DNA from: a bacterium
Lineage (GTDB): Bacteria; Patescibacteriota; Minisyncoccia; Phycocordibacterales; CAIZLB01
Assembly: GCA_031411135.1 (NCBI GenBank)
Contig: JANOAN010000013.1
Coordinates: 152,424 to 216,423 of the forward strand
Length of the DNA: 64,000 nt
Direction: 5' to 3'
Below the pieces are notes generated by a model. It saw only the letters and a program-made list of their open reading frames with translations. It made no database searches and was not told where the DNA came from. Numbering within the stretch: position 1 is the first letter of the stretch; the number at the start of each line of letters is the position of its first letter. Below are positions 1-64,000 of this stretch, piece after piece. The translations under genes were made by a program, and so were the position numbers.

Positions 1-845
1 CGCGAGTGGTGAATCCAAATAAACCGGCAAAGTAGGCGTATGCTGTCTTTCAAAAAATTCATTAAAATAAAATAGAAGTTCTTGAGTCTTTTCCAAAGAA
101 AAAGCAGGGATCAATAGTGTGCCTTTAGTCCTTTCAATATCAAGCACTACTTGCTTTAGCTTTTCCACACGCTCGTCGCGTGCTTCATGATTCTTGTCCC
201 CGTACACGCTCTCCATTACCATGTAATCCGCATCGTCTATTACTTCAGTATCTCGCAACAACGGACTTGGTGTATTACCCAAATCCCCCGTAAATACAAT
301 TTTGCGCTTTCCATCCACAGCAGGTCCAGTATAAGTCACTTCCCACATAGTCGAACCCAAAACATGCCCTGCATCCTTGCCGTACACAGAAAATCCTGGA
401 AAAACTTCCATATTCTTGTGATACTCCAAAGTCTTCCATATGGAAAGCGCTTTTTTAACATCCTGCTCTTCATACATTGGGTCCTCATGCTTTTTCTCAG
501 CATCATGTAAAGACAACTTCAAAGCATCGGCCAACATATACACCGCCAATTCATAAGTTTCAGGGGTCGAGTAAATCACACCATTAAATCCATCACGAAC
601 TAACTTTGGAATTCGCCCAATGTGGTCCATATGGGCATGGGTGATAAACAGCACTTCAATTGATGCAGGGTCGTAGGTAAACTTACTATGATTAAAATCG
701 TGTGATTCTTGGGTTCCTTGTTCAAGACCACAATCAAAGGCGATTTTTCGCTCTTTTCCGTTAGTGTCTGGTCCGGTTAATATAAAGTTTGCCCCCGTGA
801 CAGATCCTACTCCTCCGCAGAATGATATTGATAGTTTACTCATTG
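1..845 (-). CDS. MBL-fold metallo-hydrolase (partial; C-terminus runs off window edge)
   Basis: Minus-strand translation from ATG at 843-845 gives MSKLSISFCGGVGSVTGANF...ITHAHMDHIG (HxHxDH metallo-beta-lactamase motif). No stop before the window edge. Confidence 0.7.
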
Positions 846-1231
846 ATTTTTTTATTACTAATCTTATCCCATGCTAAGTAAACCACCAAACCCCCTATCA
901 TATCCATCAATATATCCTTCGTAGAGTCCAGCATGTAATCTGGAATGAGCTGTGCCACTTTAAAATAAAATTCAATTATTTCCCAAATAAAGCCAAGTCC
1001 AAAAGAAAAGATCAGGGCGTAAATCCAAGGTATACTGTAATCCTTTCTCCACCAAGAAAAAACGATGTAAGCCACCCAACTAATCAATGCCCCTCCGATA
1101 AAATGCATTGGTAAATCTAGCCATCTATAGATCCAGTAAAGTGAAAGTTCTGCTGCGAAATTATTAAAAATAAACAAAACAATCAGTAAGAAGGTCACAA
1201 TATATAGTTGATCTCTAAGGTTTTTTTGCAT
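836..1231 (-). CDS. small integral membrane protein (hypothetical, 4 predicted TM helices)
   Basis: 131-aa ORF, strongly hydrophobic with aromatic-rich helices. An intrinsic terminator lies about 20 nt upstream of its start. Confidence 0.5.
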   Translation of the reverse strand: MQKNLRDQLYIVTFLLIVLFIFNNFAAELSLYWIYRWLDLPMHFIGGALISWVAYIVFSWWRKDYSIPWIYALIFSFGLGFIWEIIEFYFKVAQLIPDYMLDSTKDILMDMIGGLVVYLAWDKISNKKINE

Positions 1232-1246
1232 AGAGACATTATATCA

Positions 1247-1280
1247 AATTAAAACACCTCGATGGACGTCGAGGGGTTTT
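1247..1280 (-). terminator. intrinsic terminator hairpin immediately upstream of the membrane-protein start (possible attenuator)
   Basis: cctcga-tggacg-tcgagg stem. On the minus strand it is followed by a T-run (tgttttaatttg). Confidence 0.5.
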
Positions 1281-1502
1281 AATTCGGATCACCTAATGTA
1301 ATTGAACCTAGTTTAATCTAGGTGGGTGCTCTGCAGTGAAGGCTCAAAGCCGTCACTGACGTGAGTTCCCTTTTTATAAAATTGTAGATCAATTACAGAT
1401 AAATGATCCTGATATAATTATATTCCTTTCTTTTTTCTTGCAAACTTACCTAAACGTAAATTTTGTTTTATTATCACGCCTGAAGTAAGCCACTTTAAAA
1501 CA

Positions 1503-2081
1503 CTAGTACAAAACACCCTCACGTAGCAACGTATAATCGATGATTTCATTTTCAGAAAACCAGTGTTTGATTTCATCTTCAGCTTCTTTGACTGATCCAG
1601 AGGCGTGAACGAGGTTTCGGATTGGTCGATTGTCGTTATCGGAAAGCTGATATGAATCGTGTACATAATCACCACGAATTGTACCCACTTCTGATTTCAA
1701 AGGTTCAGTTCCTCCTGTAATTTTTCTAACGATTGATACAGCATGTGCGCCTTCCCAGACCATAACGAGGATGGGGCCGGCGGCCATGTAGGATTTTAAT
1801 TTTTTAAGTAGTGCGTTTGTCACCTCTAGTGGATCATTTAATGGAGGAGTAAGTCCTTTATCTAAATAACCTTTGATTGTTTTTTCTCCAGTGATTTTTC
1901 TCCATTCTGGGTCGAGGGTGTAGTGTTTTTCAATCATGTCTTCGGTAGCGACTAGCATTTTGGCTGCGACAATTTTAAGCCCTACCCTTTCGTATCGCTG
2001 GATTATTTCGCCGATTAAGTTTCGTTGAATGCCGTCTGGTTTGATGATGATGAGGGTTCTTTCGTGTTTTGGGTGTTGCAT
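1503..2081 (-). CDS. ndk: nucleoside diphosphate kinase
   Basis: MQHPKHERTLIIIKPDGIQRNLIGEII...NLVHASGS is a typical NDK. Start re-assigned to the internal ATG at 2079-2081 (the track ORF has a 29-aa spurious extension). Confidence 0.9.
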   Translation of the reverse strand: MQHPKHERTLIIIKPDGIQRNLIGEIIQRYERVGLKIVAAKMLVATEDMIEKHYTLDPEWRKITGEKTIKGYLDKGLTPPLNDPLEVTNALLKKLKSYMAAGPILVMVWEGAHAVSIVRKITGGTEPLKSEVGTIRGDYVHDSYQLSDNDNRPIRNLVHASGSVKEAEDEIKHWFSENEIIDYTLLREGVLY

Positions 2082-2155
2082 GGGGGTATTATAACATGAT
2101 TTTATATCTTGACTTTTTAAATCAAGTTTATTAATATTCAAATGTATTTCTACTG

Positions 2156-2199
2156 AAAAGCACTGCATGAGGTTTCGTCCTTATGTGGTGCTTTTCTTA
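2156..2199 (-). terminator. intrinsic terminator downstream of the T4SS-type ATPase gene
   Basis: Imperfect 12-bp stem (gcactgcatgagg / ccttatgtggtgc) followed by a T-run on the minus strand. Confidence 0.45.
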
Positions 2200-2218
2200 T
2201 TTATATTCAAGTTTATCA

Positions 2219-5074
2219 CTACCCAAACGGGTTCACCTTCGGTGCTGGTGCCACCGGATCCTTTCTATACTTCTTCATCACTTCCGTCTCAATCTCCTCT
2301 CTATTTCTTCCAAGCTTCAACCCTGAAAGCTCCTTCAACTTGTCTGCAATATCAGGATCTCCCTTATCAGGCCATGTAAATTCAATATTAAAAGGTCGAA
2401 CAGGCTTACCCCCTGAAAGCATTCTGAGGTAACAATTCATATTGTCGTTGTTCATAATATCGTTCGCCGTAAAAACAGGCTCAAATTGTTTCTGTAAAAA
2501 TTCTGCATCTTCAGAACCTACTCTGAATACCGCCATTGAACCGACGTTTCCAAAGACCGCATCTTTGATTTTTTCATCCAATTGTGCGATGAATTGGTGA
2601 GCGATATTTAAAGAAAGTTTATATTTTCGTGCCTCTGACAAAATGGTTGAAATCGAAGGAGTAGTGATGTTTTGGAACTCGTCGATATATAGGTAGAAAG
2701 GATTCATGTGTTTACCGAATGAATCTACTCGAGAAAGTGCTGCCATTAAAATCTTTCCTACAAGAATAAGACCGATCAAAGACGCGTTGATATCTCCCAA
2801 TCTTCCCTTCGCAAGATTCACAAGGAGAATTTTCTTACTGTCCATAATATCTCTGAAATCAAATGATGATTTTTCTTGCGCGATAATAGGGCGCATAATG
2901 TCGTTTGCTAGGAACACGTCGAATTTGCTGACGATATAAGGCACAATGTTGGCTAGTGATCCTTCCCCACCTGCCTTTTCAGCAATCTCCTTCCAAAATT
3001 GAACAATGATAGGATTTTTACATTTTGAAACCTTCATATCACGGAAGCTTTTCACTGAAAGCACTCGAGAAACTTCCAACAATGTTGATCCACTCTCAGG
3101 ATCTTCAATAACCAACATAGCAGCATTTCTAAAATATTGCTCGAACATTGGACCCATTGATTCTGGATTTGCACCATAGAGCTTTTGGAAAATACTAAAT
3201 AATTCATTTACAACAAAGATTTTTTGATCTGGGAACGAATGGTTGTATTCAAGCATGTTTAATGCCATCGGCCGATCAGTATTTGAAGGGTCAAAATAAA
3301 TCACATCATCATAACGCTCTGGTGGAATATGGGCCAAAATCTCTTGAACATCGGATCCGTGCGGGTCAATAAAGCACACACCATCACCATTTTTAATATC
3401 TTGAATAATCATATTTCGAAGCATTGTCGATTTACCAGTACCTGTCTGTCCAATTGCATAGAAATGTCTGAGGCGATCTTCCGGAGTAATAAAAATATCA
3501 GTCGTCAGATTGCGATGTTTATTTTTACCAAGGAATAGGCCATCCTTTGAAAGCCCGAGTGGAGCAGGCGCTGTCCCTGCCTTTGATTGTTTCAATTGAG
3601 GCGAATTGCTCTGCCCCACTGGGAAATGCACCAATGAAGTTAGTTCTCGAATCGAAGTCGGTAATGCACATTCAGAAACGAAATCACGGTAGGTAAAGTG
3701 ATGTAACGTATCGATCAAATCCGATTTCTTCTGACGCTTGAATTCCAAAGTGTTCCCGAGCGAATTTTGGAACTGATTAAAAGCTGATTCAATATCGGCC
3801 AAGATCGCTTCCGCTCTCATGCCATTTTCAGCACTCGCAACAATGCGAATATTTGATTCAATAACAGGGGTCGCTAATTTTAATTTGATTTGTTCGGATG
3901 TAATTTGATCCACTACCTGTTCCTTTTCCTTATTTTTTTCCTTTTCCTCCTGCTTTTCAGAACTAAATATTTCCTTGGCAAAATCTTCTCCGCTTTCTTT
4001 GACTGCTTTTGTGAATTCACCCCATAATGTATGCCTAATATCTAATGCCTTGTTAACCTTAGTACCCTTTTGAATTTCATCCAAAGCTTCCTTATAGAGC
4101 TTTACATAGTAATCCCCCATTGGATTAATTACGATTTGAACCGCAGCGCCCTCCCCGTCTTTTTTGATCTTTGAAAGTGTATTCAAGAGCACGTTCAATG
4201 GGTCGTAATCAAACTGATCATAAGTTTTTATAGGATAAATCGGGTTTTTAGATTGCTTGGCAATACTGGCAACTGACACTCCATCAGTATTAAAAACATT
4301 GTAGTCATCTTTTTTCTCGGCAATTTTGGCATTCGGAAAAATCGAAAGAATCTGTTTTTCAAAAAGCGCGGTTTTATCATCTGGAATTGAAACATAAAAA
4401 ATAAATTCTTCACTACCCTCAGAAACCGCCAGCTCAATCGTAAAGTGATTATTACTGTGCCCCGCTTCATTTGAAAGATCTGCGGTTGAAAGCATACCTG
4501 CATAAAATTGCTCCATCGATGAAAGCATTTCTTTCAGTTGTTTTTCTTTGTCTTCTTTTTTAGTTTCAGGAAGAGCCACTTCGTACAAAGTATGTCGCAA
4601 AGTCCTGTCAAGCGGCGTTTTTTCCTTTAAACCCTTTACGTCAAAACCTTTTTTGATGTACTCAACAATGAAACGGTGGAAGTCGTCATCAATATGAGGA
4701 TTCCCGAGGTGACGGATAATATCAATCGTGTTTTTGATACCTTTTTCATTAAGCAGAGAAAGCAGCTCTTCAATTTTTTTATCATGAGTTTCAGGGGTTA
4801 GTTCAAGTACAATTTCTTTTTTCTCAGTATCTGGAGTTTTGAAAGATTCATGAAGGACCCTGCTTGCATCATGTTTGGTGTAGTCTTTAATTTCTTCTTC
4901 AATGATTTTCTCACGCTCAAACTTCTCCCCTCTTTCGGTTGCAGTATTTTCACGCTCCGCGACCACTTTGCGTAAATAATTTAACTCCTCCTCGGCAGAA
5001 GTAAATTGTTTATTGTCATATGAAAAATGTTCTTGTTCTTTCATTTTTAGGCCTTTTAAACTATTATACTCCAT
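2219..5074 (-). CDS. large P-loop ATPase of the type IV secretion / conjugation family (VirD4/TraD- or VirB4-like), with long charged N-terminal region
   Basis: Walker A GQTGTGKST; CFIDPHGSD...YFDPSN; YLYIDEFQN; ARKYKLSLNIAHQ. These are characteristic of TraG/VirD4/VirB4-type DNA/protein translocation ATPases. 951 aa. Confidence 0.55.
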   Translation of the reverse strand: MEYNSLKGLKMKEQEHFSYDNKQFTSAEEELNYLRKVVAERENTATERGEKFEREKIIEEEIKDYTKHDASRVLHESFKTPDTEKKEIVLELTPETHDKKIEELLSLLNEKGIKNTIDIIRHLGNPHIDDDFHRFIVEYIKKGFDVKGLKEKTPLDRTLRHTLYEVALPETKKEDKEKQLKEMLSSMEQFYAGMLSTADLSNEAGHSNNHFTIELAVSEGSEEFIFYVSIPDDKTALFEKQILSIFPNAKIAEKKDDYNVFNTDGVSVASIAKQSKNPIYPIKTYDQFDYDPLNVLLNTLSKIKKDGEGAAVQIVINPMGDYYVKLYKEALDEIQKGTKVNKALDIRHTLWGEFTKAVKESGEDFAKEIFSSEKQEEKEKNKEKEQVVDQITSEQIKLKLATPVIESNIRIVASAENGMRAEAILADIESAFNQFQNSLGNTLEFKRQKKSDLIDTLHHFTYRDFVSECALPTSIRELTSLVHFPVGQSNSPQLKQSKAGTAPAPLGLSKDGLFLGKNKHRNLTTDIFITPEDRLRHFYAIGQTGTGKSTMLRNMIIQDIKNGDGVCFIDPHGSDVQEILAHIPPERYDDVIYFDPSNTDRPMALNMLEYNHSFPDQKIFVVNELFSIFQKLYGANPESMGPMFEQYFRNAAMLVIEDPESGSTLLEVSRVLSVKSFRDMKVSKCKNPIIVQFWKEIAEKAGGEGSLANIVPYIVSKFDVFLANDIMRPIIAQEKSSFDFRDIMDSKKILLVNLAKGRLGDINASLIGLILVGKILMAALSRVDSFGKHMNPFYLYIDEFQNITTPSISTILSEARKYKLSLNIAHQFIAQLDEKIKDAVFGNVGSMAVFRVGSEDAEFLQKQFEPVFTANDIMNNDNMNCYLRMLSGGKPVRPFNIEFTWPDKGDPDIADKLKELSGLKLGRNREEIETEVMKKYRKDPVAPAPKVNPFG

Positions 5075-5088
5075 TATTTTACGAAGGG

Positions 5089-5340
5089 CTAAGGAAAAGT
5101 GTAGTAAACGCCCTTTTTAACACCATGTTTGATTATTAGTTTTCTTTTAACTAATAATCCCAGCAATCTGACAATAAATTGACGCGATACATTAAAATGA
5201 TTAGAAATTTCTCGAGTTGTTACTATAAAACCATCTGGTAACTCACAAAAGCTTTTAAAGCTTTTGTCATTTTGAAGATTTCTATGAATTACATACATTT
5301 TCTTAATATGTTCATAAATACTATATTCAGATAAAAGCAT
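5089..5340 (-). CDS. small HTH-type DNA-binding protein (hypothetical regulator)
   Basis: 83-aa ORF. The segment REISNHFNVSRQFIVRLLGLLVKRKLIIKH looks like a winged-helix recognition helix. It sits directly downstream of the TTGWCAA palindrome locus. Confidence 0.4.
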   Translation of the reverse strand: MLLSEYSIYEHIKKMYVIHRNLQNDKSFKSFCELPDGFIVTTREISNHFNVSRQFIVRLLGLLVKRKLIIKHGVKKGVYYTFP

Positions 5341-5456
5341 AGATTTGGTGGATTATTTATTAAATTATCAAAATTATAGACAACATTGATTAAGCATAAA
5401 TAAAAATTTATATAAATTTATTTTAATTAAAAAACCAAGGAACATAGCAAGATTTC

Positions 5457-5551
5457 ACCCATTGTCAAAAAGTTGTCAAAGAAATACGGGTGCATTTACA
5501 TTTTTTGACAACTGTTTGACAACTTATTGACAACTTATTGACAATGGGCGA
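5457..5551. promoter_or_regulatory. palindromic motif locus 1: tcaCCCATTGTCAA ... TTGACAATGGGCGAC with internal TTGACAA repeats
   Basis: Inverted repeat with -35-like TTGACA cores facing outward. A near-identical arm pair recurs at 25534-25613. Confidence 0.45.
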
Positions 5552-5552
5552 C

Positions 5553-5693
5553 TCAGGACACATCACTTTCAACCATCAATTCATCCATAAAAACTGCAGG
5601 TAGATTTGTTTTCTCTGCCAGTTTTCTTGTAAAAGTAGATTTACCCGAAGCACTCACCCCAACTACCACAATTTTATTTCCTAAATTTTTCAT
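5553..5693 (-). pseudogene. truncated N-terminal fragment of a P-loop NMP/adenylate-kinase-like gene
   Basis: Minus-strand ATG at 5691-5693 gives MKNLGNKIVVVGVSASGKSTFTRKLAEKTNLPAVFMDELMVESDVS followed by TGA. That is a Walker-A kinase N-terminus of only 46 aa, and no continuation exists in any frame. Confidence 0.4.
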
Positions 5694-5695
5694 CT

Positions 5696-6478
5696 CTATA
5701 AAGTAAGTATCTCCACCCCATCCTCCGTAATCGCCACGGTATGTTCAAAATGACAACTCCTTTTTCCATCAACTGTTTTATAAGTAAATCCATCATTAGA
5801 AACCATAATCGCACCCTTACCTTCATTCAAAATCGGCTCAATGGCAATAACCATTCCTGCCTTCAAAGCGACCCCTTGCCCCTTTCTACCATAATTTGGA
5901 ATAAATGGATCTTCGTGAACATGCTTACCCACCCCGTGTCCTCCTAAATGTTCTGCAAATTCAAAAACTTTCCCTTGGCTCGCCTTTTTCATAGCTTGTT
6001 CAATAGCAAAACCAATATCCCCCGTTTTGACCCCCGGCTTGCAAACACTAATCCCTGCATCTAATGCAATTTTACAAGCTGATAACATTACCTTTGCTGT
6101 TGAATCGGCCTTGTCGATTCCACCAACAATCACAGTCACCGCTGAATCTAAAACCATCTTTTTATAAATAATTCCCATATCGATCGAAACCATATCTCCA
6201 TCTCGCAAAATTCTTCCTCCTGGAATTCCATGTACAATTTCCTCATTTACCGAAACACAAAGACATGCCGGAAAAGGAAACGGTGCCCCTGCTGGTTGAT
6301 AATTCAAAAACGCTGGGATCACGTCATTCTTTTTACACAATTCTGCGGCTTTGTCATTTAAATCTGCCGCAGTTACACCTGCAACTGTTGCTTTTTCAAG
6401 ATCACGAAGAATATCAGCCAGGATTTTCCCGCCTTTTCGCATAAGTTCTATTTCTTTTTCGGTCTTGATGTAAATCAT
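5696..6478 (-). CDS. map: type I methionine aminopeptidase
   Basis: 260 aa with MAP fold motifs (HGIPG, metal-ligand D/H/E pattern). Conserved position after adk. Confidence 0.9.
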   Translation of the reverse strand: MIYIKTEKEIELMRKGGKILADILRDLEKATVAGVTAADLNDKAAELCKKNDVIPAFLNYQPAGAPFPFPACLCVSVNEEIVHGIPGGRILRDGDMVSIDMGIIYKKMVLDSAVTVIVGGIDKADSTAKVMLSACKIALDAGISVCKPGVKTGDIGFAIEQAMKKASQGKVFEFAEHLGGHGVGKHVHEDPFIPNYGRKGQGVALKAGMVIAIEPILNEGKGAIMVSNDGFTYKTVDGKRSCHFEHTVAITEDGVEILTL

Positions 6479-6491
6479 TACCTATACCCTA

Positions 6492-7103
6492 CTATAAATA
6501 CTTCACGAGTCCAACCGCCTTCATAATGTCCTTCTTTACATCTTCAATTGGCTGTTCTCCGTTGATTCTACAGTAAGCAACTCTGTCGCTCTTACGATAG
6601 TGCTCCAAAACTGGTTCTACGTCTGTTTCATACCATTTCAAGCGTCTTCCTATGGCCTCTATAGCCTTATCATCGGCTCTATGACGCGCTTTAAGGCGTT
6701 CTTCCGCCCATTCCCGACTTACGTCCATGTGTACAATTAAGGGCTTGGTAAAGCTGTAAAAACCGAAGGAGGTGTCGATTACCCCCGCCTCAATAATCGA
6801 ACGAGGTGTTCCGTCCAATACCACATGCTGGCCTTTTTTTAACTGAGTTACAAACAAGTGAGTCCACATCCAAACTGCCAAGAAATCTGGCTGGCGACGT
6901 CCGTCCGTAGCATATTCTTTTGCAAGCTCATTCGTATAGCCAGACTGCTTTGTAAATTCTCGAAAAGCATCCCCTGTTTGCAAGTAAAACACTCCCGCTT
7001 CTTTAAAATCTGGGTGCTCTAGAAACAGTTTGTGAATCGCTTCTGATTGGGTACTTTTTCCGCAGCCGGATCGTCCGATGAAGATGATGGTTTGTTGGGG
7101 CAT
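6492..7103 (-). CDS. adk: adenylate kinase family protein
   Basis: P-loop IGRSGCGKST and NMP-binding YLQTGDAFREF (compare ISTGDMLR). Sits at the secY-adk-map position. Confidence 0.7.
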   Translation of the reverse strand: MPQQTIIFIGRSGCGKSTQSEAIHKLFLEHPDFKEAGVFYLQTGDAFREFTKQSGYTNELAKEYATDGRRQPDFLAVWMWTHLFVTQLKKGQHVVLDGTPRSIIEAGVIDTSFGFYSFTKPLIVHMDVSREWAEERLKARHRADDKAIEAIGRRLKWYETDVEPVLEHYRKSDRVAYCRINGEQPIEDVKKDIMKAVGLVKYL

Positions 7104-7108
7104 TTGGG

Positions 7109-7996
7109 TTAGTTGTTTTCAGTTTCTTTACTATCCAGTTTAGGTTTAGAATCTTCTTTTATTGTACCCAAGCCCGATACAAATTTGGTAAATTTTTCCC
7201 AGAAAGAAGGTAACTTCTCGCTTCCCTTTTGGATGTTTATACTTTCTGGTTTTTTCATTTGACTTGCAATCTTTTGCTTAATTTCTTCTGCCCTCTTCTC
7301 AGCCACTTTTTTTTCATTCTCAACCTTTGCCAAATCTTTAAACCACTTGTCTATTTCCCGCCTGCTTGAATCGTCTGTTTGTATATCTCGCATCTCATGC
7401 TTGTTCGCGTCTTGTGCCTCTTGAATGTATGTCTTTTTCTTATTTTCAAATTTAGCGCGCTGTTCCTGACGCAGATGTTTTTCAGGACGATGAATATTTA
7501 CCTGTTCCTTCTTGGGAATCTTCTCCTTTTTTTCTAAGACTACCTTTGGTGCTTCAGGTACTTTCTCTACTGGTGCTGAGCGAGGAACAACAACTTCCGG
7601 TTCTTTAATTTCTGCAACTACAGGTTCTGGTACTTCTTCTGCAGGCTGATGCTGAGCCATAATTTCAGGAAGATCTTTTAAAGTTGCTCCCGCGTTAATA
7701 TAACCTTCTCCTTTTTCGTTTTCTCCCATTCCTAAAGCCTCTACTGCTGCCTTCATCTCTTCTGCTGTTACAGGAGTTTCCTTTACAGTCTCAACTGCCC
7801 CTGCAGACTCTTCTTTATCTATGGATTCTTCTGCTACTGCCTCAGCGACACTCATTGGCTCTGCATCCGAAGCTCGAAATTGCTTCTTAGATTTCTTCTT
7901 TTTACTTTCGTTAAATGGTTTTTCTAATTCTGGGACTTCAAATTTCATTTTCATATACACCAATTCTAAACAACCACCTCCACTTTGTCCATCCAC
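7109..7996 (-). CDS. Lys/Glu-rich low-complexity hypothetical protein
   Basis: 295-aa ORF between secY and adk, highly charged (KE repeats). The true start may be MKMKFEV at about 7954. Confidence 0.45.
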   Translation of the reverse strand: MDGQSGGGCLELVYMKMKFEVPELEKPFNESKKKKSKKQFRASDAEPMSVAEAVAEESIDKEESAGAVETVKETPVTAEEMKAAVEALGMGENEKGEGYINAGATLKDLPEIMAQHQPAEEVPEPVVAEIKEPEVVVPRSAPVEKVPEAPKVVLEKKEKIPKKEQVNIHRPEKHLRQEQRAKFENKKKTYIQEAQDANKHEMRDIQTDDSSRREIDKWFKDLAKVENEKKVAEKRAEEIKQKIASQMKKPESINIQKGSEKLPSFWEKFTKFVSGLGTIKEDSKPKLDSKETENN

Positions 7997-8000
7997 ACAA

Positions 8001-8036
8001 AAGAAAAAGCTCTCCGTAGAGAGCTTTTTCTTTAAT
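8001..8036 (-). terminator. intrinsic terminator downstream of secY
   Basis: aaaagctctc-cgta-gagagctttt stem with a T-run on the minus strand. Confidence 0.5.
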
Positions 8037-8049
8037 AACTTTATATATC

Positions 8050-9321
8050 TTAATACTCCTCCATCGACAACTGCGCGTTCACTTTCTTGATTGTATCCAT
8101 CACAACCGATACTACGATTAGAAGGGCTGTACCTCCAACAGTTAGAGCCTGAATACCTGTAAGGGCGTGGACGATTACCGGAAGAACCGCGATCAAACCT
8201 AGAAATAGTGCTCCTACAAGAGTGATTCTTGTAACCACATGTGACAAGTACTGCATAGTTGACTCACCTGGGCGAATACCTGAAATAAAAGCGCCATTCT
8301 TTTGTAAGTTTTCAGAAATACTCTTTGGATCGAAAGTTACTGATGTGTAGAAGAACGTGAACAGAACTACAAGTACGAAGTACGCTCCTGCGTAGAACCA
8401 TGTGTTCTGCATCAAAGCAGAGAGATTAGCTGACCAAGTGTTTATAAAGGCATACTTAGTATTAGTTAGGAGAGAAAGAATCATCTGAGGGAACAACAAG
8501 ATTGAAATAGCAAAGATGATTGGAATAACTCCAGCTTGGTTAAGTCGAAGTGGTAGATATGTTGGAACCCCTGCCCCACCGCCATGCATTTGTTTTGTAT
8601 AAGTAACCGGAATTGGACGTTCTGCTTCTGTAACAAGAACCACGAAGTAGATAACCAGTAATCCTAATACGGCTGCCACTATGATTGTTGGGATCTGTGA
8701 AGCATCCAAAATAGAGCTTTGAACCTGCGTGATCATCTTAGGTAACGAGGCTACGATACCGGCAAAAATAATTGTTGAGATACCGTTTCCGATACCGAAT
8801 TCTGTTGCTAACTCTCCAAGCCACATAACCAAAACTGAACCTGCTACTATAATAGCCACGTTAGTTAGCATCTGGAACGGAGGAATATTCGCAGGGATTA
8901 CATCACTTCTTTGGAGAAGGATGATGTAACTAAAGGCCTGAATAATAGCCAAAGGAATAGTAAGCATTCGAGAATACTGCGTGAATTTCTTTCGTCCTTC
9001 TGCTCCACCTTCCTGTTGCATTTCCTTTAGTTTTGGGAAAATCATAGTCATCAACTGGATGATGATCGTTGATGTTATGTAAGGCCCAACTCCGAGCATA
9101 ATAATAGAAAGACTAGAAAGTCCACTTCCCGAGAAGAGACTAATAAGACTTAGGAATTGGTTACTATTGAAAAAGGCTGCCAATTTATCAGTTGGAATAC
9201 CTGGAACTGGGACATGAGAAAGGAATCGGTATACAACTAGAACACCGATAACAAATAGAATTCTATTCCTTAGGTTTTTGTTTAGAAATACCCTTTTAAG
9301 TTTATCTATGAATGTTGACAT
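8050..9321 (-). CDS. secY: preprotein translocase subunit SecY
   Basis: 423 aa, 10-TM SecY pattern, and conserved position after rplO. Confidence 0.95.
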   Translation of the reverse strand: MSTFIDKLKRVFLNKNLRNRILFVIGVLVVYRFLSHVPVPGIPTDKLAAFFNSNQFLSLISLFSGSGLSSLSIIMLGVGPYITSTIIIQLMTMIFPKLKEMQQEGGAEGRKKFTQYSRMLTIPLAIIQAFSYIILLQRSDVIPANIPPFQMLTNVAIIVAGSVLVMWLGELATEFGIGNGISTIIFAGIVASLPKMITQVQSSILDASQIPTIIVAAVLGLLVIYFVVLVTEAERPIPVTYTKQMHGGGAGVPTYLPLRLNQAGVIPIIFAISILLFPQMILSLLTNTKYAFINTWSANLSALMQNTWFYAGAYFVLVVLFTFFYTSVTFDPKSISENLQKNGAFISGIRPGESTMQYLSHVVTRITLVGALFLGLIAVLPVIVHALTGIQALTVGGTALLIVVSVVMDTIKKVNAQLSMEEY

Positions 9322-9330
9322 ATAGTTAGA

Positions 9331-9825
9331 CTATTTTTTTGCTACCTTCGATAGCTTTACCTTTGCTACGACTGTTGATTTCATTGCTTCTACTGTACCG
9401 CCCGCTTTTTCAATAAGAGCTTTTGCACCTTCTGAAACTGTGCAGTTTTTGAAATTTAATTTAATGCTAATTTCACCGTTTGAAAGAATCTTTACGCTAG
9501 GATTTCGTCCTTTTGAAGTCGATAGCAAACCCTTTGAAATTAATGTTGTTGGAGAAACAGTATCGCCTGCTTTATAAACAGAACCAAGATCACCTAAGTT
9601 GATTATAACAGGCTTAGTTTGGATAGAGAAGTTAGTGTTTTTACCATGACCTCTTAGTTTAGGAAGCTTTTTGATGTAATCTCTTAATTCTGGTCGGATC
9701 TTGTGACCAGCTCGAGCCTTCTGACCCTTTGTACCTCGGCCTGAAGTCTTTCCACGCTTTCCACCACGTCCAATCTGATTGGATGTTTTTCTTTTTGTCT
9801 TTGCTTTTAGATTATGTAATTGCAT
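9331..9825 (-). CDS. rplO: 50S ribosomal protein L15
   Basis: Gly/Arg/Lys-rich N-terminus GRGGKRGKTSGRG. Position in spc operon. Confidence 0.9.
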   Translation of the reverse strand: MQLHNLKAKTKRKTSNQIGRGGKRGKTSGRGTKGQKARAGHKIRPELRDYIKKLPKLRGHGKNTNFSIQTKPVIINLGDLGSVYKAGDTVSPTTLISKGLLSTSKGRNPSVKILSNGEISIKLNFKNCTVSEGAKALIEKAGGTVEAMKSTVVAKVKLSKVAKK

Positions 9826-9832
9826 GGCAGGT

Positions 9833-10465
9833 TTATTTAGTTAAAGTCTTAGGTAAATGAGATGCCTTTGGCTTTTTAACACTTGAAAGTGCCATAATAG
9901 CAGCCTGAGCATTGTTAAGCTTGTTCTTTGTTCCAGATCGTAATTTTGCAACTACGTCTTTCACGCCTCCAAGGATCAATACGTCTCGAACAGATGAACC
10001 AGCTGCCATTCCCTTTCCAGGAGCTGGTTGGATTTCTACGCGAGAAGATGAGTATTTAGCAGACACTTCGTGAGCGATACTGCCAGTCTTTGTCATATTG
10101 ATAGTAATCAAGTGCTTCTTGGCGTTTCGAAAAGCTTTTTCTACAGCAAGAGCCGTATCAGTTCCCTTTCCTGTTCCCACACCTACGCGACCCTTCTTGT
10201 CTCCTGCAACCATTGTCACAGCGAAGCTAAATCGTCGTCCTCCTGATGAAACTCGAGTTACTCGTCTAATGTCGATAATTTTCTGATCAAATTCTGATCG
10301 TGCGCGAGGCTCTCGTCGTGGCTTTCGGTCTCCACCTCTCTGGTTTCTCTCTCGGCGAGGTGCTTCAGCATTAACAACAGATGCGTGGGGTGCAATCTGT
10401 GCAGAGTGAGTAGCTGCTACTGTTTTTACTTCTGTATTTGTTTGTGGGTTGTTGTTTTCGTTCAT
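9833..10465 (-). CDS. rpsE: 30S ribosomal protein S5 (with N-terminal extension)
   Basis: Core RVTRVSSGGRRFSFAVTMVAGDKKGRVGVGTGKG is typical of S5. Confidence 0.9.
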   Translation of the reverse strand: MNENNNPQTNTEVKTVAATHSAQIAPHASVVNAEAPRRERNQRGGDRKPRREPRARSEFDQKIIDIRRVTRVSSGGRRFSFAVTMVAGDKKGRVGVGTGKGTDTALAVEKAFRNAKKHLITINMTKTGSIAHEVSAKYSSSRVEIQPAPGKGMAAGSSVRDVLILGGVKDVVAKLRSGTKNKLNNAQAAIMALSSVKKPKASHLPKTLTK

Positions 10466-10469
10466 ATAT

Positions 10470-10817
10470 TTAAAATTCTAGACCTCCTTCTCGAGCGCCT
10501 TCTGCTACTGCTTGTACTCGACCTGTGTAAATAAATCCACCTCGATCAAAGGTAACTTTTGTAATACCTTTTGACTTTGCAAGTTTTGCAATTTCAACAC
10601 CAATTGCCTTTGCAGATTCAGTCTTGTTCTTTCCTTTTGTATTCAAAGTAGAAGCAGCAACCAAAGTCGCACCCTTATCATCGTCAATTAATTGAGCGTA
10701 CATAGCAACGTTTGATTTGTAGATAGACAATCGTGGGCGTTCTGCACTACCTGAAACCTTAGCGCGGATTCGCTTTCTTCGTCTGTCTCTTGATGATGAT
10801 AGGATGATTTTTTTCAT
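10470..10817 (-). CDS. rplR: 50S ribosomal protein L18
   Basis: RLSIYKSNVAMYAQLIDD motif. Position in spc operon. Confidence 0.9.
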   Translation of the reverse strand: MKKIILSSSRDRRRKRIRAKVSGSAERPRLSIYKSNVAMYAQLIDDDKGATLVAASTLNTKGKNKTESAKAIGVEIAKLAKSKGITKVTFDRGGFIYTGRVQAVAEGAREGGLEF

Positions 10818-10826
10818 AAATTTTTA

Positions 10827-11360
10827 TTATGCAGTTTTCTTACCCTGCTTTCGGCGGATAACTTCTTTTTCGTATCTAAAACCCTTTCCCTTATATGGTT
10901 CAGGTTTCTTCATCGCGCGAAGTGTCGCAGCAAACTGTGTTACAGATTCCTTGTTGATACCAGTAATTGTAAGAAGTCCCTTTTCAGAAGTCATTGTGAT
11001 TCCAGCTGGAATTTCAACATTAACAGGATGTGAGAATCCAAGAGCCATTTTTAAGTTTGTACCTGATACTTCGGCCTTAAATCCAATTCCTTCTAGGATA
11101 AGTTTTTCTACGTAAGGTTCAACAACACCCTTGATCATGTTTTTAACATGAGAAGCGTAAGTTCCCCAAAGAGAACTTGTCTCGATATCGTTTCGGTTAG
11201 GAGTAAGAGTAACTTCAGAGCCGTTTACATTTACAGTAACAACTGGTTTGAACTCTCTCTTTAATTCACCCTTTGGACCCTTTACAGTCAAAAGGCCATC
11301 ATTGATTTCAACTGTGACTCCTGTAGGTATTGCGATGATTTGACGGCCAATTCTTGACAT
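10827..11360 (-). CDS. rplF: 50S ribosomal protein L6
   Basis: MSRIGRQIIAIPTGVTVEI is a typical L6 start. Confidence 0.9.
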   Translation of the reverse strand: MSRIGRQIIAIPTGVTVEINDGLLTVKGPKGELKREFKPVVTVNVNGSEVTLTPNRNDIETSSLWGTYASHVKNMIKGVVEPYVEKLILEGIGFKAEVSGTNLKMALGFSHPVNVEIPAGITMTSEKGLLTITGINKESVTQFAATLRAMKKPEPYKGKGFRYEKEVIRRKQGKKTA

Positions 11361-11370
11361 ATATTTATAA

Positions 11371-11766
11371 TTACCAAATTTTGAATAAAGTTTCTCCTCC
11401 GACCTTTTCTTTTCGAGCCTGACTTCCTGTCATAATTCCCTTTGGAGTTGTTAGGATCATTACTCCAAATCCGTTCTTTACCGGTCGCAATTCCTTTGCC
11501 TTACTGTAAAGTCGGCGTGAATTCTTTGAAATCTGCTGAACATCCTGGATTTTTCCTTCTCCGTTTTCGTCATATGCCAATTCAACGTCTAATTCGATAT
11601 TAGGAATAGTTTTACCCTTTTTTGCAACAGATTTAATAAAACCCTCTTTTTGTAAAACATTTAAAATGTTTTCACGGAATTTTGTGTATGAAAAAACTAC
11701 TGTGGCCTTCTTTGCGCGGTTAGCCATTTTCAATGAGTTCAAAAGTTGTGCGGTTGTGTCTACCAT
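11371..11766 (-). CDS. rpsH: 30S ribosomal protein S8
   Basis: 131 aa, [15 protein letters not shown]... is S8-like. Operon position. Confidence 0.9.
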
Positions 11767-11945
11767 GATGATTTCTTAATACCAGGAATTCTTCCTTCGT
11801 TTGCTAATTCTCTAAAACATATACGGCACATATCAAAGTCTCGCATATAGCCTCTTCCTCGACCACATCTAAAACATCGGCGAGTCAATCGGCTCTTGAA
11901 TTTTGGTGTCTTTTTTGACCTTGCTACTGTTGATGTTTTTGCCAT
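11760..11945 (-). CDS. rpsZ: 30S ribosomal protein S14 type Z (zinc-binding)
   Basis: 61 aa with CxxC...CxxC ([20 protein letters not shown]). Confidence 0.9.
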
Positions 11946-11998
11946 TTTGTGGGTTTTTTGAGCTTAGAGATACTAACAATTTAGTAGCTCAAAGTCAA

Positions 11999-12565
11999 TT
12001 ATTTTTTACCTTTGCCTTCGTCCTTTTTAAATAAGAATCCAAGGTGGCTCATGAAAGCCTTTGTTTCCTCTGCTTTCTTGGCCGTAGACACTATAGTGAC
12101 TGCGAATCCAAACACGTCCTTTAATTCTTCATCTGAAGTTTCAGGGAAAACTGTGTGCTCTTTAACACCTAATGTGTAGTTTCCCATAGCATCGACCGAT
12201 TTGTTGCTGATTCCTCGAAAGTCTCGAGTTCGAGGAAGCGCAATATTCACCAATTTTTCAAGGAAACTCCACATTCTTTCTCCTCGAAGAGTAACCTGCC
12301 ATCCTACTGAATCTCCCTGTCGAACCTTAAATGAGGCTACCGATTTCTTAGCAGACTTTACAGTTGCCTTCTGACCTGCAATTTTAGTTAGTCGGTTTCC
12401 GATCAAATCCTTTTTCTTGTTATCCTTTATAGAACCTGTTGCTGAAGACAAAACAACCTTCACCATCTTAGGTGATTGTAATTCGTTCTTGTAGCCGAAA
12501 ACTTCCTTCATTGTATTGTAGGTAGTTGCCGCTTTTTCTTTTAGTGTGATGTGTTTTGTTGCCAT
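11999..12565 (-). CDS. rplE: 50S ribosomal protein L5
   Basis: 188 aa, conserved L5 core (VTLRGERMWSFLEKL). Operon position. Confidence 0.9.
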   Translation of the reverse strand: MATKHITLKEKAATTYNTMKEVFGYKNELQSPKMVKVVLSSATGSIKDNKKKDLIGNRLTKIAGQKATVKSAKKSVASFKVRQGDSVGWQVTLRGERMWSFLEKLVNIALPRTRDFRGISNKSVDAMGNYTLGVKEHTVFPETSDEELKDVFGFAVTIVSTAKKAEETKAFMSHLGFLFKKDEGKGKK

Positions 12566-12569
12566 AAAA

Positions 12570-12794
12570 TTATTTTACAGTTGCTAGCTTTACATTAGAA
12601 ACATGGACTGGATGTGCCACTTCGACAATCGCACCCTTTCCTGCACCTTTAGTTGACTTTTGGTGTTTCTTTTTAAGATTTACGCCTTCAATCAAAACCA
12701 TATCCAATTTAGGGAAAGCCTTAATTACCTTAGCCTTTTTGCCCTTGTCCTTTCCTGTGATTACTATGATGTTGTCGTTTTTCTTGATCTTCAT
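12570..12794 (-). CDS. rplX: 50S ribosomal protein L24
   Basis: 74 aa KOW-type MKIKKNDNIIVITGKDKGK. Confidence 0.9.
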   Translation of the reverse strand: MKIKKNDNIIVITGKDKGKKAKVIKAFPKLDMVLIEGVNLKKKHQKSTKGAGKGAIVEVAHPVHVSNVKLATVK

Positions 12795-12804
12795 AAATTT
12801 AAAA

Positions 12805-13176
12805 TTACACTATTTCTGGTGCTAACGAGCCGATTTTCTGGAAACCTCTTTCTACGATTTCTCGTGGAATTGGACCGAAGATACGACCTCCCATTGGTTC
12901 TACTTTTGATTTGTCTAGTATAACAACTGCGTTTTCATCAAATCGAACATATGAACCATCCTTTCGGCGGAAAGCTTTTCTCTGGCGAACCACTACGGCT
13001 GTTAAAACATCTTTCTTTTTAACGGCTTTTCGAGGCTGAGCTTTTTGGATAGACAAAACAACCAAGTCGCCAATTTCAGCGTATCGCTTTGCAGCAGATC
13101 CTAACACTTTGAAAATACGGCCAATCTGACCTCCTGTGTTATCCGCTATAGCTACTATTGATCGTTCTAATATCAT
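12805..13176 (-). CDS. rplN: 50S ribosomal protein L14
   Basis: MILERSIVAIADNTGGQ is a typical L14 start. Confidence 0.9.
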   Translation of the reverse strand: MILERSIVAIADNTGGQIGRIFKVLGSAAKRYAEIGDLVVLSIQKAQPRKAVKKKDVLTAVVVRQRKAFRRKDGSYVRFDENAVVILDKSKVEPMGGRIFGPIPREIVERGFQKIGSLAPEIV

Positions 13177-13186
13177 ATATTTATAA

Positions 13187-13459
13187 TTATTTTATTACGG
13201 TGAAATGCTTATCCTTTGAAATTGGTCGACATTCTCGAATTGAAACCTTATCACCAACTTTGCAAGTATTTCCTGCGTCATGTGCCTTATACTTCTTTGT
13301 GATAGTTACGTATTTTCGGTATTTTGGAACTCGAACATATCTTCCGACAGACACAACGATTGTATCTTTCATCTTTGTAGAAGTGACAATACCATCCAAA
13401 ACCTTACCCTGCAATGGTTTTGTTTCTGCTTTTTCTGTTGTAGTAGTTTTCTTTACCAT
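13187..13459 (-). CDS. rpsQ: 30S ribosomal protein S17
   Basis: 90 aa, GKVLDGIVTSTKMKDTIVVSV is S17-like. Confidence 0.9.
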   Translation of the reverse strand: MVKKTTTTEKAETKPLQGKVLDGIVTSTKMKDTIVVSVGRYVRVPKYRKYVTITKKYKAHDAGNTCKVGDKVSIRECRPISKDKHFTVIK

Positions 13460-13466
13460 ATATTTA

Positions 13467-13664
13467 TTATTTAGTTTTCGCTGCTATTGTCAATTCTGTC
13501 ATGATTCGTGCGATATCCTTTCGAAGATTTCGACCTTTTTTCAAGTCCTTAGACTTTCCCCCAGCCAATTCATACTTGAAAGCCTGAAAAACATCTCTTT
13601 TTTCCTTAAGAGTTTTTAGAAGTTCGATTTTTGACTTTCCTTTGATTTCGCTTTTCTTTTTCAT
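13467..13664 (-). CDS. rpmC: 50S ribosomal protein L29
   Basis: 65-aa helical protein at the L29 position between rplP and rpsQ. Confidence 0.85.
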   Translation of the reverse strand: MKKKSEIKGKSKIELLKTLKEKRDVFQAFKYELAGGKSKDLKKGRNLRKDIARIMTELTIAAKTK

Positions 13665-13669
13665 ATATT

Positions 13670-14089
13670 TTATGTTCGAGCTACGACCTTACCTTTAATA
13701 GGAAGCTTTGTGCTTGCCTTTCGAAGAGCCTCCTTTGCAACGTCTTCTGCAATACCGTCAATTTCGAAGATTACACGACCTGGCTTAACTTCCATACAGT
13801 AGCCCTGTACATCTCCCTTTCCAGAACCCATGGGAACTTCTGGCGGTTTAGCTGTAATAGGACGATCTGGGAAAATTCGAATCCAGATTCGACCCGTCTT
13901 TCCAACGCTTCGAGAAATTACCTTTCGAGCAGATTCGATTTGGTTTGAAGTAATTCGAGCATAAGAAGCAGTTTTCAATCCAAACTGTCCGAAGCTAAGA
14001 GTTGTACCACGTGTGTCAACACCGATCGTCTTCATGTTTCGACGATTCTTGTGCCACTTTCGGTGTTTTACTTTTTTAGGGAGTAACAT
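13670..14089 (-). CDS. rplP: 50S ribosomal protein L16
   Basis: MLLPKKVKHRKWHKNRRNMK is a typical L16 start. Confidence 0.9.
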   Translation of the reverse strand: MLLPKKVKHRKWHKNRRNMKTIGVDTRGTTLSFGQFGLKTASYARITSNQIESARKVISRSVGKTGRIWIRIFPDRPITAKPPEVPMGSGKGDVQGYCMEVKPGRVIFEIDGIAEDVAKEALRKASTKLPIKGKVVART

Positions 14090-14099
14090 GGTAGTTTAA

Positions 14100-14759
14100 T
14101 TATTTTTTATTGAAAATGTCACCCTTGTAAATCCAAACCTTAATACCGATCTGTCCGTATGGGAGAATAGCTTCGTAACGCTTGAAATCAACATCGGCTC
14201 GAAGTGTCTGTAGAGGAATTCGACCTTTCTTTAAATCTTCTCTTCGGGCCATTTCCGCTCCTCCTAATCGTCCTGATAGGAAGATTCTCACTCCCTTTAC
14301 CTCTCGAGCAGCCATAACTTTTTCAATCATTTGCTTCATTACTCGGCGGAATGGCATTCTTTTCTCAAGACCTTCTGCCACCATTTGTGCTACGATTGCA
14401 GAGCTCGCTTCTGGAACTTTAACTTCTTCGATATCCATTTTGAATTCAATTCCCTTATCACCCTTATGTTTTTGAAGGAACTTAGTAATATCATTTTTAA
14501 GTTTTACTGCACCTTCTCCGTTTCGTCCGATGATAATTCCAGGTCGAGAGGTTTGAATAATGAGTCGAAGAGTTTTTTCATTTCGCTCGATCTGAATATC
14601 AGAGACATACTGCCCGCGCATTTTCTTTTCTAGCCATTCACGAAGAAGCACGTCCACCTTAAGGTTGGTTCGATATTTTGCATGTACTGAAAACCATCGA
14701 GATTTCCAATCTCTGACGATTCCTAGTCTATGTGCATATGGGTGGACTTTGTGTGTCAT
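14100..14759 (-). CDS. rpsC: 30S ribosomal protein S3
   Basis: MTHKVHPYAHRLGIVRDWKS is a typical S3 start. Start moved to the ATG at 14757-14759 to remove the 53-nt overlap with rplV. Confidence 0.9.
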   Translation of the reverse strand: MTHKVHPYAHRLGIVRDWKSRWFSVHAKYRTNLKVDVLLREWLEKKMRGQYVSDIQIERNEKTLRLIIQTSRPGIIIGRNGEGAVKLKNDITKFLQKHKGDKGIEFKMDIEEVKVPEASSAIVAQMVAEGLEKRMPFRRVMKQMIEKVMAAREVKGVRIFLSGRLGGAEMARREDLKKGRIPLQTLRADVDFKRYEAILPYGQIGIKVWIYKGDIFNKK

Positions 14760-14763
14760 GGGT

Positions 14764-15132
14764 TTATTTTGTAGTTTTTGTTTTTGTTGCCTTAACTTTC
14801 TTTGATGGAGCCTCACTTAGAACCAATGTTACGTGACTTGAACGCTTATTCAATTTTGAAGCACTTCCACGTGCTCTCGGAAGAGAGCGCTTCATAGTAA
14901 CACCTGCGTTTACTTGAACCATAGATATTTTCAAGCCTTCAGGAGCTGTATTACCAGAGTTTTTAGCATTAGACATAGCACTGTTGATCAACTTGATCAT
15001 AGTGATAGAGGCTCGTTTTGGAGTGATCGCCAAAGCCTTTAATGCGTCCCCCGCAGTCTTTCCTCTTACAAGGTCAGCCAAAAGGCGAACTTTACGAGGT
15101 GATTGTCTGTAGTTGTGTAAGTAGGCTTTCAT
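14764..15132 (-). CDS. rplV: 50S ribosomal protein L22
   Basis: MKAYLHNYRQSPRKVRLLADLVRGK is typical of L22. Confidence 0.9.
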   Translation of the reverse strand: MKAYLHNYRQSPRKVRLLADLVRGKTAGDALKALAITPKRASITMIKLINSAMSNAKNSGNTAPEGLKISMVQVNAGVTMKRSLPRARGSASKLNKRSSHVTLVLSEAPSKKVKATKTKTTK

Positions 15133-15137
15133 ACGAT

Positions 15138-15494
15138 TTATTTCTTAGCGGCGGCAGCGGCGTCCGGTGTAGCTGCTTTAGCAGCCTTAGCAGAAGCGAT
15201 TTCAGCCTCCTTTTTAGCCTGATCCAATTCTTTTTGCATTTTACCTCCGTGTCGAACGAATTTTCGTGTTGGAGAAAACTCACCCAATCGGTGACCTACC
15301 ATTTCTTCGGCGACCAAGACCTCATTGTGGATTTTTCCGTTGTGCACTCCAAAAATGAATCCCACCATTTCTGGTGAAATTTGGCTTCGGCGTGCCCAAG
15401 TCTTAATAACCCCAGTTTCTCGTGGGTTTTTGCCCGCGATCTTTTTGAGGAGATTTTCATCTACGTATGGTCCTTTTTTGAGTGATCGTGTCAT
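15138..15494 (-). CDS. rpsS: 30S ribosomal protein S19 (Ala/Lys-rich C-terminal tail)
   Basis: [18 protein letters not shown] is a canonical S19 start. Start re-assigned to the ATG at 15492-15494 (the track used an upstream TTG). Confidence 0.9.
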
Positions 15495-15576
15495 TGGTTT
15501 TTTGTAAAATGCACTGAAAAGTGCGTCTCGACATACTATCAAAATTGACAGCTAAGTCAATTTTTGTGGGTTTTTT

Positions 15577-15627
15577 GAGCACCACACTTTTGCAAAAATT
15601 CTAGATTCTTACAAAAGTGTGGTGCTC
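15577..15627. repeat. perfect 16-bp inverted repeat (hairpin) in the 143-nt rplB-rpsS spacer
   Basis: gagcaccacacttttg ... caaaagtgtggtgctc with a 19-nt loop. TTGACT-N17-TAGTAT promoter-like elements lie just downstream on the minus strand. Confidence 0.6.
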
Positions 15628-15637
15628 AAGGCGCCAA

Positions 15638-16480
15638 CTACTTGTTTTTTCCTACCTTTCGGCGAGAAATAATGAACGGGTTTGAGTACTTCTTTGATCG
15701 ACGTGACTTCTGTCCCTTTCCTGTTGGCTTTCCGTAGATAGAAATTGCGCGTCGTCGTCCTCGTCCCTGTCGTCCTTCTCCTCCTCCGTGTGGATGATCC
15801 ACTGGGTTCATCGCAGTACCTCGAACAGTTGGTCGAATACCCATCCATCTGCTTCGTCCAGCCTTTCCGTAATTCTGAAGTCTACTTTCTTCGTTTGAAA
15901 CAGATCCAATAGATGCCCATGCAGAGTCGATAATCTTTCGCACTTCAGTAGAAGGCATTTTAACTTGAGCGTAACCACCGTCGTGTGCGATTACTTCGGC
16001 AAAAGTACCAGCAGATCGAGCAAGCTTTGATCCACCTCCGGCTTTTACTTCGAGGTTGTAAATAAATGTTCCTACTGGGATGTTGATTAGAGGAAGTCGG
16101 TTACCAGCTTTGATTTCAACTTTTTCACCTACTTCGAATTTATCACCAACTTTCATAGACTTTGGAAGAACTACATATCGTTTTTCTCCATCAGCATAAT
16201 TAACAAGTGCAACGAAAGCTGTTCGGTTTGGATCGTATTCAATAGTTGCAACTGTTGCAGGAATGTTTTTCTTGTCGTAAACGAAATCGATTTCTCGGAA
16301 GTTTCGCTTGTGACCAGATCCTTTGTGTCGAGTTGTGATTCGTCCAGTGTTATTTCGTCCTACTGCTCGCTTGAAACCATGTGTAAGAGCCTTGTGAGGT
16401 TCAGTTGCAGTAATCACGTCTCGGTAAGAGATGGTGACCATGTTTCGTCTTGAGGGGCTTGTTGGATTATATCGCTTCAT
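15638..16480 (-). CDS. rplB: 50S ribosomal protein L2
   Basis: 280 aa, NPVDHPHGGGEGR motif. Confidence 0.95.
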   Translation of the reverse strand: MKRYNPTSPSRRNMVTISYRDVITATEPHKALTHGFKRAVGRNNTGRITTRHKGSGHKRNFREIDFVYDKKNIPATVATIEYDPNRTAFVALVNYADGEKRYVVLPKSMKVGDKFEVGEKVEIKAGNRLPLINIPVGTFIYNLEVKAGGGSKLARSAGTFAEVIAHDGGYAQVKMPSTEVRKIIDSAWASIGSVSNEESRLQNYGKAGRSRWMGIRPTVRGTAMNPVDHPHGGGEGRQGRGRRRAISIYGKPTGKGQKSRRSKKYSNPFIISRRKVGKNK

Positions 16481-16493
16481 ATATTTATAATTA

Positions 16494-16790
16494 TTATGCT
16501 AAGTCAATCTTGTCGCCTTTTTTAAGGTAGACGTATGCTTTTTTAATAGAAGCCTTAAGACCTGCGCGACCTCGGACAAAAGTTTTCTTCTGTGGACGGT
16601 TAACAATGTTAACAGCAATCGGAGTAACTTTGTACATTTCCTTGATAGCGGCCTTGATAGAAGACTTGTTCGCAGATTTCTGAACTTCAAAAATGTAAAT
16701 ACCTTTTTCAGCACCTAAAACTGCCTTCTCGCTAACGCGATTTTTCTTGATAACTTCTGATGTATGCTTTTTTATTGATAGATTAGTCAT
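16494..16790 (-). CDS. rplW: 50S ribosomal protein L23
   Basis: 98 aa at the operon position between rplD and rplB. Confidence 0.85.
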   Translation of the reverse strand: MTNLSIKKHTSEVIKKNRVSEKAVLGAEKGIYIFEVQKSANKSSIKAAIKEMYKVTPIAVNIVNRPQKKTFVRGRAGLKASIKKAYVYLKKGDKIDLA

Positions 16791-16799
16791 GGTATTGGT

Positions 16800-17558
16800 T
16801 TATTTCATTTTAGCTTCAAGCATTTCAACAGATTCTGCAGGATTTGAAAGTACAAGATATTTGTATTTCAAAAGTGAAACTGGATTAATGTTTCTTGTTT
16901 CAGATACTTCCATGTTGCTAAAGTTTTTGAAGCTTCGTTTTACATTTTCGCTGATTGTAGGAATCGCGATCAATGCAGAGTTAGCATTTTTAGTAAGAAG
17001 TCTCTCGAAACCAGAAACCTTTGAAAGGTTCATTGCGACCTTTACAGCAGAAGCTGTCTTTGGTTCCTTAACTTCTAAATTATTTACAAATAAAATTTCT
17101 CCGTCTCGGAATTTCTTTGAAAGAATAACGTAAAGTGCCTTTGCCTTCATTTTCTTGTTAACCTTTCGGTCAAAATTTTTGTCATTTCGTGGACCTCCAG
17201 AAACACCTCCACCAACCCAGATTGGTGAACGAGATGAACCGTGTCGAGCGCGACCAGTTCCCTTTTGCTGCCAAGGCTTTTTACCTCCTCCTCTTACCTC
17301 TCCTCTAGTTTTAGTGTGAGCGTAAGGCTTTCGAGCATCAGTCATCATTGAAGTAACAACCTGGTGAACCAAGTCTGCATTCCAATTCTGTCCGAAAACA
17401 ATTTCTGAAAGATTGATGTCGCCTGCAGATTTTCCAGCAGAGTCATATGAAGTCACCTTCAAAGAATCGGAAGAGGTAGACTTAACAGAAGCCTTCATTT
17501 TAGTCACAGCGCGAACTGCCTTAACTGGATTTTTCTTTTTTGTAGTTTCTTTTTTCAT
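16800..17558 (-). CDS. rplD: 50S ribosomal protein L4 (extended N-terminus)
   Basis: Core KPWQQKGTGRARHGSSRSPIWVGGGV is typical of L4. Confidence 0.9.
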   Translation of the reverse strand: MKKETTKKKNPVKAVRAVTKMKASVKSTSSDSLKVTSYDSAGKSAGDINLSEIVFGQNWNADLVHQVVTSMMTDARKPYAHTKTRGEVRGGGKKPWQQKGTGRARHGSSRSPIWVGGGVSGGPRNDKNFDRKVNKKMKAKALYVILSKKFRDGEILFVNNLEVKEPKTASAVKVAMNLSKVSGFERLLTKNANSALIAIPTISENVKRSFKNFSNMEVSETRNINPVSLLKYKYLVLSNPAESVEMLEAKMK

Positions 17559-17562
17559 ATAA

Positions 17563-18165
17563 TTATTTAGATCGTACTTCTACTACTGTTCCTCTTCGAC
17601 CTGGGATTGCTCCGCGGATGAACAACTCACCTGAAGTTGCGTCATATGACACAACAGTGAGATTTTTTACAGTAACCTTGTCACCTCCCATGCGTCCGGC
17701 CATTCTTCGGCCCTTGAACACACGCTGGTAACCACCGGCTCCGATAGAACCTGGTTCTCGTTCAGAGTGTTTCTGTCCGTGAGATCGTGGACCTCCACCG
17801 AAACCATGACGCTTTACTACACCTTGGAAACCCTTTGCTTTAGAGATTGCAGAAACTTCTACAACATCGCCTGAAGCGAATTCATCAGCGATTTTGTCGC
17901 CAACAGTTGTTGCGGATGTTCCCTTTAATTCTTGCAACTTTGCAAAGCTACCCAAACCTTTCATTTGTCCTGTCAAAGGTTTATTGATTCTTGATGCACG
18001 CTTTGTTCCAAAACCAATTTGAACTGCAGCATAGCCGTCTTTTTCGATAGTTTTAACCTGAGTCACAATCGCAGGAGCAGTTTTAACAACTGTCACTGGG
18101 TGAACTTTTCCGGTTTCATCGAAAAGCTGAGTCATATTCTGTTTCGTTCCTAGGATAAATTTCAT
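17563..18165 (-). CDS. rplC: 50S ribosomal protein L3
   Basis: 200 aa, [22 protein letters not shown] motif. Confidence 0.9.
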   Translation of the reverse strand: [200 protein letters not shown]

Positions 18166-18197
18166 TGGATTGTCAGTTAGTCAGTAAGAGCGACAGC

Positions 18198-18554
18198 TTA
18201 CATCATTTTTACATCGATATTAACACCGGTCGGAAGCGACAAGTTCGTTAATGATTCGATCACCTTTGCGTTTGGGTTAATAATATCGAGAAGTCTCTTG
18301 TGTACTCTCATCTCAAATTGTTCTCGCGCATTTTTGTAGACGAAAGAAGAGCGATTGACGGTGTACTTTCTAATTTCAGTCGGAAGTGGCACAGGACCAA
18401 CTACTGTTGCATCGAATCTAACTGCAGTATCAATGATTTGCTTTACAGAAGCATCCAGAATTTTTGCATCGTAAGCACGCACACGGATTCGAAGTTTCGA
18501 AACTGCGTCTGCTGATTTATCTGCGCTTTTCTTTTTTGTAGATGTTGTTGCCAT
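18198..18554 (-). CDS. rpsJ: 30S ribosomal protein S10
   Basis: RIRVRAYDAKILD...PLPTEIRKYTVNRSSFV... is an S10 core with a short N-terminal extension. Confidence 0.9.
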   Translation of the reverse strand: MATTSTKKKSADKSADAVSKLRIRVRAYDAKILDASVKQIIDTAVRFDATVVGPVPLPTEIRKYTVNRSSFVYKNAREQFEMRVHKRLLDIINPNAKVIESLTNLSLPTGVNIDVKMM

Positions 18555-18580
18555 TTTGACTTTAATTAGTGGTTGCGGTA

Positions 18581-19777
18581 TTACGCGTTGATTTTAGTTA
18601 CAACACCAGCTCCTACAGTCTTTCCTCCTTCTCGGATGGCAAATTTCTGCTGTACTTCTAGGGCGATTGGGGCTACCAATTTAACCTTGAAAGTAACTGT
18701 ATCTCCTGGCATAACCATTTCTACACCTTCATTCAAAGATACTTCTCCAGTTACGTCTGTTGTTCGTACGTAGAACTGTGGTTTGTATCCAGTAAAGAAT
18801 GGAGTGTGTCGTCCACCTTCTTCTTTCTTTAGAATGTAAACTTCAGCTTCGAAATCAGTGTGCGGAGTAACTGATCCGGGCTTAGCCAAAACCTGACCTC
18901 GAGTCAAATCCTCCTTTTTAACACCTCGAAGAAGTAGACCAGCGTTGTCTCCAGCCATACCTTCGTTAAGCTGCTTGTTGAACATTTCAATACCTGTAAC
19001 CGCTGATTTTGCAGTGTCCTTAAGACCTACAATTTCGATTTCTTCAGCTAGTTTTACGATACCTCGTTCGATTTTACCTGTAACTACTGTTCCTCGTCCT
19101 TCAATAGAGAAGATGTCTTCAATTGGCATAAGGAAAGGCTTTTCAGTTTCTCGAACTGGAGTTGGGATGTAAGTATCAAGTGCGTTTGCAAGCTCGATAA
19201 TCTTTGATGACCATTCATCTGTATTATCCTTTGCTTCCAAAGCCTTTAGAGCTGAACCACGGATAACTGGAGCGTTAGCACCGTCAAATCCGTTCTTGTC
19301 CAACAATTCGCGAACTTCTGTCTCAACCAAGTCCAACATATCAGCATCGTCAACCATGTCACACTTGTTCATGAAAACGATGATCTTTGGCACACCTACC
19401 TGTCGTGCAAGAAGAACGTGTTCTCGTGTTTGTGGCATAGGTCCGTCAGTCGCTGCAACCACTAGGATCGCACCGTCCATTTGAGCTGCACCAGTAATCA
19501 TGTTCTTGATGTAGTCAGCGTGACCAGGGGCGTCAATGTGAGCATAGTGTCTTGCTGGTGTTTCGTATTCAGAGTGAGAAAGTGAAATAGTAATTCCTCG
19601 AGCCTTTTCTTCAGGAGCCTTATCAATCTGGTCTACACCCTTAACTGTTGCCGAGAATCCAGCACCCTGTCGAGACAAAGTGTTTAGAATAGCTGCAGTT
19701 AGAGTTGTCTTGCCATGGTCAACGTGTCCAATGGTACCTACGTTAACGTGTGGCTTTGTACGGTCAAATGTTGCCAT
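18581..19777 (-). CDS. tuf: elongation factor Tu
   Basis: [22 protein letters not shown] GTPase motifs. 398 aa. Confidence 0.97.
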
Positions 19778-20239
19778 ATGTTTGTTAGTTAAGTTCGTTT
19801 TGAGATATTAGAGCGCGAGATTGCCTAATATCCAAAAACGAACCGAAATTTTATTAATTTATTAATTTTAAATCTTGTCAGTAGTGCTTTGAACGCCTTT
19901 TTTATGGCTTAAAATAAGGGTGAACCCTGATTTTTGTACCCAAATGGCGTTTCGAAGTTACCAGACAAAAAAACCGCTGTAAAAGCGTTATGTGCATACT
20001 AGCAGTACGCTTAGAGGTTGTCAAACGTAAAATGGTGATAAATAGAGGTGTTTTGAGGGATTAATCCACAGTTTGTGCACAGGGTGTCTATTATATACAG
20101 GCATATGCACGCTCCATGTGTGCCTTTTATAAATAAATTCATTTTTTATTCATGTCTACCTATTAAGAAACAAGAACATTGAAATATTTTTTCTTAATGA
20201 TGAATACCATAAGTTTTCTAGAAAAAACGCTACAACATA

Positions 20240-20282
20240 AAAAAGCCCCCGATGCAGACGTATCTGCATAAGGGTCTTTTTC
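20240..20282. terminator. bidirectional intrinsic terminator bounding the GC-rich island on the tuf side
   Basis: cccgatgcaga-cgta-tctgcataaggg stem flanked by A-run and T-run. Confidence 0.5.
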
Positions 20283-20422
20283 ATAGTGATAATGAAATTA
20301 TATACCTTTAGTATAACCAGTCAAGGTTGCCCTTTAAACCAAAAAATGGTTTGATTGCAAACGGAACAAGTTTCCAGTCACCCAACAAAATCAAAACCCA
20401 AACAAGAAAGGACAGGACAAAT

Positions 20423-20971
20423 ATGGAAAAATCAGCCAAAAAAAAACTACATGAGGCATTGAGAAAGGCTCTCGCAGCAGCAATTGAACACAAAGCCACC
20501 CTCCTGCGTGCGCTTTTCAGGACCAAGACTAAAGGATTGGTGGTCGTCGTTTTGACGAAAAACTCTCTTCGACCCGGCCGTGGAGTCGAGGCCTGCAAAA
20601 AAGGCCTTGGGGTGCACCAGCCTGTCACTGAAATCAGGGAAGCAGAGGCAAAAAAGCACCCGAGGACCCTTCCCGCTTCCATGGTAACGAAGGCTCATGC
20701 TACGGCTGAAAGTGCTCTGGTTACAAAACTCGGCCTGAACAGGATCAAAAATGAGCCTTATCGTGCATTCACCACTGAAGGTCTCAATGTTCTCCACGGC
20801 GGATGCTGCTCACCTTGCGGAGAATATTCGGTAGGCGTTTGGGGTGGCGAAGGTTGGCAGAATGCCCAGATTGCTCAACACTTCGTGAGTGAGATGAATG
20901 AATGGTTTCGATCCCGACTCGACATCTTCGAGATGAGAGACATCCTGCCAAGTGAGGATGCGCTCAAATAG
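20423..20971 (+). CDS. hypothetical protein encoded in GC-rich island (antisense to str operon)
   Basis: 182-aa ORF from ATG preceded by aaggacagg RBS-like sequence. GC clearly above the genome background. Own terminator at 20984-21027. Confidence 0.4.
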   Translation: MEKSAKKKLHEALRKALAAAIEHKATLLRALFRTKTKGLVVVVLTKNSLRPGRGVEACKKGLGVHQPVTEIREAEAKKHPRTLPASMVTKAHATAESALVTKLGLNRIKNEPYRAFTTEGLNVLHGGCCSPCGEYSVGVWGGEGWQNAQIAQHFVSEMNEWFRSRLDIFEMRDILPSEDALK

Positions 20972-20983
20972 AAGTCAAACTTC

Positions 20984-21027
20984 AGCCCCGGACGCGTTTG
21001 CACGCGCCGGGGCTTCATTATTTCTGT
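20984..21027 (+). terminator. GC hairpin plus T-rich tail after island ORF
   Basis: agccccgg-acgcgtttgcacgcg-ccggggct followed by tcattatttctgtc. Confidence 0.45.
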
Positions 21028-21242
21028 CACCAATTTTTTCGGTGACGTCGGGCAAACCTCCTTTCTCCATTTTTGATTCTTTGACGAGGAGGCTTTTGGA
21101 TTCTGAAATCCAAACTAGACTTACCTTCACGCTTTGGTTTTTCCGGAGGGACCCAACCAAAATAATCAGGGTGGCGTGGGTCGTAAACCCACAATTCTTC
21201 TTCGTCTTTCGGGACAAACAGGTTTCCGTTTGCCATTGTCAT
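21027..21242 (-). CDS. small hypothetical protein in GC-rich island
   Basis: 71-aa ORF MTMANGNLFVPKDEEELWVYDPRHPDYFGWVPP... Protein-like composition, but overlapped by other frames in the GC-rich DNA. Confidence 0.25.
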   Translation of the reverse strand: MTMANGNLFVPKDEEELWVYDPRHPDYFGWVPPEKPKREGKSSLDFRIQKPPRQRIKNGERRFARRHRKNW

Positions 21243-21371
21243 ACGATTCCCTCCTACAAACGGTGCGAAGGAAATTGCGATAAAAAAGCTGCCAGTGTTT
21301 TCATGATTTACCTTTCTGTATGTGTATTATTGAATTTTGGAACTAGAGCGACTTTAAATATTACATGAAAA

Positions 21372-21405
21372 CAAAAAACCGCCTAGCTGGCGGTTTTTTG
21401 TTTTG
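21372..21405 (-). terminator. intrinsic terminator immediately after fusA
   Basis: aaaaaaccgcc-tagc-tggcggtttttt. Confidence 0.7.
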
Positions 21406-21407
21406 CA

Positions 21408-23558
21408 CTACTTCTTCGCCTCGACAATCGTCTTCTCAACGTTCGGTGGAACAACATCATAGTGATGGAATTCCATCGTCATTGATCCTCGTCCCTGTGT
21501 CATTGATCGAATATCAGTTGTGTAACCAAACATTTCAGAAAGAGGCACCATTGCATCAATCACTTTGTTCAATCCTCTGTCTGACATACCTTCAATCTGA
21601 CCTCGCTTTGATGAAAGTGAACCTGTCACGTCTCCCATGAATTGTTCTGGCATCACACATTCAACTTTCATAATAGGTTCAAGAATAACGGCTTTTGCGC
21701 GTCGTGCACCTTCCTGGAAAGCCATAGAAGCGGCAATCTTGTATGCAATTTCTGAAGAGTCCACATCGTGGTATGAACCGAACAATAATTCACATGAAAT
21801 ATCTGTCATTGGGAAACCGGCGACTACTCCTCTTTGCATTGCTTCGATAATTCCCTTTTCAACTGCAGGAATAAATTCAACTGGAATAACTCCTCCCTTG
21901 ATTGAATCGATGAATTCAAATCCTTCTGATCGATGAATATTCTTAGGAAGTTTTTTATCTGCTGGCCATGGTTCCAACTTTTTCAATTTAATTCTTACGT
22001 GACCGTATTGTCCCTTACCTCCAGACTGCTTAACATATTTGTGATCAGCTTCAGCTTCTCCAATAATAGTTTCTCGGTAAGCTACCTGTGGCTTTCCAAC
22101 GTTAGCTTCAACTCCGAACTCTCTCATCATACGGTCGATCATAATTTCAAGGTGAAGTTCTCCCATACCTGAAATGATAGTTTCTCCTGTTTCAGTGTTT
22201 GAAGAAATTCGGAAAGTTGGATCTTCATCTCCAAGTTTCTTAAGAGCGATACCCATCTTTTCCTGATCAGCCTTTGTTTTTGGTTCGATTCTAAGAGACA
22301 CTACTGGGTCAGCGAATTTAATTGGATTCAAAATAATTGGATGAGCTTCGTCACAGAAAGTATGTGAAGTTTTTGCTTCCTTCAAACCTACCGCTGCAGC
22401 AATTTCTCCGGCGTACACCTTTTTAACTTCTTCTCGCTTGTTAGCCTGCAATCGTACGATTCGTCCAAGTCTTTCTTTGTTTCCAGTTGTTGAGTTATAT
22501 AAGTATGAACCAGCTTCTACTGTTCCAGAGTAAACTCGGAAGAAAGTAAGCTGTCCTACGAATGGGTCGTTCTGTAATTTGAATGCAAGGGCAGAGAAAG
22601 GTTCACTGTCTGATGCATGTCGAATAATTTCTTCATTAGTATGAGGATCAAGACCGATAACAGGTGGTACGTCCAGTGGTGAAGGCAAGTAATCTACTAC
22701 GGCGTCCAAAATCAATTGTGTTCCTTTATTTTTCAATGCAGAACCTGTGAACACAGGGTAAATTTTACCGGCAATTACCCCTTTTCGAAGAGTTTTCTTA
22801 AGATCATCAATAGAAAAATCTGTCTTTCCTTCCAAATATTGATTCATCATCACATCATCAAATTCGACAATTTTTTCCACCAACTGAGCGCGGTATTTAG
22901 TCGCATCGGCTACCATGTTTTCAGGAATTTCTTTTTCAACCACAGTTCCTCCCATTTCTCCTTCAAAGTGGTAAGACTTCATTTTCAAAAGATCCACAAC
23001 TGCTTCGAAATCTCCTTCAGATCCGATAGGAAGCTGCATTCGAACTGCGTTCTTGTTCAATCTTTCTAGAATTGATGCATATGATCGTTCAAAAGAAGCA
23101 CCTGTTCGGTCCAACTTGTTAATAAAACAAATTCGAGGCACATTATATTTGTCAGCCTGTCTCCATACAGTTTCAGATTGAGGCTCTACTCCGGCTACAC
23201 CATCGAAAACCACTACTCCTCCGTCCAAAACCTTAAGAGATCGTTCTACCTCTACTGTAAAGTCCACGTGACCTGGCGTATCGATGATATTGAATCGGTG
23301 CATTCCAGATTTATCAGTTCCGTTGTAAGTCGGATTCCAGAAACATGTAATAGCAGCTGCGGTAATTGTAATACCTCGTTCCTTTTCCTGTTCCATCCAG
23401 TCAGTTGTTGCTTCACCGTCGTGCACTTCACCGATCTTGTGTGACATACCAGTGTAGTAAAGGATTCGTTCTGATGTTGTTGTCTTTCCCGCGTCGATGT
23501 GGGCAATGATACCGAAATTTCTTACTTTCTCTAGTGGATAATCTCTTTTGGTGTCCAT
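21408..23558 (-). CDS. fusA: elongation factor G
   Basis: 716 aa, [22 protein letters not shown] GTPase motifs. Confidence 0.97.
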
Positions 23559-23673
23559 AAAATATTATTGAATAATAAAAGGCGTTTGATAAACGTCGTT
23601 AGGGTAAAATAGCATTATTTTGAGGCTTTTGCAATTAGGACTACGCCTCGAGTGTTATTTGAACCCTTTTCAC

Positions 23674-24027
23674 TTAAATATTCTTTTTTTCAGCACCATC
23701 TTGAATCAAATCTATGCAATTTTCCATAAGTTTACTATATATGGATTTACTCACTCTTAAATTCACATAAGAGCCCAAACCAATAATAACTAGAAAAATA
23801 ACAGTCACTTCTAAAGAAATAGAGCTGGTTGCAAAAGCGACTCCTGAAATTACCAGGGCGAGAATCGTTCCGTAAAAAACGTAATTCTTCATTGATAAAG
23901 CCCATGTTTTTCTAAGTTCAGTCGTGTCTACCGTATCCTGTTTTTTAAGATTTTTTCTCTGCAATGTAAAAATAATTGCAAAAACTGCAATAAAGAAAAT
24001 AGGTAAAATTAACTCGATGATATTCAT
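23674..24027 (-). CDS. small membrane protein (hypothetical)
   Basis: 117 aa with three hydrophobic helices. Inserted between rpsG and fusA. Confidence 0.45.
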   Translation of the reverse strand: MNIIELILPIFFIAVFAIIFTLQRKNLKKQDTVDTTELRKTWALSMKNYVFYGTILALVISGVAFATSSISLEVTVIFLVIIGLGSYVNLRVSKSIYSKLMENCIDLIQDGAEKKNI

Positions 24028-24046
24028 TTGATTTAATTATACCACA

Positions 24047-24334
24047 CTACCTCCAAGACGGATGGTCTTCTGGCTCATTACGATTTTCATCCAACCTCAA
24101 AAACACCTCATCAAATGACTTCTTGATTACCCCTGCAAATTCATCGAATTTTTGATCCATTCTCCAATATATTCTTTCTTCAAGTTTATATAACTTATCA
24201 TCAAATTTTCTTTCAATCCTCTCTTCAAACTCTCTAAATCTCTTATCTATCTTCAATTCAAATACATCAAAACGAGCATCTAGTCTCGAATCAATAAGCG
24301 CACCTATTAGCATTAAATCTTTCTCGGTTAACAT
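24047..24334 (-). CDS. hypothetical coiled-coil protein
   Basis: 95 aa, charged heptad-like repeats (FREFEERIERKFDDKLYKLEERIY). Confidence 0.4.
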   Translation of the reverse strand: MLTEKDLMLIGALIDSRLDARFDVFELKIDKRFREFEERIERKFDDKLYKLEERIYWRMDQKFDEFAGVIKKSFDEVFLRLDENRNEPEDHPSWR

Positions 24335-24403
24335 GCCCGCAATTATAAACCCCCGACATGAAAAAACAATAAAGAAGTTCTGAAGTTTTTATGTCGTAAT
24401 ATT

Positions 24404-24874
24404 TTACCAAGCCAAGTGAGCAAAAGCCTTGTTTGCTTCAGCCATCTTGTGTGTATTATCTCGTTTCTTCATCGCTTCACCTTCTCCTTTCATAGCAAGC
24501 ATAAGTTCATCTGCTAATTTCAAGTGCATTGGCTTTCCTTTCTTTCCGCGAGCAGCATCAATAACCCATCTCATTGATAGGTAACTGCTTCTCTCTGGTC
24601 GAACTTCTCGAGGTACCTGATAGTTAGCACCTCCGACTCTTCGTGAGCGCACTTCTACTGTAGGCGCAATATTTTTAAGAGCAGTTGTCAAAAAAGCAAT
24701 AGGATCCTCAACTGCGGCAACCTTCTTGATTTCATCCAACGCATTATAAACAACAGCAGTAGCGGTAACTTTTTTACCACTTACCATGATGTAGTTGATA
24801 AGTTTACCAACAACAAGTGAATTAAACTTGTCGTCTGGTTTTGCAATATTTCGATTTTTTACTTTTCTACGCAT
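24404..24874 (-). CDS. rpsG: 30S ribosomal protein S7
   Basis: 156 aa, S7 fold motifs. Sits at the rpsL-rpsG position. Confidence 0.9.
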   Translation of the reverse strand: MRRKVKNRNIAKPDDKFNSLVVGKLINYIMVSGKKVTATAVVYNALDEIKKVAAVEDPIAFLTTALKNIAPTVEVRSRRVGGANYQVPREVRPERSSYLSMRWVIDAARGKKGKPMHLKLADELMLAMKGEGEAMKKRDNTHKMAEANKAFAHLAW

Positions 24875-24975
24875 GAGGGTAATTTTTAATTTAATGATTA
24901 ATTTTGTATAGATTTTTTTCAGAAATACAAACCTTTATGTATTCCTTACTCTATACGCCCGATTGTGAGTGGAAA

Positions 24976-25398
24976 TTATTTCTTTCCTCCAGCCTTTGGA
25001 CGCTTCGTTCCGTAATTTGATCGTTCTTTTCGACGAGCTTCAACACCTGAACAGTCCAATCGTCCTCGTACAATAGTGTATCGAAGTCCGACATCTCGAA
25101 CCTTTCCTCCTCGAACGATTACCACTGAGTGCTCTTGCAAGTTGTGGCCTTCTCCTGGAATGTAGGCAGTGATTTCAGATCCGTTAGTAAGTCGCACTCG
25201 AGCAATCTTTCGAATCGCTGAGTTCGGCTTTCTAGGAGTCTTTGTCGTTACCTTTGTGCAAACACCTCTCTTGAATGGAGAGTTGAAGTACACAGGACGG
25301 TTTTTGATTGTGTTAAAGCCACGAGTAAGAGCAATCGCCTTAGATTTGCGAATCGTCTTTGTTCTTTTTCTTTTGACTAATTGACTTAATGTTGGCAT
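24976..25398 (-). CDS. rpsL: 30S ribosomal protein S12
   Basis: [12 protein letters not shown]...[10 protein letters not shown] is canonical S12. Confidence 0.95.
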
Positions 25399-25533
25399 TT
25401 GTGTTTGTAAAAATAAAATGCTTCGAAAAGCACTTAGAGGTAAGATACTATATTAGTGGGGGAAGTGCAAGGATTTTAGGAAGTTTTTTAAAGTGGAGTC
25501 GGAATAGAAGAATTTTGTCACCCATTGACAATT

Positions 25534-25613
25534 AATTCTTTAAATTAAGGATTAATTGATGTTTAAAGCGCTATAAAATTAAGCAGAGCGGGTAATTGTC
25601 AATGGGCGACAAA
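25534..25613. promoter_or_regulatory. palindromic motif locus 2: tcaCCCATTGACAAT ... ATTGTCAATGGGCGAC, upstream of rpsL and divergent ORF
   Basis: 12-nt arms with about a 66-nt spacer. Same arm sequence as locus 1. Arms contain outward-facing TTGACA -35-like hexamers. Confidence 0.5.
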
Positions 25614-25748
25614 ACTAGATCAACTTAACTTTTTATGACAAATCCCCTATGAAAAAGATTGACACAACCCCATTTTATGCTACAGTATAGGAGTCAGAAA
25701 AGACGCCGGTAAAGCCGGTACAACCTAAAAAGAAAAGGAGTACTTTAT

Positions 25749-26057
25749 ATGAATCAACTTGCCAGGCGATCAGACGTAAAAGCCTTGGTAGTATTGCGAA
25801 AGCTGAGAATGATCAGGGGGGTAGATCACCCACTCGGTCAGCTCATCGGTTTCGGTATCAGAAAAGTAGATGCTGATGCGACCCTTCCCCTTGAAGTCAT
25901 AGGAACGGTCAAGAGCTGTCCCTGTACAACATGGGGTCAACTGGAAAACGCCATTTACTACCTGCTGAAGATGGCCGGAGTACGTGACGCAAGTAGCGAC
26001 TACTTCGTGGAAACCGAAGCAGCAAAACTAAATCGTGATCTTCCGATTATGATCTAA
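25749..26057 (+). CDS. hypothetical protein (GC-elevated)
   Basis: 102-aa ORF divergent from rpsL, about 50 percent GC. No recognisable motif. Confidence 0.35.
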   Translation: MNQLARRSDVKALVVLRKLRMIRGVDHPLGQLIGFGIRKVDADATLPLEVIGTVKSCPCTTWGQLENAIYYLLKMAGVRDASSDYFVETEAAKLNRDLPIMI

Positions 26058-26113
26058 GCCCCCCCCTCAAGAGAAAAGTCCCTAGGACGCACTCTCGCGG
26101 CGGGCTTTTTCTT

Positions 26114-26716
26114 TTACATCCTCACAATCAAATTCAACACCCACTGAATCACCGGCGTAAAATACTGCCACAACACCACCGCAAAAATAATCGCAAACAA
26201 AAATCCCTGCCCTTCCATCGCCCTTTTAATCCCTTGAAAGCTTTCAGGTAAAAATGCGAATAATATATGCGAACCATCGAGCGGACTTACAGGAATCAAA
26301 TTATAAATTGCAAGAACAATATTTGTAATACAAATCATCAAAAGAAAACCACCGGTATTTTCTGGAATTTGCTCTGCAAAAAATCGCAGACTTAAACCAG
26401 ACGCTAGTGCAATTATTATATTAGAAAGTGGCCCCGCAGCTGACACTATCACATCCCCCCACTTTCCGTATTTCAAATTATAAGGATTAACCGGCACAGG
26501 TTTTGCCCATCCAAACATAAGACTTCCCGGGAGAAGAGCACAAAGTAGCGGAACAATGATAGATCCTAGAATATCTATATGTTTCAAAGGATTTAAGGTA
26601 AGTCTTCCTGCATATTTTGCCGTCGGATCACCTAATGCAAGAGCTGCAAGCCCATGAGAGACTTCATGAACAACAACCGAAAAGATGAGGACCAACAGAA
26701 AGAAGATAGTAGACAT
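26114..26716 (-). CDS. site-2 protease family (peptidase M50) zinc metalloprotease
   Basis: HEVSHG HExxH motif inside a TM helix. Multi-TM, 200 aa. Confidence 0.75.
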   Translation of the reverse strand: MSTIFFLLVLIFSVVVHEVSHGLAALALGDPTAKYAGRLTLNPLKHIDILGSIIVPLLCALLPGSLMFGWAKPVPVNPYNLKYGKWGDVIVSAAGPLSNIIIALASGLSLRFFAEQIPENTGGFLLMICITNIVLAIYNLIPVSPLDGSHILFAFLPESFQGIKRAMEGQGFLFAIIFAVVLWQYFTPVIQWVLNLIVRM

Positions 26717-26755
26717 ATTGATTAATATCGAAGATATGATAGCATGTGAACCTAT

Positions 26756-26998
26756 ATGACAAAAGTCTGCGCCATCACCAAAAAAGGATCTATCCGAGCC
26801 GGCGGATATTCAAACCGTACTCGAGCGACACAGTTTAACCCGACTGGTATTGTTCGAAAGTACCCTAACTTACAGAAAAAGAAAGTTTACGTTCCTGAAT
26901 TAAAGAAATTTGTTTCTATTACAGTTTCTGCAAGAGGACTTAAGACTATTACTAAGAATGGTGCGTTTGCTACTTTGAAGAAAGCTGGGTTGATTTAA
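26756..26998 (+). CDS. rpmB: 50S ribosomal protein L28
   Basis: MTKVCAITKKGSIRAGGYSNRTRATQ...VSARGLKTI matches the L28 pattern. Confidence 0.85.
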   Translation: MTKVCAITKKGSIRAGGYSNRTRATQFNPTGIVRKYPNLQKKKVYVPELKKFVSITVSARGLKTITKNGAFATLKKAGLI

Positions 26999-27068
26999 TT
27001 TAAGTAAAATAAACGACAAAAAAACGGCACTGAGGGATTGAACCCCAGCGCCGTTTTGAATTCCCTGA

Positions 27069-28292
27069 TTAGCTACCCCAGGGATTGTTTCGATGCCACA
27101 GAAGCACCAGGTTCCATATTTCCTTACGGAGTTTTTGGATTCTGGGCTCCTTCGACTTACCAAGAATAGCGTTCGTAAGTAGCACCATAGAGGTCATCAT
27201 AGTGGGGCATACCAGGAATCCGCACCCGGTGTATCCTCCAAACCCGAAGGTTCCCATAATCAGCGAAGCATCTTCTTGGTCGAAATCATCAGGATCTAGA
27301 AGATCCATTCCCAAGGAAAACCTTGGTTTAGATTTTGACTGATCTGCCTCGTTGTCACCTTTTGCAAGGATCCGTGGCACATCCCTCACGACGTTTGAAA
27401 CAAGAGTATGTCCGATGTCTGAACGAAACATTCTTGTTCCATTTACCCTGTCTTCACCACCATGAAGAATTATCCTGAGGATCCACGATACGAACTTGGC
27501 ATTCGCAAGCAGACCAGACACACCGCATGCAATTGGTGCAATCTGCCGAGTGAGACCATCGTGAGGAAGTATACTGGACTGGTCAGATCTCGTCGGTGCA
27601 ACCTGACGAGCAAGACTAATATCAGCCTCAGTGAACCACCTCGCCTCTGCACCATCTGGGCGACCTTTAGTCATCTCTCTGAATACTTCTGGGAGTGACA
27701 CCCCCGAGACTCGCTCGATGATTTGGCCCAAAACGACAGGAAGATAGTTTCCATAGCGATATCCTCGCCTAATCGGAGACTTCAATATTGCATCGATCGT
27801 TTCCGCACCCCTCGTTTCTGAGAAGTGCAGCGACAAGTCCACAACCGCTTGATGACTCGAGAGTTGTCCCACTGTTAGGTTACGCCAAGTCTCGTGACAC
27901 TCATTTGTCTGGAAAAAATCTCCGACTGGAGCATCCATTCTGAACTTTCCCTTATAGTCGAGGTAATGTGCGACGAGCGTCGTCGTGGGTTTAGTAATTG
28001 ATGCCACATCATAGCTAGTGTCCCACATAATTAGCGGACTATCCTTTTCGTAGGTGTAGGTTCCAATACAAATCGAGACATTGTTCACCAAAGAGTATCT
28101 ACGATTCGGGAGTTGAAGTTCAAACTGGGCACCTGGAAAAATTCCATCCTTAATTGCTCCCTTCAATTTCCTCCAAATCTCTCCTTCTAAATCCCCTGTG
28201 CTAAATCTTTTTTTCGAAGAACTCATGTGCCCTTCTCCTTTCTGGTCCAGTGGACCGGTTTGTTGTTGAATTACTGCACTATTTGAAATCAC
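27069..28292 (-). CDS. serine hydrolase / beta-lactamase-family protein
   Basis: SITKPTT (SxxK) active-site motif. 407 aa, GC-elevated. Confidence 0.6.
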   Translation of the reverse strand: MISNSAVIQQQTGPLDQKGEGHMSSSKKRFSTGDLEGEIWRKLKGAIKDGIFPGAQFELQLPNRRYSLVNNVSICIGTYTYEKDSPLIMWDTSYDVASITKPTTTLVAHYLDYKGKFRMDAPVGDFFQTNECHETWRNLTVGQLSSHQAVVDLSLHFSETRGAETIDAILKSPIRRGYRYGNYLPVVLGQIIERVSGVSLPEVFREMTKGRPDGAEARWFTEADISLARQVAPTRSDQSSILPHDGLTRQIAPIACGVSGLLANAKFVSWILRIILHGGEDRVNGTRMFRSDIGHTLVSNVVRDVPRILAKGDNEADQSKSKPRFSLGMDLLDPDDFDQEDASLIMGTFGFGGYTGCGFLVCPTMMTSMVLLTNAILGKSKEPRIQKLRKEIWNLVLLWHRNNPWGS

Positions 28293-28315
28293 TCTAACAG
28301 AGAACCCTTATCGTT

Positions 28316-29179
28316 TCAATCATTCAAAAATTTAATCATACCCATCTCACTTGTCCTCAAAATTTTTACATTTTCCTTTTCCAAAGTTTCAATCGTCTCT
28401 TTATGTGGATGCCCGTATCGATTATTTAATCCTGCAGAAATAATTGCGTAAGTTGGTTTTACTTCCTCAATAAATATCGAATCAGTAGAAGTTTTTGATC
28501 CGTGATGTCCTACTTTTAAAACATCTGCGTGAAGATTATCTTTTACGTTCACCAATTTTAGCTCCACTGATTTTGGTGCATCTCCTGTTAACATAAATGT
28601 TGTTGTGCCAACATGTGCAACTGCAACAATTGAAAACAAATTTGTATCTTTGTCCGAAGTCATTTTCATCTGACGGTTTGGATATAAAATATTTATATAA
28701 TCATTTCCAAAAGAAATCTTTGCTCCGCGATTAATTGTTGATGTCGAAACATTCGCACGTTGAAGCGAATCGAATAAATTTTTCTCAACAGTTTTTGAAG
28801 TGTGAAGATGCGAAAACAAAAACTTACCAACAGAAAAGTTTTGCACAATTTTTGTAAACCCTCCAACATGATCCTGGTCTGCATGCGTTCCGATCGTAAG
28901 ATCAATTCTTCGATCAAACCACGGGAATATTTTGTTGATTTCCTTAACAGACTTTCCGTCAACATTTCCCGCATCAATTAATATTCGATTTCCTGAACTT
29001 GAAATTATCAAAGTTGAATCACCTTGACCGACATCTAGAAAGTAGACTCCAGGTTTTATTGGGTGATTTACAACCATTACAAACAACAAAGAGGCAACTG
29101 AATATGCCACCACAAAAGCTACTACCTTGGCGTGATATAATGTGTCTATTAAAAATCTTAATTTATTAAAAAATGACAT
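28316..29179 (-). CDS. comEC: ComEC/Rec2 C-terminal MBL-fold (metallo-beta-lactamase) domain protein
   Basis: N-terminal TM segment then DVGQGD...HADQDH...GHHGS, which is a typical ComEC MBL domain. Confidence 0.7.
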   Translation of the reverse strand: MSFFNKLRFLIDTLYHAKVVAFVVAYSVASLLFVMVVNHPIKPGVYFLDVGQGDSTLIISSSGNRILIDAGNVDGKSVKEINKIFPWFDRRIDLTIGTHADQDHVGGFTKIVQNFSVGKFLFSHLHTSKTVEKNLFDSLQRANVSTSTINRGAKISFGNDYINILYPNRQMKMTSDKDTNLFSIVAVAHVGTTTFMLTGDAPKSVELKLVNVKDNLHADVLKVGHHGSKTSTDSIFIEEVKPTYAIISAGLNNRYGHPHKETIETLEKENVKILRTSEMGMIKFLND

Positions 29180-29736
29180 ATACAGAAAAGAAATTTAGCA
29201 TTGGTAACTTAAACGGAATTTCGACTAAAACAATTGAAGAACATCTGAAGCTTTATTCAGGTTACGTGAAGAATACAAATGCAATTTTAGAAAGTATTGG
29301 GAAGCAAGATTTTGAACTTGGAGTTTCAGAGGCTCAGCGTCGATTTGGATTTGAGTTTGATGGCATGAGAAACCACGAATACTACTTCGAGCAATTCGAA
29401 GGAAGTGCAAAGCCGTTATCTGCAGATTCGGAATTGGGCAAAGCGATCGCGACTGAGTGGGGGTCATTCGATGTGTGGATGGCACGATTCAAAACTTTAG
29501 CCATGACTCGTGGAGTAGGTTGGGCAATTCTTTACAAAGATGAAACTAACGGACGACTGTTAAATACTTGGGTTGAGGAACAGCATTTAGGACACCTTGT
29601 TGGACTAAAGGTCATACTAGCATTGGACATGTGGGAACATTCTTATATGCTCGATTATGTTCCATCTGAAAAGAAGAAATATATCGAAAGCTTCTTCGCA
29701 AACTTGAATGGAGAAGTGGTTGAAAAGCGATTCTAA
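29173..29736 (+). CDS. Fe/Mn superoxide dismutase family protein
   Basis: ALDMWEHSYMLDY (compare DxWEHAYY) and NHEYYF metal-ligand motifs. 187 aa. Confidence 0.7.
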   Translation: MTYTEKKFSIGNLNGISTKTIEEHLKLYSGYVKNTNAILESIGKQDFELGVSEAQRRFGFEFDGMRNHEYYFEQFEGSAKPLSADSELGKAIATEWGSFDVWMARFKTLAMTRGVGWAILYKDETNGRLLNTWVEEQHLGHLVGLKVILALDMWEHSYMLDYVPSEKKKYIESFFANLNGEVVEKRF

Positions 29737-29739
29737 GCT

Positions 29740-31071
29740 TTAAACAATAGGTTTCACAGCGGAAACATCCTTTTTATCGGGGGATGTTTTTGTTTTGGTT
29801 ACACAGAAATAAATTACAATCATTATAAAGTAGCAAATCAAAGTTTGCTTCCAAGTCCACTTGGGAAATTCAATCGCCGCAAATGGAAGGTTTGCGCATA
29901 TGTGAACAATCCACAATTCATAAGAAAGCAATGCAAAAGAAATAAAGGAAAATATTTCTGCGATAAAACTTGAAACAAAACTGATTAACATTGATGCCAC
30001 CACAAAAAACATAGTATAGGGTATGAAAGGAAGGACCACTATATTAGTGAAGAGAGAGATGAGCGAGACTATTCCAGAGAAGTGCATAATAAGCGGGGTA
30101 ATAGCAATCTGAGTTCCGAGTGTCGCGGAAATCGTTTCTTTTACCCCAAATTTTTCTGGTAAAAAAGACAGACGTTTTGAAATTTTATCGGACAAAACTA
30201 TGAGACCAAGAGTGGCCGTAAAACTCATCTGAAAAGAAGGATCGTAAAACAAAAGCATCGGATTAAAGGCCATCATGATAAGCCCTGCAATAAAAAGACC
30301 TTTAAACGGATCATACACCAGGTTCATGGTCCTTCCATAAATCGCAATCGCGTTCATAAATAGCGACCGCATGACTGATGCTCCACCACCCACCATCAAA
30401 CAAAAACAGGTCATGAAAAACATTCCGATGACGAAGCGGACGGTGGGAGGTAAAAATCCAAGAAGCGCCATCACTACAACCGCAATTATACTGACATTGA
30501 AACCAGACAATACAACAATGTGAATCAGACCGACTCTCTTAAACTCGTTTTGAAGTTCTGCATCGAGTGACCCCTTCCCGGTCAGAATTAGTCCGGCACC
30601 TAAAAAAGATTGAGGTTGGGGTAGAAGTGAATTTATTCTTTGGATGCAAATATTTTTTATACTGATTAAGGCGAGTTTAAATTTTGAAGGGGTGGAGTTA
30701 TCTATAAATTCAATCTTTGGATTTTTTATTTGATAAAAGATCTTACGAACTCGCATATAATCTCCGTAGGATGATTTTGGATCCCCATCGGAAATATTTG
30801 TAAGTTTTCCTTCAATTTTTAAGTTGTCGCCGTATTTAAGCGGAGTAAAAAAATACTTGGTGCTAACTTGAATTAAATTACCCTCGTGTGTTTTTGCAAT
30901 AAATCTTTGTGAGTCTTTTGATGAATCTGGTTCTTCGATAATCTGTACCGATAATGTAACTTTTTGATTAGAAAGTTTTCTTAAAACTCCATCATCCTTT
31001 GGCCACATAAAGAATCGAATTGTAATAATTACAAACAATATAAAAACGACAATCCATTTGGATTTATTCAC
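29740..31071 (-). CDS. comEC: ComEC/Rec2 N-terminal part (DUF4131-like + competence channel domain)
   Basis: Multi-TM competence domain (GLIHIVVLSGFNVSII... pattern). Separated from the MBL part by the antisense SOD gene. Confidence 0.7.
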   Translation of the reverse strand: MNKSKWIVVFILFVIITIRFFMWPKDDGVLRKLSNQKVTLSVQIIEEPDSSKDSQRFIAKTHEGNLIQVSTKYFFTPLKYGDNLKIEGKLTNISDGDPKSSYGDYMRVRKIFYQIKNPKIEFIDNSTPSKFKLALISIKNICIQRINSLLPQPQSFLGAGLILTGKGSLDAELQNEFKRVGLIHIVVLSGFNVSIIAVVVMALLGFLPPTVRFVIGMFFMTCFCLMVGGGASVMRSLFMNAIAIYGRTMNLVYDPFKGLFIAGLIMMAFNPMLLFYDPSFQMSFTATLGLIVLSDKISKRLSFLPEKFGVKETISATLGTQIAITPLIMHFSGIVSLISLFTNIVVLPFIPYTMFFVVASMLISFVSSFIAEIFSFISFALLSYELWIVHICANLPFAAIEFPKWTWKQTLICYFIMIVIYFCVTKTKTSPDKKDVSAVKPIV

Positions 31072-31125
31072 TAAATAATATTAGAGAAACAAGATGAAGA
31101 AAAAATGAATTTATTATGAAGATAC

Positions 31126-32058
31126 TTACTTCAAATTCTGATACCCCACAACTATTGCCTCGGCAATAAATAGTTCCAAGTGAGAGTAATTATCATGCTC
31201 TTGGGCTTGTTCAAGGTAAGTGTAGTATAGAATCTTTTTTTCTTTTTCAATAATAGAAGGAGAGATTTTGTGCGACAAAAGCATTGTATTAAGTAGTAGT
31301 CTCCTCACTCTACCGTTCCCATCGGAAAAAGGATGAATCTTTTCAAACCTCGCGTGTATTTCAGAGGATTTTTTTATGAAATCCCTGTTATTTAATTTTT
31401 TCGCTTCATTAATTTCATTAACTAAGATCTCCATTAATTCTGGTACTCTAATATAATTAGCTGTAACAACATTTGTTCCAGCAATTCTCACACCGTGATT
31501 TCTGTAATTTCCGGCATTATCCATAATGCCATTCATGAGTATTTCGTGAAGCCTTTTGATATACCTCCCATCTAGATCTTTTTTTGAAGCGAGAAAGTCA
31601 AACATGTACTGAATAGCCACTTTGTGGTTCTTGGCTTCTATTTGCTCAACAAGGGTTTTATTTTTAAGATTCGTATTCTCAAAAATTACCATAGCAGTTT
31701 CTCTTTCAGTTAAAGTACTACCCTCTATAGCATCAGAATGGTAAGTTGACCTGACGCAAAAATGTTCATATAAATCTTTTCTTTGTAAAACGAGATTCAA
31801 TGGATCACTTATTAGTTGTGAAAAGTTTAATATTTGATCGTAAACTTTTTCAAGTTCGAGACTGGAAACTTCACCTTTTCCTGTATATTTATCATAAAGA
31901 TCATTGATTTTATTCAAAGCTTTTGGTCGAGGTGAGGATTTACCGAGAAACCATGCATTAAACGCAGGAAAACTCACACCAAACATGCTAGCAAGCTCGG
32001 TCTGCGTAAAATTCAATTTTTCCTGAATTTTTCTTAATTTTTCCTGAGTTTCGGTCAT
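31126..32058 (-). CDS. Fic family protein with N-terminal HTH
   Basis: HPFSDGNGRVRR (HPFx[DE]GNGR Fic motif). N-terminal XRE-like HTH. Confidence 0.85.
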   Translation of the reverse strand: MTETQEKLRKIQEKLNFTQTELASMFGVSFPAFNAWFLGKSSPRPKALNKINDLYDKYTGKGEVSSLELEKVYDQILNFSQLISDPLNLVLQRKDLYEHFCVRSTYHSDAIEGSTLTERETAMVIFENTNLKNKTLVEQIEAKNHKVAIQYMFDFLASKKDLDGRYIKRLHEILMNGIMDNAGNYRNHGVRIAGTNVVTANYIRVPELMEILVNEINEAKKLNNRDFIKKSSEIHARFEKIHPFSDGNGRVRRLLLNTMLLSHKISPSIIEKEKKILYYTYLEQAQEHDNYSHLELFIAEAIVVGYQNLK

Positions 32059-32115
32059 GGCAACATACTATCAAACTTTATAAAGTTATACAAATATAGC
32101 CAAACTTTATAAAGT

Positions 32116-32838
32116 TTATTTACTAAATTCCCTTACAATCTCTTCCTCATCAACTTTTGAAATTGATTTTTTAAACAAAGCTTTCTTTCCGTGTACTCTT
32201 TTTTTACATTCATCCCAAGTTTGATCAATATTAATTTTTCCTTGAACCATGCTGACATATGAGAATGCTGGTGATTTATTCTTTGATGATTTTTTAGTTG
32301 GAACTCCAACTTTAATATTTAAAACCACATCCTTGTTTGGATACTCGGCTAAAAACCCACTGTACAAATCTGGCTTCTTTCCATCCGCATAAGCAGTCGC
32401 AATTTCATCGCACCTCTCGTTTCCAAAAATTTCGCTGTGCCCTTTCAAAAGAGTCCATTTGATTTCTTTTCCTTTTAATACAGAATCCATTTCTTGCCAC
32501 AAATCTATGTTTTTAACTTCTTCTTTTGTTGAACTGATCCAGTTTTTAGCTTTCCATCCGTGAAGCCATTTTGTAGCACCGTTTAACACATATGCGGAAT
32601 CTAATCTAACTTCATATTTTGTAACAGTACCTTTAGCATAGTAGTCATCAAAGAATTTTAAACCTTCAATTACAGCCTTTAATTCCATTCGGTTGTTGGT
32701 TGTTAAGTCCTCTCGGCCCCCTCTTTCGTCAATTCGCATTTCGTCAGCGTCGTTTGGGTATATACAGATAAAGCCGTAGCCACCAGGGCCAGGGTTTCCG
32801 CGAGATGATCCGTCGGTGTAGATGGTGATGGGTTTCAT
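32116..32838 (-). CDS. rnhA: ribonuclease HI with C-terminal RNA/DNA hybrid-binding domain (HBD)
   Basis: TDGSSRGNPGPGGYG...TNNRMELKA RNase H core. C-terminal FSYVSMVQGK...TWDECKKRVHG...KKF resembles the hybrid-binding (caulimovirus viroplasmin-like) domain. Starts 8 nt after the RT stop. Confidence 0.8.
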   Translation of the reverse strand: MKPITIYTDGSSRGNPGPGGYGFICIYPNDADEMRIDERGGREDLTTNNRMELKAVIEGLKFFDDYYAKGTVTKYEVRLDSAYVLNGATKWLHGWKAKNWISSTKEEVKNIDLWQEMDSVLKGKEIKWTLLKGHSEIFGNERCDEIATAYADGKKPDLYSGFLAEYPNKDVVLNIKVGVPTKKSSKNKSPAFSYVSMVQGKINIDQTWDECKKRVHGKKALFKKSISKVDEEEIVREFSK

Positions 32839-32846
32839 GAGGGGTA

Positions 32847-33830
32847 TTATAACACCTGGTCTATTTGCTCTACTAATTTTCTAGAATTTCCATGAGACAA
32901 AAGCCCTAAATATGACTGTGCCACCTCATCAATCTTGTTATCTTTTAAATTCCTAAACATCCTACGTTTTGCCGCGGATCTTAAAACCCGACAATCTGTA
33001 AAATGTACCCATCCCAAAAAATCTACACCTGGTGCAAGAGTCCGTATAAAAATTTTGTCCGGGTGAAGAGAAAGTTTTAGTCTTGATAGCAAAAAATCGT
33101 GAATTTTTGACAGCACATTTTCTAGCCACGACTTGTCCTTGTTCATAATTACAAAATCATCAGCATACCGGATATAATATTTCGCTTTTATCTTGTGTTT
33201 AACAAACTGGTCAAACTCATTCATGTAAATATTAACTAACAATTGAGACGTAAGATTACCTAAAGGCAACCCTTTACCTACAGCAGTGCTGTGAAAACTT
33301 GAAAGTATGCGATTGAGCAACCAAATAATATCCTGATCCTGTATGTGCACTTTTAATATTTCTACTAACACACTTTGATCAATTGAGGCAAAGAATTTCC
33401 TGATATCGCATTTTAAAACCCAAAGCGTTTTTGAATAATTATTACTCGCTTTATAGGAATATTTTCTAAACTGATTTAATGCTTTGTGTGTTCCTTTACC
33501 TAACCTGCACGAATAGGAGCTTGAACTAAATTTTCGATCAAAATACGGGTACAAGATTCGGTATATTGCATGGTGAAGCAACCTGTCTCTCACTTTTGCT
33601 TTATGAATATTTCTTGGCTTTGGGTCAGAAATATTGAAAGCTTCATACTCTCCATGCATATATGTCTTATGAACAAGGTCGTTATGTAGAGAAATAATAT
33701 TATGCATTAAATTACGCTCAAATTCCTGCGTATCCTTTCTTCCTCTTTTGCCACGGATAAATTCCTGCCAAGCTTCGAGCAAATTTTCCAAAGAGATGAT
33801 ATCTTTATACTTAAAAATAAAAAAAGACAC
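32847..33830 (-). CDS. DGR-type reverse transcriptase
   Basis: RT motifs DIRKFFASID, LPLGNLTSQ (DGR-specific [I/L]GxxxSQ) and YADDFVIM. GTG start. Adjacent to Avd and TR. Confidence 0.9.
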   Translation of the reverse strand: MSFFIFKYKDIISLENLLEAWQEFIRGKRGRKDTQEFERNLMHNIISLHNDLVHKTYMHGEYEAFNISDPKPRNIHKAKVRDRLLHHAIYRILYPYFDRKFSSSSYSCRLGKGTHKALNQFRKYSYKASNNYSKTLWVLKCDIRKFFASIDQSVLVEILKVHIQDQDIIWLLNRILSSFHSTAVGKGLPLGNLTSQLLVNIYMNEFDQFVKHKIKAKYYIRYADDFVIMNKDKSWLENVLSKIHDFLLSRLKLSLHPDKIFIRTLAPGVDFLGWVHFTDCRVLRSAAKRRMFRNLKDNKIDEVAQSYLGLLSHGNSRKLVEQIDQVL

Positions 33831-33833
33831 ACC

Positions 33834-34223
33834 ATGAATACTACACCCCCCCCGAGAATGCTACCAGTGCTTCAGCGTCTAAAAAGCCTCTATATCTTGT
33901 GGCATGACTACTACCAAACCATACCAAAAATCCACAGACACTCTCTTGGTCAGAGAATCGATACTTTATTTGTGGAAACCATCGAGGCAATATCGGTTGC
34001 AAGCTTTTTATCTAAAGATGAAAAGCAACCTTGGGTTCGGTTAGCTATACGAAAAGTTGATACTACTAAGATACTTTTGATGGTGTTATGGGAAACCAAA
34101 TCTCTAGATAATAAAAAATATATAGCCCTTTCTGGACCCATAGATGAAATAGGAAAAATGCTTGGCGGATGGCAAGGACAGATAGCAGCGCAACTTTCTA
34201 AACAAAACTCCTCCGCCATATAG
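33834..34223 (+). CDS. avd: DGR accessory variability determinant (Avd)
   Basis: 129-aa four-helix-bundle-like protein that aligns with Bordetella-phage Avd (YILWHDYYQTIPK..., ...IDEIGKMLGGW). Encoded divergently from the RT. Confidence 0.75.
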   Translation: MNTTPPPRMLPVLQRLKSLYILWHDYYQTIPKIHRHSLGQRIDTLFVETIEAISVASFLSKDEKQPWVRLAIRKVDTTKILLMVLWETKSLDNKKYIALSGPIDEIGKMLGGWQGQIAAQLSKQNSSAI

Positions 34224-34243
34224 ACAGAGGAGAAATGAAAAGA

Positions 34244-34371
34244 TTTGCGAAACCCAAAGCAGTATTGTTGGCGTTACGGTTGTTGTCGAGCCAGTTGGCA
34301 TTCCAGTTCCAGGAGCCATCATCGTTCCGATAGAGATACAGGGCGTTCCGGTTGCCGTTCGGGTTGCGAAG
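34244..34371 (-). repeat. DGR template repeat (TR), 128 nt, adenine-rich on minus strand (AAY codons)
   Basis: Identical to 34772-34899 except at 21 positions that are all T on the plus strand (A on the minus strand). Encodes NRNALYLYRNDDGSWNWNANWLDNNRNANNTALGFAN. Confidence 0.9.
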
Positions 34372-34641
34372 AATTGTATAAAGCACCGCCTATTTCACCA
34401 CCCCTTGAAGTCCCGTGACGATCTCAGGATTGAATCGTATTCGGCATCGTAATGCCATAGTGCCTTACACCAAGTATCTTCATTTTTGTTGAAGTGTCTG
34501 CATGCACCACTCTACCTGAAGCCTTGACCGCAGATACTCTCGATGCACGGATACTGGATTCGGTAGGAAGAAACCTTAATCTCTTCCATATTCACCTACT
34601 ACCGCTTTTTATCTTATCCTAAAAAATTAAATTTTGATATA

Positions 34642-34670
34642 GAAAAACCCCGCGCAAATGCAACGGGGCT
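34642..34670 (-). terminator. intrinsic terminator downstream of the DGR target gene
   Basis: ccccg-cgcaaatgcaa-cgggg with a T-run on the minus strand. Confidence 0.6.
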
Positions 34671-34767
34671 GGAAGATTTGGAGTTGTATCTTGCCATAAC
34701 TTACTTTTTGAGCCGAAGAGCAAAGTTCAAAGGGTCAGAGGAGACCACAGTGTCCAAAGCCCGAGAG

Positions 34768-35397
34768 CTACTCTGCGAAACCCAAAGCAGTATCGCTGGC
34801 GCTACGGCTGCGGTCGAGCCAGCCGGCACTCCAGTCCCAGGAGCCACCATCGCGCCGATAGAGACACAGGGCGCCCCGGCGGCCGTACGGGCTGCGAAGG
34901 GTGGTTCCGAGGAATTCGATCCAGCTGACGTTGAGGGTCTTGTGGAGCCACTTCAAGGTCGTCTGGTTCTCTTCCTTGTAAAGCGCTTCGCCGATCTTGG
35001 CATCCGCTTGGATCGCTTTCAGCAGGAGCCGTGCGCGTTTCTCTTCGCCGGTGACTGTGGTTTCGTCATCGATGAGGCCCGTCTGTGCGATGAGCTTCGT
35101 CGGGTCGAGTTCGGTGATGGCGAGCGAGCTCTTGTCCTGCTCTTCGTCGCCTTTGAGTCCATCGCCGTCCTTCGGTCCGCGCCAGATGCTCCAGCCTTCG
35201 CCGGTGAACGTGGCGGGGTCGAACGGAGTGGTGCGGTCGATCTTCAGGACTTGTGGTTTAAGGACGTGTTCGAGGGGAACGACGACGGTTTCGCCACGAA
35301 GGAATTTCAACGCTCCTGGCGTTCCTCCGAGCTTTTTTACGATTGCATTCAATTGCCCACCTGTAAGGTCGGCCATTGCGAATTTATCTTCTGACAT
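34768..35397 (-). CDS. DGR target protein (hypothetical, C-terminal C-type-lectin/FGE-like variable region)
   Basis: 209 aa, about 58 percent GC. C-terminus LYRRDGGSWDWSAGWLDRSRSASDTALGFAE is the VR-encoded counterpart of the TR peptide. Confidence 0.85.
   Translation of the reverse strand: MSEDKFAMADLTGGQLNAIVKKLGGTPGALKFLRGETVVVPLEHVLKPQVLKIDRTTPFDPATFTGEGWSIWRGPKDGDGLKGDEEQDKSSLAITELDPTKLIAQTGLIDDETTVTGEEKRARLLLKAIQADAKIGEALYKEENQTTLKWLHKTLNVSWIEFLGTTLRSPYGRRGALCLYRRDGGSWDWSAGWLDRSRSASDTALGFAE
34772..34899 (-). repeat. DGR variable repeat (VR) at 3-prime end of target gene
   Basis: 128-nt ungapped match to the TR with substitutions only at TR adenines (17 A>G, 3 A>C, 1 A>T). Confidence 0.9.
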
Positions 35398-35606
35398 GTT
35401 TCCTCCTTGTGCTTAGTTGCACGTTGGATTTTTCCCCTAATCCGGGGCAGAACCATGACCGTGGTAGTCATAGCCAGAAAACGTTGATAAATCAAGGTCT
35501 TTTGGCTATGACTACTGAAAAAATTGTAAGGTTCTGAACTGTTTAATATTATATCACATCATATATCTTCTTGTCAAGCTCAGCGTAATGGTTCAATACC
35601 TTTGCA

Positions 35607-37262
35607 TCACCTCCCTTTCAAAATCTCCACCGCCCTTAACCTCAACTCCGGTCGCCCTTTAAAACTCGACTTCTCAACCGTCGCAACCATATCAATCACA
35701 TCATTCACCGCCACCACAATATCACTGAAAAAACTAATCGCCGGAAGTATCGCACCATTCTCGTCACCTACCCTAACCTCAACATGCTCCTGCGCCTTTC
35801 CAAATTTTTTATACCCAACCACCGTCACCTTCTGAAGCATAAAAAGTGGTTTTGAATTATTCACCCCAAACGGCACCATCTTCTCAAGAGCATCCCAAAA
35901 CTTCCAATTAATGTCGGATACATTTAGTAAACTATCAACTTCAACTGTCGCATCAACATCACTTAATGAAACCTTACTCATCGCATTAACGAGGTGTTCT
36001 GAAATTAAATGAATATGATCATCGTTTACTGCAAAGCCTCCAGACATCGCGTGTCCACCCGCTTCTTTAAATACCCCCTCTTGAACTGCATTCATTAAAT
36101 CTACCAAATGATACGATCCATTTGATCGGCAAGAACCTTTAATAACCCCCTCTTCATCCCTTCCCCACACAAACGCCGGTTTGTTATAATCTCTCATCAA
36201 ACTATTTGCCACAAGTCCCAATAGTGCCGGCTTCCAATTTGGATTTCCAACCACAATTAGTGGTGCATTATTAAAATCCTCATCTTTGTGATTTTTCTTT
36301 ATATCCTTTGAAATCAACGCAACTTGGACTTTTCTCTCGGTATTTATATCTGTTAAAACTTTGCAAAGACTTTTTGCTTTAACGACATCATCTGTTGAAA
36401 GTAATTCAAAAGCAATCACAGGATCTGCCATTCGAGACGCTGCGTTAATGCGAGGGGTAACCAGAAATTGAATATCATCCTCAGTTGCTGTTTTCGGATC
36501 CAGTTTTAAAGAAAGAAAAAGTTGCTGCAAACCTACACGCATATTTTTCTTCATCACCTTTAATCCATACGAAGCTAAAATTCTATTCTCTCCAATCAAA
36601 GGGACCATGTCAGACAAAGTCGCAAGCCCCACCATATCCAAGGACCACTTCTCCATTCCATCTTTTATCTCAAATTTTTTGTACAGTGCTTGAATTAATT
36701 TGTAAACTACACCCGAACCACACAAAATCTTTTCAGGATATGTGCACCCCGGTTGTTGCGGATCCAAAATCGCATAAGCTTCTGGAAGTTTCTCATGAGG
36801 TAAGTGGTGATCGGTAATTATGACCTGTATTCCCAATGAATTTGCATGTGCAACCTCATCAACGTCAGCAATTCCGCAATCTGCTGTAATTAACAATTTC
36901 GCACCCTGAGATGCAATCTTTTCAACCGCATCACTATTCAATCCAAAACCTTCCTTGTGTCGATGTGGGATATAGAACATAACATTGTCATATGAAATCT
37001 TTTTAAAGAAATCATGAAAAACCACTCCGGCAGGAATTCCATCTGCATCGTAATCTGTGTAGATACAAATTTTTTCTTTATTTTTTACAGCCTCAAATAC
37101 CCTTAGAACCACCTTCTCCATGTCTTTCATTAGATACGAATCATAAGTTCCCTTGTCATAATCAGGGTTTAAAAAGGCCTCCTTATCCTTAACTCCTCTG
37201 TGAAAAAGTAGATGATCAATCAAACTTCCCTCTGCCATGTCTCGAATGCGGTATTTTGCCAT
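35607..37262 (-). CDS. recJ: single-stranded-DNA-specific exonuclease RecJ
   Basis: DHH (ITDHH) and DHHA1 (GGHAMSGG) motifs. 551 aa. Confidence 0.85.
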   Translation of the reverse strand: MAKYRIRDMAEGSLIDHLLFHRGVKDKEAFLNPDYDKGTYDSYLMKDMEKVVLRVFEAVKNKEKICIYTDYDADGIPAGVVFHDFFKKISYDNVMFYIPHRHKEGFGLNSDAVEKIASQGAKLLITADCGIADVDEVAHANSLGIQVIITDHHLPHEKLPEAYAILDPQQPGCTYPEKILCGSGVVYKLIQALYKKFEIKDGMEKWSLDMVGLATLSDMVPLIGENRILASYGLKVMKKNMRVGLQQLFLSLKLDPKTATEDDIQFLVTPRINAASRMADPVIAFELLSTDDVVKAKSLCKVLTDINTERKVQVALISKDIKKNHKDEDFNNAPLIVVGNPNWKPALLGLVANSLMRDYNKPAFVWGRDEEGVIKGSCRSNGSYHLVDLMNAVQEGVFKEAGGHAMSGGFAVNDDHIHLISEHLVNAMSKVSLSDVDATVEVDSLLNVSDINWKFWDALEKMVPFGVNNSKPLFMLQKVTVVGYKKFGKAQEHVEVRVGDENGAILPAISFFSDIVVAVNDVIDMVATVEKSSFKGRPELRLRAVEILKGR

Positions 37263-37289
37263 TCATCGATTTTAGCATAGAATAGTCGC

Positions 37290-37703
37290 ATGAACTCAGA
37301 TTGTATATTTTGCAAAATCGTGACGGGAGAAGTACCTGCTACAAAGATTTATGAAGACGCAGAAGTGTTGGCTTTTATGAACTTACACCCTACTCACAAG
37401 GGGCAGGTTTTGGTTATTCCTAAGGATCACGTTGAGAATATCTATGGATTCTCAGAGGAAATGGCTGCGAGGATTATGCTTGCGACTAAGAAACTAGCGA
37501 TTGCGGTTAAAAATGGAGTGGATGCTGATGGGGTGAACCTAATTATGAACAATGAGGAAGTGGCTGGGCAACAGATTTTCCATGCACATATGCATATAAT
37601 TCCGAGATTTAATGATGATGGGTTAAAGCACTGGCCGGCGAGTGATTATAATGAGGGAGAGATTGAGGAGTGGGGTGAGAAGGTGAGGAAAGAGATTATT
37701 TAA
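37290..37703 (+). CDS. HIT family (histidine triad) protein
   Basis: HAHMHIIPR histidine-triad motif. 137 aa. Confidence 0.85.
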   Translation: MNSDCIFCKIVTGEVPATKIYEDAEVLAFMNLHPTHKGQVLVIPKDHVENIYGFSEEMAARIMLATKKLAIAVKNGVDADGVNLIMNNEEVAGQQIFHAHMHIIPRFNDDGLKHWPASDYNEGEIEEWGEKVRKEII

Positions 37704-38545
37704 GAAAGTTTCACCTTTTCTATTAGCTCACCGATATATTTATTCTGATCGATATGTTTTCCATACCCCTTGGCTAGTGAGAATAATTCTCTAAGGAAAT
37801 TGATAATGGTTTTATTCTTAATGCATATAGAAACCTCTTCTTTCCAGTTTGTGATATAGGCAGAATCAGGAAGTATAAACATTTCAGTTGCCAGGTTTAG
37901 GAAATCCTTCTTGATAAATGTCATGTCTGTTGCTCGTCCTAAAAAACTCTCTAGAGTTTTCAAAAGTAAACTTTTATCATTTTTGTAAAAATCAACAAGG
38001 AAAGGATAGTAGTCTTCAGATAAAAGACCTTCGATAATAATTGGCTTACTACGAATATTTTCTTGCAAATGTTGAATTTTTTCTGACCACTCAAGCTTCT
38101 GTAAACTTTCTCTAATTGACGCAGTTGGTTGAAATCCTTGAACTCGAGTGTTTGCAGGAAGTTCTAGTAGTGCTTCCCAGACTTTGTAAAGGCTATCGAC
38201 ACCGTTGTATATAGTAAATTCCGAATCTGAAACACCAATTGTAACTTGAGAATGCTTATCTATCTCTTGAGAAATATTTGCAAACTTTTTTATTAAGTTT
38301 TCAGGAGTGATTCTGTACCATAGTTTTCTTTTACCCACTCTTTTGTAATCAATAAGTCCTCTTTCTTTAAGACTTTTCAGGGCTATATGAGTACTCATAC
38401 GGGGAATGTTTAATTGTTTAGATAAGTCAGCCGTTGATTTAAACAAGTCAGTATTTTCATAGGAAAGCCCCTCAAACACTTTCCAGTCATTTTTACTGAG
38501 TTTTAATGTCTTAACGAAGTTGTTATGAATGCTTTTCATGCTCAA
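37700..38545 (-). CDS. winged-helix transcriptional regulator (TrmB/MarR-like N-terminus) with uncharacterised C-terminal domain
   Basis: N-terminal LSKQLNIPRMSTHIALKSLKERGLIDYKR HTH. Divergent from the radical-SAM gene. Confidence 0.5.
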   Translation of the reverse strand: MSMKSIHNNFVKTLKLSKNDWKVFEGLSYENTDLFKSTADLSKQLNIPRMSTHIALKSLKERGLIDYKRVGKRKLWYRITPENLIKKFANISQEIDKHSQVTIGVSDSEFTIYNGVDSLYKVWEALLELPANTRVQGFQPTASIRESLQKLEWSEKIQHLQENIRSKPIIIEGLLSEDYYPFLVDFYKNDKSLLLKTLESFLGRATDMTFIKKDFLNLATEMFILPDSAYITNWKEEVSICIKNKTIINFLRELFSLAKGYGKHIDQNKYIGELIEKVKLS

Positions 38546-38717
38546 ATCCTATCAAATGACATAAAATATGTCAATTATTTATACTAAATAGCCTTTAATG
38601 GTAAGGATAATATGGAAATATTGGAAAGATTTACGAAAAAGTTACTAGTTATTTAATATAAGACCATACTATGGGCGGAAAGTAAATAAAGAAAAGAACA
38701 TTAAAAGAAAGGAATTA

Positions 38718-39743
38718 ATGACAACCAAACATCTTCAACTATGGCTTCAGGGAAGACTCTCCGAGGCTAGAACAATTACACCAGTAAGAATCGTTGCAAC
38801 AGCCGATGCCAGCTGCAACCTTCAATGCGAACACTGTTATTGGGAACACGATATCCCGAACAGTCCGCACCAAGTCGACTGGCTTCCTGCAATCGAGAGA
38901 ATCAACCAGTTTCATGCAGAAGCAAAGGCACACGAAGCAACACTTCAAGTCCCCTACGCCGGCCGGATTCTTTCAAAAAGGGGAATTAGGTTTTTGAAAG
39001 CTCTCGTAGAGCATGGACAGATCAAAAGAGCAGATGAAAATGATGGAATCATCCTCGCAATAATTGACAATGGGTACACGGTCTTCAATTGCCCAGAGTT
39101 TCTTACTCTGTGCCAATACATCAACATCTCTGTTGACGGTTGGCGAGCAGGACACGATAGGCAGAGAAGGAAGCAGGGATCGTTTGATGTGGCTTGGGGG
39201 GCAATCCTCAGGCTCAAGGAAATGGGTCACGACCCAATCTCTGCCTCAGCAGTCGGTCCACTTACTTGGCCTGACTGGGATAAGTTCGAAAATCTCCTAG
39301 TGGAACATGATGTTCGTTCAAGCGTGACGTTCGTGTGGGACATGGCTGCAACAAAAAAGCGCGACGTGTCGAGTATTCACGGAGATGCGGAACTCATCAA
39401 AATCTTTGAGACATTGACGAGGGGTGTTCCCAAGTTGATTAATCTCTACGATCTAGATCACGTGAGGGTGCTCATGCCATTTCTCAAAGAACTGAAGTGG
39501 GAAGCCGACAACTATTCGGGCGATGGTTTGGTCGCAGAATGTAACGGCTCGAAAATAATGTATCGACCTTGTGCCCCAGCATTTTTTCGAGAAATCGAAG
39601 TGTTGTGGGATGGCTCTTTCAAAACCATCGAATCATGCGGGAGAGCTCAAATTGATTCGGTTACTGACGAGCACTTTCAAAAAGTGTATTCGATTGCTCG
39701 CGAAGAACGCGATGTATGGAAAGACGTTTCCATACAAAACTGA
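38718..39743 (+). CDS. radical SAM protein (possible peptide-modifying enzyme with C-terminal Cys-containing auxiliary region)
   Basis: CNLQCEHC = CxxxCxxC radical-SAM cluster motif near the N-terminus. Additional Cys in the C-terminal region (CAPAFF...ESCGRAQ). GC-elevated. Confidence 0.7.
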   Translation: MTTKHLQLWLQGRLSEARTITPVRIVATADASCNLQCEHCYWEHDIPNSPHQVDWLPAIERINQFHAEAKAHEATLQVPYAGRILSKRGIRFLKALVEHGQIKRADENDGIILAIIDNGYTVFNCPEFLTLCQYINISVDGWRAGHDRQRRKQGSFDVAWGAILRLKEMGHDPISASAVGPLTWPDWDKFENLLVEHDVRSSVTFVWDMAATKKRDVSSIHGDAELIKIFETLTRGVPKLINLYDLDHVRVLMPFLKELKWEADNYSGDGLVAECNGSKIMYRPCAPAFFREIEVLWDGSFKTIESCGRAQIDSVTDEHFQKVYSIAREERDVWKDVSIQN

Positions 39744-39785
39744 AAACGTACTTTAACGTGAAGTACGAAAATATGGAGGTTCCAT

Positions 39786-39914
39786 ATGGCCACTGTATCT
39801 GGCAGTAAGGGGATCAGCCCTCCGCGTCCAGTAATCCAAGGAGCACTTGGAGCGGGAAGCAAGGGGATTGATCCACCTCGCCCGATTCACCCTGTGGTGA
39901 AGACGGGTAAATAA
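39786..39914 (+). CDS. 42-aa repeat peptide, candidate RiPP precursor
   Basis: GGAGG RBS 6 nt before the ATG. MATVSGSKGISPPRPVIQGALGAGSKGIDPPRPIHPVVKTGK contains a duplicated GSKGIxPPRP motif. It lies 42 nt after the radical-SAM stop and is followed by a terminator. Confidence 0.45.
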   Translation: MATVSGSKGISPPRPVIQGALGAGSKGIDPPRPIHPVVKTGK

Positions 39915-39928
39915 CAGGTTCGTCCTGG

Positions 39929-39964
39929 GGTAGGTCACGAAAGTGGCCTACCTTTTTATTTTGT
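39929..39964 (+). terminator. intrinsic terminator ending the rSAM-peptide transcript
   Basis: ggtaggtcac-gaaa-gtggcctacc then ttttta tttt. Confidence 0.65.
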
Positions 39965-40078
39965 ATTACATTATTCCTTCAGTAAAAACTTGACACCTAC
40001 CACCCTTTTGCTAAAATCACACCACTACGGCCCTTAGGCCAATTGAGATTCCCCCTCCAAAAGAGGGGGTTTCGTTTT

Positions 40079-40471
40079 TTATGGTTTAACTAATTTGATA
40101 ATTTTGTCTTGGATTAAAGAAAACTGATACTGGGATATCTTTCTTATTAACCTTCTAAATCTTTTTACACTTACCAGCCTTAATTGGGACAAAATAACCG
40201 ATGACGTAACTCCTTCATGTTCTAATTGGTGATGGAAGTCACTATCTACATTCTTTGTTGTCATAGGTAATACCCAAGCCATTCTATTGTTGAATTTTCT
40301 GAGTACCAAAACTGGTCTTTCATATAATTTATTTTTACCGTCCTGTTCAGATCCAATATTTACCCCAATAGAACACCATCATATTTCACCTTTGTGGAAT
40401 ATAAAATCATTTGGACCATTAAGTTCCAAATTTTGCTTTTCTATATTCCAATTATCGAAATCTTTCGACAT
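40079..40471 (-). pseudogene. MazF/PemK-family toxin gene interrupted by an in-frame TGA (codon 31)
   Basis: MSKDFDNWNIEKQNLELNGPNDFIFHKGEI-TGA-WCSIGVNIGSEQDGK...RPVLVLRK... The intact paralog 56816..57208 has W at that position (GEVWWCSVGANIG), so this is a TGG>TGA mutation at 40379-40381. Confidence 0.7.
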
Positions 40472-40611
40472 CAAGTAACTGTATAGCTGTCTTGTTAAAT
40501 TTTTATTAAGAAAAATCTAAATTATGCACACCCATGGACAAAACTACCTGATCATCTTACTATCAATCCAGAAGCCTGTAGCAATCCCGCTCCAGGAAAC
40601 CACAAAAGGAG

Positions 40612-40863
40612 GTGGTAACAATTAAACCGTTCTTAATGCTCATAGGCTTTGCCTACTTTGCGCTCTTCATGATCTTCGGCGTCGAACCTCAGATCACCTG
40701 GTGGAAATCAGGAAAGACAAGGAACTTCAACCTCACCGAGTACATGCAGGCCAGCGCAAAAGTTAACGGCAACGGCCTGCCGGCTCGGACCGTCACCCTG
40801 CTCGCCTATCCTGGCGCAAAGGTCGGTCGCCTAATCTACAACGCAATGGCGAAGGAAGGCTGA
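40612..40863 (+). CDS. small GC-rich membrane-anchored hypothetical protein
   Basis: One N-terminal TM helix. The C-terminal half is about 58 percent GC. Followed by a compound GC hairpin plus T-run. Confidence 0.35.
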   Translation: MVTIKPFLMLIGFAYFALFMIFGVEPQITWWKSGKTRNFNLTEYMQASAKVNGNGLPARTVTLLAYPGAKVGRLIYNAMAKEG

Positions 40864-40886
40864 AAAACTCTTCCGATCAGTACAAT

Positions 40887-40928
40887 GCCCGCCTCTGCAA
40901 ATGCAGGGTGCGGGCGTTCTGTTTTTTA
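40887..40928 (+). terminator. intrinsic terminator
   Basis: cccgc-ctctgcaaatgcaggg-tgcggg followed by cgttctgtttttt. Confidence 0.55.
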
Positions 40929-42011
40929 TTCGAGTGCTTTAATCCCCACCAAACTCTCCTCCTCCAAAAACTCCAACATCGCTCCACCACCACTCGAAAT
41001 AAACACATTCGGATTCTCCACCTTCAAACTCTCAATCGCCGCAACCGTATCCCCTCCTCCAACCGCACACTTCGCCCCAGACTCCATAATCAACTTTGCC
41101 AATTTCAAAGTCTGATCCTTAAATCCCTTTTCATACAAACCCAAAGGTCCATTCCATAAAATAAACTTCGCAGTTTTTATCTTGTCAGCAAAAGCATCAA
41201 TCGAAGCAGGACCAACATCCATAATAATTTCATCTTTCTGAACTTCTTTAACACCACACACTCTATTACTATCAACCACCACATCTGTAGGAATTATAAT
41301 CCTCTGATCAGCCACAATGTTTTTTATATCAACTTCCTCTTTTGAAACAAGTGACTTCCCAACCTCATACCCTTTCGCCTTAAAAACATCATTCATCAGT
41401 GCCCCACCAACAAAAATATAATCTGCGGTATTTGAAAACTTTTCAATCAAAGGAAGTTTTGTTTCAAACTTTGCACCACCTAAAATAAAAATAAATGGAT
41501 GAGCTGGATTAAAAAATGCGCTGAGGTTTTCAATTTCCTTTAACAATTGAAATCCTGCATAGTGTGGCAACAATTTTGGAACCCCAACAACTGATGCATG
41601 CTCTCGATGACAAACAGGAAAAGCATCGTTTACATAAATATCAGCGTAACTGGCTAAAACCTTTGCAAATTCAGGGTCATTTGCCTTTTCACCAGGGTTT
41701 GAACGTAGGTTTTCAAAGAGCATCACCTCTCCCTCTTCAATCTTTTGATCCCAATTCATAAAATCCTTAACCAATTTTATTCCCATTTTTTCTGCAACTG
41801 GTTGTAATGTCGGATTCTCCTTTGTCTCAATATGTGAAATCAAAATCACTTTTGCTCCTTCTGATTTTAAATATTCAATCGTTGGCATCGCCACTCGAAT
41901 TCGTAGATCATCAATAATCTTTCCGTCCTGAACCGGAACATTGAAGTCCACTCTGACAATCACTTTCTTTCCCTTCAAACTTCCTGCCTCTTTGATTGAT
42001 TTTATTTTCAT
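40926..42011 (-). CDS. pgk: phosphoglycerate kinase
   Basis: N-terminal KVIVRVDFNVP motif. 361 aa. Confidence 0.9.
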   Translation of the reverse strand: MKIKSIKEAGSLKGKKVIVRVDFNVPVQDGKIIDDLRIRVAMPTIEYLKSEGAKVILISHIETKENPTLQPVAEKMGIKLVKDFMNWDQKIEEGEVMLFENLRSNPGEKANDPEFAKVLASYADIYVNDAFPVCHREHASVVGVPKLLPHYAGFQLLKEIENLSAFFNPAHPFIFILGGAKFETKLPLIEKFSNTADYIFVGGALMNDVFKAKGYEVGKSLVSKEEVDIKNIVADQRIIIPTDVVVDSNRVCGVKEVQKDEIIMDVGPASIDAFADKIKTAKFILWNGPLGLYEKGFKDQTLKLAKLIMESGAKCAVGGGDTVAAIESLKVENPNVFISSGGGAMLEFLEEESLVGIKALE

Positions 42012-42013
42012 CT

Positions 42014-42835
42014 TTATTTTCTTCGTGGTGGTTTAACTTTTGTAACCTGTCTTGCTCTCTTTTTTAATTCTTTCACTGCTTCTGCTGTTCCTGAAAACAC
42101 CCCTTTAAAAGTCTCCGCCTCCCAACTTGATCGTCCTGGTAAAAATCCGCTCACTCCTCCGTTTAAATATAGGTCATATGCGTTTTCTGGTGTCACTGAA
42201 CCTCCGTAAATAATTCGGATCAAGTCCCCTGCAATTCCGAGCACCTCCTTCAAATACTTTCTGATGAAAATCGCCATCTGATGCAAATCATGTGAAGTAA
42301 TCGCCACATTATCTGTTCTTCCAATCGCCCAAACTGGTTCATACGCCACAATTACCTTGTGAACTTCCTGCTTTGAAACTCTTCCTAAACTCTTTTTAAT
42401 CTGAGACTTAATAACCTCTAAATAGTTTCCCTCTTCATCGCGTTCTGTTTCACCAACACAAACAACTGCGATCATTCCGCATTTCACTACCTCTGCCACC
42501 TTTTCAGCAACCACCTCATCTGTCTCTCCCATCGCTCGTCTTTCAGAGTGTCCAACGATAGAATATGTCGCTCCGCATGAACGCACCATTGAAGCCGAAA
42601 TTTCGCCTGTTTTTGACCCAGTTGTCCAAAAAGAAACATTCTGAGCACCTAAACTGATATCTTTATTCTTCAAACTACTAATAAAGCTTGCTGGTGGGCA
42701 CACAACAGCATCAATCACCGATTTATACTTCTTATAAACCTTCACAATGTCCAAATATCGTTCTTTTGCTTCGTTTAATGTGTTCGGGGTTAACTTCCAA
42801 TTACCAACAATCAGGGGTTTTGGTGACTTTTTCAT
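42014..42835 (-). CDS. tpiA: triose-phosphate isomerase
   Basis: IVGNWKL...YSIVGHSERR TIM motifs. C-terminal extension. Confidence 0.85.
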   Translation of the reverse strand: MKKSPKPLIVGNWKLTPNTLNEAKERYLDIVKVYKKYKSVIDAVVCPPASFISSLKNKDISLGAQNVSFWTTGSKTGEISASMVRSCGATYSIVGHSERRAMGETDEVVAEKVAEVVKCGMIAVVCVGETERDEEGNYLEVIKSQIKKSLGRVSKQEVHKVIVAYEPVWAIGRTDNVAITSHDLHQMAIFIRKYLKEVLGIAGDLIRIIYGGSVTPENAYDLYLNGGVSGFLPGRSSWEAETFKGVFSGTAEAVKELKKRARQVTKVKPPRRK

Positions 42836-42849
42836 TCACCTATTGTACT

Positions 42850-44643
42850 TTACTCAGATACTTCCTGCCAACTATCTATTGACCATAAAGATGATGTAGC
42901 ACCAGTTGAGCCTAGTGAGAAATATTGAAGCTTTGAATTATAGTTAACGTTGGCGTTATTAGACAAAGTTGCACCAAGCGCTGAGATTGAATCAGCTGAT
43001 GCATTATTATCCAGTTTTACAAGACCATTCGGAGCCATTAAAGCCTCAGCGTTAGCGTTATTAGACAATATAATACTTCCAGTTGGGCATGCAGCAGTGG
43101 TGCAACGAGAGGTTAGTAATAAGAAACTATCTACATTTCCAGAACCTTGAGCATTAGCATTATTATCAAGACTAATAGAGCCATCTACCAGAACAACAAG
43201 GTCCTTTGCTCCCATACTTGGATCAATCTGAATTAAAGCATTGTTCGACAAAACTAAATTTCCCGTGATCCACAAATTTCCAGTCAAATATAGCTGGGCA
43301 TTATTACTAACATTAACGTTACCTATCACCTTAGTATTAAACATGGTTTTTGAACCACTAACAGTAACGCTCCCTGTTGTTGTTCCTGAAACTGCAGACG
43401 ACTCCCAAGACGTGTAGTCATTAACTGCAACTACACTTCCAGATATTGTTGGGTCAGGACGAGATTCATCACACACTGATGGAGTCGAGCTTACCGAGTT
43501 TTGGCAATAAATTTTTCCTGTACCAGCATTTGAACTGTAAATTTCACGAGCCCATTGAAAATATGGACTGCCAGAAGTAGTCACGTTTGTAATTGTACTA
43601 ATATTTCCGTTATAAAAAAGACTAAAGAAAATATCCGCTGCAGTACTTGAAGGTGTTGACCAAGTGCCTCCTCCTGAAGAGCTCCATGTGCCCGTTTGGA
43701 CTTTTCCATTTGCATACGTAGCAGTTGTTGAAGAAACAGCTTCTGCTAAAAGATATGCTGATGAACTTGTCTGAGATGGCAGATCAACAACAATCCAATA
43801 AGTCACACCCGGAGTTAGATTAATCGTTGTATTTAAAGGAAGATAAGGACTTCCAAAGGCAGAGGTAGAAACAGATCCACTGGATAAGGTGGCGCTACCA
43901 TAAACAGTCACACCTGGGTGACCACTTGTGTCATTTACAATCTTTACAGTCACACCACTCCAACTTGTTGAGGTCTTTTTCAAAGATAAACTAACAGCAT
44001 TGATTGGCGTAGCGGACGATATTTTAAAGCTCTGTGCAATATCCTCTACGACTGGAGTTTTATTCCAAAATTTTATAGAAGTTAAACCTGCTGAAGTACT
44101 AGCAACTTGAAAAGATTCAACCGTCACCGGGTCGATCAAGTTTGCAGCAATTACTGAACCACCTGTTACGTTTAGCCCGGAAATACTTCCGTTAACATAA
44201 ACATCCCCTGTAATATTCGCATTATTTGCCGCTGTTACAGAACTTGTGCCGATCTGCATGGCGTACAACATCGCCACTGATCGAGGGCGCGTGAAAACTG
44301 TTTTTGTTAATCGCTGATATGTTCCAGCCAAACCAGTTGAAGTTACAATCTCACTATCTCCATTATCTACGACAACCACACTCGCTGTGGCACCAGTAAT
44401 ACCAAGTGAGATTGTTGAAGGAATTGTTTTTCCCTTATTCAAGCGATAGTAAATTTCCTCGTTACCAATTTCTGCGGTGGCATACGAACGTCGAGAAACT
44501 TCTAGGTCACTTGATACTTTAATTTGATTAGCAATTGGCATAGACATACCAAGAATTACAGACAGGGAAAGTGTGAGGAACAAAATAACTGTTGCCATTA
44601 AAACTTGTCCACTTTGTTTATTTTTATTTGAAATTTTTTTCAT
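42850..44643 (-). CDS. large Ser/Thr/Asn-rich secreted protein, pilus-associated (hypothetical)
   Basis: 597 aa, N-terminal TM/signal anchor, low-complexity S/T/N-rich repeats. Last gene of the pilin operon. Confidence 0.4.
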   Translation of the reverse strand: MKKISNKNKQSGQVLMATVILFLTLSLSVILGMSMPIANQIKVSSDLEVSRRSYATAEIGNEEIYYRLNKGKTIPSTISLGITGATASVVVVDNGDSEIVTSTGLAGTYQRLTKTVFTRPRSVAMLYAMQIGTSSVTAANNANITGDVYVNGSISGLNVTGGSVIAANLIDPVTVESFQVASTSAGLTSIKFWNKTPVVEDIAQSFKISSATPINAVSLSLKKTSTSWSGVTVKIVNDTSGHPGVTVYGSATLSSGSVSTSAFGSPYLPLNTTINLTPGVTYWIVVDLPSQTSSSAYLLAEAVSSTTATYANGKVQTGTWSSSGGGTWSTPSSTAADIFFSLFYNGNISTITNVTTSGSPYFQWAREIYSSNAGTGKIYCQNSVSSTPSVCDESRPDPTISGSVVAVNDYTSWESSAVSGTTTGSVTVSGSKTMFNTKVIGNVNVSNNAQLYLTGNLWITGNLVLSNNALIQIDPSMGAKDLVVLVDGSISLDNNANAQGSGNVDSFLLLTSRCTTAACPTGSIILSNNANAEALMAPNGLVKLDNNASADSISALGATLSNNANVNYNSKLQYFSLGSTGATSSLWSIDSWQEVSE

Positions 44644-44644
44644 A

Positions 44645-45175
44645 TTAATATGTACCTCTCATTATCGCTGTTGCATAAAAAGTTTTCGACCAATTTGCCT
44701 GACTTTCGTCTGATGACTCTAGAACTAATTCTAGTCTGATCCCGGTCGCAGTGTTATTTGTAGAACTAATCATGCTGTAGTTTATAAGAGTCACTTTTAC
44801 GTCATCTGGAGATAAAGGCCCCAATTCAACACCATCTCGGCTTATATAAAGCCTAGAACTTGAAGCGTAGATGCGTGTATTGTAGCTTCCGGTACTAGAG
44901 GCCACGTTCAGTGACAACTTTCCAGAATCAGAATCCATAATCGAATTCGATAAGTCTACACTAGTAGAGTTTTTAATTTCTCGAGTTAATCGATCTAATG
45001 TTGAAATAGCCCCACTTTCTATCTGACGCAATGAATCGATGTTTCTATAAGTTGTGTACAAAGAATTAGTTGCTTGAGACATTGCAACCATTAAAAGAGT
45101 ACTGATAAAAATTACAATGAGGAGTTCGACCATAGTGTAGCCTTGCTGATGATTATTCTTCATATTAATTTGCAA
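44645..45175 (-). CDS. prepilin-type N-terminal cleavage/methylation domain protein (minor pseudopilin)
   Basis: GYTMVELLIVIFI prepilin motif. Confidence 0.7.
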   Translation of the reverse strand: MQINMKNNHQQGYTMVELLIVIFISTLLMVAMSQATNSLYTTYRNIDSLRQIESGAISTLDRLTREIKNSTSVDLSNSIMDSDSGKLSLNVASSTGSYNTRIYASSSRLYISRDGVELGPLSPDDVKVTLINYSMISSTNNTATGIRLELVLESSDESQANWSKTFYATAIMRGTY

Positions 45176-45659
45176 ATAAATTATATAAATACGTCTCGAT
45201 ACTCTTAGAAGAAGTCCCGGCCTCGTCTACCCATTCAACATACATAGTTATAGAGCGCATGTCTGTATCAATAGTTGCTCCAGCTGTAGTTGATTCAACG
45301 ATATTAAAACTTGCATCTCTGTACACATTAGAAAGTTTAAAATATCTTAAAAATTGACCGTCAATCAATGTAGATGAAGCATTAACATTCCATGAATGAT
45401 TATTCCAATACAAATAATATTTTGAACCTATAGTCAAATTTTTTACATATGTATTCCAAGATGCATTTCTTAAAGTTTTCACAGCCTCAATTCCTTCGTC
45501 AGCTAAAAACGAAGCTTGTATGCGTGCAGTATTTCTGTACTGTAAACGCGCCATCGTCCCAAAAACTCCAAGGGATGCGAGAACAGAAGTAGAAATGATC
45601 GCAGCTGCAATTAGAACTTCTATCAATAAAGATCCTTTATTTTTTTTATAAAAACTCAT
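45165..45659 (-). CDS. prepilin-type N-terminal cleavage/methylation domain protein (minor pseudopilin)
   Basis: KGSLLIEVLIAAAII prepilin-like N-terminus. Confidence 0.6.
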   Translation of the reverse strand: MSFYKKNKGSLLIEVLIAAAIISTSVLASLGVFGTMARLQYRNTARIQASFLADEGIEAVKTLRNASWNTYVKNLTIGSKYYLYWNNHSWNVNASSTLIDGQFLRYFKLSNVYRDASFNIVESTTAGATIDTDMRSITMYVEWVDEAGTSSKSIETYLYNLFAN

Positions 45660-45689
45660 TGGAATTATTCCTTAATTGTAGAGTGCATT

Positions 45690-46142
45690 CTACTGTATGT
45701 CCACTATTCCAGTCTTATATATAACAACTGTTCTTCGATCATCCGTATTACTTTTGGAACTAATCATAATTGTACCCGTGGCATTAGGTTCCCCGGTAAT
45801 TTTGTTAAAGTAAATTGTACTTCCTCCTCCTGCGAAATTGATGTTAATAATACTTTGGTTTGGATCGATTGTATAAATCTGATCACTTGAACTTGCTGTA
45901 ACAAAAATTGTACCTTGAAAAACTATTGCTGATGTAGAGGAAAAGTATACTCCAAATGACGAATTGTTTTTTGAAGCAAGAGTAAAGATTCTTGCTCTTT
46001 CGATATGAGAGCGAACGGATTGAGCTTGAGCCTCGATAGATGTGTAGTTAATAATTTTTCCAAAAGACACAAAAGCCACTGAGCCTAGAATAGCAGTGAT
46101 GGATATTACTATAAGCATTTCAATGAGAGTAAAACCTTTCAT
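45690..46142 (-). CDS. type IV pilin
   Basis: MKGFTLIEMLIVISI is a canonical class III signal peptide and N-terminal helix. Confidence 0.8.
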   Translation of the reverse strand: MKGFTLIEMLIVISITAILGSVAFVSFGKIINYTSIEAQAQSVRSHIERARIFTLASKNNSSFGVYFSSTSAIVFQGTIFVTASSSDQIYTIDPNQSIININFAGGGSTIYFNKITGEPNATGTIMISSKSNTDDRRTVVIYKTGIVDIQ

Positions 46143-46145
46143 TTT

Positions 46146-47357
46146 TTAAATATTATTCATCACCGAATACATTGGAGTGATCATAGATACTGCGAAAAAT
46201 CCAACAGATAGTCCGATAATAACCATAAGAAACGGTTCGACGATTGTAGACATGTCTTTGGTTTTTTGCTCTACTTCGTTTTCATAAAAATTCGCTACCC
46301 CGACAAGCATGGTCGCCAGCTTTCCCGTCTCTTCTCCCACATTCATCATTTCGCTCACGAAAATTGGAAATAATTTTTCTTCTTTTTCAAAAACAGTAGA
46401 AAGTGGTTGACCCCTCTCAACAATTCCTTCAGTTTTTTCTAGTACTTCTTTAAAGTACGAGTTTTGAAGAACTTCTCCTGTTATTTTGACGGCGACCAAA
46501 AGGTCTACTCCGGCTGTTAGCAATGATGACAATGTTCTTGCTGTCTGGGCTGAATTACTCTCTTTAACAATCGTGTTAACAACCGGAATCTTTAGAACAC
46601 AAAAATCAATCACCCTTTTCCCTTTTTTGGTTTTTGAAGCATATATAAGGCCAAATATCGCCCCAACAACTATAGCGATTCCGGTTATATAATGGTTACT
46701 TAAAAAGTCACTTAACCAAATGACAAGCTTCGTAGAACCCGGCAACTCTGTCTTCATGTCCTTAAAAGTTTTTGTTAAACGTGGAACCACAAAAATCATC
46801 ATGAGCACTCCAATAAGGACCATAATTGAAAGAATGATTCCTGGATAAATCATCGCACCTTTTACTTTTTTCTTGATCTGGTAACTTTTCTCCATCTGAT
46901 TTGAAACTTGTCTTAAACTCTCCGCTAAGTTTCCAGATTCTTCTCCGGCTCTTGCCATTGAAATAAAGATCGGTGGAAATATATCGGTATGGAGCGCCAT
47001 GGATTCGTGAAAAGTTTTTCCTGCTGAAATATTTGCATTCAAATCCACAAAAATTGCTTTCAATTTTGGATTCTTTGTCTGACGTTCAGAAACAGTTATG
47101 GCGCGAGATAACGAGAGTCCTGCCTCGAGCATTCCTGCCAAGTTTCTCGCAAAAACTATTTTGTCGATAATTTTAATACGACTAAAACTTATATTAAAGT
47201 TTAACTTTTTAAATTTACTTTGCGATTCTTCTTTTATTGTTACAAGCTGCTCATTCAGTTTTTTAAACTCTCCAAAAAAACCAGTGCGATCAGCGGCTTC
47301 TATTGTGCCAGAATGTTCTGTGCCATCAGTTTTTTTTGCTGTATAAAAATATTTCAT
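46146..47357 (-). CDS. pilC: type II secretion system F family / type IV pilus assembly platform protein PilC
   Basis: 403 aa, duplicated GspF domain with 3 TM segments. Confidence 0.85.
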   Translation of the reverse strand: MKYFYTAKKTDGTEHSGTIEAADRTGFFGEFKKLNEQLVTIKEESQSKFKKLNFNISFSRIKIIDKIVFARNLAGMLEAGLSLSRAITVSERQTKNPKLKAIFVDLNANISAGKTFHESMALHTDIFPPIFISMARAGEESGNLAESLRQVSNQMEKSYQIKKKVKGAMIYPGIILSIMVLIGVLMMIFVVPRLTKTFKDMKTELPGSTKLVIWLSDFLSNHYITGIAIVVGAIFGLIYASKTKKGKRVIDFCVLKIPVVNTIVKESNSAQTARTLSSLLTAGVDLLVAVKITGEVLQNSYFKEVLEKTEGIVERGQPLSTVFEKEEKLFPIFVSEMMNVGEETGKLATMLVGVANFYENEVEQKTKDMSTIVEPFLMVIIGLSVGFFAVSMITPMYSVMNNI

Positions 47358-47362
47358 AATTA

Positions 47363-49108
47363 TTATTCTGAAGCTACTCGCAAAATTTCTTCAATTGTAG
47401 TCTGCCCCATCACGCACTTAAAAATACCGTCTTCAAACATAGTAATCATGTTTTCCTTTCGAGCCTGCGCCTGAATTGCATCAGAGGTTCCACCCTTAAT
47501 CACAATATCCTTAATTGTGGGCGTCATTTTAAGCACCTCGTGAATTCCGATTCGACTCTTGAAACCATCATCTGAATCAGAGACTGGCTTTGCTCTATAG
47601 AACGGAACCTCTTTCCAAGTAGCCTCTTTCGGTACAATATTTTCTGTTTTTAATTCGGCAAGCACGCGGTCGATATCAATTTTTTTTGCTAATGCTGCCA
47701 GTTCCGCTTCATTCAAGAAATATTTTTCCTTTGTATCAGACAGCTTTCTAACAAGTCTTTGCGCCACAACAACTGATAAAGTAGAGACCAAAAGGAACGG
47801 CTCGCAGTGCATATCGATAAGTCTTGGAATCGATCCCGCCGCACTGTTAGTGTGCAATGTTGAAAGGACCAAGTGTCCGGTAAGTGCAGCATTAATACCG
47901 AGGGATGCCGTTTCATTGTCTCGAATTTCTCCTACCATAATCACATCTGGATCCTGTCGCATCAATGATCGAAGACCGTTCGCAAAAGTAAACCCGATTT
48001 CAGGCTTTACCTGAGTCTGATTAATTCGCTTCATTTGATATTCAATCGGGTCTTCAACAGTGGAAATATTAACATCAGGAGTATTCAAAAGATCTAGAAT
48101 TGTATAGAGGGTTGTAGATTTTCCAGAACCTGTTGGTCCTGTAACCAGAATCATACCGTGCGATAAATTTGTTGCTTGATGTAAAAGTTCTAATCCCCGA
48201 CCGTGAAAGCCTAATTTCTCGAGAGTAAACCCAGAAACATTCTCTCGAAGAAGTCGCATTACGGTTTTCTCTCCATAGTTAGTTGGCAAAACAGAAACTC
48301 GAAACGAAACTTTTTCGCCATTTAATTCGATTTTAAATCTTCCATCCTGTGGTAAACGTTTTTCGTCCAATTTCAGACTTGAAAGCACTTTGATACGAGC
48401 GGTGATAGAGGGTCCAACATTTTTTGGAAGGATCATCGCATCGTGAAGCATACCGTCGATTCGATAACGCACAATAACTTCTGTTTCCATTTGTTCAATG
48501 TGAATATCAGATGCATCTTGTAAAATCGCGTGTTTCAACAATGTGTCCACAATTCGGATAACAGGAAGGTCGTCTGCCATCTTTCGTAAGTCATCTCCGG
48601 AGATGTCTCCTTCTGGAATAATAGTTTTTAAATTTGCTGATTCTTGCTGAATGATGTCACCAAAATCTGCTTTCAAAGTTTTTTGGTACTGAACAAGTGC
48701 GCTCTTTATAGAATCAGTTGTTGTCAGTCGAGAAAATATTTTTAGGTTTGTTTTCTTTTTTACAAAGTCAATTGCAGCGAGGTCGCTTGGGTCAAGCATC
48801 GCTACCTCAAGTGAGTCTGTGGTTTTTTTATATGCGACTATATTGTGATTTCTCGCGATCGGTTCGGGGATAAGTGAGAGGACAGAAAATTCTAGTTTTT
48901 CTTTTTTTAGGTCAATAAAGGGAATAGCGAGGACTTTGGCCTGAACACGACGAAAATCATCTTCACTGATTTTAGCATTAGAAATTAAAATATCACCGAG
49001 AGGTTTATTTTTTTCTGCTGCCTCTTTTATAGCAGCATCAACATCAGCACGAGAAACTAGAGATGAATCAACCAAGCCTTTTTTTAGCTGTTCGGGTTCA
49101 ATATACAT
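47363..49108 (-). CDS. pilB: type IV pilus assembly ATPase PilB (GspE family)
   Basis: N-terminal GSPII_E_N-like domain, Walker A GPTGSGKST, and typical Asp and His boxes. Confidence 0.9.
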   Translation of the reverse strand: MYIEPEQLKKGLVDSSLVSRADVDAAIKEAAEKNKPLGDILISNAKISEDDFRRVQAKVLAIPFIDLKKEKLEFSVLSLIPEPIARNHNIVAYKKTTDSLEVAMLDPSDLAAIDFVKKKTNLKIFSRLTTTDSIKSALVQYQKTLKADFGDIIQQESANLKTIIPEGDISGDDLRKMADDLPVIRIVDTLLKHAILQDASDIHIEQMETEVIVRYRIDGMLHDAMILPKNVGPSITARIKVLSSLKLDEKRLPQDGRFKIELNGEKVSFRVSVLPTNYGEKTVMRLLRENVSGFTLEKLGFHGRGLELLHQATNLSHGMILVTGPTGSGKSTTLYTILDLLNTPDVNISTVEDPIEYQMKRINQTQVKPEIGFTFANGLRSLMRQDPDVIMVGEIRDNETASLGINAALTGHLVLSTLHTNSAAGSIPRLIDMHCEPFLLVSTLSVVVAQRLVRKLSDTKEKYFLNEAELAALAKKIDIDRVLAELKTENIVPKEATWKEVPFYRAKPVSDSDDGFKSRIGIHEVLKMTPTIKDIVIKGGTSDAIQAQARKENMITMFEDGIFKCVMGQTTIEEILRVASE

Positions 49109-49222
49109 TTCAATAGATATTATAGCAGAAAAAAATTAAGAAAAGTTAAGATCTTTTTGATTATTCTTAGCCTATCATTTATTAGAATTTTCCTAGTTAC
49201 AGAAAGGCCAAAGCTGTAACGC

Positions 49223-49292
49223 GGGGGTGCTTGCTGGAGCAGTGTCCATGCCTTGCCATCATGGACGGCGGGTTCGATCCCCGTCACCTCCA
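49223..49292 (+). ncRNA. tRNA-like minihelix (non-canonical; tmRNA-like T-arm and acceptor end with G3:U70)
   Basis: 5-prime GGGGGTG pairs with 3-prime CACCTCC (G3:U70 wobble). T-arm GCGGG-TTCGATC-CCCGT. The 3-prime end GGACGGCGGGTTCGATCCCCGTCACCTCCAC resembles tmRNA 3-prime ends. The D-arm is only 3 bp, and the anticodon-arm analog has a 7-bp stem with a 9-nt loop, so this is not a canonical tRNA. Confidence 0.3.
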
Positions 49293-49355
49293 CAACAATT
49301 GACAGGGTTTTAAGATTAAATATAATGTAAACTTGGTGGCAAGGCATGGATAAAA

Positions 49356-49385
49356 GAAAAACCGCTCGAGAGGGCGGTTTTTCAT
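49356..49385. terminator. bidirectional intrinsic terminator
   Basis: aaaaaccgc-tcgagagg-gcggttttt. Confidence 0.6.
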
Positions 49386-49763
49386 TCTACTGAGTTCAAC
49401 AAGTAAGTGCACCACTCTGTTAACCTAGAGTGATATGAATTACAAGCATTTGAGCATCGAAGAACGCGAAAAGATTCAAACAATGATATATACCGTCGCG
49501 CTAACCCTTCACTTGGTCACTCAACCAAAAACGAGCATCTCAATGACGTTCGAAACAAAAGAAAGGGTAAACTAAACAATCATCCACCAGACACTACCAA
49601 ATCAAGCCGGTGGACACGTGGCTACACCACGATAACCTTCAAGGACGCATCTCCTTTTGGTGCACTGAACAAGGTCGCAGCAACTTGCATTGAGGCCACA
49701 CTTATGCCAGTCATTCCAGCAGGAGTGATCATTTGTGGAGACGTCGAGTAACTCCACCACCAC

Positions 49764-49812
49764 AGCCCGCTCATCAGGATCGCCCCCTGCTTGCAGCGGG
49801 CTTTCCTTTTAT
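49764..49812 (+). terminator. intrinsic terminator in nusA leader
   Basis: agcccgct ... agcgggct 8-bp stem followed by ttcctttt. Confidence 0.5.
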
Positions 49813-49850
49813 TTGACACCACCCCTAAAATCCTTTATATTACTGTCACG

Positions 49851-49881
49851 AAAGATGTCCAGTTCGCCCCCAAAGGCGGAC
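49851..49881 (+). terminator. second intrinsic terminator 40 nt upstream of nusA start
   Basis: agttcgcc-cccaaa-ggcggact followed by ca ttttttt. Confidence 0.5.
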
Positions 49882-49920
49882 TCATTTTTTTAAAAAAACA
49901 ATTAAATAACAACTAAATAT

Positions 49921-51081
49921 ATGTTTGACTTAAAAGTAATCAATTCGGTATTAGATCAGCTAGAAGAAGAAAGAGGAATTCCTCGAGCAAAAGTAATGGA
50001 GGCAATCGAAATGTCTCTTGCTACTGCTTATAAAAAGGAATACGGACGACGTGGGCAGTTTATCCGCGCGGTTTTTGACTTGTCGACAGGTCAGACTGAA
50101 TTTACTCAGATAAAGATCGTAGTTGAGCCTTCTCAGGTTATAACTGACGAGCAATTAGAGGAAAATCCTGAATTAGCTTCAAAATTAGAGGGTGAAACAC
50201 CTGAAATGATCCGCTTTAGTGATGAACAGCACATATATTTGGAAAATGCCCAGAAGATCAAGAAAGACGTCAAAGTTGGCGACGAAATGATTTTCCCATT
50301 GGAATACAGAGATGATTTCAGCCGTATTTCTGCTCAGACTGCAAAGCAAGTAATCATCCAGAAGATCCGAGAAGCAGAGAAAACATCCGTTTTGGCTGAA
50401 TTTGGTAAAAAAGAAAATGAAATTGTTTCAGGTTCTGTTCAGCGAATGGAACGTGGAAACGTTTTTGTTGATATGGGACGAGCAGTTGGAATGTTGCCAT
50501 ACGAAGAACAAATTCCTAACGAACACTACAATCAGGGTGAAAGACTTCGAATGTTATTGGTTCGCGTAGAAGAAACTCCTAAGGGGATTTTCCTACGATT
50601 GTCTCGTTCTCATCCAAAATTCCTAGGTGAACTTTTCAGACTTGAAGTACCTGAAATCGCAAACGGTTCAGTTGAAATCAAATCGATTGCTCGTGAAGCA
50701 GGTGCAAGATCAAAAATTGCGGTTGCATCAGTAGATGCTCATATTGATCCAGTTGGTTCAATGGTAGGTCAGCGAGGAGTTCGAGTAAACACTGTTATGA
50801 GTGAGCTTGGTGGAGAAAAAATCGACATAATCGAATGGAATGCCGACCCAGCAGAATTCATCAAAGAATCCCTTTCTCCTGCAAAAATCCTAAATATCAC
50901 TATCAATGAAGCTGAAAAATCAGCGAAGGTAGAAGTTGCACCTGATCAGCAATCTCTTGCGATTGGAAAAGGTGGACAGAACGTACGCCTTGCAGCAAAA
51001 CTTACTGGATGGAGAATCGATATTCAGTCTACTGCAGCACCCATTGTTACAGAAGAACCAGCTCCCGAAGTTACAAATTAA
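49921..51081 (+). CDS. nusA: transcription termination/antitermination factor NusA
   Basis: 386 aa with N-terminal domain, S1 and two KH regions (LAIGKGGQNVRLA). Confidence 0.9.
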   Translation: MFDLKVINSVLDQLEEERGIPRAKVMEAIEMSLATAYKKEYGRRGQFIRAVFDLSTGQTEFTQIKIVVEPSQVITDEQLEENPELASKLEGETPEMIRFSDEQHIYLENAQKIKKDVKVGDEMIFPLEYRDDFSRISAQTAKQVIIQKIREAEKTSVLAEFGKKENEIVSGSVQRMERGNVFVDMGRAVGMLPYEEQIPNEHYNQGERLRMLLVRVEETPKGIFLRLSRSHPKFLGELFRLEVPEIANGSVEIKSIAREAGARSKIAVASVDAHIDPVGSMVGQRGVRVNTVMSELGGEKIDIIEWNADPAEFIKESLSPAKILNITINEAEKSAKVEVAPDQQSLAIGKGGQNVRLAAKLTGWRIDIQSTAAPIVTEEPAPEVTN

Positions 51082-51100
51082 TTAATTTCTAAAAAAATAT

Positions 51101-51631
51101 ATGTCAATGAACTTATGGCACGATCTTGAACCAGGATCAAAGGATTCAATTACAACTATTATCGAAATTAATAAGGGATCTAAAAACAAATACGAAATTG
51201 ATAAAAAAACAGGATTGATTGCACTTGATCGTGTACTTCACACTGCTCAGGATTACCCTTTCGATTATGGATTTGTTCCACAGACTTTGTGGGATGATGG
51301 AGACGCATTAGATGTGGTACTTCTTACAACATACCCTCTATTCCCAGGTTGTATGGTGAAGGTTCGACCTGTTGGAGTGATGTGGATGATTGATGGAGGA
51401 GACAGTGATGCAAAAATTATAGCTGTTCCTGAGGAAGATCCACGATTTGATAAAGTTAAAGATTTGAAAGATGTTAATCCACACTTTTTGAAAGAAATGG
51501 AACACTTCTTCTTAACTTACAAACAATTGCAGAAAAAGAGTGTCACAGTTGAAGGTTTCGATGGAGCAGAGAAAGCCATGGAAGCATTCGAGAAATCAGT
51601 CAAAGCTTACAAAGATAAATACGCAAAATAA
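51101..51631 (+). CDS. ppa: inorganic pyrophosphatase (family I)
   Basis: DYGFVPQTLWDDGDALDVVLL signature. Confidence 0.9.
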   Translation: MSMNLWHDLEPGSKDSITTIIEINKGSKNKYEIDKKTGLIALDRVLHTAQDYPFDYGFVPQTLWDDGDALDVVLLTTYPLFPGCMVKVRPVGVMWMIDGGDSDAKIIAVPEEDPRFDKVKDLKDVNPHFLKEMEHFFLTYKQLQKKSVTVEGFDGAEKAMEAFEKSVKAYKDKYAK

Positions 51632-51633
51632 AA

Positions 51634-52695
51634 ATGTCATCATTCAAAATCATAAGCAACAAACCAGTAGAAAACGAAGACTGCCGACAAGAAATTGTCA
51701 TCTCAATCGATAAAAAAACTGTTAATGAATACCGAGAAGAAGCAATTTCCAATGTTGGAGAAGGAATGAAAATTGACGGCTTTAGACCAGGACATGTGCC
51801 TGAGAAAGTTATCGTTGAGAGATTTGGTGAAGTTTTAATTACCGAAGAGGCAGGGAGACTAGCACTTGAGAAAATCTACCCAGATGTAATTGCAGAATCA
51901 AAGGTTGAAGCTATTGGAAATCCAGAAGTTGCGATTAACAAAATCGTTCCAAATGAAACTTTCGAAGTTAAAATTACTACTGCTACTCACCCGGAAATTA
52001 AAATCGCTGATTACAAAAAATTAGCGAAGGAAGTTAATGGCAAGAAGTCTGACGATACTGAAGCGACTGAAAAGGAAATTGAGGATGCAATCAAGGAATT
52101 ACAGAACCAGGTTGCTCACGATGATCACCACAAGAAAAACCCCGAGATCCAGGGCCACGATCACGGTGATTTAGCACTTCCAGAAGTGAATGAAGAATTT
52201 ATTAAGAAGTTTGGTGACTTTAAAACTGTTGATGAATTTAAGACAAAGATAAAAGACAGCATCAAGATTCAAAAAGTTCGAAAGGAACAGCAGAAAAAAC
52301 GAGTTGAACTTCTAGATGCAGTTATCACAAAGAGCACAATCAAAATGCCAAAAATTTTGGTTGAAAATGAACTTCATAGAATTGAATCAGAGATGACTCA
52401 TCAGATTGGGCAGATGGGATTGAAAGTTGATGATTATTTGAAGCATATTGGAAAGACAATTGAGGATTTGCGAAAGGATTGGGAGCCTGAGGGGTTGAAA
52501 CGTGCGCAGACTCAGGTTGTATTGAATGAGATTGCGAATAAGGAGACGATTAAACCTGAAGAAGAAGCTGTTAATAAAGAGGTGGCGATAATCATGAATC
52601 AGTATAAGGATACGGACAAGTTGCGCGCGATGATTTTCGTCGAGACGATGCTGACGAATGAGAAGGTGTGGCAATGGTTGGAGGGGGTTAAGTAA
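51634..52695 (+). CDS. tig: trigger factor (short form)
   Basis: N-terminal ribosome-binding GFRPGHVP signature. 353 aa. Confidence 0.75.
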   Translation: MSSFKIISNKPVENEDCRQEIVISIDKKTVNEYREEAISNVGEGMKIDGFRPGHVPEKVIVERFGEVLITEEAGRLALEKIYPDVIAESKVEAIGNPEVAINKIVPNETFEVKITTATHPEIKIADYKKLAKEVNGKKSDDTEATEKEIEDAIKELQNQVAHDDHHKKNPEIQGHDHGDLALPEVNEEFIKKFGDFKTVDEFKTKIKDSIKIQKVRKEQQKKRVELLDAVITKSTIKMPKILVENELHRIESEMTHQIGQMGLKVDDYLKHIGKTIEDLRKDWEPEGLKRAQTQVVLNEIANKETIKPEEEAVNKEVAIIMNQYKDTDKLRAMIFVETMLTNEKVWQWLEGVK

Positions 52696-52718
52696 TAATT
52701 CAAATTAAGTTATATTAC

Positions 52719-52746
52719 AAAAGCCCCGAGAGGGGCTTTTGTTTTT
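52719..52746. terminator. bidirectional intrinsic terminator after tig
   Basis: aaaagcccc-gaga-ggggcttttgttttt. Confidence 0.75.
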
Positions 52747-52759
52747 ATTAAGTAAAATA

Positions 52760-53005
52760 CTAATACTTATTATAAGTATTATCATCTCGATAGCCTATAA
52801 AGATAATTTCAGTATATTTTTCTATAGAAATATATATCACCCTTATCTTGCCAAGTTTCACTCGGAATAGGTTCTCGTGCCCTTTAATCTTCTTAACATT
52901 CAGTACTGAGGTTGACCTAGACTTAATTAAGAGAAGAACTTGCTCTACTCTTGATCTTTCCCTTGGATTTAGTTTTTTTAGAAACTTGTCGTTTTTGTCT
53001 GTCAT
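52760..53005 (-). CDS. RelE/ParE-family type II toxin
   Basis: 81 aa. ...KKIKGHENLFRVKLGKIRVIYISIEKYTEIIFIGYRDDNTY matches the RelE/ParE C-terminal pattern. Confidence 0.6.
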   Translation of the reverse strand: MTDKNDKFLKKLNPRERSRVEQVLLLIKSRSTSVLNVKKIKGHENLFRVKLGKIRVIYISIEKYTEIIFIGYRDDNTYNKY

Positions 53006-53276
53006 TCTCTATATATTTTTGGACCATTGCAATCGCATCATCTATTGGCATACCACGCCCTTTCTTATCTCTAAGGTCTAAGTTGTTCCAATGTCCCTCA
53101 TCTCCCCATTGATCCACGGGTTTGATTTTAAATACAGGTTTTGATTTGCGAAGTACCAAGAAACTTTCGCCCTTGCTAATGCGTTCTACATATTTGTCCA
53201 TGTTTTCTCTAAGTTCACGCAAGCCAACAACTTTTGGTTCCATATTTGATTGCTTTTTTTGTCTAGTATTTTTCAT
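52923..53276 (-). CDS. type II antitoxin (Phd/YefM- or RelB-like)
   Basis: VVGLRELRENMDKYVERISKGESFLVLRKSKPVFKI is an antitoxin-like N-terminal domain. Lys-rich tail overlaps the toxin start by 83 nt. Confidence 0.45.
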   Translation of the reverse strand: MKNTRQKKQSNMEPKVVGLRELRENMDKYVERISKGESFLVLRKSKPVFKIKPVDQWGDEGHWNNLDLRDKKGRGMPIDDAIAMVQKYIENDRQKRQVSKKTKSKGKIKSRASSSLN

Positions 53277-53384
53277 GTAACAAGTTTAACATAAGATTAA
53301 CATGCTACAAGTTCCCTTCGACCCACTATTATGTTGGGATTTTGGAATTTTATATAAAGGAGATGAATTTTTGATAAAGAAAAA

Positions 53385-54128
53385 CTAAAAAATAAATGAG
53401 GCAACCCCCACAATCGCCGCAGTTTCCGCCCTCAACACATTCTCTCCAATACTAGCAACTATCACACCCTTATTTTTAAACATACTTCTCTCATCATCAG
53501 ACCACCCTCCCTCTGGACCAATAAATAGCAAAACTTTTTCACCAGAAATATTTTGCAATTTCTCACCATCCATATCTAAAATGACTTTTTTATCATATTC
53601 ATTTGAATCTAGTAGTGATTCCAAACTGTCTTCAGTTTTTATCTCCGGTACATCAACCCTTCCACACTGCTCGCTCGCTTCAATGGCAATCTTCTGCAAT
53701 CTCTCCAAATTCACTCCTTTCTTAACCACTCGATCAGTCAAAACCAAAATAATCCCTGAAACTCCTAACTCCGTAGCCTTTTCAACCACCATATCAGTGT
53801 GTTCCCCCTTCAAAATAGATAAAGCCAAGTAAACTTTAGACTTAGAATTAACAATGGGCGACTTCACCTCATCTAAAACTAACTTCGCTTTCTCATCTTT
53901 CTTTGAAAGTTCCACAATCTTTGCCTCAACCTCTATCTTTCCATCAAACAGAACCACCTCACTCCCTACTTCATACCTAAATACCCTCTTCCATTGCCTT
54001 ATAATCTCCTTTTGGTGATTTATAACTGCATTACCCTCCCCAACCTCTGGGTCAAAGTCAAAAACCGCAGGATTCCTTCCTAAAACTTCGCTTAAATCTT
54101 GACCTACAAAAAATCTATGGTGTCTCAT
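53385..54128 (-). CDS. rsmE: 16S rRNA (uracil1498-N3)-methyltransferase RsmE
   Basis: 247 aa, C-terminal [13 protein letters not shown]...[13 protein letters not shown] motif. Confidence 0.8.
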
Positions 54129-54187
54129 GCGTTTTTTATAAAAAATTTGACAGGGGTGTTATACTGTCTAAAACTAACACAAAAACA

Positions 54188-54760
54188 ATGCTTATACCAA
54201 CAGTAATCGAAAAATCACAGTTTGGGGAACGGGCTTATGACATTTATTCACGACTTCTAAGGGAAAATATAATTTTCTTGGGAGGACCAATTGATAGCAA
54301 CGTCGCCAGTATCGTTATCGCACAAATGCTATTTCTGCAATCAGAAAACCCAAAGAAAGACATCCAGCTTTATATAAACTCTCCTGGAGGTAGCGTGACA
54401 GATGGATTAGCCATTATTGATACTATGAACCATATTAAAAATGATGTTTCGACTATTTGCGTAGGAATGGCTGCCTCTATGGGAGCACACATTCTTTCAG
54501 CTGGAGCAAAAGGCAAGCGTCTTTCTCTTCCAAATTCAGAAATAATGATTCACCAACCACTAGGCGGAATCGAGGGACAGGCATCAGATATTGAAATTAC
54601 TGCAAAAAATATTATCATGATTCGCGAAAGACTTAATAAGATGATGGCAAAGAACACAGGGCAATCTGTTGATAAAATTGCAAAAGACATGGATAGAAAC
54701 TTCTGGATGACTGCAGACGAAGCTAAAAAATATGGAATTGTCGACAAGGTACTCTCTTAA
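54188..54760 (+). CDS. clpP: ATP-dependent Clp protease proteolytic subunit
   Basis: [19 protein letters not shown] ... [13 protein letters not shown] catalytic Ser/His context. Confidence 0.95.
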
Positions 54761-54775
54761 CTAAAACAAAATCAA

Positions 54776-56308
54776 ATGATAAGCCTAAAAGCAGCACTCC
54801 TCGTAGCAACCCTCGCAGGAGGCTTAGGCTTTTCACTTGGATATATCATTAGAATATTAATTGCTATTGGTAAAAAAGGCTCTCTTGAAATTGATATTAG
54901 AAAAATGATGGTAAGTGCAAAGGAAGAAGCAAATCATGCTGTACTTAAGGCTGAAGAACAAGCAGCAGACACGTTAAAAAATGCTCGCGAAGAAGTAAAA
55001 GAACGAGAAGAAAATATTAAAAAAACTGAAGAACGTCTAGTCAAAAAAGAAGAGTTCTTGGACACACGCCAAGTAGAGACTGACAAGCAAATCGATGACG
55101 TAAATAAGGCTAAATTGGAAATTGAGGAAAATAAAGAGGAGGCAGAGAAAGCCTTAGAGAAGGCAGAGAAGGAGTTAAAGCGCATTGCAAAACTCGACAA
55201 GAAAGAAGCCCAATTCGAACTTTTCAAAAAAATTGAAGAAGAGGAAGAAGAAGCAATCAATTCTCGCCTTCGCAAATTAGAAATTGCGGGTGAAGATACG
55301 GTAAAAAGAGCTTCACAAGAAATTCTAGCTACAACTATTCAACGCCTCGCAACATCTGTATCATCAGATTTCTTTACATCATCAGTTCACATTGATTCAG
55401 AAGAAACAAAAGGAAAGATAATCGGTAAAGAAGGTAGAAATATTAAAACTTTTGAAAAAGAAACTGGAGTTGAAGTGGTTATCGATGACACGCCAAACAC
55501 TATTACCCTATCATCGTTCGACCCGGTTAGACGAGCTATTGCTAAACTCGCACTTGATGCCCTAATCAAAGACGGGCGCATACAACCTGCACGAATCGAA
55601 AAGGAGGTTGAAAATGCAAAAAAAGAAATCGGAAAAATTGTTAAAGAAAAGGGCGAGGAAGCAACTTACGCATGTGGAATTTTGAATCTTGATCCGCGTC
55701 TTGTTTCAATTTTGGGACGATTACACTTCCGAACTAGCTACGGACACAATGTTTTACAACATTCGATCGAATGTTCACATATTGCGGGTATTATTGCAGA
55801 AGAAATTGGTGCAAACGTTCGCGTCGCAAAGACAGCAGCACTACTTCACGATATTGGAAAGGCACTGGACCATGAGGTAGAAGGCACTCACGTTGAAATT
55901 GGAATAAAACTCCTCAAAAAGTTTGATGTTCACGACGATATTATTCGCGCAATGCGTTCTCACCACGAAGAATATCCTTATGACACAGTAGAATCACGCA
56001 TAGTTCAAACAGCGGACGCTATCTCTGGAGGACGACCTGGTGCAAGAAAGGATAACATCGAAAGCTACATGAAACGCCTAGCGGAATTGGAGCAAATTGC
56101 AACATCGTTTACAGGAGTAGAAAAGGCTTATGCTCTCCAAGCAGGCCGAGAAATAAGGGTTTTTATCAATCCAGCTGATATTGGAGACGTAGAGGCACGA
56201 AACCTTGCAAGAGATATCGCCCTTAAAATCGAATCCGAACTTCGCTACCCTGGTGAAATAAAGGTAACAGTCATACGAGAGACTCGAGTAATTGAAGTTG
56301 CAAGATAG
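54776..56308 (+). CDS. rny: ribonuclease Y
   Basis: N-terminal TM, coiled coil, KH domain (IIGKEGRNIKTFEKETG), and HD domain (LLHDIGKA). Confidence 0.9.
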   Translation: MISLKAALLVATLAGGLGFSLGYIIRILIAIGKKGSLEIDIRKMMVSAKEEANHAVLKAEEQAADTLKNAREEVKEREENIKKTEERLVKKEEFLDTRQVETDKQIDDVNKAKLEIEENKEEAEKALEKAEKELKRIAKLDKKEAQFELFKKIEEEEEEAINSRLRKLEIAGEDTVKRASQEILATTIQRLATSVSSDFFTSSVHIDSEETKGKIIGKEGRNIKTFEKETGVEVVIDDTPNTITLSSFDPVRRAIAKLALDALIKDGRIQPARIEKEVENAKKEIGKIVKEKGEEATYACGILNLDPRLVSILGRLHFRTSYGHNVLQHSIECSHIAGIIAEEIGANVRVAKTAALLHDIGKALDHEVEGTHVEIGIKLLKKFDVHDDIIRAMRSHHEEYPYDTVESRIVQTADAISGGRPGARKDNIESYMKRLAELEQIATSFTGVEKAYALQAGREIRVFINPADIGDVEARNLARDIALKIESELRYPGEIKVTVIRETRVIEVAR

Positions 56309-56422
56309 TCAAAACTACACCATATTTTAAATATTTTGCATGGTTTGCATTCAAAAAACCTTGATATATAATGGAATTACGCTAGGTGGTCGAAATTAGT
56401 CAAAAAGAAATTTAAAAAAATC

Positions 56423-56695
56423 ATGAACAAAGCAGGTCTTGCAGATGTAGTACACGGTATCATTAACTCAACTAAAGTTCAGGCTGAACAAGTAGTTGAT
56501 TCTGTTATCGATGCTATCATCAAGTCAGTTAAGAAAGGAGATGAAGTCTCTATTGCTGGTCTTGGTATTTTCTCTGCTAAGCAGAGAGCAGCTCGAACAG
56601 CGAGAAACCCTAGAACTGGAGAAGCAGTTAAGGTTCCAGCTATGCGAGTTCCAAAGTTCCGAGCAGCAAAGGCGTTTAAAGACGCAGTTAAATAA
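56423..56695 (+). CDS. hup: HU family DNA-binding protein
   Basis: 90 aa, GLGIFSAKQRAARTARNPRTGEAVKVPAMRVPKFRAAKAFKDAV HU arm. Confidence 0.9.
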   Translation: MNKAGLADVVHGIINSTKVQAEQVVDSVIDAIIKSVKKGDEVSIAGLGIFSAKQRAARTARNPRTGEAVKVPAMRVPKFRAAKAFKDAVK

Positions 56696-56725
56696 TCTTT
56701 TGGTTATTTAAACCCACTTAACAAA

Positions 56726-56757
56726 ATCGCTCACCGAAAGGTGGGCGATTTTGTTTT
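56726..56757 (+). terminator. strong intrinsic terminator after hup
   Basis: atcgctcacc-gaaa-ggtgggcgat (10-bp stem, GNRA loop) followed by tttgtttt. Confidence 0.8.
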
Positions 56758-56815
56758 GAGGAGAAGTTTAAGTTTTCTTTACAATTTCTTAATCTCTAAG
56801 TGATATACAGAGACC

Positions 56816-57208
56816 ATGAAGAAGGATTTTCCTATGTGGTTCGAATTAAAACAAAAACTTGATTCTAAAGATCCACATCCACCGTATTTTAATGAGGGAG
56901 AAGTGTGGTGGTGTAGTGTAGGGGCTAATATTGGAACAGAAGTAAATGGAAAAAGTGAACTTTTTACTCGGCCTGTTATTATTCTAAGAAAGTTATCAAT
57001 TGATTCATTTATTGGAATACCCATGACTAGTAAAATTAAAGTTGGAAGTTGGTATGTATCAATTACATTAAATGGAAGTTCGAGTACAGCTAATCTGGCT
57101 CAAATAAAAACCTTCAGCTATAGAAGACTTTCTACTAAGTACGGGCAACTAGATATGGACTCTTTCTTGTATATTAAAGCTGGATTAAAAGAATTATTGA
57201 ATCTTTAG
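56816..57208 (+). CDS. MazF/PemK-family type II toxin (endoribonuclease), intact paralog
   Basis: 130 aa. GEVWWCSVGANIGTEVNGK...RPVIILRKL is a PemK/MazF signature. No cognate antitoxin ORF was recognised upstream. Confidence 0.65.
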   Translation: MKKDFPMWFELKQKLDSKDPHPPYFNEGEVWWCSVGANIGTEVNGKSELFTRPVIILRKLSIDSFIGIPMTSKIKVGSWYVSITLNGSSSTANLAQIKTFSYRRLSTKYGQLDMDSFLYIKAGLKELLNL

Positions 57209-57519
57209 GTAAAAATATTCCCCGCCCCTTGTGGGGGCGGGGCCGTGGGAAGTCCCAAAAATGCTATAGGCTAATCAATGATTAAGCTATAGCTTGGTAC
57301 AAGTATAGAAAATCGATATGAAATGTCAATAAAGAAAAGATGAATGAAAATTCATATATTTGCACAAACTTTAAAATTAAGTTAACCTTAATCCCGTGAT
57401 ACAACTTACTAACTCATTCTTTAGTTTCTGGAATCAATCGGCAAACCGAAGAGCGAATTAGCATTGCAAAAACCTTTTAAAGAAACCGCTAATCCTCTCC
57501 GGACCGGCGGTTTTTTTAT

Positions 57520-58398
57520 TTGAGGTATCACAAAACAACAACCAACCACATGAAAAAACACAAAATCACATTCCTCGGCCCCATCGGGGCAACCTTCTCG
57601 CATGATGCATATACTGCATTAGCGGAAATCTACGGCGCTCCTGCGGTAAGTGAAGAAAACTACGTTGAAGCAAAAAATAACGGAGAAGTTTTACGACTGA
57701 TCGCACAACACGGCGGTTACGGAGCAATTGCCATGGAAACACTGAAGGAAGGTAGGGTGCCAGAACCAGTGGAGGCATTCATCGAGCTATTAAAGTCTGA
57801 TGAGTGCACGTTTCACATCGTCGGCGCGATACAGATGAAACTTCACTTCTGCCTCATGGCAAGGGAAGGTGCTGAGATCACAGCGGTGATTGCTCATCGG
57901 AGGGCTCTGGGAGCTTGCAGGGTAAAAATTACGCTTCCTACAATAGTTGCTGAGAGTAATGGCGAAGCGGCGCGACTTGTAGCTACAAGCGAAGAAAACA
58001 AAGACTATGCAGCGCTTGGGCCTCGTTCAGCGGCTCTGAAATATGGTTTGAAAATTCTAGATGAAGCTTTCGAAGAAGAAGCGGCTTTCACCACCTTCTT
58101 TTTGATTGCACCGAAGGATCACAAAATTGCGCTAGGAAAGAAAAATCGTGCACTGATTGTGTACAAAGTGCCACATAAACCGGGAGCTCTCGTTGACTCG
58201 CTCATTCCGTTCAAGACGGAAGGTTTGGACTTGATACAGATACATTCGGTGTACATCGCAGATGGTGTGTATCATTTCGCAATTGAGGTGGAGGTAAAGG
58301 AAAATGAAATGGATGCGTGGCAGAGAGCAATGGAGGTTTTCCAAGGTTGTGTTGAAAAACATTTTACTTTCGGTCCTTTTGAAGTTCTTTTGAGGTGA
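57520..58398 (+). CDS. pheA: prephenate dehydratase (PDT + ACT domains)
   Basis: KITFLGPIGATFSHDAY PDT start and C-terminal ACT-like region. Likely true start is ATG at 57550. A terminator-like hairpin lies about 30 nt upstream. Confidence 0.75.
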   Translation: MRYHKTTTNHMKKHKITFLGPIGATFSHDAYTALAEIYGAPAVSEENYVEAKNNGEVLRLIAQHGGYGAIAMETLKEGRVPEPVEAFIELLKSDECTFHIVGAIQMKLHFCLMAREGAEITAVIAHRRALGACRVKITLPTIVAESNGEAARLVATSEENKDYAALGPRSAALKYGLKILDEAFEEEAAFTTFFLIAPKDHKIALGKKNRALIVYKVPHKPGALVDSLIPFKTEGLDLIQIHSVYIADGVYHFAIEVEVKENEMDAWQRAMEVFQGCVEKHFTFGPFEVLLR

Positions 58399-58403
58399 CA
58401 GCA

Positions 58404-58444
58404 GGGGCTCGCGATGCAAGTCGCGGGCCCTTTCTTTATTTTAT
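58404..58444. terminator. bidirectional terminator between convergent pheA and downstream gene
   Basis: gggctcgcga-tgcaag-tcgcgggccc followed by tttctttatttt. Confidence 0.7.
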
Positions 58445-59149
58445 CGTCCCAATTGCAGTATATATTTTATATTTTGATGCGAAAGCATCTTCAAAAACCA
58501 TTGATTCAGTAATATCTAGATACTTATTGAGATAGTCTCGAACCTCAGTTTCACTTAAAAACACTAAGTGGTGTGATGGAATTTTTTCTCCTATAGGTAA
58601 ACTTAAAATCAAACGACTTCCTTTAAGTCTTCCTATTTCATTCCAAAATATTTCTGGATGTTCAAAATGTTCTATTGTCTCAAAAGCAGTGAAAAGTTTA
58701 TTCTTTGTAGATAAATATTTATTTATCTCCCTCCAAGTAGTTGGATTATTTACATCTCCTGTTACAAAATCTGCGCTATTTCCACAATGTTCAAGGATAA
58801 TCTCTGCAACTTGCTTTGAAGTTTCATTAATATCTACATATAAAAGCTTTGGCATCTGACCAATTTTATCTATATTATTCAAATAAATAGGCAGGTACGG
58901 GACACTAAATCCAATATCAATAATTTGATCGAATTTACAATAATCTCTCCATAGATAAAAAAATCTATGGTTCCAAAAATTTTCTCTTAAGAAGTTATCA
59001 AGATGAACCAGTCTTACTTTAATATCCTCATACACCTCATTACCGTAGGCTCCATAATCTCCATTGTAATAATCCGAAAATTTTTTAAAATCTTCCCACG
59101 ATATACCGACCCTTGAAGACACAACCTCAAACAATTTATCTTTTTTCAT
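58436..59149 (-). CDS. hypothetical protein (possible class I SAM-dependent methyltransferase-like)
   Basis: 237 aa. Weak motif-I-like IIDIGFS. No firm assignment. Confidence 0.3.
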   Translation of the reverse strand: MKKDKLFEVVSSRVGISWEDFKKFSDYYNGDYGAYGNEVYEDIKVRLVHLDNFLRENFWNHRFFYLWRDYCKFDQIIDIGFSVPYLPIYLNNIDKIGQMPKLLYVDINETSKQVAEIILEHCGNSADFVTGDVNNPTTWREINKYLSTKNKLFTAFETIEHFEHPEIFWNEIGRLKGSRLILSLPIGEKIPSHHLVFLSETEVRDYLNKYLDITESMVFEDAFASKYKIYTAIGTIK

Positions 59150-59173
59150 AGTAAGTATCCAAGACCTCTCTAC

Positions 59174-59247
59174 GTGGTGCAGGATAAGGGAATCGAACCC
59201 TTGTCTACTGCTTGGAAGGCAGTCATTCTACCACTAAACCAATCCTG
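59174..59247 (-). tRNA. tRNA-Gly (anticodon UCC), CCA encoded
   Basis: GCAGGAT...ACTGC-CTTCCAA-GCAGT...AAGGG-TTCGATT-CCCTT-ATCCTGC-ACCA cloverleaf. Confidence 0.85.
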
Positions 59248-59288
59248 CATGTGAACAATATAGCAGAGAGTTCCCTTTTATACAATTT

Positions 59289-59636
59289 CTACCTTTTAAG
59301 CTTCCAGCTCTCTATTTTCTCTTTAGCAAACTCCTTGGCTACATTTGCCACCGCCTCTATATCATCATCTTTCTGAATCTTATTGTTTTTCTCCGCTGCG
59401 CACTTTACACACTTGTGAACTATCTGCATCTTATCAATCCCAGTCCCCTCTACCCTGACAGGTTTCATAAGAGCACAGCATTCATTTGCACGGTCCCCAG
59501 GTGAAACATCTACATGCTTACTATAAAGACACTGCGGGCAGTGGTTGGTGAAACCTGTCCCTTTAACCTCCTTTCGGCACTTTTCACAAGTAAAATCCTC
59601 CTTGTTTTTGATAAACTTTTTCATTGATATTGCCAA
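59289..59636 (-). CDS. RNHCP domain-containing Cys-rich protein
   Basis: TNHCPQCL plus additional CxxC pairs. 115 aa. Confidence 0.6.
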   Translation of the reverse strand: MAISMKKFIKNKEDFTCEKCRKEVKGTGFTNHCPQCLYSKHVDVSPGDRANECCALMKPVRVEGTGIDKMQIVHKCVKCAAEKNNKIQKDDDIEAVANVAKEFAKEKIESWKLKR

Positions 59637-59651
59637 TATAGCACAAAGTGG

Positions 59652-60206
59652 CTAATCTGCACGAAATCCCATAGGGCCCTTAGGGGCCTCTTTTTCTGTG
59701 ATAAGCAGCCTAATAGACCTGAATATTTCACTAAAATTGACCTCATTGTTCTTTTCCATCTCTTCGACCTTCTCACGAAGTTCCTTATATGCATCGATCA
59801 TCTCACGAAGTTTGGTGAAAATTCGGATGATTTGGATGTTGACTTGGATGGCACGTTTACTGTTTAGAACACTTGAAAGCATTGCGATACCTTGCTCGGT
59901 GAAGGCTAATGGTGGCTTTCTAAGGCTCTGTTTAAGCGTATAATTGGATGTACCAAATTGGTACATCCAATTCTTAACTTCATCCTTAGTAAGTTCAAAC
60001 ATAAAATCTTCAGGAAATCTATCGAGGTTTCTTCGTACTGCTCTATTCAGATGTCGAGTATCAACCTCGTATAATACAGCTAGATCTCTATCTATCATCA
60101 CTTTTTTACCCCTAATAATGTAGATCCTTTCCTTTATAATTTCGGGATTTAGAGAGGTTTCGGTGATTATGTTTTCGTTCATATCAACTATGGTACAGTC
60201 ACGCAT
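59652..60206 (-). CDS. ORF6N-domain DNA-binding protein (phage antirepressor-like)
   Basis: IIRGKKVMIDRDLAVLYEVDTRHLNRAVRRNLDRFPEDFMFELT is a typical ORF6N/KilA-N-like N-terminus. Confidence 0.6.
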   Translation of the reverse strand: MRDCTIVDMNENIITETSLNPEIIKERIYIIRGKKVMIDRDLAVLYEVDTRHLNRAVRRNLDRFPEDFMFELTKDEVKNWMYQFGTSNYTLKQSLRKPPLAFTEQGIAMLSSVLNSKRAIQVNIQIIRIFTKLREMIDAYKELREKVEEMEKNNEVNFSEIFRSIRLLITEKEAPKGPMGFRAD

Positions 60207-60240
60207 GAAGAGAAACTAAAGAAGTATTAAAATCACCGTA

Positions 60241-60331
60241 ACTTGAAGTCGCAAATTGCGACTTCAAGTTGTATATGGGTTCAAGGTCACAAATTGTGAC
60301 CTTGAACTTAGAAGTTGCACTTTGGAACTTC
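60241..60331. repeat. three consecutive palindromic hairpins (two related 13-bp perfect palindromes)
   Basis: acttgaagtcgca-aat-tgcgacttcaagt. gttcaaggtcaca-aat-tgtgaccttgaac. gaagtt-gcactttgg-aacttc. Confidence 0.6.
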
Positions 60332-60359
60332 CAATTCTCCAAAAAATTGTCGGGGTGCA

Positions 60360-60432
60360 GGGATTCGAACCCTGAGTCGCCTGTTCCCAAAACAGGAATG
60401 TTAACCGTTACACTACACCCCGATTCGTTGAA
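60360..60432 (-). tRNA. tRNA-Pro (anticodon UGG)
   Basis: CGGGGTG...CCTGT-TTTGGGA-ACAGG...CAGGG-TTCGAAT-CCCTG-CACCCCG-A. No encoded CCA. Confidence 0.8.
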
Positions 60433-60456
60433 TCCTAACACAGTTATCCTTATATC

Positions 60457-60927
60457 TCAATCTATTAAAGTATTTTGATAGCAGCCAAAGACCTCCCTAT
60501 CTATATTTTCCATATAAGTAGCCAAAATTCTCATCTTTCCCTCAGTGAAACATTGTTTCAAGTCGTCTAACGTCGAAACATCTCTTATGTTGTCAGGAAC
60601 AATTTGTAGGAAATAAGCGTCAAACTGCCTCTTTACGTAAGAATACTGACCAACTTCCTTCCTTGAGAACCATTGGGCACACTTTATAATCTTGGACATC
60701 TTGTGTCGTGTTAAGCCAATGTTTTGAAGATCTGTTTCATCTTTGGCCTTTTTAACCAATCTGGTTTTGACCTCGTTAAAGTACAAAGTACCATCCTTTG
60801 TAGAAACAACGTCTATCTCCCCTTCCCATTTTTTATACCTAGTCCTTAAAATTTTATGACCTTTAGACTCTAGTCTTTTAGCGACCAGTAGTTCACCGAA
60901 GTCTCCCAATATTTTTGTACTTATCAT
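60457..60927 (-). CDS. YraN family (UPF0102) endonuclease-like protein with C-terminal extension
   Basis: GELLVAKRLESKGHKIL...GEIDVV N-terminal YraN signature. Confidence 0.65.
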   Translation of the reverse strand: MISTKILGDFGELLVAKRLESKGHKILRTRYKKWEGEIDVVSTKDGTLYFNEVKTRLVKKAKDETDLQNIGLTRHKMSKIIKCAQWFSRKEVGQYSYVKRQFDAYFLQIVPDNIRDVSTLDDLKQCFTEGKMRILATYMENIDREVFGCYQNTLID

Positions 60928-61190
60928 CTCAAAATTCTACTTTTATCAAGACAAATAAAGCTTAAATTAAAATGAAGGATTCTTAAGCTATTTATGTTTC
61001 ACGTGCCACATAGCAAATCGTATTTTTACTATTATACGTTGACAAATAAGGCTATAATGTCAAAAAGACCATATTTCTTATGTCTTTTAAACCTTGTCTT
61101 TTATACACATATCCCCTTAGTTATCCACAGTTTTGCCCCTTTTGGCAATACCTATTTCCATGAAACCCTTATCATCTAAAGCTAAAAAAT

Positions 61191-61264
61191 TGGTGCAGGT
61201 AGAGAGAATCGAACTCTCGTCTCGTCCTTGGCAAGGACGCATTCTACCACTAAACCATACCTGC
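61191..61264 (-). tRNA. tRNA-Gly (anticodon GCC), CCA encoded
   Basis: GCAGGTA...CGTCC-TTGCCAA-GGACG...GAGAG-TTCGATT-CTCTC-TACCTGC-ACCA. Confidence 0.85.
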
Positions 61265-61282
61265 TTATTGTCCCTTATCCTA

Positions 61283-61358
61283 TTGGTGCGCTCGGCAGGA
61301 TTCGAACCTGCAATCCCTTGGTCCGAAGCCAAGTGCTCTATCCATTGAGCCACGAGCG
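61283..61358 (-). tRNA. tRNA-Arg (anticodon UCG), CCA encoded
   Basis: GCGCTCG...CTTGG-CTTCGGA-CCAAG...GCAGG-TTCGAAT-CCTGC-CGAGCGC-ACCA. Confidence 0.7.
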
Positions 61359-61416
61359 CATAAAAACAATCATACATTAAATTGATAAAAAAACAAAAAG
61401 ATACTAGTATTCATGG

Positions 61417-62877
61417 GTGAAGATAGATACAACTAAAATTCCACAGGAAATCAAAGATGTTTCTGCAAAATTAATTGCGGGAGGTTTTGAAGCGTATATT
61501 GTTGGTGGATGCGTCCGAGATCTTGTCATTGGTAGAATTCCAAAAGACTGGGATCTCACGACCAACGCCACACCCGAGCAAATGATTCCCCTCTTTGAGA
61601 AAACTTTTTATGAAAACGACTTTGGAACAGTCGGTGTGGTAATTTCTGAAGACAGAACAGTTGAAGTAACCCCTTATCGCTTAGAATCGGCCTATAGCGA
61701 CAACAGACATCCTGACAAGGTGACTTTCAGCGATAAACTTGAAGATGACCTTAAACGTCGAGATTTTACGATTAACGCGCTGGCAGCGGATGTGATTAAA
61801 GGTGAAGTTGTAGATAATTTTGATGGACTTAAAGATATTGAATCAAAAACAATCCGCGCTGTAGGAAATCCTGATAAACGTTTTACAGAAGATGCCCTAC
61901 GACTAATCAGAGCGATCCGTTTTTCAGCAGAGCTTGGTTTTACTATCGAACACGAAACGCAGAATTCGATTATTAAACATTCAGACTACATCAGAAATAT
62001 TTCTATTGAACGCATTCGAGATGAGCTTACTAAAATAATTGCATCTGATAACCCGATGATGGGTTTTGTATTTCTTGAGAAGCTTGGATTGCTAAAGCAT
62101 TTTCTCCCGGAAATTTCTACTGCAGTTGGTGTAACTCAAAACCAAGCGCATTCATTCGATGTGTTTGAACATTTATTGCGAAGCCTTCAGTGTGCAGCGG
62201 ATAAAAAATACCCTTTTTACGTTCGTGTTGCTGCCCTTTTCCATGATATTGGAAAGCCTGCAAGTAAACGCAACATTAAAGGCGGAAAGGATTGTACATT
62301 TTACGGACATGAAGTTGTCGGAGCAAAAATGACAGCGGAAATTCTAAAGAGAATGAAGTTTACAAATGAAAATATTAAACTTGTTGTTAGTTTAGTTAGA
62401 TGGCATATGTTTTTCTCCGACACGGAACAGATTTCCCTTTCGGCGGTACGAAGAATTATTCGAAACGTTGGACCGGATCATATTTGGGATTTGGTTAACC
62501 TTAGAATCTGCGATCGTATTGGAACAGGGCGGCCAAAGGAGGATCCTTATAGATTAAGGAAGTACATGTCGATGATTGAAGAAATATTACGAGAACCTGT
62601 GTCTGTTTCAAAATTAAAAATTGGAGGAAATGAACTTATGAAGCTTGCTGATTTGAAACCGGGACCAAAAATCGGTTTTATTTTGAATATTTTGTTGGAG
62701 GAAGTAATTGATGATCAGGGAAAAAATACAGAAGAGAATTTGAAAAATAGAGCTCTTGAATTAAACAAACTTAGTTTGGAGGATTTAAAGTTGATGAATG
62801 CGAGAGCACTACAGGCAAAAGAAAATGCGGAGAGTTTGGAGATACAGGAGTTGCGGGATAAGCATAGGGTGAATTAA
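61417..62877 (+). CDS. cca: CCA-adding tRNA nucleotidyltransferase with HD domain
   Basis: GGCVRDL...D head-domain motif and LFHDIGKP HD motif. 486 aa. Confidence 0.85.
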   Translation: MKIDTTKIPQEIKDVSAKLIAGGFEAYIVGGCVRDLVIGRIPKDWDLTTNATPEQMIPLFEKTFYENDFGTVGVVISEDRTVEVTPYRLESAYSDNRHPDKVTFSDKLEDDLKRRDFTINALAADVIKGEVVDNFDGLKDIESKTIRAVGNPDKRFTEDALRLIRAIRFSAELGFTIEHETQNSIIKHSDYIRNISIERIRDELTKIIASDNPMMGFVFLEKLGLLKHFLPEISTAVGVTQNQAHSFDVFEHLLRSLQCAADKKYPFYVRVAALFHDIGKPASKRNIKGGKDCTFYGHEVVGAKMTAEILKRMKFTNENIKLVVSLVRWHMFFSDTEQISLSAVRRIIRNVGPDHIWDLVNLRICDRIGTGRPKEDPYRLRKYMSMIEEILREPVSVSKLKIGGNELMKLADLKPGPKIGFILNILLEEVIDDQGKNTEENLKNRALELNKLSLEDLKLMNARALQAKENAESLEIQELRDKHRVN

Positions 62878-62881
62878 GTAT

Positions 62882-63343
62882 TTACTTAATTGTTTCAAGA
62901 TATAGATCTAAAACTTTTTTTGTATGTTTCGATAAGTTAGTTGGCAGATTAGAAATATTAAACCATTGCCCTTTTTTAATTTCCACCTGATTAAAATCAA
63001 TTTCTCTAGAATCAGTTTTAATTTCAAAAACTTGGATATTATCGTGGTGATATGAATGGTACACCTCAACACTACCGATATTTTTTAATTCTATTGTATC
63101 AATTTTTAATTCCTCTTCTGTTTCTCTCTTTGCTGCCTCGAAAGAGTTCTCCTTTTCTTTAATACCACCACCGGGTAAATCCCATAGTCCTCTATGCATA
63201 TATGTATGTTGTATCAACAGCAAATCATTATTATTTCTCAATAGAATTTGTACTCCAAAGGTCTTAGGGCGAAAAATAAACCACTTAATGTAGTAACCAG
63301 CATAACCAATCTTATACATAAGCTTTCCGAGCAATATTTTCAT
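62882..63343 (-). CDS. NUDIX hydrolase
   Basis: GGGIKEKENSFEAAKRETEEELKI Nudix box. Confidence 0.85.
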   Translation of the reverse strand: MKILLGKLMYKIGYAGYYIKWFIFRPKTFGVQILLRNNNDLLLIQHTYMHRGLWDLPGGGIKEKENSFEAAKRETEEELKIDTIELKNIGSVEVYHSYHHDNIQVFEIKTDSREIDFNQVEIKKGQWFNISNLPTNLSKHTKKVLDLYLETIK

Positions 63344-63365
63344 TTCTAAATATTACCACCCAAAA

Positions 63366-63400
63366 CAAAAACCGCCAGTGGGAAGATGTGGCGGTTTTTT
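63366..63400. terminator. bidirectional intrinsic terminator
   Basis: aaccgcca-gtgggaagatg-tggcggtt flanked by A- and T-runs. Confidence 0.6.
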
Positions 63401-64000
63401 AGACCACCACGAAAACGTGATGATCCCCATGTTGTACTTCAAGTGTGAAGTAACAATTTTTGATTGTAGAAAGAACATTTTTGGGATTAGACCCTGTTGT
63501 GTACTCACGGAATGGACTCCGTGATCGTTGCGGTTTTGGAGAATCGACGCACGATTTTGGCATAAGAACGAACATTTATAAGCAAATGCAATATTGTGTT
63601 TCGCCTGCCGAAATTGTCGACTGTCTGTTGCTGCTTCGATGACACCAAGTTCGACGCCCTCCATGACACTGATCTGAATCTGTGTCGGTACTGAAAGATC
63701 TCTAACTGCTTAACTAACGAACTAACTAAATGAAACGAATCGAATTGATTGGAAATCAACTCGCAAGGAAACAAAGAACTACTGGTAACTTAATTCTATT
63801 AACGGTCCGCTAGGTGCACCGTTAAATTGAATTTTCGAATTCGAAACTGAAACTGACTACTAACCAAAACAAATGATCTAATTGCGCGAATCTGTTTTGC
63901 CGCCATCTGATAAACATTATAGTCCTATATAAATTATTTGTATAGGACACTATGTGTGGATAAGTGTCTTTTATTTAAATTATGTCCTTTATATAGGACA

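What the first reader, a model, noticed from the sequence alone, without database searches (positions are those of the whole stretch)
2219..5700. spc-operon tail ends abruptly after map at a kinase-gene remnant, a TTGACAA-repeat region and a T4SS-type ATPase module
Downstream of secY-adk-map one expects infA-rpmJ-rpsM-rpsK-rpsD-rpoA-rplQ. Here map is instead followed by a 46-aa Walker-A kinase N-terminal fragment ending at TGA (5553..5693). Next comes an AT-rich region full of TTGACAA repeats, then a small HTH protein and a 951-aa VirD4/VirB4-like ATPase with its own terminator, then ndk. This looks like an insertion or rearrangement that displaced the alpha operon and left a gene remnant. The ATPase may belong to the T4SS-like host-interaction machinery often seen in CPR.
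Basis: partly seen in the sequence, partly recalled or inferred. Interest (0 to 1): 0.5.

Follow-up and report, generated by a model that had tools for sequence, protein, structure and literature searches.

The report
Conserved operon tail, dead kinase, palindromic repeat
The gene order after map is the normal, inherited layout of this group of tiny bacteria (Parcubacteria/Paceibacteria), not a fresh insertion; what is special to this genome is a dead kinase stub cut off at a copy of a small palindromic repeat that always sits in front of a little DNA-binding-protein gene.

Summary
The features are all present as described. The explanation given for them is only partly right.

- **Gene order.** The order map -> large ATPase -> ndk -> DUF2238 -> beta-CASP recurs in every relative I could fetch, down to 66% ATPase identity. 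The break after map is therefore ancestral to this lineage. The ATPase is a vertically inherited core gene, not a recent island.
- **ATPase.** It is 941 aa (start at 5044) and soluble. It combines an N-terminal DUF8128 domain with a VirD4/TraG-type P-loop domain. No T4SS genes lie elsewhere in the 64 kb. Orphan T4CP homologues like this are already reported as common in Patescibacteria.
- **Kinase stub.** The 46-aa ORF matches residues 1-37/41 of 165-172-aa P-loop kinases. It is absent from all relatives and ends about 12 nt before a repeat element, so it is a real pseudogene stub.
- **TTGACAA region.** It is one copy of a dispersed palindromic repeat of about 100 bp (termini GTCGCCCATTGWCAATTA). 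A second copy lies upstream of rpsL at 25516-25611, and others occur at unrelated intergenic sites in relatives.
- **HTH gene.** A palindrome of this family precedes the small winged-helix gene in all four diverged alleles found. It is probably that protein's operator.

Overall this is ordinary, apart from a modestly new repeat/regulator pair.

The parts
5696..6478 (-). map (methionine aminopeptidase), the last gene of the spc-type cluster in this lineage
   Evidence: Pfam Peptidase_M24 at 1.7e-43. It lies directly upstream of the ATPase locus in most relatives fetched.
5553..5693 (-). 5' remnant (46 codons) of a ~170-aa P-loop nucleotide/nucleoside-type kinase; a pseudogene
   Evidence: It carries the Walker A motif GVSASGKST and has sub-threshold AAA_33/AAA_17/AAA_18 hits. 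It is 73% identical to residues 1-37 of a 165-aa kinase in L020. Full-length relatives of 168-173 aa match only their residues 1-41. The rest of the gene is absent from the window. The ORF is absent from all relatives' loci.
5453..5560 (.). Palindromic repeat element, copy A. Outer arms are GAGTCGCCCATTGTCAA (5538-5554) and TTGACAATGGGTGA (5455-5468, read on the minus strand). There are six TTGWCAA boxes.
   Evidence: Inverted repeat of 25 nt, 92% complementary. nhmmer with a profile of 11 copies gives E 7.9e-15. As RNA it folds at -41.5 kcal/mol, z = -6.8.
5505..5544 (.). 11-bp tandem array (TTGACAACTTA, 3.6 copies) inside copy A; a local expansion from the 2 boxes seen in the closest relative
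   Evidence: TRF score 66, 93% matches. L006, L007 and L009 have 2+2 boxes where the window has 4+2.
5341..5452 (-). AT-rich spacer (GC about 0.26-0.27 in the 400-nt windows covering it) with promoter-like hexamers for the HTH gene. The right arm of the repeat supplies a TTGACA -35-like box.
   Evidence: Composition profile. Promoter-like site 5468..5441: TTGACA, 16 nt, TATGTT with an upstream TG. This is a consensus match only.
5089..5340 (-). 83-aa winged-helix DNA-binding protein, specific to this lineage
   Evidence: Sub-threshold MarR_2, Rrf2 and SdpR hits on residues 35-81. The AF2 topology is H-H-H-beta-hairpin, at low confidence (pLDDT 57). Close homologues are 72-89% identical (P0121-P0123). 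Three other alleles are 41-46% identical at the same locus.
2219..5044 (-). 941-aa soluble ATPase: N-terminal DUF8128 region (about residues 1-480) plus a VirD4/TraG/VirB4/HerA-type P-loop motor (about 500-900). Walker A is GQTGTGKST (532-540) and Walker B is YLYIDEF.
2155..2196 (.). 18-bp-stem hairpin in a ~115-bp insert between the ATPase stop and ndk
   Evidence: Terminator-like scan, with the T-run on the + strand only. Relative L006 has only 9 nt between the two genes.
1503..2081 (-). ndk; the likely start is the ATG giving MQHPKHERTL, not the upstream ATG of the mechanical ORF
   Evidence: Pfam NDK at 1.3e-38. Comparison with L006 shows a 1-nt shift that puts the upstream ATG out of frame.
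25516..25611 (.). Palindromic repeat element, copy B, about 118 nt upstream of the rpsL start
   Evidence: Arms are TTGTCGCCCATTGACAATTA and TAATTGTCAATGGGTGACAA. nhmmer E 8.2e-16. It is present at the same place in several relatives and has partly decayed in one.

Best explanation
This stretch is the normal tail of the ribosomal spc-type cluster in one Parcubacteria/Paceibacteria lineage. It is not a recent insertion.

**Shown**
- In this lineage the cluster ends at map. A conserved block follows: a soluble DUF8128 + VirD4/TraG-type P-loop ATPase, then ndk, DUF2238 and a beta-CASP RNase.
- The ATPase carries a conserved TGnTATAAT-type -10 box about 20-30 nt upstream of its start in all relatives.
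- In the sub-clade with at least 84% ATPase identity, a small winged-helix (wHTH) gene sat between map and the ATPase. It survives as at least four diverged alleles. It has been deleted down to a ~75-nt 3' stub in two lineages.
- Every surviving allele is preceded, 45-115 nt upstream, by a palindrome built on CGCCC-ATTGWCAAT (CGCCC-GTTTACAAT in one allele).
- That palindrome belongs to a dispersed family of 80-125-bp inverted-repeat elements. Copies lie at unrelated intergenic sites in the same genomes: upstream of rpsL, rplS and trmD, downstream of an hpf-like gene, and between convergent genes.
- The 46-aa ORF is the first quarter of a ~170-aa kinase gene. It starts 2 nt after map's stop and loses homology about 12 nt before the outer end of the repeat.
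- The stub, the expansion of the 11-bp box from 2 to 4 copies, and the 115-bp hairpin insert after the ATPase are private to the window's lineage.

**Inferred**
- (a) The wHTH protein binds as a dimer to the palindromic ATTGWCAAT boxes and represses its own promoter, whose -35-like TTGACA lies inside the right arm. It probably also limits read-through into the ATPase. I put this at about 0.45.
- (b) The repeat spread by copy-and-paste like a MITE/REP element, and its outer boundary is a hot spot for indels. This would explain why the slot between map and the repeat holds a different thing in each lineage: a kinase stub, a HicB-like gene, an unknown 116-aa ORF, or 47 nt of spacer. About 0.6.
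- (c) The ATPase is a hexameric nucleic-acid or substrate translocase exapted from the conjugation-type coupling-protein lineage for a housekeeping role, not part of a T4SS. About 0.5; the substrate is unknown.
For: **Synteny.** map-ATPase-ndk(-DUF2238-beta-CASP) is found in L001 (94%), L180 (90%), L166 (86%), L002 (85%), L168 (84%), L003 (71%), L004 (70%), L005 (66%) and L006. L179 (81%) shows map-ATPase only, because its contig ends before ndk. blastn shows window and L006 collinear at 83-88% from the right repeat arm through the HTH, ATPase and ndk.

**ATPase conservation.** 58 homologues at 61-94% identity have a nearly invariant motor domain.

**HTH history.**
- The four alleles are in window/L006, L001/L013, L166 and L180.
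- Alignment A4 shows that L168 and L002 keep only the 3' ~75 nt of the HTH gene, including the TGATATAAT box.

**Repeat family.**
- There are 2 full copies in the window.
- There are 3 copies in MAG ELA571 and 2 in MAG GFS_12865, and more in metagenomes.
- Contexts are given.
- Mean pairwise identity of the arms is 77-84%. Spacers of copies at non-orthologous loci in different genomes reach 82% (L006 vs L014) and 78% (L016 vs L017).

**Kinase stub.**

**No T4SS partners.**. No TM anchor.

**Literature.** 5,713 T4CP homologues were found in 2,918 Patescibacteria genomes. Only 148 were near virB4, and exaptation was 'not ruled out' (PMC12102498).
Against: - No binding, transcription or transposition data exist. 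The operator role rests on position only (4 of 4 alleles).
- L002's genome lacks the HTH at this locus yet still has a slightly degenerate repeat copy. The repeats therefore do not strictly need an HTH encoded here.
- No target-site duplication and no cognate transposase were found, so 'MITE' is an analogy.
- At the rpsL site the arms are not visibly better conserved than the surrounding intergenic DNA.
- The origin of the kinase stub is unresolved. No relative has a full kinase after map.
- The location of infA-rpsM-rpsK-rpoA in this lineage was not determined.
- The ATPase model is only moderately confident (pLDDT 69.6, pTM 0.44). The fold cannot separate VirB4, T4CP and HerA.
Confidence: 0.75

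Rival explanations
1. One reading: an HTH + T4SS-type ATPase module inserted after map, displaced the alpha operon (infA...rplQ) and cut a kinase gene. The ATPase would serve a T4SS-like host-interaction machine.
For: - The alpha-operon genes tested (all but rpoA) are absent from the window.
- T4CP-type Pfam domains pass threshold.
- There is a kinase stub next to a repeat.
- GC drops to about 0.26 in the spacer.
Against: - map-ATPase-ndk is conserved down to 66% ATPase identity, including on 696-790-kb contigs.
- The ATPase is diverged to the same degree as its flanking core genes (83-88% nt against L006).
- GC of the ATPase (0.36-0.42) equals that of its surroundings.
- There is no integrase, relaxase, VirB4 or other T4SS gene in the 64 kb.
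- The protein has no membrane anchor.
Confidence: 0.05
2. The palindromic elements are plain MITE/REP-type selfish or structural repeats with no relation to the HTH protein. Their presence in front of the HTH gene would reflect an insertion hot spot, or a role as an RNA hairpin ending spc-operon transcripts.
For: - Copies lie in intergenic DNA whatever the gene orientation, including between convergent genes.
- Spacers are near-identical at non-orthologous loci.
- The predicted hairpin is strong.
- A compact relative of the palindrome sits like a bidirectional terminator after an hpf-like gene in L026.
- A repeat persists in a genome that lost the HTH at this locus.
Against: - Four diverged HTH alleles each carry a palindrome of the family 45-115 nt upstream, in three different sub-types including a compact 19+7+19 form. 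Where the HTH was deleted, the palindrome is gone too.
- Each arm contains a perfect protein-type palindrome, ATTGWCAAT.
- Copy A has no U-tract after the hairpin on the coding strand.
Confidence: 0.35
3. Iterons + AT-rich stretch + small HTH form a plasmid/ICE-type replication or partition module (ori + Rep/ParB-like protein). It could be a remnant of an integrated element or a secondary chromosomal origin.
For: The layout is 11-bp-phased direct repeats, then an adjacent AT-rich stretch of about 110 bp, then a DNA-binding protein gene.
Against: - The protein is 83 aa with a single winged helix and has no Rep, ParB or DnaA-type hit.
- The repeat number is not conserved (2+2 in the nearest relative).
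- The same palindrome family is dispersed at many chromosomal intergenic sites.
- GC skew stays negative across 1-8000, with no switch at 5.4 kb.
- No full element occurs in 2.9 million viral contigs.
Confidence: 0.04
4. The 46-aa ORF is a genuine small gene (a P-loop mini-protein) co-translated with map, not a remnant.
For: It has an intact ATG 2 nt after map's stop, an intact Walker A motif and no internal stop.
Against: - It is absent from all relatives examined, including those 83-88% identical in flanking DNA.
- It is homologous only to the first 37-41 residues of 165-173-aa kinases.
- It lacks every element after the P-loop helix.
- The reading frame leaves the family's M-W-x-P-G-W motif after residue 41 and runs into the repeat element.
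Confidence: 0.04

Closest known systems
Type IV coupling proteins (VirD4 / TrwB / TraD / TraG; Pfam TrwB_AAD_bind, TraG-D_C, T4SS-DNA_transf)
   Same: - The C-terminal ~430 aa is a P-loop motor with Walker A and B motifs.
- It passes the Pfam thresholds for TrwB_AAD_bind and TraG-D_C.
- The best NCBIfam coverage is to a VirD4-like family (residues 512-847).
- A helical insertion (about residues 606-735) lies between Walker A and B in the model.
   Different: - There is no N-terminal transmembrane anchor.
- A ~480-aa DUF8128 N-terminal region takes its place.
- All NCBIfam scores are far below the curated cutoffs (41-42 bits against 250-366).
- No relaxase or T4SS genes are nearby.
- It holds a fixed housekeeping position between map and ndk.
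VirB4 / TrwK ATPases of T4SS
   Different: TM-score is only about 0.2 and 315 residues align. There is no Pfam or NCBIfam VirB4 membership (best hit VirB4_plasma at 24 bits against a cutoff of 590). It is not next to VirB3/VirB6/VirB8-type genes. Patescibacterial VirB4 is reported near dnaA (PMC12102498), not here.
Orphan T4CP homologues of Patescibacteria (Microb Genom 2025, PMC12102498)
   Same: This is a VirD4-type homologue encoded far from any virB4 in a Patescibacteria genome. That paper counted 5,713 such homologues, of which only 148 were near virB4, and raised possible exaptation.
   Different: In the passages I read, the paper does not describe the DUF8128 fusion, the lack of a membrane anchor or the fixed map-ATPase-ndk synteny. 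I did not verify that this exact family is among their hits.
HerA / FtsK-type translocases and phage homologues (phrog_5156; Bacillus phage G gp156, phage D6E)
   Different: Pfam DUF87 is below threshold (19.5 against 23.2). There is no NurA, Sir2 or other HerA partner adjacent. The phage family has no assigned function.
MITE / REP / Correia-type small palindromic intergenic repeats
   Same: The elements are 80-125 bp and non-coding. They have conserved ~19-27-nt terminal inverted repeats and variable AT-rich centres. Several dispersed intergenic copies occur per genome, in sub-families with near-identical copies at unrelated loci. Promoter-like hexamers lie in the arms.
   Different: No target-site duplication and no matching transposase or RAYT were identified. 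One sub-type is constantly coupled to a wHTH gene. The family is so far seen only in a narrow clade (2 of 185,579 species representatives by exact pattern).
Autoregulated MarR/ArsR/SdpR-type winged-helix repressors with palindromic operators
   Same: This is a small wHTH protein with weak MarR_2, Rrf2, FeoC and SdpR profile hits. A palindromic site overlaps a -35-like box upstream of its own gene.
   Different: At 77-95 aa it is shorter than typical MarR proteins (about 140 aa) and lacks their dimerisation helices. All hits are below the curated cutoffs except FeoC in one allele (25.9 against 21). Binding is untested.

Membership tests
Type IV coupling protein (VirD4/TrwB/TraD/TraG) | P-loop NBD of the FtsK/HerA superfamily recognised by T4CP profiles | tested here: met
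   Pfam TrwB_AAD_bind scores 30.2 bits (cutoff 20.5) and TraG-D_C scores 29.4 (cutoff 22). Walker A and B are invariant across 58 homologues.
Type IV coupling protein (VirD4/TrwB/TraD/TraG) | N-terminal transmembrane anchor that docks the hexamer at the inner membrane | tested here: not met
   In the Kyte-Doolittle 19-residue scan, the only segment at or above 1.6 is 749-774, inside the NTPase core. Residues 1-500 are hydrophilic.
Type IV coupling protein (VirD4/TrwB/TraD/TraG) | Genetic linkage to a relaxase and/or T4SS channel genes (VirB4, VirB6, ...) | tested here: not met
   None was found among 20 large ORFs of the window, nor in up to ~8 kb of flanks in the relatives' loci.
Type IV coupling protein (VirD4/TrwB/TraD/TraG) | Meets curated equivalog/subfamily cutoffs (NCBIfam TraD, VirD4-like, TrbC) | tested here: not met
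   The best scores are 42.4 bits against 366 (SXT_TraD) and 41 against 250 (conju_CD1115).
VirB4 ATPase | VirB4-specific sequence profile and adjacency to VirB3/VirB8-type partners | tested here: not met
   The only profile hit is VirB4_plasma at 24.1 bits against a cutoff of 590. No partners were found. VirB4 is the top structural hit, but with TM 0.2.
HerA-type helicase/translocase | DUF87/HerA profile above threshold and a nuclease or effector partner (NurA, Sir2, DUF4297) | tested here: not met
   Pfam DUF87 scores 19.5 against 23.2. NCBIfam HerA scores 15.3 against 970. The neighbours are the HTH gene (map in relatives lacking it) and ndk.
MITE / REP-like dispersed repeat | Short non-coding element with terminal inverted repeats, in several dispersed copies | tested here: met
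   There are two copies in the window, 3 in MAG ELA571 and 2 in MAG GFS_12865. The arms average 77-84% pairwise identity, and spacers at unrelated loci reach 82%.
MITE / REP-like dispersed repeat | Target-site duplication and a cognate autonomous element or transposase | tested here: inconclusive
   No consistent direct repeat flanks the copies. No clean empty site was available: L177 differs over the whole upstream region. The transposase was not searched genome-wide.
Iteron-type replication origin | Conserved iteron number, an adjacent Rep initiator, and a strand-skew switch or autonomous context | tested here: not met
   Box number varies (4+2 against 2+2). The protein is 83 aa with no Rep domain. 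There is no GC-skew switch.
Intrinsic terminator | GC-rich hairpin followed by a U-tract on the transcribed strand | tested here: not met
   Copy A was not called by the terminator scan. The sequence after its hairpin on the minus strand is AATCTTGCTATG. The 2155-2196 hairpin has its T-run on the opposite strand only.
Pseudogene (truncated P-loop kinase) | Homology confined to part of a longer conserved protein, with no conservation of the short form in relatives | tested here: met
   Residues 1-37/41 match proteins of 165-173 aa. The ORF is absent from all relatives' loci.

The most novel reading that the evidence does not exclude
The small winged-helix protein and its dispersed ATTGWCAAT palindromes could form a lineage-specific regulon. 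It would tie the promoters or ends of translation-related operons (rpsL/str, rpsP-trmD-rplS, hpf, the spc tail) to expression of a soluble, exapted coupling-protein-type ATPase. That would be a new global regulatory circuit in Paceibacteria, built by amplification of a mobile operator.
Probability: 0.12. Interest if true: 0.6.

Novelty: new member of a known kind. Interest (0 to 1): 0.3.

Why it matters
- **Annotation.** The result removes a false lead. The break of the spc/alpha super-operon after map and the T4CP-like ATPase are lineage traits, not signs of a mobile island. Scans of CPR genomes should not flag them as insertions.
- **The ATPase.** It gives a concrete, conserved and easily recognised example of the 'orphan T4CP' class noted in Patescibacteria. 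This one is soluble, fused to DUF8128, very strongly conserved, and locked between map and ndk. That makes it a good candidate for asking what these exapted motors do.
- **The repeat.** It documents a previously undescribed palindromic repeat family, with a candidate binding protein, in organisms for which almost no regulatory elements are known.
- **Scale.** None of this is individually surprising for a specialist.

Tried and rejected
- **Rest of the kinase gene.** I searched the window and all fetched loci with a full-length homologue and found nothing. A simple split by insertion, with both halves present, is therefore excluded within 64 kb.
- **HTH and kinase-stub homologues.** The word-indexed protein search gave only 3 and 1 hits. 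An exhaustive HMMER search was needed for the stub.
- **Repeat arm in viral contigs.** There were 119 single hits, at about the chance level I estimated (no shuffle control was run), and no full element by nhmmer. A phage origin has no support.
- **Palindrome pattern in other organisms.** Several hits in the genome and metagenome scans were unrelated hairpins in other taxa (GC 0.5-0.58, Bacteroidia, Nitrospirales). I set these aside as coincidental.
- **Rfam.** The window matches only 4 tRNAs. No known RNA family lies at either repeat copy.
- **Integron attC idea.** This would read the region as variable small ORFs each followed by an imperfect palindrome. I rejected it because there is no intI-type recombinase, the arms do not fit the RYYYAAC/GTTRRRY cores, and copies sit upstream of core genes such as rpsL.
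- **Misassembly at a repeat.** Rejected, because both sides of the junction (map, and HTH-ATPase) are syntenic with relatives. A chimeric join would not place a kinase start 2 nt after map.
- **Fold search with the HTH model.** Not run, because the model confidence (pLDDT 57) is too low to give meaningful matches.
- **Literature.** Searches for DUF8128 and for MITEs in Patescibacteria found nothing relevant.

Full report
**1. What is in the sequence**

On the minus strand the window carries a long ribosomal-protein cluster ending in rplO and secY (8050-9321). It continues with:
- a 295-aa low-complexity ORF (7109-7996);
- adk (6492-7103);
- map (5696-6478);
- a 46-codon ORF with a Walker A motif (5553-5693);
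- about 100 bp rich in TTGACAA/TTGTCAA;
- about 110 bp of AT-rich spacer;
- an 83-aa HTH ORF (5089-5340);
- a large ATPase ORF (2219-5074);
- ndk, then a DUF2238-like membrane protein.

tblastn with E. coli InfA, RpmJ, RpsM, RpsK, RpsD and RplQ finds none of them anywhere in the 64 kb; RpoA was not used as a query.

The heptamer occurs 6 times in 83 bp, against 8 times in the remaining ~64 kb. Part of it forms an 11-bp tandem array. The outermost boxes belong to a 25-nt inverted repeat.

- All homologues begin at the second ATG (5044, MKEQEHF), so the ATPase is 941 aa.
- The 'terminator' after it is a long hairpin (2155-2196) whose T-run is on the wrong strand.

**2. The ATPase is not an insertion**

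The protein has more than 1,900 homologues. The 120 best are 62-94% identical over the full length, are labelled Parcubacteria/Paceibacteria/Patescibacteria, and many sit on contigs of 0.3-0.8 Mb.

I fetched the loci of ten of them, with ATPase identity of 94, 90, 86, 85, 84, 81, 71, 70 and 66% plus the L006 genome.
- All but one show (adk-)map immediately before the ATPase locus. The exception is L180, whose short contig has a different ORF upstream.
- All but one show ndk, DUF2238, a beta-CASP RNase, a 2-hydroxyacid dehydrogenase and an LDcluster4 protein after it, as far as the contigs reach. The exception is L179 (81%), whose contig ends just after the ATPase, so it shows map-ATPase only.
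- In L004 the adk-map-ATPase-ndk block stays together although it is no longer next to secY.

At the nucleotide level, window and L006 are collinear at 83-88% from the right arm of the repeat through the HTH, ATPase and ndk. That is the same divergence as in the ribosomal genes.

The end of the spc cluster at map and the presence of the ATPase are therefore ancestral to a broad clade. I could not determine where the alpha-operon genes lie in this lineage.

**3. What the ATPase is**

*Sequence profiles.*
- Pfam scores TrwB_AAD_bind (30.2 bits against 20.5) and TraG-D_C (29.4 against 22) above threshold. DUF87/HerA falls below.
- The precomputed annotation of all homologues adds PF26449 (DUF8128) for the N-terminal half.
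- NCBIfam's curated conjugation families are hit only far below their cutoffs. The best coverage is a VirD4-like family over residues 512-847.
- PDB sequence searches reach only the TrwB P-loop.

*Structure.* An AlphaFold model built from 58 homologues has moderate confidence (pLDDT 69.6).
- Foldseek ranks R388 TrwK/VirB4 first, then Cagbeta, HerA and DotL.
- The fold places the protein in the VirB4/VirD4/HerA branch but cannot separate the three. Sequence profiles favour the coupling-protein lineage.

*Missing T4CP features.*
- There is no N-terminal hydrophobic segment, so the membrane anchor that defines working T4CPs is absent.
- None of 20 other large ORFs in the window is a T4SS component. 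The window does carry type IV pilus PilB/PilC and ComEC.

*Other relatives.* Distant full-length relatives exist in Firmicute phages (phrog_5156 at 8.9e-82; Bacillus phage G gp156 at about 22% identity), with no assigned function.

*Literature.* A 2025 survey found 5,713 VirD4-type homologues in 2,918 Patescibacteria genomes, only 148 of them near virB4. It noted that the homologue in Ca. S. epibionticum is not essential for epibiotic growth and that exaptation cannot be ruled out (PMC12102498).

The window's gene fits that known class. Its very strong conservation (mean column identity 57%, nearly invariant motor) and fixed housekeeping neighbourhood argue for a cell-intrinsic role. I infer a hexameric translocase. 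The substrate is unknown.

**4. The kinase stub**

- The 46-aa ORF starts 2 nt after map's stop.
- Its first 37 residues are 73% identical to a 165-aa kinase reconstructed from L020.
- An exhaustive HMMER search finds 168-173-aa proteins that match only over their residues 1-41.
- After residue 41 the family's M-W-x-P-G-W motif is replaced by VESDVS-stop. About 12 nt later the repeat element begins.
- The remainder of the gene is not in the window or in any fetched locus.

No relative has anything similar at this place:
- L006, L007 and L009 have 47 nt of unrelated spacer.
- L001 and L013 have a HicB-like ORF on the other strand.
- L180 has an unknown 116-aa ORF.
- L166 has plain spacer.
- L002, L003, L004, L005, L168 and L179 go almost straight from map to the ATPase.

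The ORF is a lineage-private pseudogene remnant. How a kinase 5' end came to lie exactly after map is unresolved.

**5. The TTGACAA region is a copy of a dispersed palindromic repeat**

*Second copy and arm sequence.* The outer arm GAGTCGCCCATTGTCAA recurs, with up to 3 mismatches, at two more places in the window against 0.14 expected. One of them, at 25516-25611, is a full second element about 118 nt upstream of the rpsL start. Each arm contains the perfect palindrome ATTGWCAAT.

*Copies elsewhere.* A strict two-arm pattern scanned over one genome per species found:
- three copies on different contigs of one MAG (ELA571);
- two copies in another MAG (GFS_12865);
- unrelated chance hairpins in other taxa.

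The metagenome scan added further copies. An nhmmer profile of 11 copies recovers all of them at E values of 1e-13 to 1e-17. It also reveals a tandem second copy upstream of rplS.

*Contexts.* Copies lie upstream of rpsL, rplS and trmD, downstream of an hpf-like gene, and between convergent genes.

*Sub-families.* There are two:
- one with inner TTGTCAA boxes at 11-bp phase (window A, L006, L014, L026, L031);
- one with TTCTTCAT-type centres (window B, L002, L016, L017, L019, L180).

Spacers of copies at non-orthologous loci in different genomes are up to 82% identical. That means copy-and-paste spread, not independent evolution.

*History of individual copies.*
- The rpsL copy is orthologously present in several relatives. 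One has lost its left arm by deletion between short direct repeats. One lacks the copy altogether.
- Copy A in the window has expanded its left arm from 2 to 4 boxes.

*What was not found.* There is no target-site duplication, no transposase, no Rfam family and no viral copy. The closest known kind is a MITE/REP/Correia-type repeat. Membership in the strict transposon-derived sense is unproven.

**6. The HTH gene and its link to the repeat**

The 83-aa protein gives only sub-threshold MarR_2, Rrf2 and SdpR hits. Its low-confidence model has a winged-helix topology.

Its homologues occur only at this locus in everything I fetched. They fall into four alleles that are 41-46% identical to one another's groups, although the adjacent ATPases are 86-94% identical: window/L006, L001/L013, L166 and L180.

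Two lineages (L168/L169 and L002) retain only the last ~75 nt of the gene, including the TGATATAAT box that serves as the ATPase's -10. The gene was therefore ancestral to the clade with at least 84% ATPase identity and has been lost repeatedly.

Every surviving allele has a palindrome of the family 45-115 nt upstream of its start:
- the boxed sub-type in window/L006;
- a long sub-type in L001;
- the TTCTTCAT sub-type in L180;
- a compact 19-7-19 variant with GTTTACAAT boxes in L166.

Where the gene is deleted, the palindrome is gone too. In the window, the right arm provides a TTGACA hexamer 16 nt from a TG-TATGTT -10-like box reading toward the HTH gene.

The simplest reading is that the palindrome is the operator of this small repressor, and that the other genomic copies are additional sites or amplified relics. 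This is inference from position only. Two observations keep the plain-repeat rival alive:
- a genome that lost the HTH at this locus still has a slightly degenerate copy elsewhere;
- copies lie between convergent genes.

**7. Rejected alternatives**

- *Iteron origin or Rep module.* This does not fit the 83-aa protein, the variable box number, the dispersed copies or the unbroken GC skew.
- *Integron-cassette reading.* There is no integrase and the core sites do not match.
- *Misassembly.* Both sides of the junction are syntenic with relatives.

**8. Verdict**

- **Right:** the kinase remnant is real, and the ATPase belongs to the coupling-protein lineage at domain level.
- **Wrong or unsupported:** the 'insertion that displaced the alpha operon' is contradicted by deep synteny. 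The T4SS host-interaction role has no support here.
- **Modestly new:** a palindromic repeat family coupled to a small winged-helix gene, and the precise description of a soluble DUF8128-T4CP-type ATPase locked between map and ndk. Both are new members of known kinds.

Interest is about 0.3.

Noticed in passing
window 25516-25611: A second full copy of the palindromic repeat lies about 118 nt upstream of the rpsL start, between rpsL and a divergent 102-aa ORF with no family hit. It is orthologously present in several relatives. One relative has lost the left arm by deletion between GCTTAATTTTAT direct repeats.
   Followed up: yes
window 7109-7996 (-): A 295-aa E/K/P-rich low-complexity ORF with no Pfam or NCBIfam hit is wedged between secY and adk. 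The same slot holds ORFs of 614, 408, 298, 240, 150 or 77 aa in relatives, or none at all. It is a hypervariable gene inside an otherwise rigid operon.
   Followed up: partly
window 31126-33830 (-): This is a three-gene cluster. It comprises a reverse transcriptase (RVT_1; PADLOC RT at 184 bits, UG17-like at 105 bits), an RNase H-domain protein, and an HTH_3 + Fic protein (PADLOC PDC-S04/SoFic-like). It looks like a retron/DRT-type defence or abortive-infection module next to ComEC.
   Followed up: partly
window 2094-2214: A ~115-bp insert between the ATPase stop and ndk is absent from relative L006, where the gap is 9 nt. It holds an 18-bp-stem hairpin flanked by 31-nt imperfect direct repeats (2128-2158 and 2197-2227, 77% identical). 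The same ATPase|ndk junction holds an MFS transporter, a 964-aa cadherin-like protein, a 466-aa ORF or a 203-aa ORF in other relatives.
   Followed up: partly
window 46146-49108 (-) and 29740-31071 (-): The window carries type IV pilus genes (PilB-type T2SSE ATPase, PilC-type T2SSF) and ComEC. This is the DNA-uptake/pilus machinery typical of CPR. It is unrelated to the T4CP-like ATPase by position.
   Followed up: no
L005 7870-7990: In a 66%-identity relative, the map-ATPase spacer carries a different repeat: a 28-bp unit (TAACTGATAATCGTTATCCGATACTTGT) in about 2.5 tandem copies. This intergenic slot seems to attract repeats in several lineages.
   Followed up: no
L026 118-154: A compact palindrome, CCACCCGTTTGCAATT/AATTGTAAACGGGTGG, has T-rich tails on both strands. 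It lies just downstream of an hpf-like gene and right next to a full repeat element. It resembles the L166 operator variant and looks like a bidirectional terminator.
   Followed up: no
L020 217-714: The closest homologue of the kinase stub is a 165-codon gene interrupted by a single in-frame TAG at codon 63. This could be a pseudogene, a sequencing error or recoding.
   Followed up: no
L001 7162-7407 (-); L014 172-558, L016 5265-5681, L017 1841-2224: Small toxin-antitoxin-like genes lie close to repeat copies in relatives. They include a HicB-like gene in the map|repeat slot of L001 and ORFs starting MKDFDxWN that look MazF/PemK-like from memory. Only the HicB hit was profile-tested (sub-threshold, 21.8 bits against a cutoff of 27).
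   Followed up: no

What the first reader, a model, noticed from the sequence alone, without database searches (positions are those of the whole stretch)
20283..21376. 1.1-kb GC-rich insert between fusA and tuf splits the conserved str operon
rpsL-rpsG-fusA-tuf is normally contiguous. Here fusA ends with its own terminator (21372..21405). A segment of roughly 50-55 percent GC then follows, carrying a plus-strand (antisense) 182-aa ORF with an RBS-like sequence and its own terminator, plus a possible 71-aa minus-strand ORF. It is bounded on the tuf side by a second bidirectional terminator (20240..20282). tuf is therefore transcribed from its own promoter in the 19780-20240 region. The island looks horizontally acquired and has no recognisable homology motif.
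Basis: seen in the sequence. Interest (0 to 1): 0.55.

Follow-up and report, generated by a model that had tools for sequence, protein, structure and literature searches.

The report
Swappable orphan genes between fusA and tuf
The GC-rich DNA between two translation-factor genes of this tiny uncultured (Patescibacteria) bacterium holds a real protein gene with no known relatives, a small partner gene and a leftover of a nuclease gene, in a spot where closely related strains carry different genes; this is a gene-exchange hot spot rather than a new kind of element.

Summary
fusA (21408-23558, -) and tuf (18581-19777, -) are 1630 bp apart. The gap contains three strong hairpins, a 182-aa plus-strand ORF (ORF-A, 20423-20971) and a 71-aa minus-strand ORF (ORF-B, 21027-21242).

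ORF-A is a real gene, not a structured RNA. Against its one close homologue, substitutions fall 12/9/41 by codon position and dN/dS is 0.12-0.15. No Rfam family matches. It has no other detectable relative in 5.8 billion protein clusters or 1.84 billion representatives. Its GC3 is 0.51, against 0.30-0.35 in neighbouring genes.

It is not a recent private insertion. Sister populations 90-94% identical in fusA and tuf show four arrangements of this gap:
- the same ORF-A;
- a 201-aa protein only 22% identical to it, behind the same promoter and hairpins and next to an intact NYN nuclease gene;
- an unrelated 79-aa Cys-rich ORF;
- different cargo genes inserted at the fusA 3' end, two with a duplicated fusA tail.

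The window keeps only the last 27 codons of the NYN gene, and its ORF-B has a frameshifted N-terminus. Across Patescibacteria the fusA-tuf gap ranges from 91 to 9324 bp.

Verdict: an accessory-gene hot spot holding orphan genes. The function of ORF-A is unknown. Interest is modest.

The parts
19778..19995 (-). tuf 5' leader of about 210 nt, with a long hairpin at 19792-19844 just upstream of the start codon
   Evidence: Folds at -56.8 kcal/mol, z -6.4. It is 87-100% identical in L001. Relatives also carry hairpins just upstream of tuf. No Rfam match.
19996..20024 (-). Promoter-like site for tuf (TTGACA, 17 nt, TG-extended TAGTAT)
   Evidence: Consensus scan gives 10/12 with TG. Identical in L001 and L085. 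Function is inferred, not shown.
20135..20240 (+). Remnant of an NYN-domain (PF01936) gene. 20157-20237 encodes the last 27 of 163 residues plus the stop. 20135-20166 matches the region upstream of the intact gene's start.
   Evidence: tblastn of the L085 NYN protein: residues 137-163, 78% identity, E 6e-9. blastn and alignment to L085. The L085 gene hits PF01936 at E 1.1e-15.
20240..20282 (.). Bidirectional terminator-like hairpin. It lies downstream of the NYN remnant on the plus strand and blocks antisense read-through towards tuf on the minus strand.
   Evidence: -24.4 kcal/mol (minus) and -18.8 (plus), z -5.9 and -4.2. Nearly identical in L085, absent from L001.
20297..20324 (-). Near-consensus promoter-like site (TTGACT, 16 nt, TATAAT) pointing at the 20282-20240 hairpin. 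It could make an antisense RNA of about 50 nt, or it could be chance.
   Evidence: 11/12 match. Conserved in L085. Not followed up further.
20327..20355 (+). Promoter-like site for ORF-A: TTGCCC (20327-20332), 17 nt, TG-extended TTTGAT (20350-20355). The 5' UTR would be about 60 nt.
   Evidence: Read from the sequence. The same spacing and -10 occur in L001 (-35 TTGACA) and L085 (-35 TTGACC). Inferred.
20423..20971 (+). ORF-A: 182 aa, 20.1 kDa, pI 9.6, no hydrophobic segment. An orphan protein-coding gene.
   Evidence: Substitutions against L001 fall 12/9/41 by codon position. dN/dS is 0.115-0.145. It is the only frame open in both genomes. 87% aa identity to L001. No family or structure match.
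20984..21014 (.). GC-rich hairpin shared by the convergent ORF-A and ORF-B. It is the conserved boundary between the exchangeable modules.
   Evidence: -28.9 and -30.5 kcal/mol. 94-98% identical in L001, L085-L089 and L090, while the genes on either side differ.
21027..21242 (-). ORF-B (type 2), 71 aa as it stands. It is the C-terminal part of a 95-aa small protein with a hydrophobic N-terminus.
   Evidence: AGGAGGG lies 7 nt upstream. An intact 95-aa form, P0007, is found in L090-L092 at about 90% nt identity, and most differences fall at third codon positions.
21243..21304 (-). Out-of-frame N-terminal (signal or anchor-like) segment of ORF-B. The ATG is at 21304-21302. A 1-nt deletion lies at the T-run 21282-21287.
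   Evidence: Alignment with L090 and L091 shows the 1-nt gap. Translations. Whether this is a pseudogene or an assembly error is not resolved.
21305..21365 (-). ORF-B upstream (promoter) region
   Evidence: 70% identical to L001 and about 85-90% to L090, more conserved than the ORF-B body is against L001. Inferred.
21366..21404 (.). Intrinsic terminator of fusA (bidirectional palindrome AAAAAACCGCC...GGCGGTTTTTT)
   Evidence: -24.0 kcal/mol, z -6.7, followed by a U-run. Sequence.

Best explanation
The fusA-tuf spacer of this Patescibacteria genome is an accessory-gene slot, not a structured RNA and not a one-off island.

In the window it holds three things:
(1) ORF-A, a real orphan gene for a soluble, basic 20-kDa protein. 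It is transcribed antisense to the operon from its own promoter-like site and ends at a GC-rich hairpin.
(2) ORF-B, a small convergent gene for a protein with a hydrophobic N-terminus. Here that N-terminus is knocked out of frame by a 1-nt deletion.
(3) The 27-codon stump of an NYN-domain nuclease gene, with its terminator hairpin.

Shown: closely related populations keep the same framework (fusA end, hairpins, ORF-A promoter, tuf promoter) but carry different genes inside it. They also carry different cargo inserted at the fusA 3' end, flanked in two of them by a duplicated fusA tail.

Inferred: homologous recombination in the conserved flanks, together with insertion at the fusA 3' end, swaps GC3-rich foreign modules in and out.

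Inferred consequence: fusA transcription stops at its own terminator. The hairpins insulate the antisense unit. tuf, followed 26 nt downstream by rpsJ and the r-protein genes after it, is driven from its own conserved promoter with a structured leader.

Function of ORF-A (weakest step, a guess): an accessory factor, possibly conflict- or defence-related, that once worked beside the NYN RNase. His, Glu and Cys residues conserved with its 22%-identical counterpart would be candidate functional residues.
For: ORF-A is coding:
- Substitutions fall 12/9/41 by codon position.
- dN/dS is 0.115-0.145 in the ORF frame. Three other frames give 1.1-2.3; the minus frame that shares its wobble position gives 0.16 but carries stops.
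- Only the ORF frame is free of stops in both genomes.
- A frameshift in codons 4-8 is compensated within about 16 nt.

ORF-A is not a known RNA: no Rfam match at gathering or E-value thresholds.

ORF-A is an orphan: the only homologues are itself and the L001-type protein in 5.8 billion clusters, and itself alone among 1.84 billion representatives.

Composition looks foreign: GC3 is 0.51 for ORF-A, 0.64 for A' and 0.51 for A'', against 0.27-0.36 in host genes.

The slot is mosaic:
- L001 has ORF-A with ORF-B type 1.
- L085 has A' with ORF-B type 1 and an intact NYN gene.
- L090 has A'' with ORF-B type 2.
- The window has ORF-A with ORF-B type 2.
- The shared hairpin is 94-98% identical throughout.

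A and A' are probable distant homologues: BLASTP E 1e-4, hhalign E 5.6e-4, shuffle p about 0.001, and they occupy the same position. A' is also under purifying selection, with dN/dS 0.23-0.25.

The NYN stump is detected at E 6e-9.

fusA 3' repeats flank the inserted cargo in L001 (about 49 bp) and L085 (74 bp).

Clade-wide, fusA-tuf gaps are 91-9324 bp in Patescibacteria loci, with unrelated contents, against 34-92 bp in other bacteria.

The tuf promoter and leader are conserved.
Against: - There is no expression data. Promoters and terminators are consensus and energy predictions only.
- No function can be assigned. The AF2 model is unreliable (pLDDT 40.6), the fold search is empty and PADLOC finds nothing.
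- The A/A' homology is weak (hhalign probability 30%).
- No recombinase or mobility gene was found, so the exchange mechanism is inferred from the mosaic pattern alone.
- All comparison sequences are metagenome assemblies. Some junctions, and the ORF-B frameshift, could be assembly artefacts.
- A link between NYN and ORF-A rests on adjacency in one lineage only, and a terminator-like hairpin lies between them.
Confidence: 0.75

Rival explanations
1. The GC-rich segment is a structured non-coding RNA, or other GC-rich non-coding DNA, and the ORFs are artefacts.
For: Both strands fold somewhat better than shuffles (z -3.1 and -2.8). Overlapping ORFs occur on both strands. GC-rich islands in AT-rich genomes are often RNAs (general knowledge).
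Against: No Rfam family matches. Substitutions are codon-periodic at 12/9/41 and dN/dS is 0.12-0.15. Only one frame is open in both genomes. Part of the folding signal may come from the terminator hairpin included in the folded stretch.
Confidence: 0.03
2. A single, recent horizontally acquired 1.1-kb island private to this genome split an otherwise intact str operon.
For: ORF-A GC3 is 0.51 against about 0.33 in neighbours. No homologues occur in the fusA loci of 80 other species. There is no homology to known families.
Against: ORF-A is at the same site in L001, with dS 0.46, similar to the flanking genes. ORF-B, ORF-A and the NYN stump have different histories. The tuf-side part is a deletion remnant, not an insertion. 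There are no direct repeats or mobility genes in the window. Gaps of 0.4-9 kb are normal in the clade.
Confidence: 0.12
3. ORF-A and A' are immunity or antitoxin-type partners of the neighbouring NYN RNase, and the slot is a toxin-immunity or defence locus. ORF-A in the window would be an orphan immunity gene left after the nuclease was lost.
For: An intact NYN gene lies directly upstream of A', in the same orientation, in L085, L086 and L089. There is an NYN stump upstream of ORF-A in the window. Alleles are hypervariable within conserved flanks. Other slot cargo includes MoxR-VWA, AAA_14/DUF4143 and a PHROG-matching protein.
Against: A terminator-like hairpin and a separate promoter lie between NYN and A. 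PADLOC gives no hits. NYN (LabA-like) proteins are not established toxins here. ORF-A stays under purifying selection without NYN in two lineages. L090 has neither NYN nor A.
Confidence: 0.12
4. A and A' diverged in place by extremely fast evolution, or the genes arose de novo, rather than by replacement through recombination.
For: They share position, promoter, orientation and similar length, with weak collinear similarity. The family is absent everywhere else.
Against: Both types are under purifying selection within type, with dN/dS 0.12-0.25. Flanks are 88-98% identical and homology stops abruptly at the module edges. Both have GC3 far above the host's, which in-place origin from AT-rich DNA does not predict.
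Confidence: 0.07

Closest known systems
Canonical str operon (rpsL-rpsG-fusA-tufA) followed by the S10 operon, as in E. coli and most bacteria
   Same: Gene order rpsL, rpsG, fusA, tuf, rpsJ, rplC and onwards is kept on one strand. In the named non-Patescibacteria genomes fetched here, fusA and tuf are 34-92 bp apart. A separate promoter for tuf is not unusual: secondary tufA promoters are known in E. coli (own knowledge).
   Different: Here 1630 bp with three hairpins, an antisense gene and a convergent gene separate fusA from tuf. Two further ORFs separate rpsG from fusA. In the nearest species representatives tuf is more than 10 kb from fusA, or the gap is 0.1-6 kb.
Insertions between concatenated translation operons, and integration hot spots between core genes
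   Same: Conserved core genes flank a site that takes different multigene insertions in different lineages. [quoted passage not shown] Here there are four configurations in sister populations.
   Different: The site lies inside the str unit (fusA|tuf), not between operons. Modules are bounded by conserved hairpins and promoters. Two insertions duplicate the fusA 3' end. No integrase was seen.
ORFan (taxonomically restricted) genes of presumed foreign origin
   Same: No homologues outside a very narrow lineage. Atypical composition. Short length. Located in a variable region.
   Different: ORF-A shows clear purifying selection. It also has a 22%-identical positional counterpart, which suggests a small hidden family.
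NYN / LabA-like PIN-domain nuclease genes (Pfam PF01936)
   Same: The L085 neighbour of A' matches PF01936 at E 1.1e-15. The window retains its last 27 codons.
   Different: In the window the gene is destroyed, with codons 1-136 deleted. ORF-A itself has no NYN similarity.
Integron gene cassettes
   Same: Small, compositionally odd, exchangeable single-gene modules separated by hairpin-forming sequences.
   Different: The hairpins are perfect GC-rich stems and two of the three carry U-runs, which is typical of terminators. Modules have their own promoters and opposite orientations. No intI or attI was seen in the loci examined (gene tables). attC structure was not tested formally.

Membership tests
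Structured non-coding RNA (any Rfam family) | Match to a covariance model at or near the gathering score | tested here: not met
   No hit in 20283-21376 at gathering. The E-value scan gives only sub-threshold terminator look-alikes at 21300-21467 and one E 4.4 chance hit.
Structured non-coding RNA (any Rfam family) | Substitution pattern without codon periodicity (pairing-driven conservation) | tested here: not met
   12/9/41 substitutions at codon positions 1/2/3. dN/dS 0.12-0.15 in one frame.
Protein-coding gene under selection | Reading frame intact in independent genomes, with other frames closed | tested here: met
   0 stops in frame +0 in the window and L001; 3-10 stops in all other frames.
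Protein-coding gene under selection | dN/dS well below 1 | tested here: met
   ORF-A 0.115-0.145. A' 0.23-0.25, ORF-B type 1 0.23-0.84.
Protein-coding gene under selection | Evidence of transcription or translation | not testable with these tools
   Only promoter-like, RBS-like and terminator-like sequences are available.
Horizontally acquired genomic island | Composition deviating from the host | tested here: met
   GC 0.51 and GC3 0.514, against 0.395 for the window and GC3 0.30-0.35 for neighbours.
Horizontally acquired genomic island | Patchy distribution among relatives | tested here: met
   Absent from the fusA loci of 80 species. Sister strains carry A, A' or A''.
Horizontally acquired genomic island | Mobility signatures: integrase or transposase, flanking direct repeats, tRNA target | tested here: not met
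   There is no repeat of the fusA 3' end or any other direct repeat in the window spacer. ORFs have no Pfam or PHROG hit. The nearest tRNAs are about 38 kb away. Repeats do flank the extra cargo in L001 and L085.
Horizontally acquired genomic island | Identifiable donor lineage | tested here: not met
   No homologue in protein, phage, plasmid, viral or metagenome searches.
Canonical co-transcribed str operon | fusA and tuf adjacent (tens of bp) with no terminator between them | tested here: not met
   1630-bp gap with three strong hairpins.
NYN domain protein (PF01936) | Full NYN domain matching the Pfam model | tested here: not met
   The window keeps only residues 137-163. The full gene is in L085, at E 1.1e-15.
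Cytidine-deaminase-like zinc enzymes (H[AV]E ... PCxxC; motif recalled from memory) | HxE and PCxxC motifs conserved in the family; Pfam deaminase match | tested here: not met
   ORF-A has H92-A-T-A-E96 and C129-S-P-C132, but C132 is not conserved in A'. No Pfam hit.
Known anti-phage defence systems (PADLOC) | Match to a PADLOC model | tested here: not met
   No hits for ORF-A, ORF-B or the L001 island proteins, apart from weak wHTH-type matches of the TrmB protein.

The most novel reading that the evidence does not exclude
The fusA-tuf spacer of this Patescibacteria lineage is a dedicated modular exchange site. A fixed scaffold of promoter and terminator hairpins would express whichever GC-rich foreign gene is recombined into it. 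On this reading the ORF-A/A' proteins are a new family acting with, or against, the adjacent NYN RNase in some conflict (defence or immunity) role. Placing the site next to the most conserved and highly expressed genes would guarantee both recombination anchors and expression.
Probability: 0.15. Interest if true: 0.55.

Novelty: new member of a known kind. Interest (0 to 1): 0.3.

Why it matters
The result corrects an over-reading. The insert is neither an RNA nor a unique island. It is a real orphan gene in a strain-variable slot.

It shows that fusA-tuf linkage, near-universal elsewhere, is routinely broken in Patescibacteria. It also shows that very closely related populations differ by whole-gene replacements at this site. 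This is useful for strain-resolved analysis of these uncultured bacteria, and it is a caution for annotation pipelines that assume str operon contiguity.

The ORF-A/A' proteins are a small, selected family with no known function. They would be a target only if the link to the NYN nuclease proves real.

Tried and rejected
- Rfam at gathering and E-value thresholds found nothing in the segment. tRNA/tmRNA scan found nothing nearby.
- Folding of both strands gave modest z-scores that do not discriminate.
- Pfam, NCBIfam, PHROGs, PADLOC and PDB sequence searches of ORF-A and ORF-B gave no significant hits.
- Large protein databases returned only the sequence itself and one sister.
- Phage and plasmid tblastn, and viral contigs, gave no match.
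- Two metagenome scans returned nothing. The second was probably defeated because candidates are confirmed against ORF-A itself, so A'-like hits would be discarded.
- AlphaFold2 with a 2-sequence alignment gave pLDDT 40.6. The Foldseek search of the PDB with that model was meaningless, best E 1.1.
- The 240-bp stretch that L001 lacks was tested as a repeat or MITE. There are no other copies in the window or loci. It turned out to be an NYN remnant plus its terminator.
- A copy of the fusA 3' end was sought inside the window spacer, as an att-like signature. None was found.
- The antisense 153-aa GC-rich ORF in the L026 gap was tested as an ORF-A relative. It is not similar.
- A'' against A and A' gave no similarity.
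- A deaminase-like reading of the His/Glu/Cys residues was rejected on motif conservation.
- A literature search for fusA-tuf disruption in Patescibacteria found nothing specific.
Full report
**1. What is at the coordinates**

fusA (21408-23558) and tuf (18581-19777) both lie on the minus strand and are 1630 bp apart.
- the fusA terminator at about 21366-21404, -24.0 kcal/mol, z -6.7, followed by a U-run;
- a GC-rich hairpin at 20984-21014 between two convergent ORFs, -28.9 and -30.5 kcal/mol;
- a hairpin at 20240-20282 flanked by an A-run and a T-run, -24.4 and -18.8 kcal/mol.

Only 20401-21100 reaches 50% GC or more (0.503). The rest of the stated segment is 0.42-0.47. The window averages 0.395, and only 1.3% of 550-nt windows are as GC-rich as the 182-aa ORF. 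The ORF's GC3 is 0.514, against 0.30-0.35 in tuf, fusA and the ribosomal protein genes. The compositional anomaly is therefore real.

**2. Coding gene or RNA?**

Rfam finds nothing in the segment, either at gathering thresholds or in a permissive scan. Both strands fold only modestly better than shuffles.

The decisive test came from a sister genome, L001 (a 790-kb JGI contig), which carries the same ORF at the same place.
- Between the two copies, substitutions fall 12/9/41 at codon positions 1/2/3 downstream of the ATG at 20423. Upstream of it they fall 9/3/6.
- dN/dS is 0.145, or 0.115 without the first eight codons. Three other frames give 1.1-2.3. The antisense frame that shares the wobble position mimics the signal at 0.16 but is interrupted by stops.
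- Only the plus frame is open in both genomes.
- A +1/-1 pair of indels in two A-runs within codons 4-8 restores the frame.

ORF-A (20423-20971, 182 aa, 20.1 kDa, pI 9.6) is therefore a genuine protein-coding gene that starts at the ATG. The structured-RNA alternative is rejected.

**3. Homology**

ORF-A has no Pfam, NCBIfam, PHROG, PADLOC or PDB-sequence match. In 5.8 billion protein clusters, only the sequence itself and the L001-type protein are found, the latter 87% identical over the 182 aa. An exhaustive HMMER pass over 1.84 billion representatives returns only the sequence itself. Phage, plasmid, viral-contig and metagenome scans are empty.

AlphaFold2 with two sequences gives an unreliable alpha/beta model (pLDDT 40.6), and Foldseek gives nothing. 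ORF-A is an orphan.

**4. The sister populations show what the region is**

Contigs 90-94% identical to the window in fusA and tuf fall into four configurations.

| Population | After fusA | ORF-B | Slot gene (antisense) | NYN gene |
|---|---|---|---|---|
| Window | terminator only | type 2, 71 aa as it stands | ORF-A (182 aa) | 27-codon stump plus hairpin |
| L001 | 9.3-kb island (958-aa protein, VWA, MoxR ATPase, a PHROG-matching protein, TrmB), then a ~49-bp copy of the fusA 3' end | type 1, 119 aa | ORF-A | gone, with its hairpin |
| L085/L086 (L089 shares the ORF-B to tuf part; its contig starts in a fusA 3' copy) | 741-aa peptidoglycan-binding protein gene, then a 74-bp copy of the fusA 3' end | type 1, 116 aa | A' (201 aa) | intact, 163 aa, PF01936 E 1.1e-15 |
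| L090 | AAA_14/DUF4143 ATPase gene | type 2, intact 95 aa | A'' (unrelated 79-aa Cys-rich ORF) | absent |

In all four, the hairpin between ORF-B and the slot gene is shared. In L085 the ORF-A promoter and the second hairpin are also the same as in the window.

The window's 20157-20237 encodes the last 27 residues of the NYN protein (78% identity, E 6e-9). The '240 bp' that L001 lacks is therefore a deletion remnant, not an insertion.

The shared hairpin is 94-98% identical everywhere. The gene bodies on either side are either about 88-90% identical or unalignable, in combinations that do not track each other: A with B2, A with B1, A' with B1, and A'' with B2. That is a recombinational mosaic.

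**5. A and A'**

A' is only 21-22% identical to ORF-A, but the alignment is collinear over the full length. BLASTP gives E 1e-4 for the single planned comparison, hhalign gives E 5.6e-4 (probability 30%), and 2 of 2000 shuffles reach the Smith-Waterman score.

A' occupies the same position and orientation behind the same promoter-like site. It is also under purifying selection (dN/dS 0.23-0.25) and is also GC3-rich (0.64). I take A and A' as probable distant members of one small family. Residues conserved between them include the strand L39-V40-x-x-V43-x-T45-x-N47, T94-A95-E96 with a His just before it (H92 in ORF-A, one residue closer in A'), and C129.

A'' is unrelated.

**6. ORF-B**

The 71-aa ORF has a strong AGGAGGG. 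It is the C-terminal part of a 95-aa protein (P0007) whose hydrophobic N-terminus (MKTIVTAFIAISLAPFVGG) is out of frame in the window. The cause is a 1-nt deletion at the T-run at 21282-21287. Most differences from L090 fall at third codon positions, so the gene is or was real. Whether the window copy is a pseudogene, uses the internal start, or reflects a homopolymer assembly error cannot be decided here. Type 1 and type 2 ORF-B share only their first ~10 residues after the internal Met.

**7. The wider clade**

The fusA loci of 80 species representatives were fetched.
- The named non-Patescibacteria genomes have fusA-tuf gaps of 34-92 bp.
- Patescibacteria loci range from 91 to 9324 bp.
- Among the 22 closest (fusA 68% identical or more), 13 have tuf in reach. 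Twelve of those have gaps above 400 bp (405-5946).
- Three more have no tuf within 10 kb. In two of them, L005 and L006, an S20-like gene follows fusA.
- The gap contents are largely unrelated between species, and none resembles ORF-A or ORF-B.

**8. How the locus most likely works**

This section is inferred from sequence.
- fusA transcription ends at its terminator.
- ORF-B has its own upstream region and ends at the shared hairpin.
- ORF-A is transcribed antisense from TTGCCC(20327)-17-TGgTTTGAT(20355). The same architecture occurs in L001 and L085. It ends at the same hairpin.
- The 20240-20282 hairpin terminated the NYN gene. On the other strand it would stop antisense transcription heading towards tuf.
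- tuf, followed 26 nt later by rpsJ and the r-protein genes after it, has a conserved TTGACA-17-TAGTAT promoter-like site at 20024-19996 and a ~210-nt structured leader (z -6.4).

ORF-A's dS against L001 (0.46) is similar to that of rplD (0.44) and rplC (0.36). The gene has therefore been inherited with its flanks since those two populations split, while keeping a foreign GC3.

**9. Function**

Nothing testable here assigns one. The best guess (about 0.15) is an accessory, conflict-type role connected with the NYN RNase that sits upstream of A' in one lineage. Arguments against: a hairpin and a promoter separate the two genes, PADLOC is silent, and ORF-A persists under selection without NYN. 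A deaminase-like reading of the His/Glu/Cys residues fails on motif conservation.

**10. Comparison with what is known, and verdict**

The closest known kinds are:
- insertions that separate translation operons in other phyla (PMC6735719 abstract);
- hot spots between core genes that collect variable cargo;
- ORFan genes.

The locus behaves like these. It is not an integron, since modules carry their own promoters, the hairpins look like terminators and no intI was seen. It is not a classical integrase-borne island. The duplicated fusA 3' ends around the extra cargo in L001 and L085 do suggest repeated insertion at that site.

The finding is real, but it is a new member of a known kind: an orphan gene pair in a strain-variable slot. 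Interest is modest (0.3). The one less ordinary aspect is the clean modular replacement within a conserved promoter/terminator scaffold inside the str cluster.

Noticed in passing
window 34601-35500: This is the most GC-rich stretch of the window (0.546). It holds a minus-strand 209-aa ORF (34768-35397, GC3 0.705) overlapped by a 238-aa plus-strand ORF. Neither has a Pfam hit or any similarity to ORF-A. It looks like another compositionally foreign orphan.
   Followed up: partly
window 25749-26057 (+): A 102-aa antisense ORF with GC 0.51 sits just upstream of rpsL. It has no Pfam hit. The setting is the same (GC-rich, antisense, next to a core translation gene).
   Followed up: partly
window 23674-24334 (-): Two AT-rich ORFs lie between rpsG and fusA: a 95-aa charged protein (24047-24334) and a 117-aa membrane-like protein (23674-24027). 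The str cluster is therefore interrupted here too. There is no homologue in the fusA loci of 80 relatives.
   Followed up: partly
window 19778-19995 (-), hairpin 19792-19844: The tuf leader folds very stably (z -6.4), with a 53-nt hairpin ending about 15 nt before the ATG, and there is no obvious Shine-Dalgarno sequence. Relatives also have hairpins directly upstream of tuf. This may be a clade-wide leader element. Rfam has no match.
   Followed up: partly
window 20324-20240 (-): A near-consensus promoter-like site (TTGACT-16-TATAAT, 11/12) is followed at once by the terminator hairpin. It is conserved in L085. It could encode an RNA of about 50 nt, antisense to the ORF-A promoter and the NYN 3' end.
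   Followed up: no
L001 11174-11222 and 20487-20535; L085 3325-3398: Imperfect direct repeats of the fusA 3' end flank different inserted cargo: about 49 bp around 9.3 kb in L001, and 74 bp around a 741-aa PG_binding gene in L085. This suggests repeated insertion at, or recombination through, the end of fusA. No integrase was seen.
   Followed up: partly
L001 18460-18924 (-): A 154-aa protein of the L001 island matches PHROG 23674 (unknown function) at E 8.5e-22, which hints at a phage-related origin for that island. The neighbouring 958-aa protein has a weak acetyltransferase-like stretch.
   Followed up: no
L090 1911-2150 (-): A 79-aa Cys/His-rich ORF (GICCKECIKCH..., GC3 0.51) occupies the ORF-A slot in a sister population. 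It was not called as a gene in the source and is unrelated to A and A'.
   Followed up: partly
L005 12165-12434, L006 12163-12432: In the two closest species representatives, fusA is followed by an 89-aa ORF that reads like ribosomal protein S20 (my reading of the sequence, not searched), and tuf is more than 10 kb away. fusA-tuf linkage is fully lost there.
   Followed up: partly
L026 12236-12697 (-): Another relative has a single antisense GC-rich ORF (153 aa, GC 0.51 against locus 0.40) in its 956-bp fusA-tuf gap. It is not similar to ORF-A, so the arrangement is analogous but the gene is unrelated.
   Followed up: partly

Follow-up and report, generated by a model that had tools for sequence, protein, structure and literature searches.

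An RNase HI with a C-terminal hybrid-binding domain beside a DGR reverse transcriptase in a Patescibacteria genome: probably a resident cellular enzyme

Genes and features of the locus

The stretch of DNA analysed here, 64,000 nucleotides long and referred to as the window, carries an RNase H gene (rnhA) between the reverse transcriptase (RT) gene of a DGR and a gene for a Fic protein, with recJ and comEC on the outer sides. The features on which the analysis rests are:

29740-31071, minus strand: comEC (Competence domain), conserved as the downstream neighbour of rnhA
31126-32058, minus strand: HTH(XRE)-Fic protein, 310 aa (Pfam, motifs, PADLOC)
32075-32086 and 32104-32115, no strand assigned: two palindromes ACTTTATAAAGT, 29 nt apart in the rnhA-fic spacer, operator-like and upstream of fic
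32116-32838, minus strand: rnhA, a type 1 RNase H (RNase HI) with a C-terminal hybrid-binding domain (HBD), 240 aa (ORF, Pfam, NCBIfam, homologues, AlphaFold)
32119-32268, minus strand: HBD of the rnhA product, residues 191-240, beta-beta-alpha-beta-alpha (profiles, models, Foldseek, residue identities)
32269-32382, minus strand: linker of the rnhA product, residues 153-190, a short structured stretch and then a Lys/Ser-rich, low-confidence region of variable length (pLDDT, alignment)
32383-32838, minus strand: RNase HI catalytic domain of the E. coli type, residues 1-152 (PF00075, Foldseek, active-site residues)
32846-32854, minus strand: putative extended -10 box TGTTATAAT, which ends 7 nt upstream of the rnhA ATG and contains the RT stop codon TAA
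32847-33830, minus strand: DGR reverse transcriptase (RT profile matches), start codon uncertain
33834-34223, plus strand: avd, encoded opposite to the RT (profile matches to bAvd and DivGenRetAVD)
34246-34371, minus strand: template repeat (TR), from the TR/VR comparison
34768-35397, minus strand: DGR target gene, 209 aa, with its VR at 34774-34899
35548-35577, minus strand: perfect consensus promoter between recJ and the target gene (TTGACA, an 18-nt spacer with TG, TATAAT)
35607-37262, minus strand: recJ, conserved as the upstream neighbour of rnhA in relatives that lack a DGR

The DGR is genuine: its RT and Avd are accompanied by a TR/VR pair of 126 nt in which all 20 differences fall at TR adenines. 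The cassette of about 2.77 kb (32839-35606) consists of the promoter, the target gene with its VR, the TR, the opposite-strand avd and the RT, and the opposite orientation of avd recurs in 72 of 72 related loci. The target gene has a G+C content of 0.59, against 0.395 for the window, and searches of its protein against Pfam and NCBIfam returned no match. The start codon of the RT is uncertain because the open reading frame in the window is 13 residues longer than the public protein P0121.

On the other side of rnhA, the gene that had been read as encoding an HTH-Fic protein does so: Pfam detects HTH_3 (E=1.8e-5, residues 9-56) and Fic (PF02661, E=3.6e-20), and the Fic motif HPFSDGNGRVRR occupies residues 242-253. 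The inhibitory-helix motif SDAIEG lies at residues 108-113, so that the protein combines HxFx(D/E)GNGRxxR with the N-terminal (S/T)xxxE(G/N) motif of class II Fic/Doc proteins. The PADLOC profiles PDC-S04 (5.9e-44) and SoFic (2.6e-26) also match it, and the same comparison found no defence-system match for the RNase H product. The only two exact matches of ACTTTATAAAGT in the window are those in the rnhA-fic spacer. Both copies and their spacing are conserved in a related locus (L081), in which the sequence between them differs, and these conserved twin palindromes are signs that fic may have a promoter of its own.

An RNase HI with a hybrid-binding domain

The rnhA product is an ordinary, correctly recognised RNase HI with a domain architecture that is already on record. 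PF00075 (RNase_H) matches residues 2-149 with E=5.5e-37, and the NCBIfam ribonuclease HI model NF001236 scores 152.7 bits, just under its 160-bit equivalog cut-off. Residues D9, E52, D80, H134 and D144 are invariant among 40 aligned homologues and correspond to D10, E48, D70, H124 and D134 of E. coli RNase HI, which we take to be the catalytic Asp-Glu-Asp-Asp carboxylates and the accompanying His. The AlphaFold model of the full-length protein has a mean pLDDT of 91.9, falling below 50 at residues 178-187 of the linker, a segment that differs in both sequence and length between family members. Its best Foldseek matches are structures of E. coli RNase HI (E about 1e-15; about 41% identity; TM 0.85 normalised by target length).

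Full-length homologues number more than 100, range from 223 to 325 aa and come mostly from Patescibacteria. [quoted passage not shown] Among the matches listed in a profile search of contigs, at least about 11 loci match the RNase H query over its full length, and most matches listed are HBD-less proteobacterial rnhA genes. An HMM scan of the six-frame translation of the window found rnhA at 32116-32838 as the sole copy in the 64 kb.

The initial annotation had also proposed an HBD at the C-terminus, and here the evidence comes from the family more than from the single protein. Alone, the window protein scores 14.1-16.7 bits against PF01693, below the cut-off of 21, but the domain is recovered at the family level: 33 of the 33 members tested match PF01693, the best with E=1.9e-7, and a family profile matches the HBDs of yeast (1QHK, 1.4e-5) and human (3BSU, 3.9e-4) RNase H1 and has no significant match beyond these. 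The predicted strands (residues 193-198, 201-205 and 220-225) and helices (208-215 and 228-239), all with pLDDT above 90, form the three-stranded sheet packed on two helices that characterises the HBD fold. Since a Foldseek search with the full-length model detected nothing beyond the catalytic domain, the 52-residue C-terminal domain was modelled on its own; the top two PDB matches were then chains of 3BSU, the human HBD on RNA/DNA, with TM 0.54-0.68. The E-values of these matches are non-significant, and the assignment therefore rests mainly on the sequence profiles. Residues Y194, W208 and F222-K223-K224 align with Y29, W43 and F58-K59-K60 of human RNase H1, which are presumably the residues that contact the hybrid in 3BSU. 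Of these, Y194, W208 and K224 do not vary within the family, where K223 is conserved to at least 90%.

That this domain is instead a general binder of dsRNA or dsDNA, or a protein-interaction module that shares only the fold, is highly improbable: the single protein does miss the PF01693 threshold, the Foldseek E-values of the isolated domain are as stated, and the domain family also binds dsRNA (PMC1950709), but the profile-level matches go only to RNase H1 HBDs, the human hybrid-contact residues are conserved or invariant, and the domain is always fused to RNase HI.

The place of rnhA and the probable arrival of its neighbours

Relatives of rnhA show where the gene usually lies. Fourteen mostly distinct loci, with rnhA 41-90% identical to that of the window, have neither DGR nor RT and keep the gene at the same position in a HIT-recJ-rnhA-comEC-sod cluster. 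Nine loci from distant Patescibacteria have HIT-recJ-rnhA(-comEC-sod) and lack RT, Avd and Fic, and the order recJ-rnhA-comEC is likewise seen in relatives with rnhA 64-90% identical. In place of the DGR, an AAA_33 gene is inserted in L089 and an opposite-strand ORF in L081. Fic and the DGR occur together in the window, Fic is present without the DGR in L081-L084, the DGR without Fic in L088, and both are missing from L089-L092, so the two appear to be independent insertions, in keeping with the earlier idea that the Fic gene is a passenger. The rnhA gene is thus very probably a resident cellular (housekeeping) RNase HI in its usual place between recJ and comEC, flanked by a DGR and a Fic gene that were inserted separately.

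The spacing that first drew attention to rnhA is as described: the RT stop codon occupies 32847-32849 and the rnhA ATG 32836-32838, 8 nt apart. The further proposal that RT, rnhA and fic form one operon stands as far as position goes, as they share a strand, are separated by 8 and 57 nt and have no terminator-like site between them; it is weakened by the signs that rnhA and fic have promoters of their own. Read-through from RT into rnhA is allowed by this arrangement in the window, which counts against a purely housekeeping reading. A -10-like box lies 6-9 nt before the start codon in 14 of 18 rnhA loci, compared with 3.7% of all ATGs in the window, and carries a TGn extension in nine of the 18, compared with 0.45%. 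Because this extended -10 box is conserved, rnhA probably has its own promoter, one whose transcript would be leaderless. Coding constraint may contribute to this conservation, since the box overlaps the coding tail of recJ in some loci. The RT reading frame ends inside the box because the DGR cassette sits between recJ and the rnhA promoter.

We also considered whether the DGR entered the recJ-rnhA junction early in Patescibacteria and was lost repeatedly, which would make the DGR-less arrangement the derived one and the neighbourhood old, if still not necessarily functional. DGRs do occupy this junction in lineages whose rnhA is only 30-49% identical, and the RT identities of about 62-70%, in a star-like pattern, are compatible with vertical descent. 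Such a history nonetheless seems unlikely: recJ and rnhA overlap in several lineages (among them L091 and L092), the type of target protein differs between the window and L124, L138 and L139, the nearest relatives of the window RT sit in other contexts, and the G+C content of the target gene is foreign to the genome.

The initial annotation had suggested a dedicated hybrid-binding RNase H that serves the DGR. This is not supported, since an rnhA of the same architecture fills the recJ-rnhA-comEC slot of relatives that have no DGR, and by the annotation's own standard it fails, adjacency to the RT not being conserved. A DGR accessory gene should accompany the RT and be missing where there is no DGR; rnhA accompanies none of the three closest RTs, an RNase H gene lies downstream of 3 of 83 related RTs overall, and rnhA is present at the same site in the 14 DGR-less loci. 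The three closest RT relatives (76-80%; L085-L087) have the whole target-TR-avd-RT cassette intact in unrelated contexts where RNase H is absent. A survey of related RT loci, a check that had been proposed for other CPR DGRs, gave no RNase H hit at 80 of 83, and the three downstream RNases H, always at the recJ/comEC locus, have no HBD. Among close relatives of rnhA, the DGR-rnhA arrangement occurs only in L088. The RT-rnhA neighbourhood is coincidental or opportunistic.

A weaker form of the idea is functional recruitment, in which a DGR would be kept beside rnhA (and recJ) and a co-expressed RNase HI would help remove template RNA or an RNA primer from the cDNA in mutagenic homing, making rnhA a de facto accessory factor. 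The 8-nt same-strand spacing with no terminator fits this, as does the recurrence of a DGR immediately before an RNase H gene, at the recJ/comEC locus, in L088, L124, L138 and L139, whose RTs come from different branches and do not cluster together. The gaps between RT and RNase H are -4 to 29 nt in L088, L124 and L139, and in L138 the RT reading frame is long and extends past the start of the RNase H gene. Such adjacency at recJ/comEC is commoner than random placement would give, which again counts against the housekeeping reading, and homing and cDNA integration of the Bordetella phage DGR have been hypothesised to involve a host RNase H (PMC5703328). Against recruitment, about 96% of related DGRs, the three closest included, have no adjacent RNase H, and rnhA keeps its position in DGR-less genomes. 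The RT-adjacent RNases H of L124 and L139 lack the HBD, as does that of L138, which is of a different type (RVT_3). Clustering of all neighbouring ORFs found other DGR contexts to be just as recurrent, IleRS at four loci and a conserved family of 597-aa proteins at four, so rnhA was rejected as the most enriched DGR neighbour. Any insertion that must leave the operon and a start-proximal promoter intact would produce the same orientation and tight spacing, and the published DGR accessory genes are avd, HRDC, MSL and CH1, with RNase H not among them (PMC5758913). We accordingly find recruitment quite improbable, and give similarly little credence to its extension, that the recJ-rnhA-comEC locus is a preferred DGR home in Patescibacteria since linkage to RNase HI, and possibly RecJ, aids cDNA maturation or integration. 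Were the latter true, cellular RNase HI would be a recurrent, position-linked helper of DGR homing. Separately, the grouping of the RTs adjacent to rnhA into one clade, as from a single ancestral event, is unsupported by pairwise identities, although the tree is star-like and poorly resolved.

Under the favoured reading of a resident enzyme, recJ-rnhA-comEC would be an old gene cluster and the place where rnhA belongs. In this lineage a CPR-type DGR cassette would have been placed between recJ and the rnhA promoter, and an autoregulated HTH-Fic module of the SoFic/PDC-S04 kind separately between rnhA and comEC. By analogy with the human and yeast enzymes, the HBD would anchor the protein to RNA/DNA duplexes, where the catalytic domain on its tether would cut the RNA strand in R-loops and primers. 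Although the DGR may draw on this RNase HI, as on any host RNase H, rnhA is not a DGR component.

The overall significance is mostly small, with three modest points. In many Patescibacteria the standard RNase HI appears to be one that bears an HBD, encoded in a conserved recJ-rnhA-comEC cluster with a start-proximal promoter, which is of use in annotation and when considering how minimal genomes remove R-loops and primers; we found no paper on a Patescibacteria HBD-RNase HI clade or on recJ-rnhA-comEC synteny. The case shows how an insertion immediately before a leaderless promoter can leave a gene tightly spaced from a retroelement, and is a warning against deducing function from an 8-nt gap. 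Finally, the recJ-rnhA and rnhA-comEC junctions behave as small variable slots that take DGRs and defence-like cargo.

Comparison with known systems

The two neighbours of rnhA resemble described elements. The DGR follows the CPR-type architecture B3 (target-VR, TR, avd, RT; Wu et al. 2018, PMC5758913), including the non-canonical order and orientation of avd that is typical of CPR DGRs, and shows no notable difference from it. The HTH-Fic protein matches the profiles of the single-gene Fic defence candidates SoFic and PDC-S04 strongly, and its Fic and SxxxEG motifs are those of class II Fic AMPylators with an N-terminal inhibitory helix; it differs from SoFic/PDC-S04 in an additional XRE-type HTH at the N-terminus and in the operator-like palindromes that precede its gene.

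RNases HI with a C-terminal dsRHbd were reported in 2007 from Bdellovibrio bacteriovorus, Myxococcus xanthus and Gloeobacter violaceus, as single-copy genes that often encode the sole RNase HI (Kochiwa et al. 2007, PMC1950709). The window protein shares their order of RNase HI, linker and HBD, and its Bdellovibrio homologue, 37% identical in a full-length alignment, scores above the PF01693 threshold at the same C-terminal position. It differs from those enzymes in that its family has Patescibacteria members and a Lys/Ser-rich linker of variable length.

E. coli RNase HI has the same active-site residues and fold as the window protein, whose catalytic domain is about 41% identical to it, but lacks an HBD. 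Eukaryotic RNase H1 (human 3BSU/6VRD, yeast 1QHK) resembles the window protein in joining a type 1 catalytic domain, through a flexible linker, to a homologous HBD that has the conserved Tyr, Trp and Phe-Lys-Lys contacts. The domain order is reversed, with the HBD N-terminal in eukaryotes and C-terminal in the window protein, and the catalytic domain of the latter is closest to E. coli RNase HI.

Gene order and the DGR cassette

On the best-supported reading of this locus, rnhA would encode a housekeeping RNase HI with a hybrid-binding domain (HBD, PF01693) in a conserved slot, a diversity-generating retroelement (DGR) cassette that carries a consensus promoter of its own would be lodged between recJ and rnhA, and an independent, probably autoregulated Fic module would sit between rnhA and comEC.

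Features of the locus, in 5'-3' order of the minus strand
35607-37262, minus: recJ
35548-35577, minus: perfect consensus sigma-70 promoter (TTGACA, 18-nt spacer with TG, TATAAT), upstream of the target gene
34768-35397, minus: DGR target gene, 209 aa
34246-34371, minus: template repeat (TR)
34208-34232, minus: G+C-rich 10-bp hairpin, then a T-run; 14 nt past TR, over the avd 3' end
33834-34223, plus: avd
32847-33830, minus: reverse transcriptase (RT)
32846-32854, minus: extended -10 box TGTTATAAT, with the RT stop codon inside it
32116-32838, minus: rnhA
32075-32086 and 32104-32115: palindrome ACTTTATAAAGT, two exact copies 29 nt apart in the rnhA-fic spacer, just upstream of the HTH-Fic gene
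31126-32058, minus: HTH-Fic gene
29740-31071, minus: comEC

The DGR is genuine: TR and the variable repeat (VR) are direct repeats of 126 nt each, all 20 of their differences fall at TR adenines, and RT and Avd both give profile matches. The target gene has no match in Pfam or NCBIfam, and its G+C content is 0.59 (VR 0.69), where the window has 0.395 and the adjoining RT 0.35. Its VR is of the type ...DGSWDWSAGWLD...ALGFAE, unlike the targets of three distant patescibacterial DGRs (L124, L138 and L139). avd lies on the strand opposite to RT, as in 72/72 related loci where both genes were found, a B3-type architecture typical of candidate-phyla (CPR) bacteria (PMC5758913), and the TR transcript must therefore run antisense through avd to reach RT. 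The avd and RT start codons are 3 nt apart by the longest ORFs (33830-33834), or about 42 nt apart with the shorter start of a public RT protein (P0121, 314 aa). The hairpin past TR may act as a terminator or belong to the structure of the TR RNA. Between the RT stop codon (TAA, 32847-32849) and the rnhA ATG lie 8 nt, the rnhA-fic spacer is 57 nt, and no terminator-like sites were found on the minus strand between RT, rnhA and fic.

The rnhA slot, its predicted promoter and the Fic module

The order HIT(-), recJ, rnhA, comEC, sod(-), MBL is shared by nine loci from distant Patescibacteria (among them Saccharibacteria and Taylorbacteria), whose rnhA is 39-48% identical to that of the window; no RT, Avd or Fic matches were found at them. 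Closer relatives vary around rnhA.

Gene order in closer relatives (rnhA identity to the window gene)
L081-L084 (90%): recJ, 188-aa opposite-strand ORF, rnhA, Fic, comEC; without DGR
L089 (86%): recJ, AAA_33 gene, rnhA
L088 (84%): RT, rnhA, comEC; without Fic
L090 (83%): rnhA, comEC; contig end ~0.8 kb upstream of rnhA
L091 (76%): recJ overlapping rnhA, comEC
L092 (64%): recJ overlapping rnhA, comEC

This distribution indicates that rnhA is the fixed element of the locus, and that DGR and Fic each vary independently of it and of one another. The suggestion of the initial annotation that the HTH-Fic gene could be a passenger is supported. Fic occurs without DGR in L081-L084 and DGR without Fic in L088. 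Gene content differs between relatives at the recJ/rnhA junction, which acts as a small variable slot. The window and L088 have a DGR there, L089 an AAA_33/VakA-like gene (5394-5996) and L081 the unannotated 188-aa opposite-strand ORF (7323-7889), with a weak AbiEi-like match. In the DGR-less L091 and L092, the end of recJ shares 4-8 nt with rnhA (6001-6008 and 6001-6004, respectively).

A -10-like hexamer precedes the rnhA start by 6-9 nt in 14/18 loci, compared with 3.7% of all window ATGs, and it is TGn-extended in 9/18 loci, compared with 0.45%. Coding sequence of recJ, coding sequence of RT and intergenic DNA all occur upstream, and the box is present with each of them. Extended (TGnTATAAT-like) boxes occur in the window, L002, L004-L006, L008, L012, L081, L088, L090-L092, L124 and L139, with the RT stop codon inside the box in the window and L139. 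The conserved RecJ C-terminal peptide (...RLRIVDII) of L091 and L092 itself codes for the TGATATAAT box. We infer that rnhA is transcribed from a promoter of its own as a leaderless mRNA; conservation of the box across divergent Patescibacteria suggests a leaderless rnhA(-comEC) transcript. With such a promoter, the 8-nt RT-rnhA spacing would simply mean that the cassette stops directly before it.

The two copies of ACTTTATAAAGT are its only exact matches in the window, and both are kept in the DGR-less L081 (8710-8752), where the intervening sequence differs. The pair probably serves as an operator to which the HTH domain of the Fic protein itself would bind. This protein carries a canonical Fic motif along with an inhibitory motif of the form SxxxEG, and strongly matches the PADLOC profiles PDC-S04 (a candidate defence family; 5.9e-44) and SoFic (2.6e-26). 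It resembles a fusion of 'mobile mystery protein' A (HTH) and B (Fic), with a sub-cut-off match to TIGR02613 (6.6e-9).

RT neighbours and the proposed role of RNase HI in the DGR

The related RT set comprises 83 loci, 80 of them metagenomic, and the genes downstream of RT are highly diverse. The closest relatives, L085-L087 (80% and 76-77% identity), have the entire cassette (target, TR, opposite-strand avd, RT) in unrelated contexts, where the next genes are unknown or encode a class II aminoacyl-tRNA synthetase. RNase H directly follows RT in 3/83 loci, each time between recJ and comEC (L124, 2005-3482; L138, 4935-6403; L139, 2414-3956), and in L128 (1640-3938), likewise from a distant member of the Patescibacteria, the DGR lies between recJ and comEC, with comEC directly after RT. 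No HBD was found in the RT-adjacent RNase HI of L124 and L139 (159-161 aa), and that of L138 is RVT_3-type. Other contexts are equally frequent: IleRS is found in 4 loci, and so is a conserved family of 597-aa proteins. Adjacency of DGR and rnhA is thus a minority arrangement, which recurs, though not above other contexts, and is not tied to the HBD.

The dedicated DGR role proposed for this RNase H is therefore not supported: adjacency is confined to few related loci, the HBD is absent or the enzyme RVT_3-type there, and no specialisation is seen. RNase H is absent from the described DGR accessory genes (PMC5758913). A host RNase H step has been proposed for DGR cDNA integration (PMC5703328), and the window RNase HI could serve as that host enzyme. 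The RTs of L124, L138 and L139 cluster neither with each other nor with the window RT, so the recJ/comEC locus would be a hot spot or the placement there an old one; the recurrence of DGRs there may stem from a hot spot, from ancestry, or from linkage that is weakly selected.

Domain architecture of the RNase HI

The rnhA product matches Pfam RNase_H over residues 2-149 (5.5e-37) and scores 152.7 bits with NCBIfam ribonuclease HI (cut-off 160 bits). Its five catalytic residues are invariant across a 40-homologue alignment, and its AlphaFold model (mean pLDDT 91.9) superposes with E. coli RNase HI (~41% identity). After a linker whose Lys/Ser-rich part is of variable length and low model confidence, residues ~191-240 form a confidently modelled beta-beta-alpha-beta-alpha module. 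Alone, this module of the window protein is sub-threshold for PF01693, which is matched by 33/33 tested family members (best E-value 1.9e-7). A profile of the domain matches only N-terminal HBDs of RNase H1 (yeast 1QHK, 1.4e-5; human 3BSU, 3.9e-4). The best two PDB matches of the isolated domain model are the human HBD with an RNA/DNA 12-mer, with E-values that are non-significant at such size. Y194, W208 and F222-K223-K224 align with residues through which the human HBD contacts the hybrid. Because of these family, profile, model and residue matches, the earlier call of a C-terminal HBD is correct.

A homologue search returned well over 100 full-length homologues (223-325 aa), several already carrying a precomputed PF01693 match and nearly all source-named ones from Patescibacteria. 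Outside this group, full-length matches include Bdellovibrio bacteriovorus, whose protein is above the PF01693 threshold at the C-terminus, and an Elusimicrobia MAG. Nor is this architecture new or peculiar to DGRs: a C-terminal dsRHbd has been reported for RNase HI of Bdellovibrio, Myxococcus and Gloeobacter, in a study which also noted that RNase HI with an HBD occurs in single copy and is frequently a genome's sole RNase HI (Kochiwa et al. 2007, PMC1950709).
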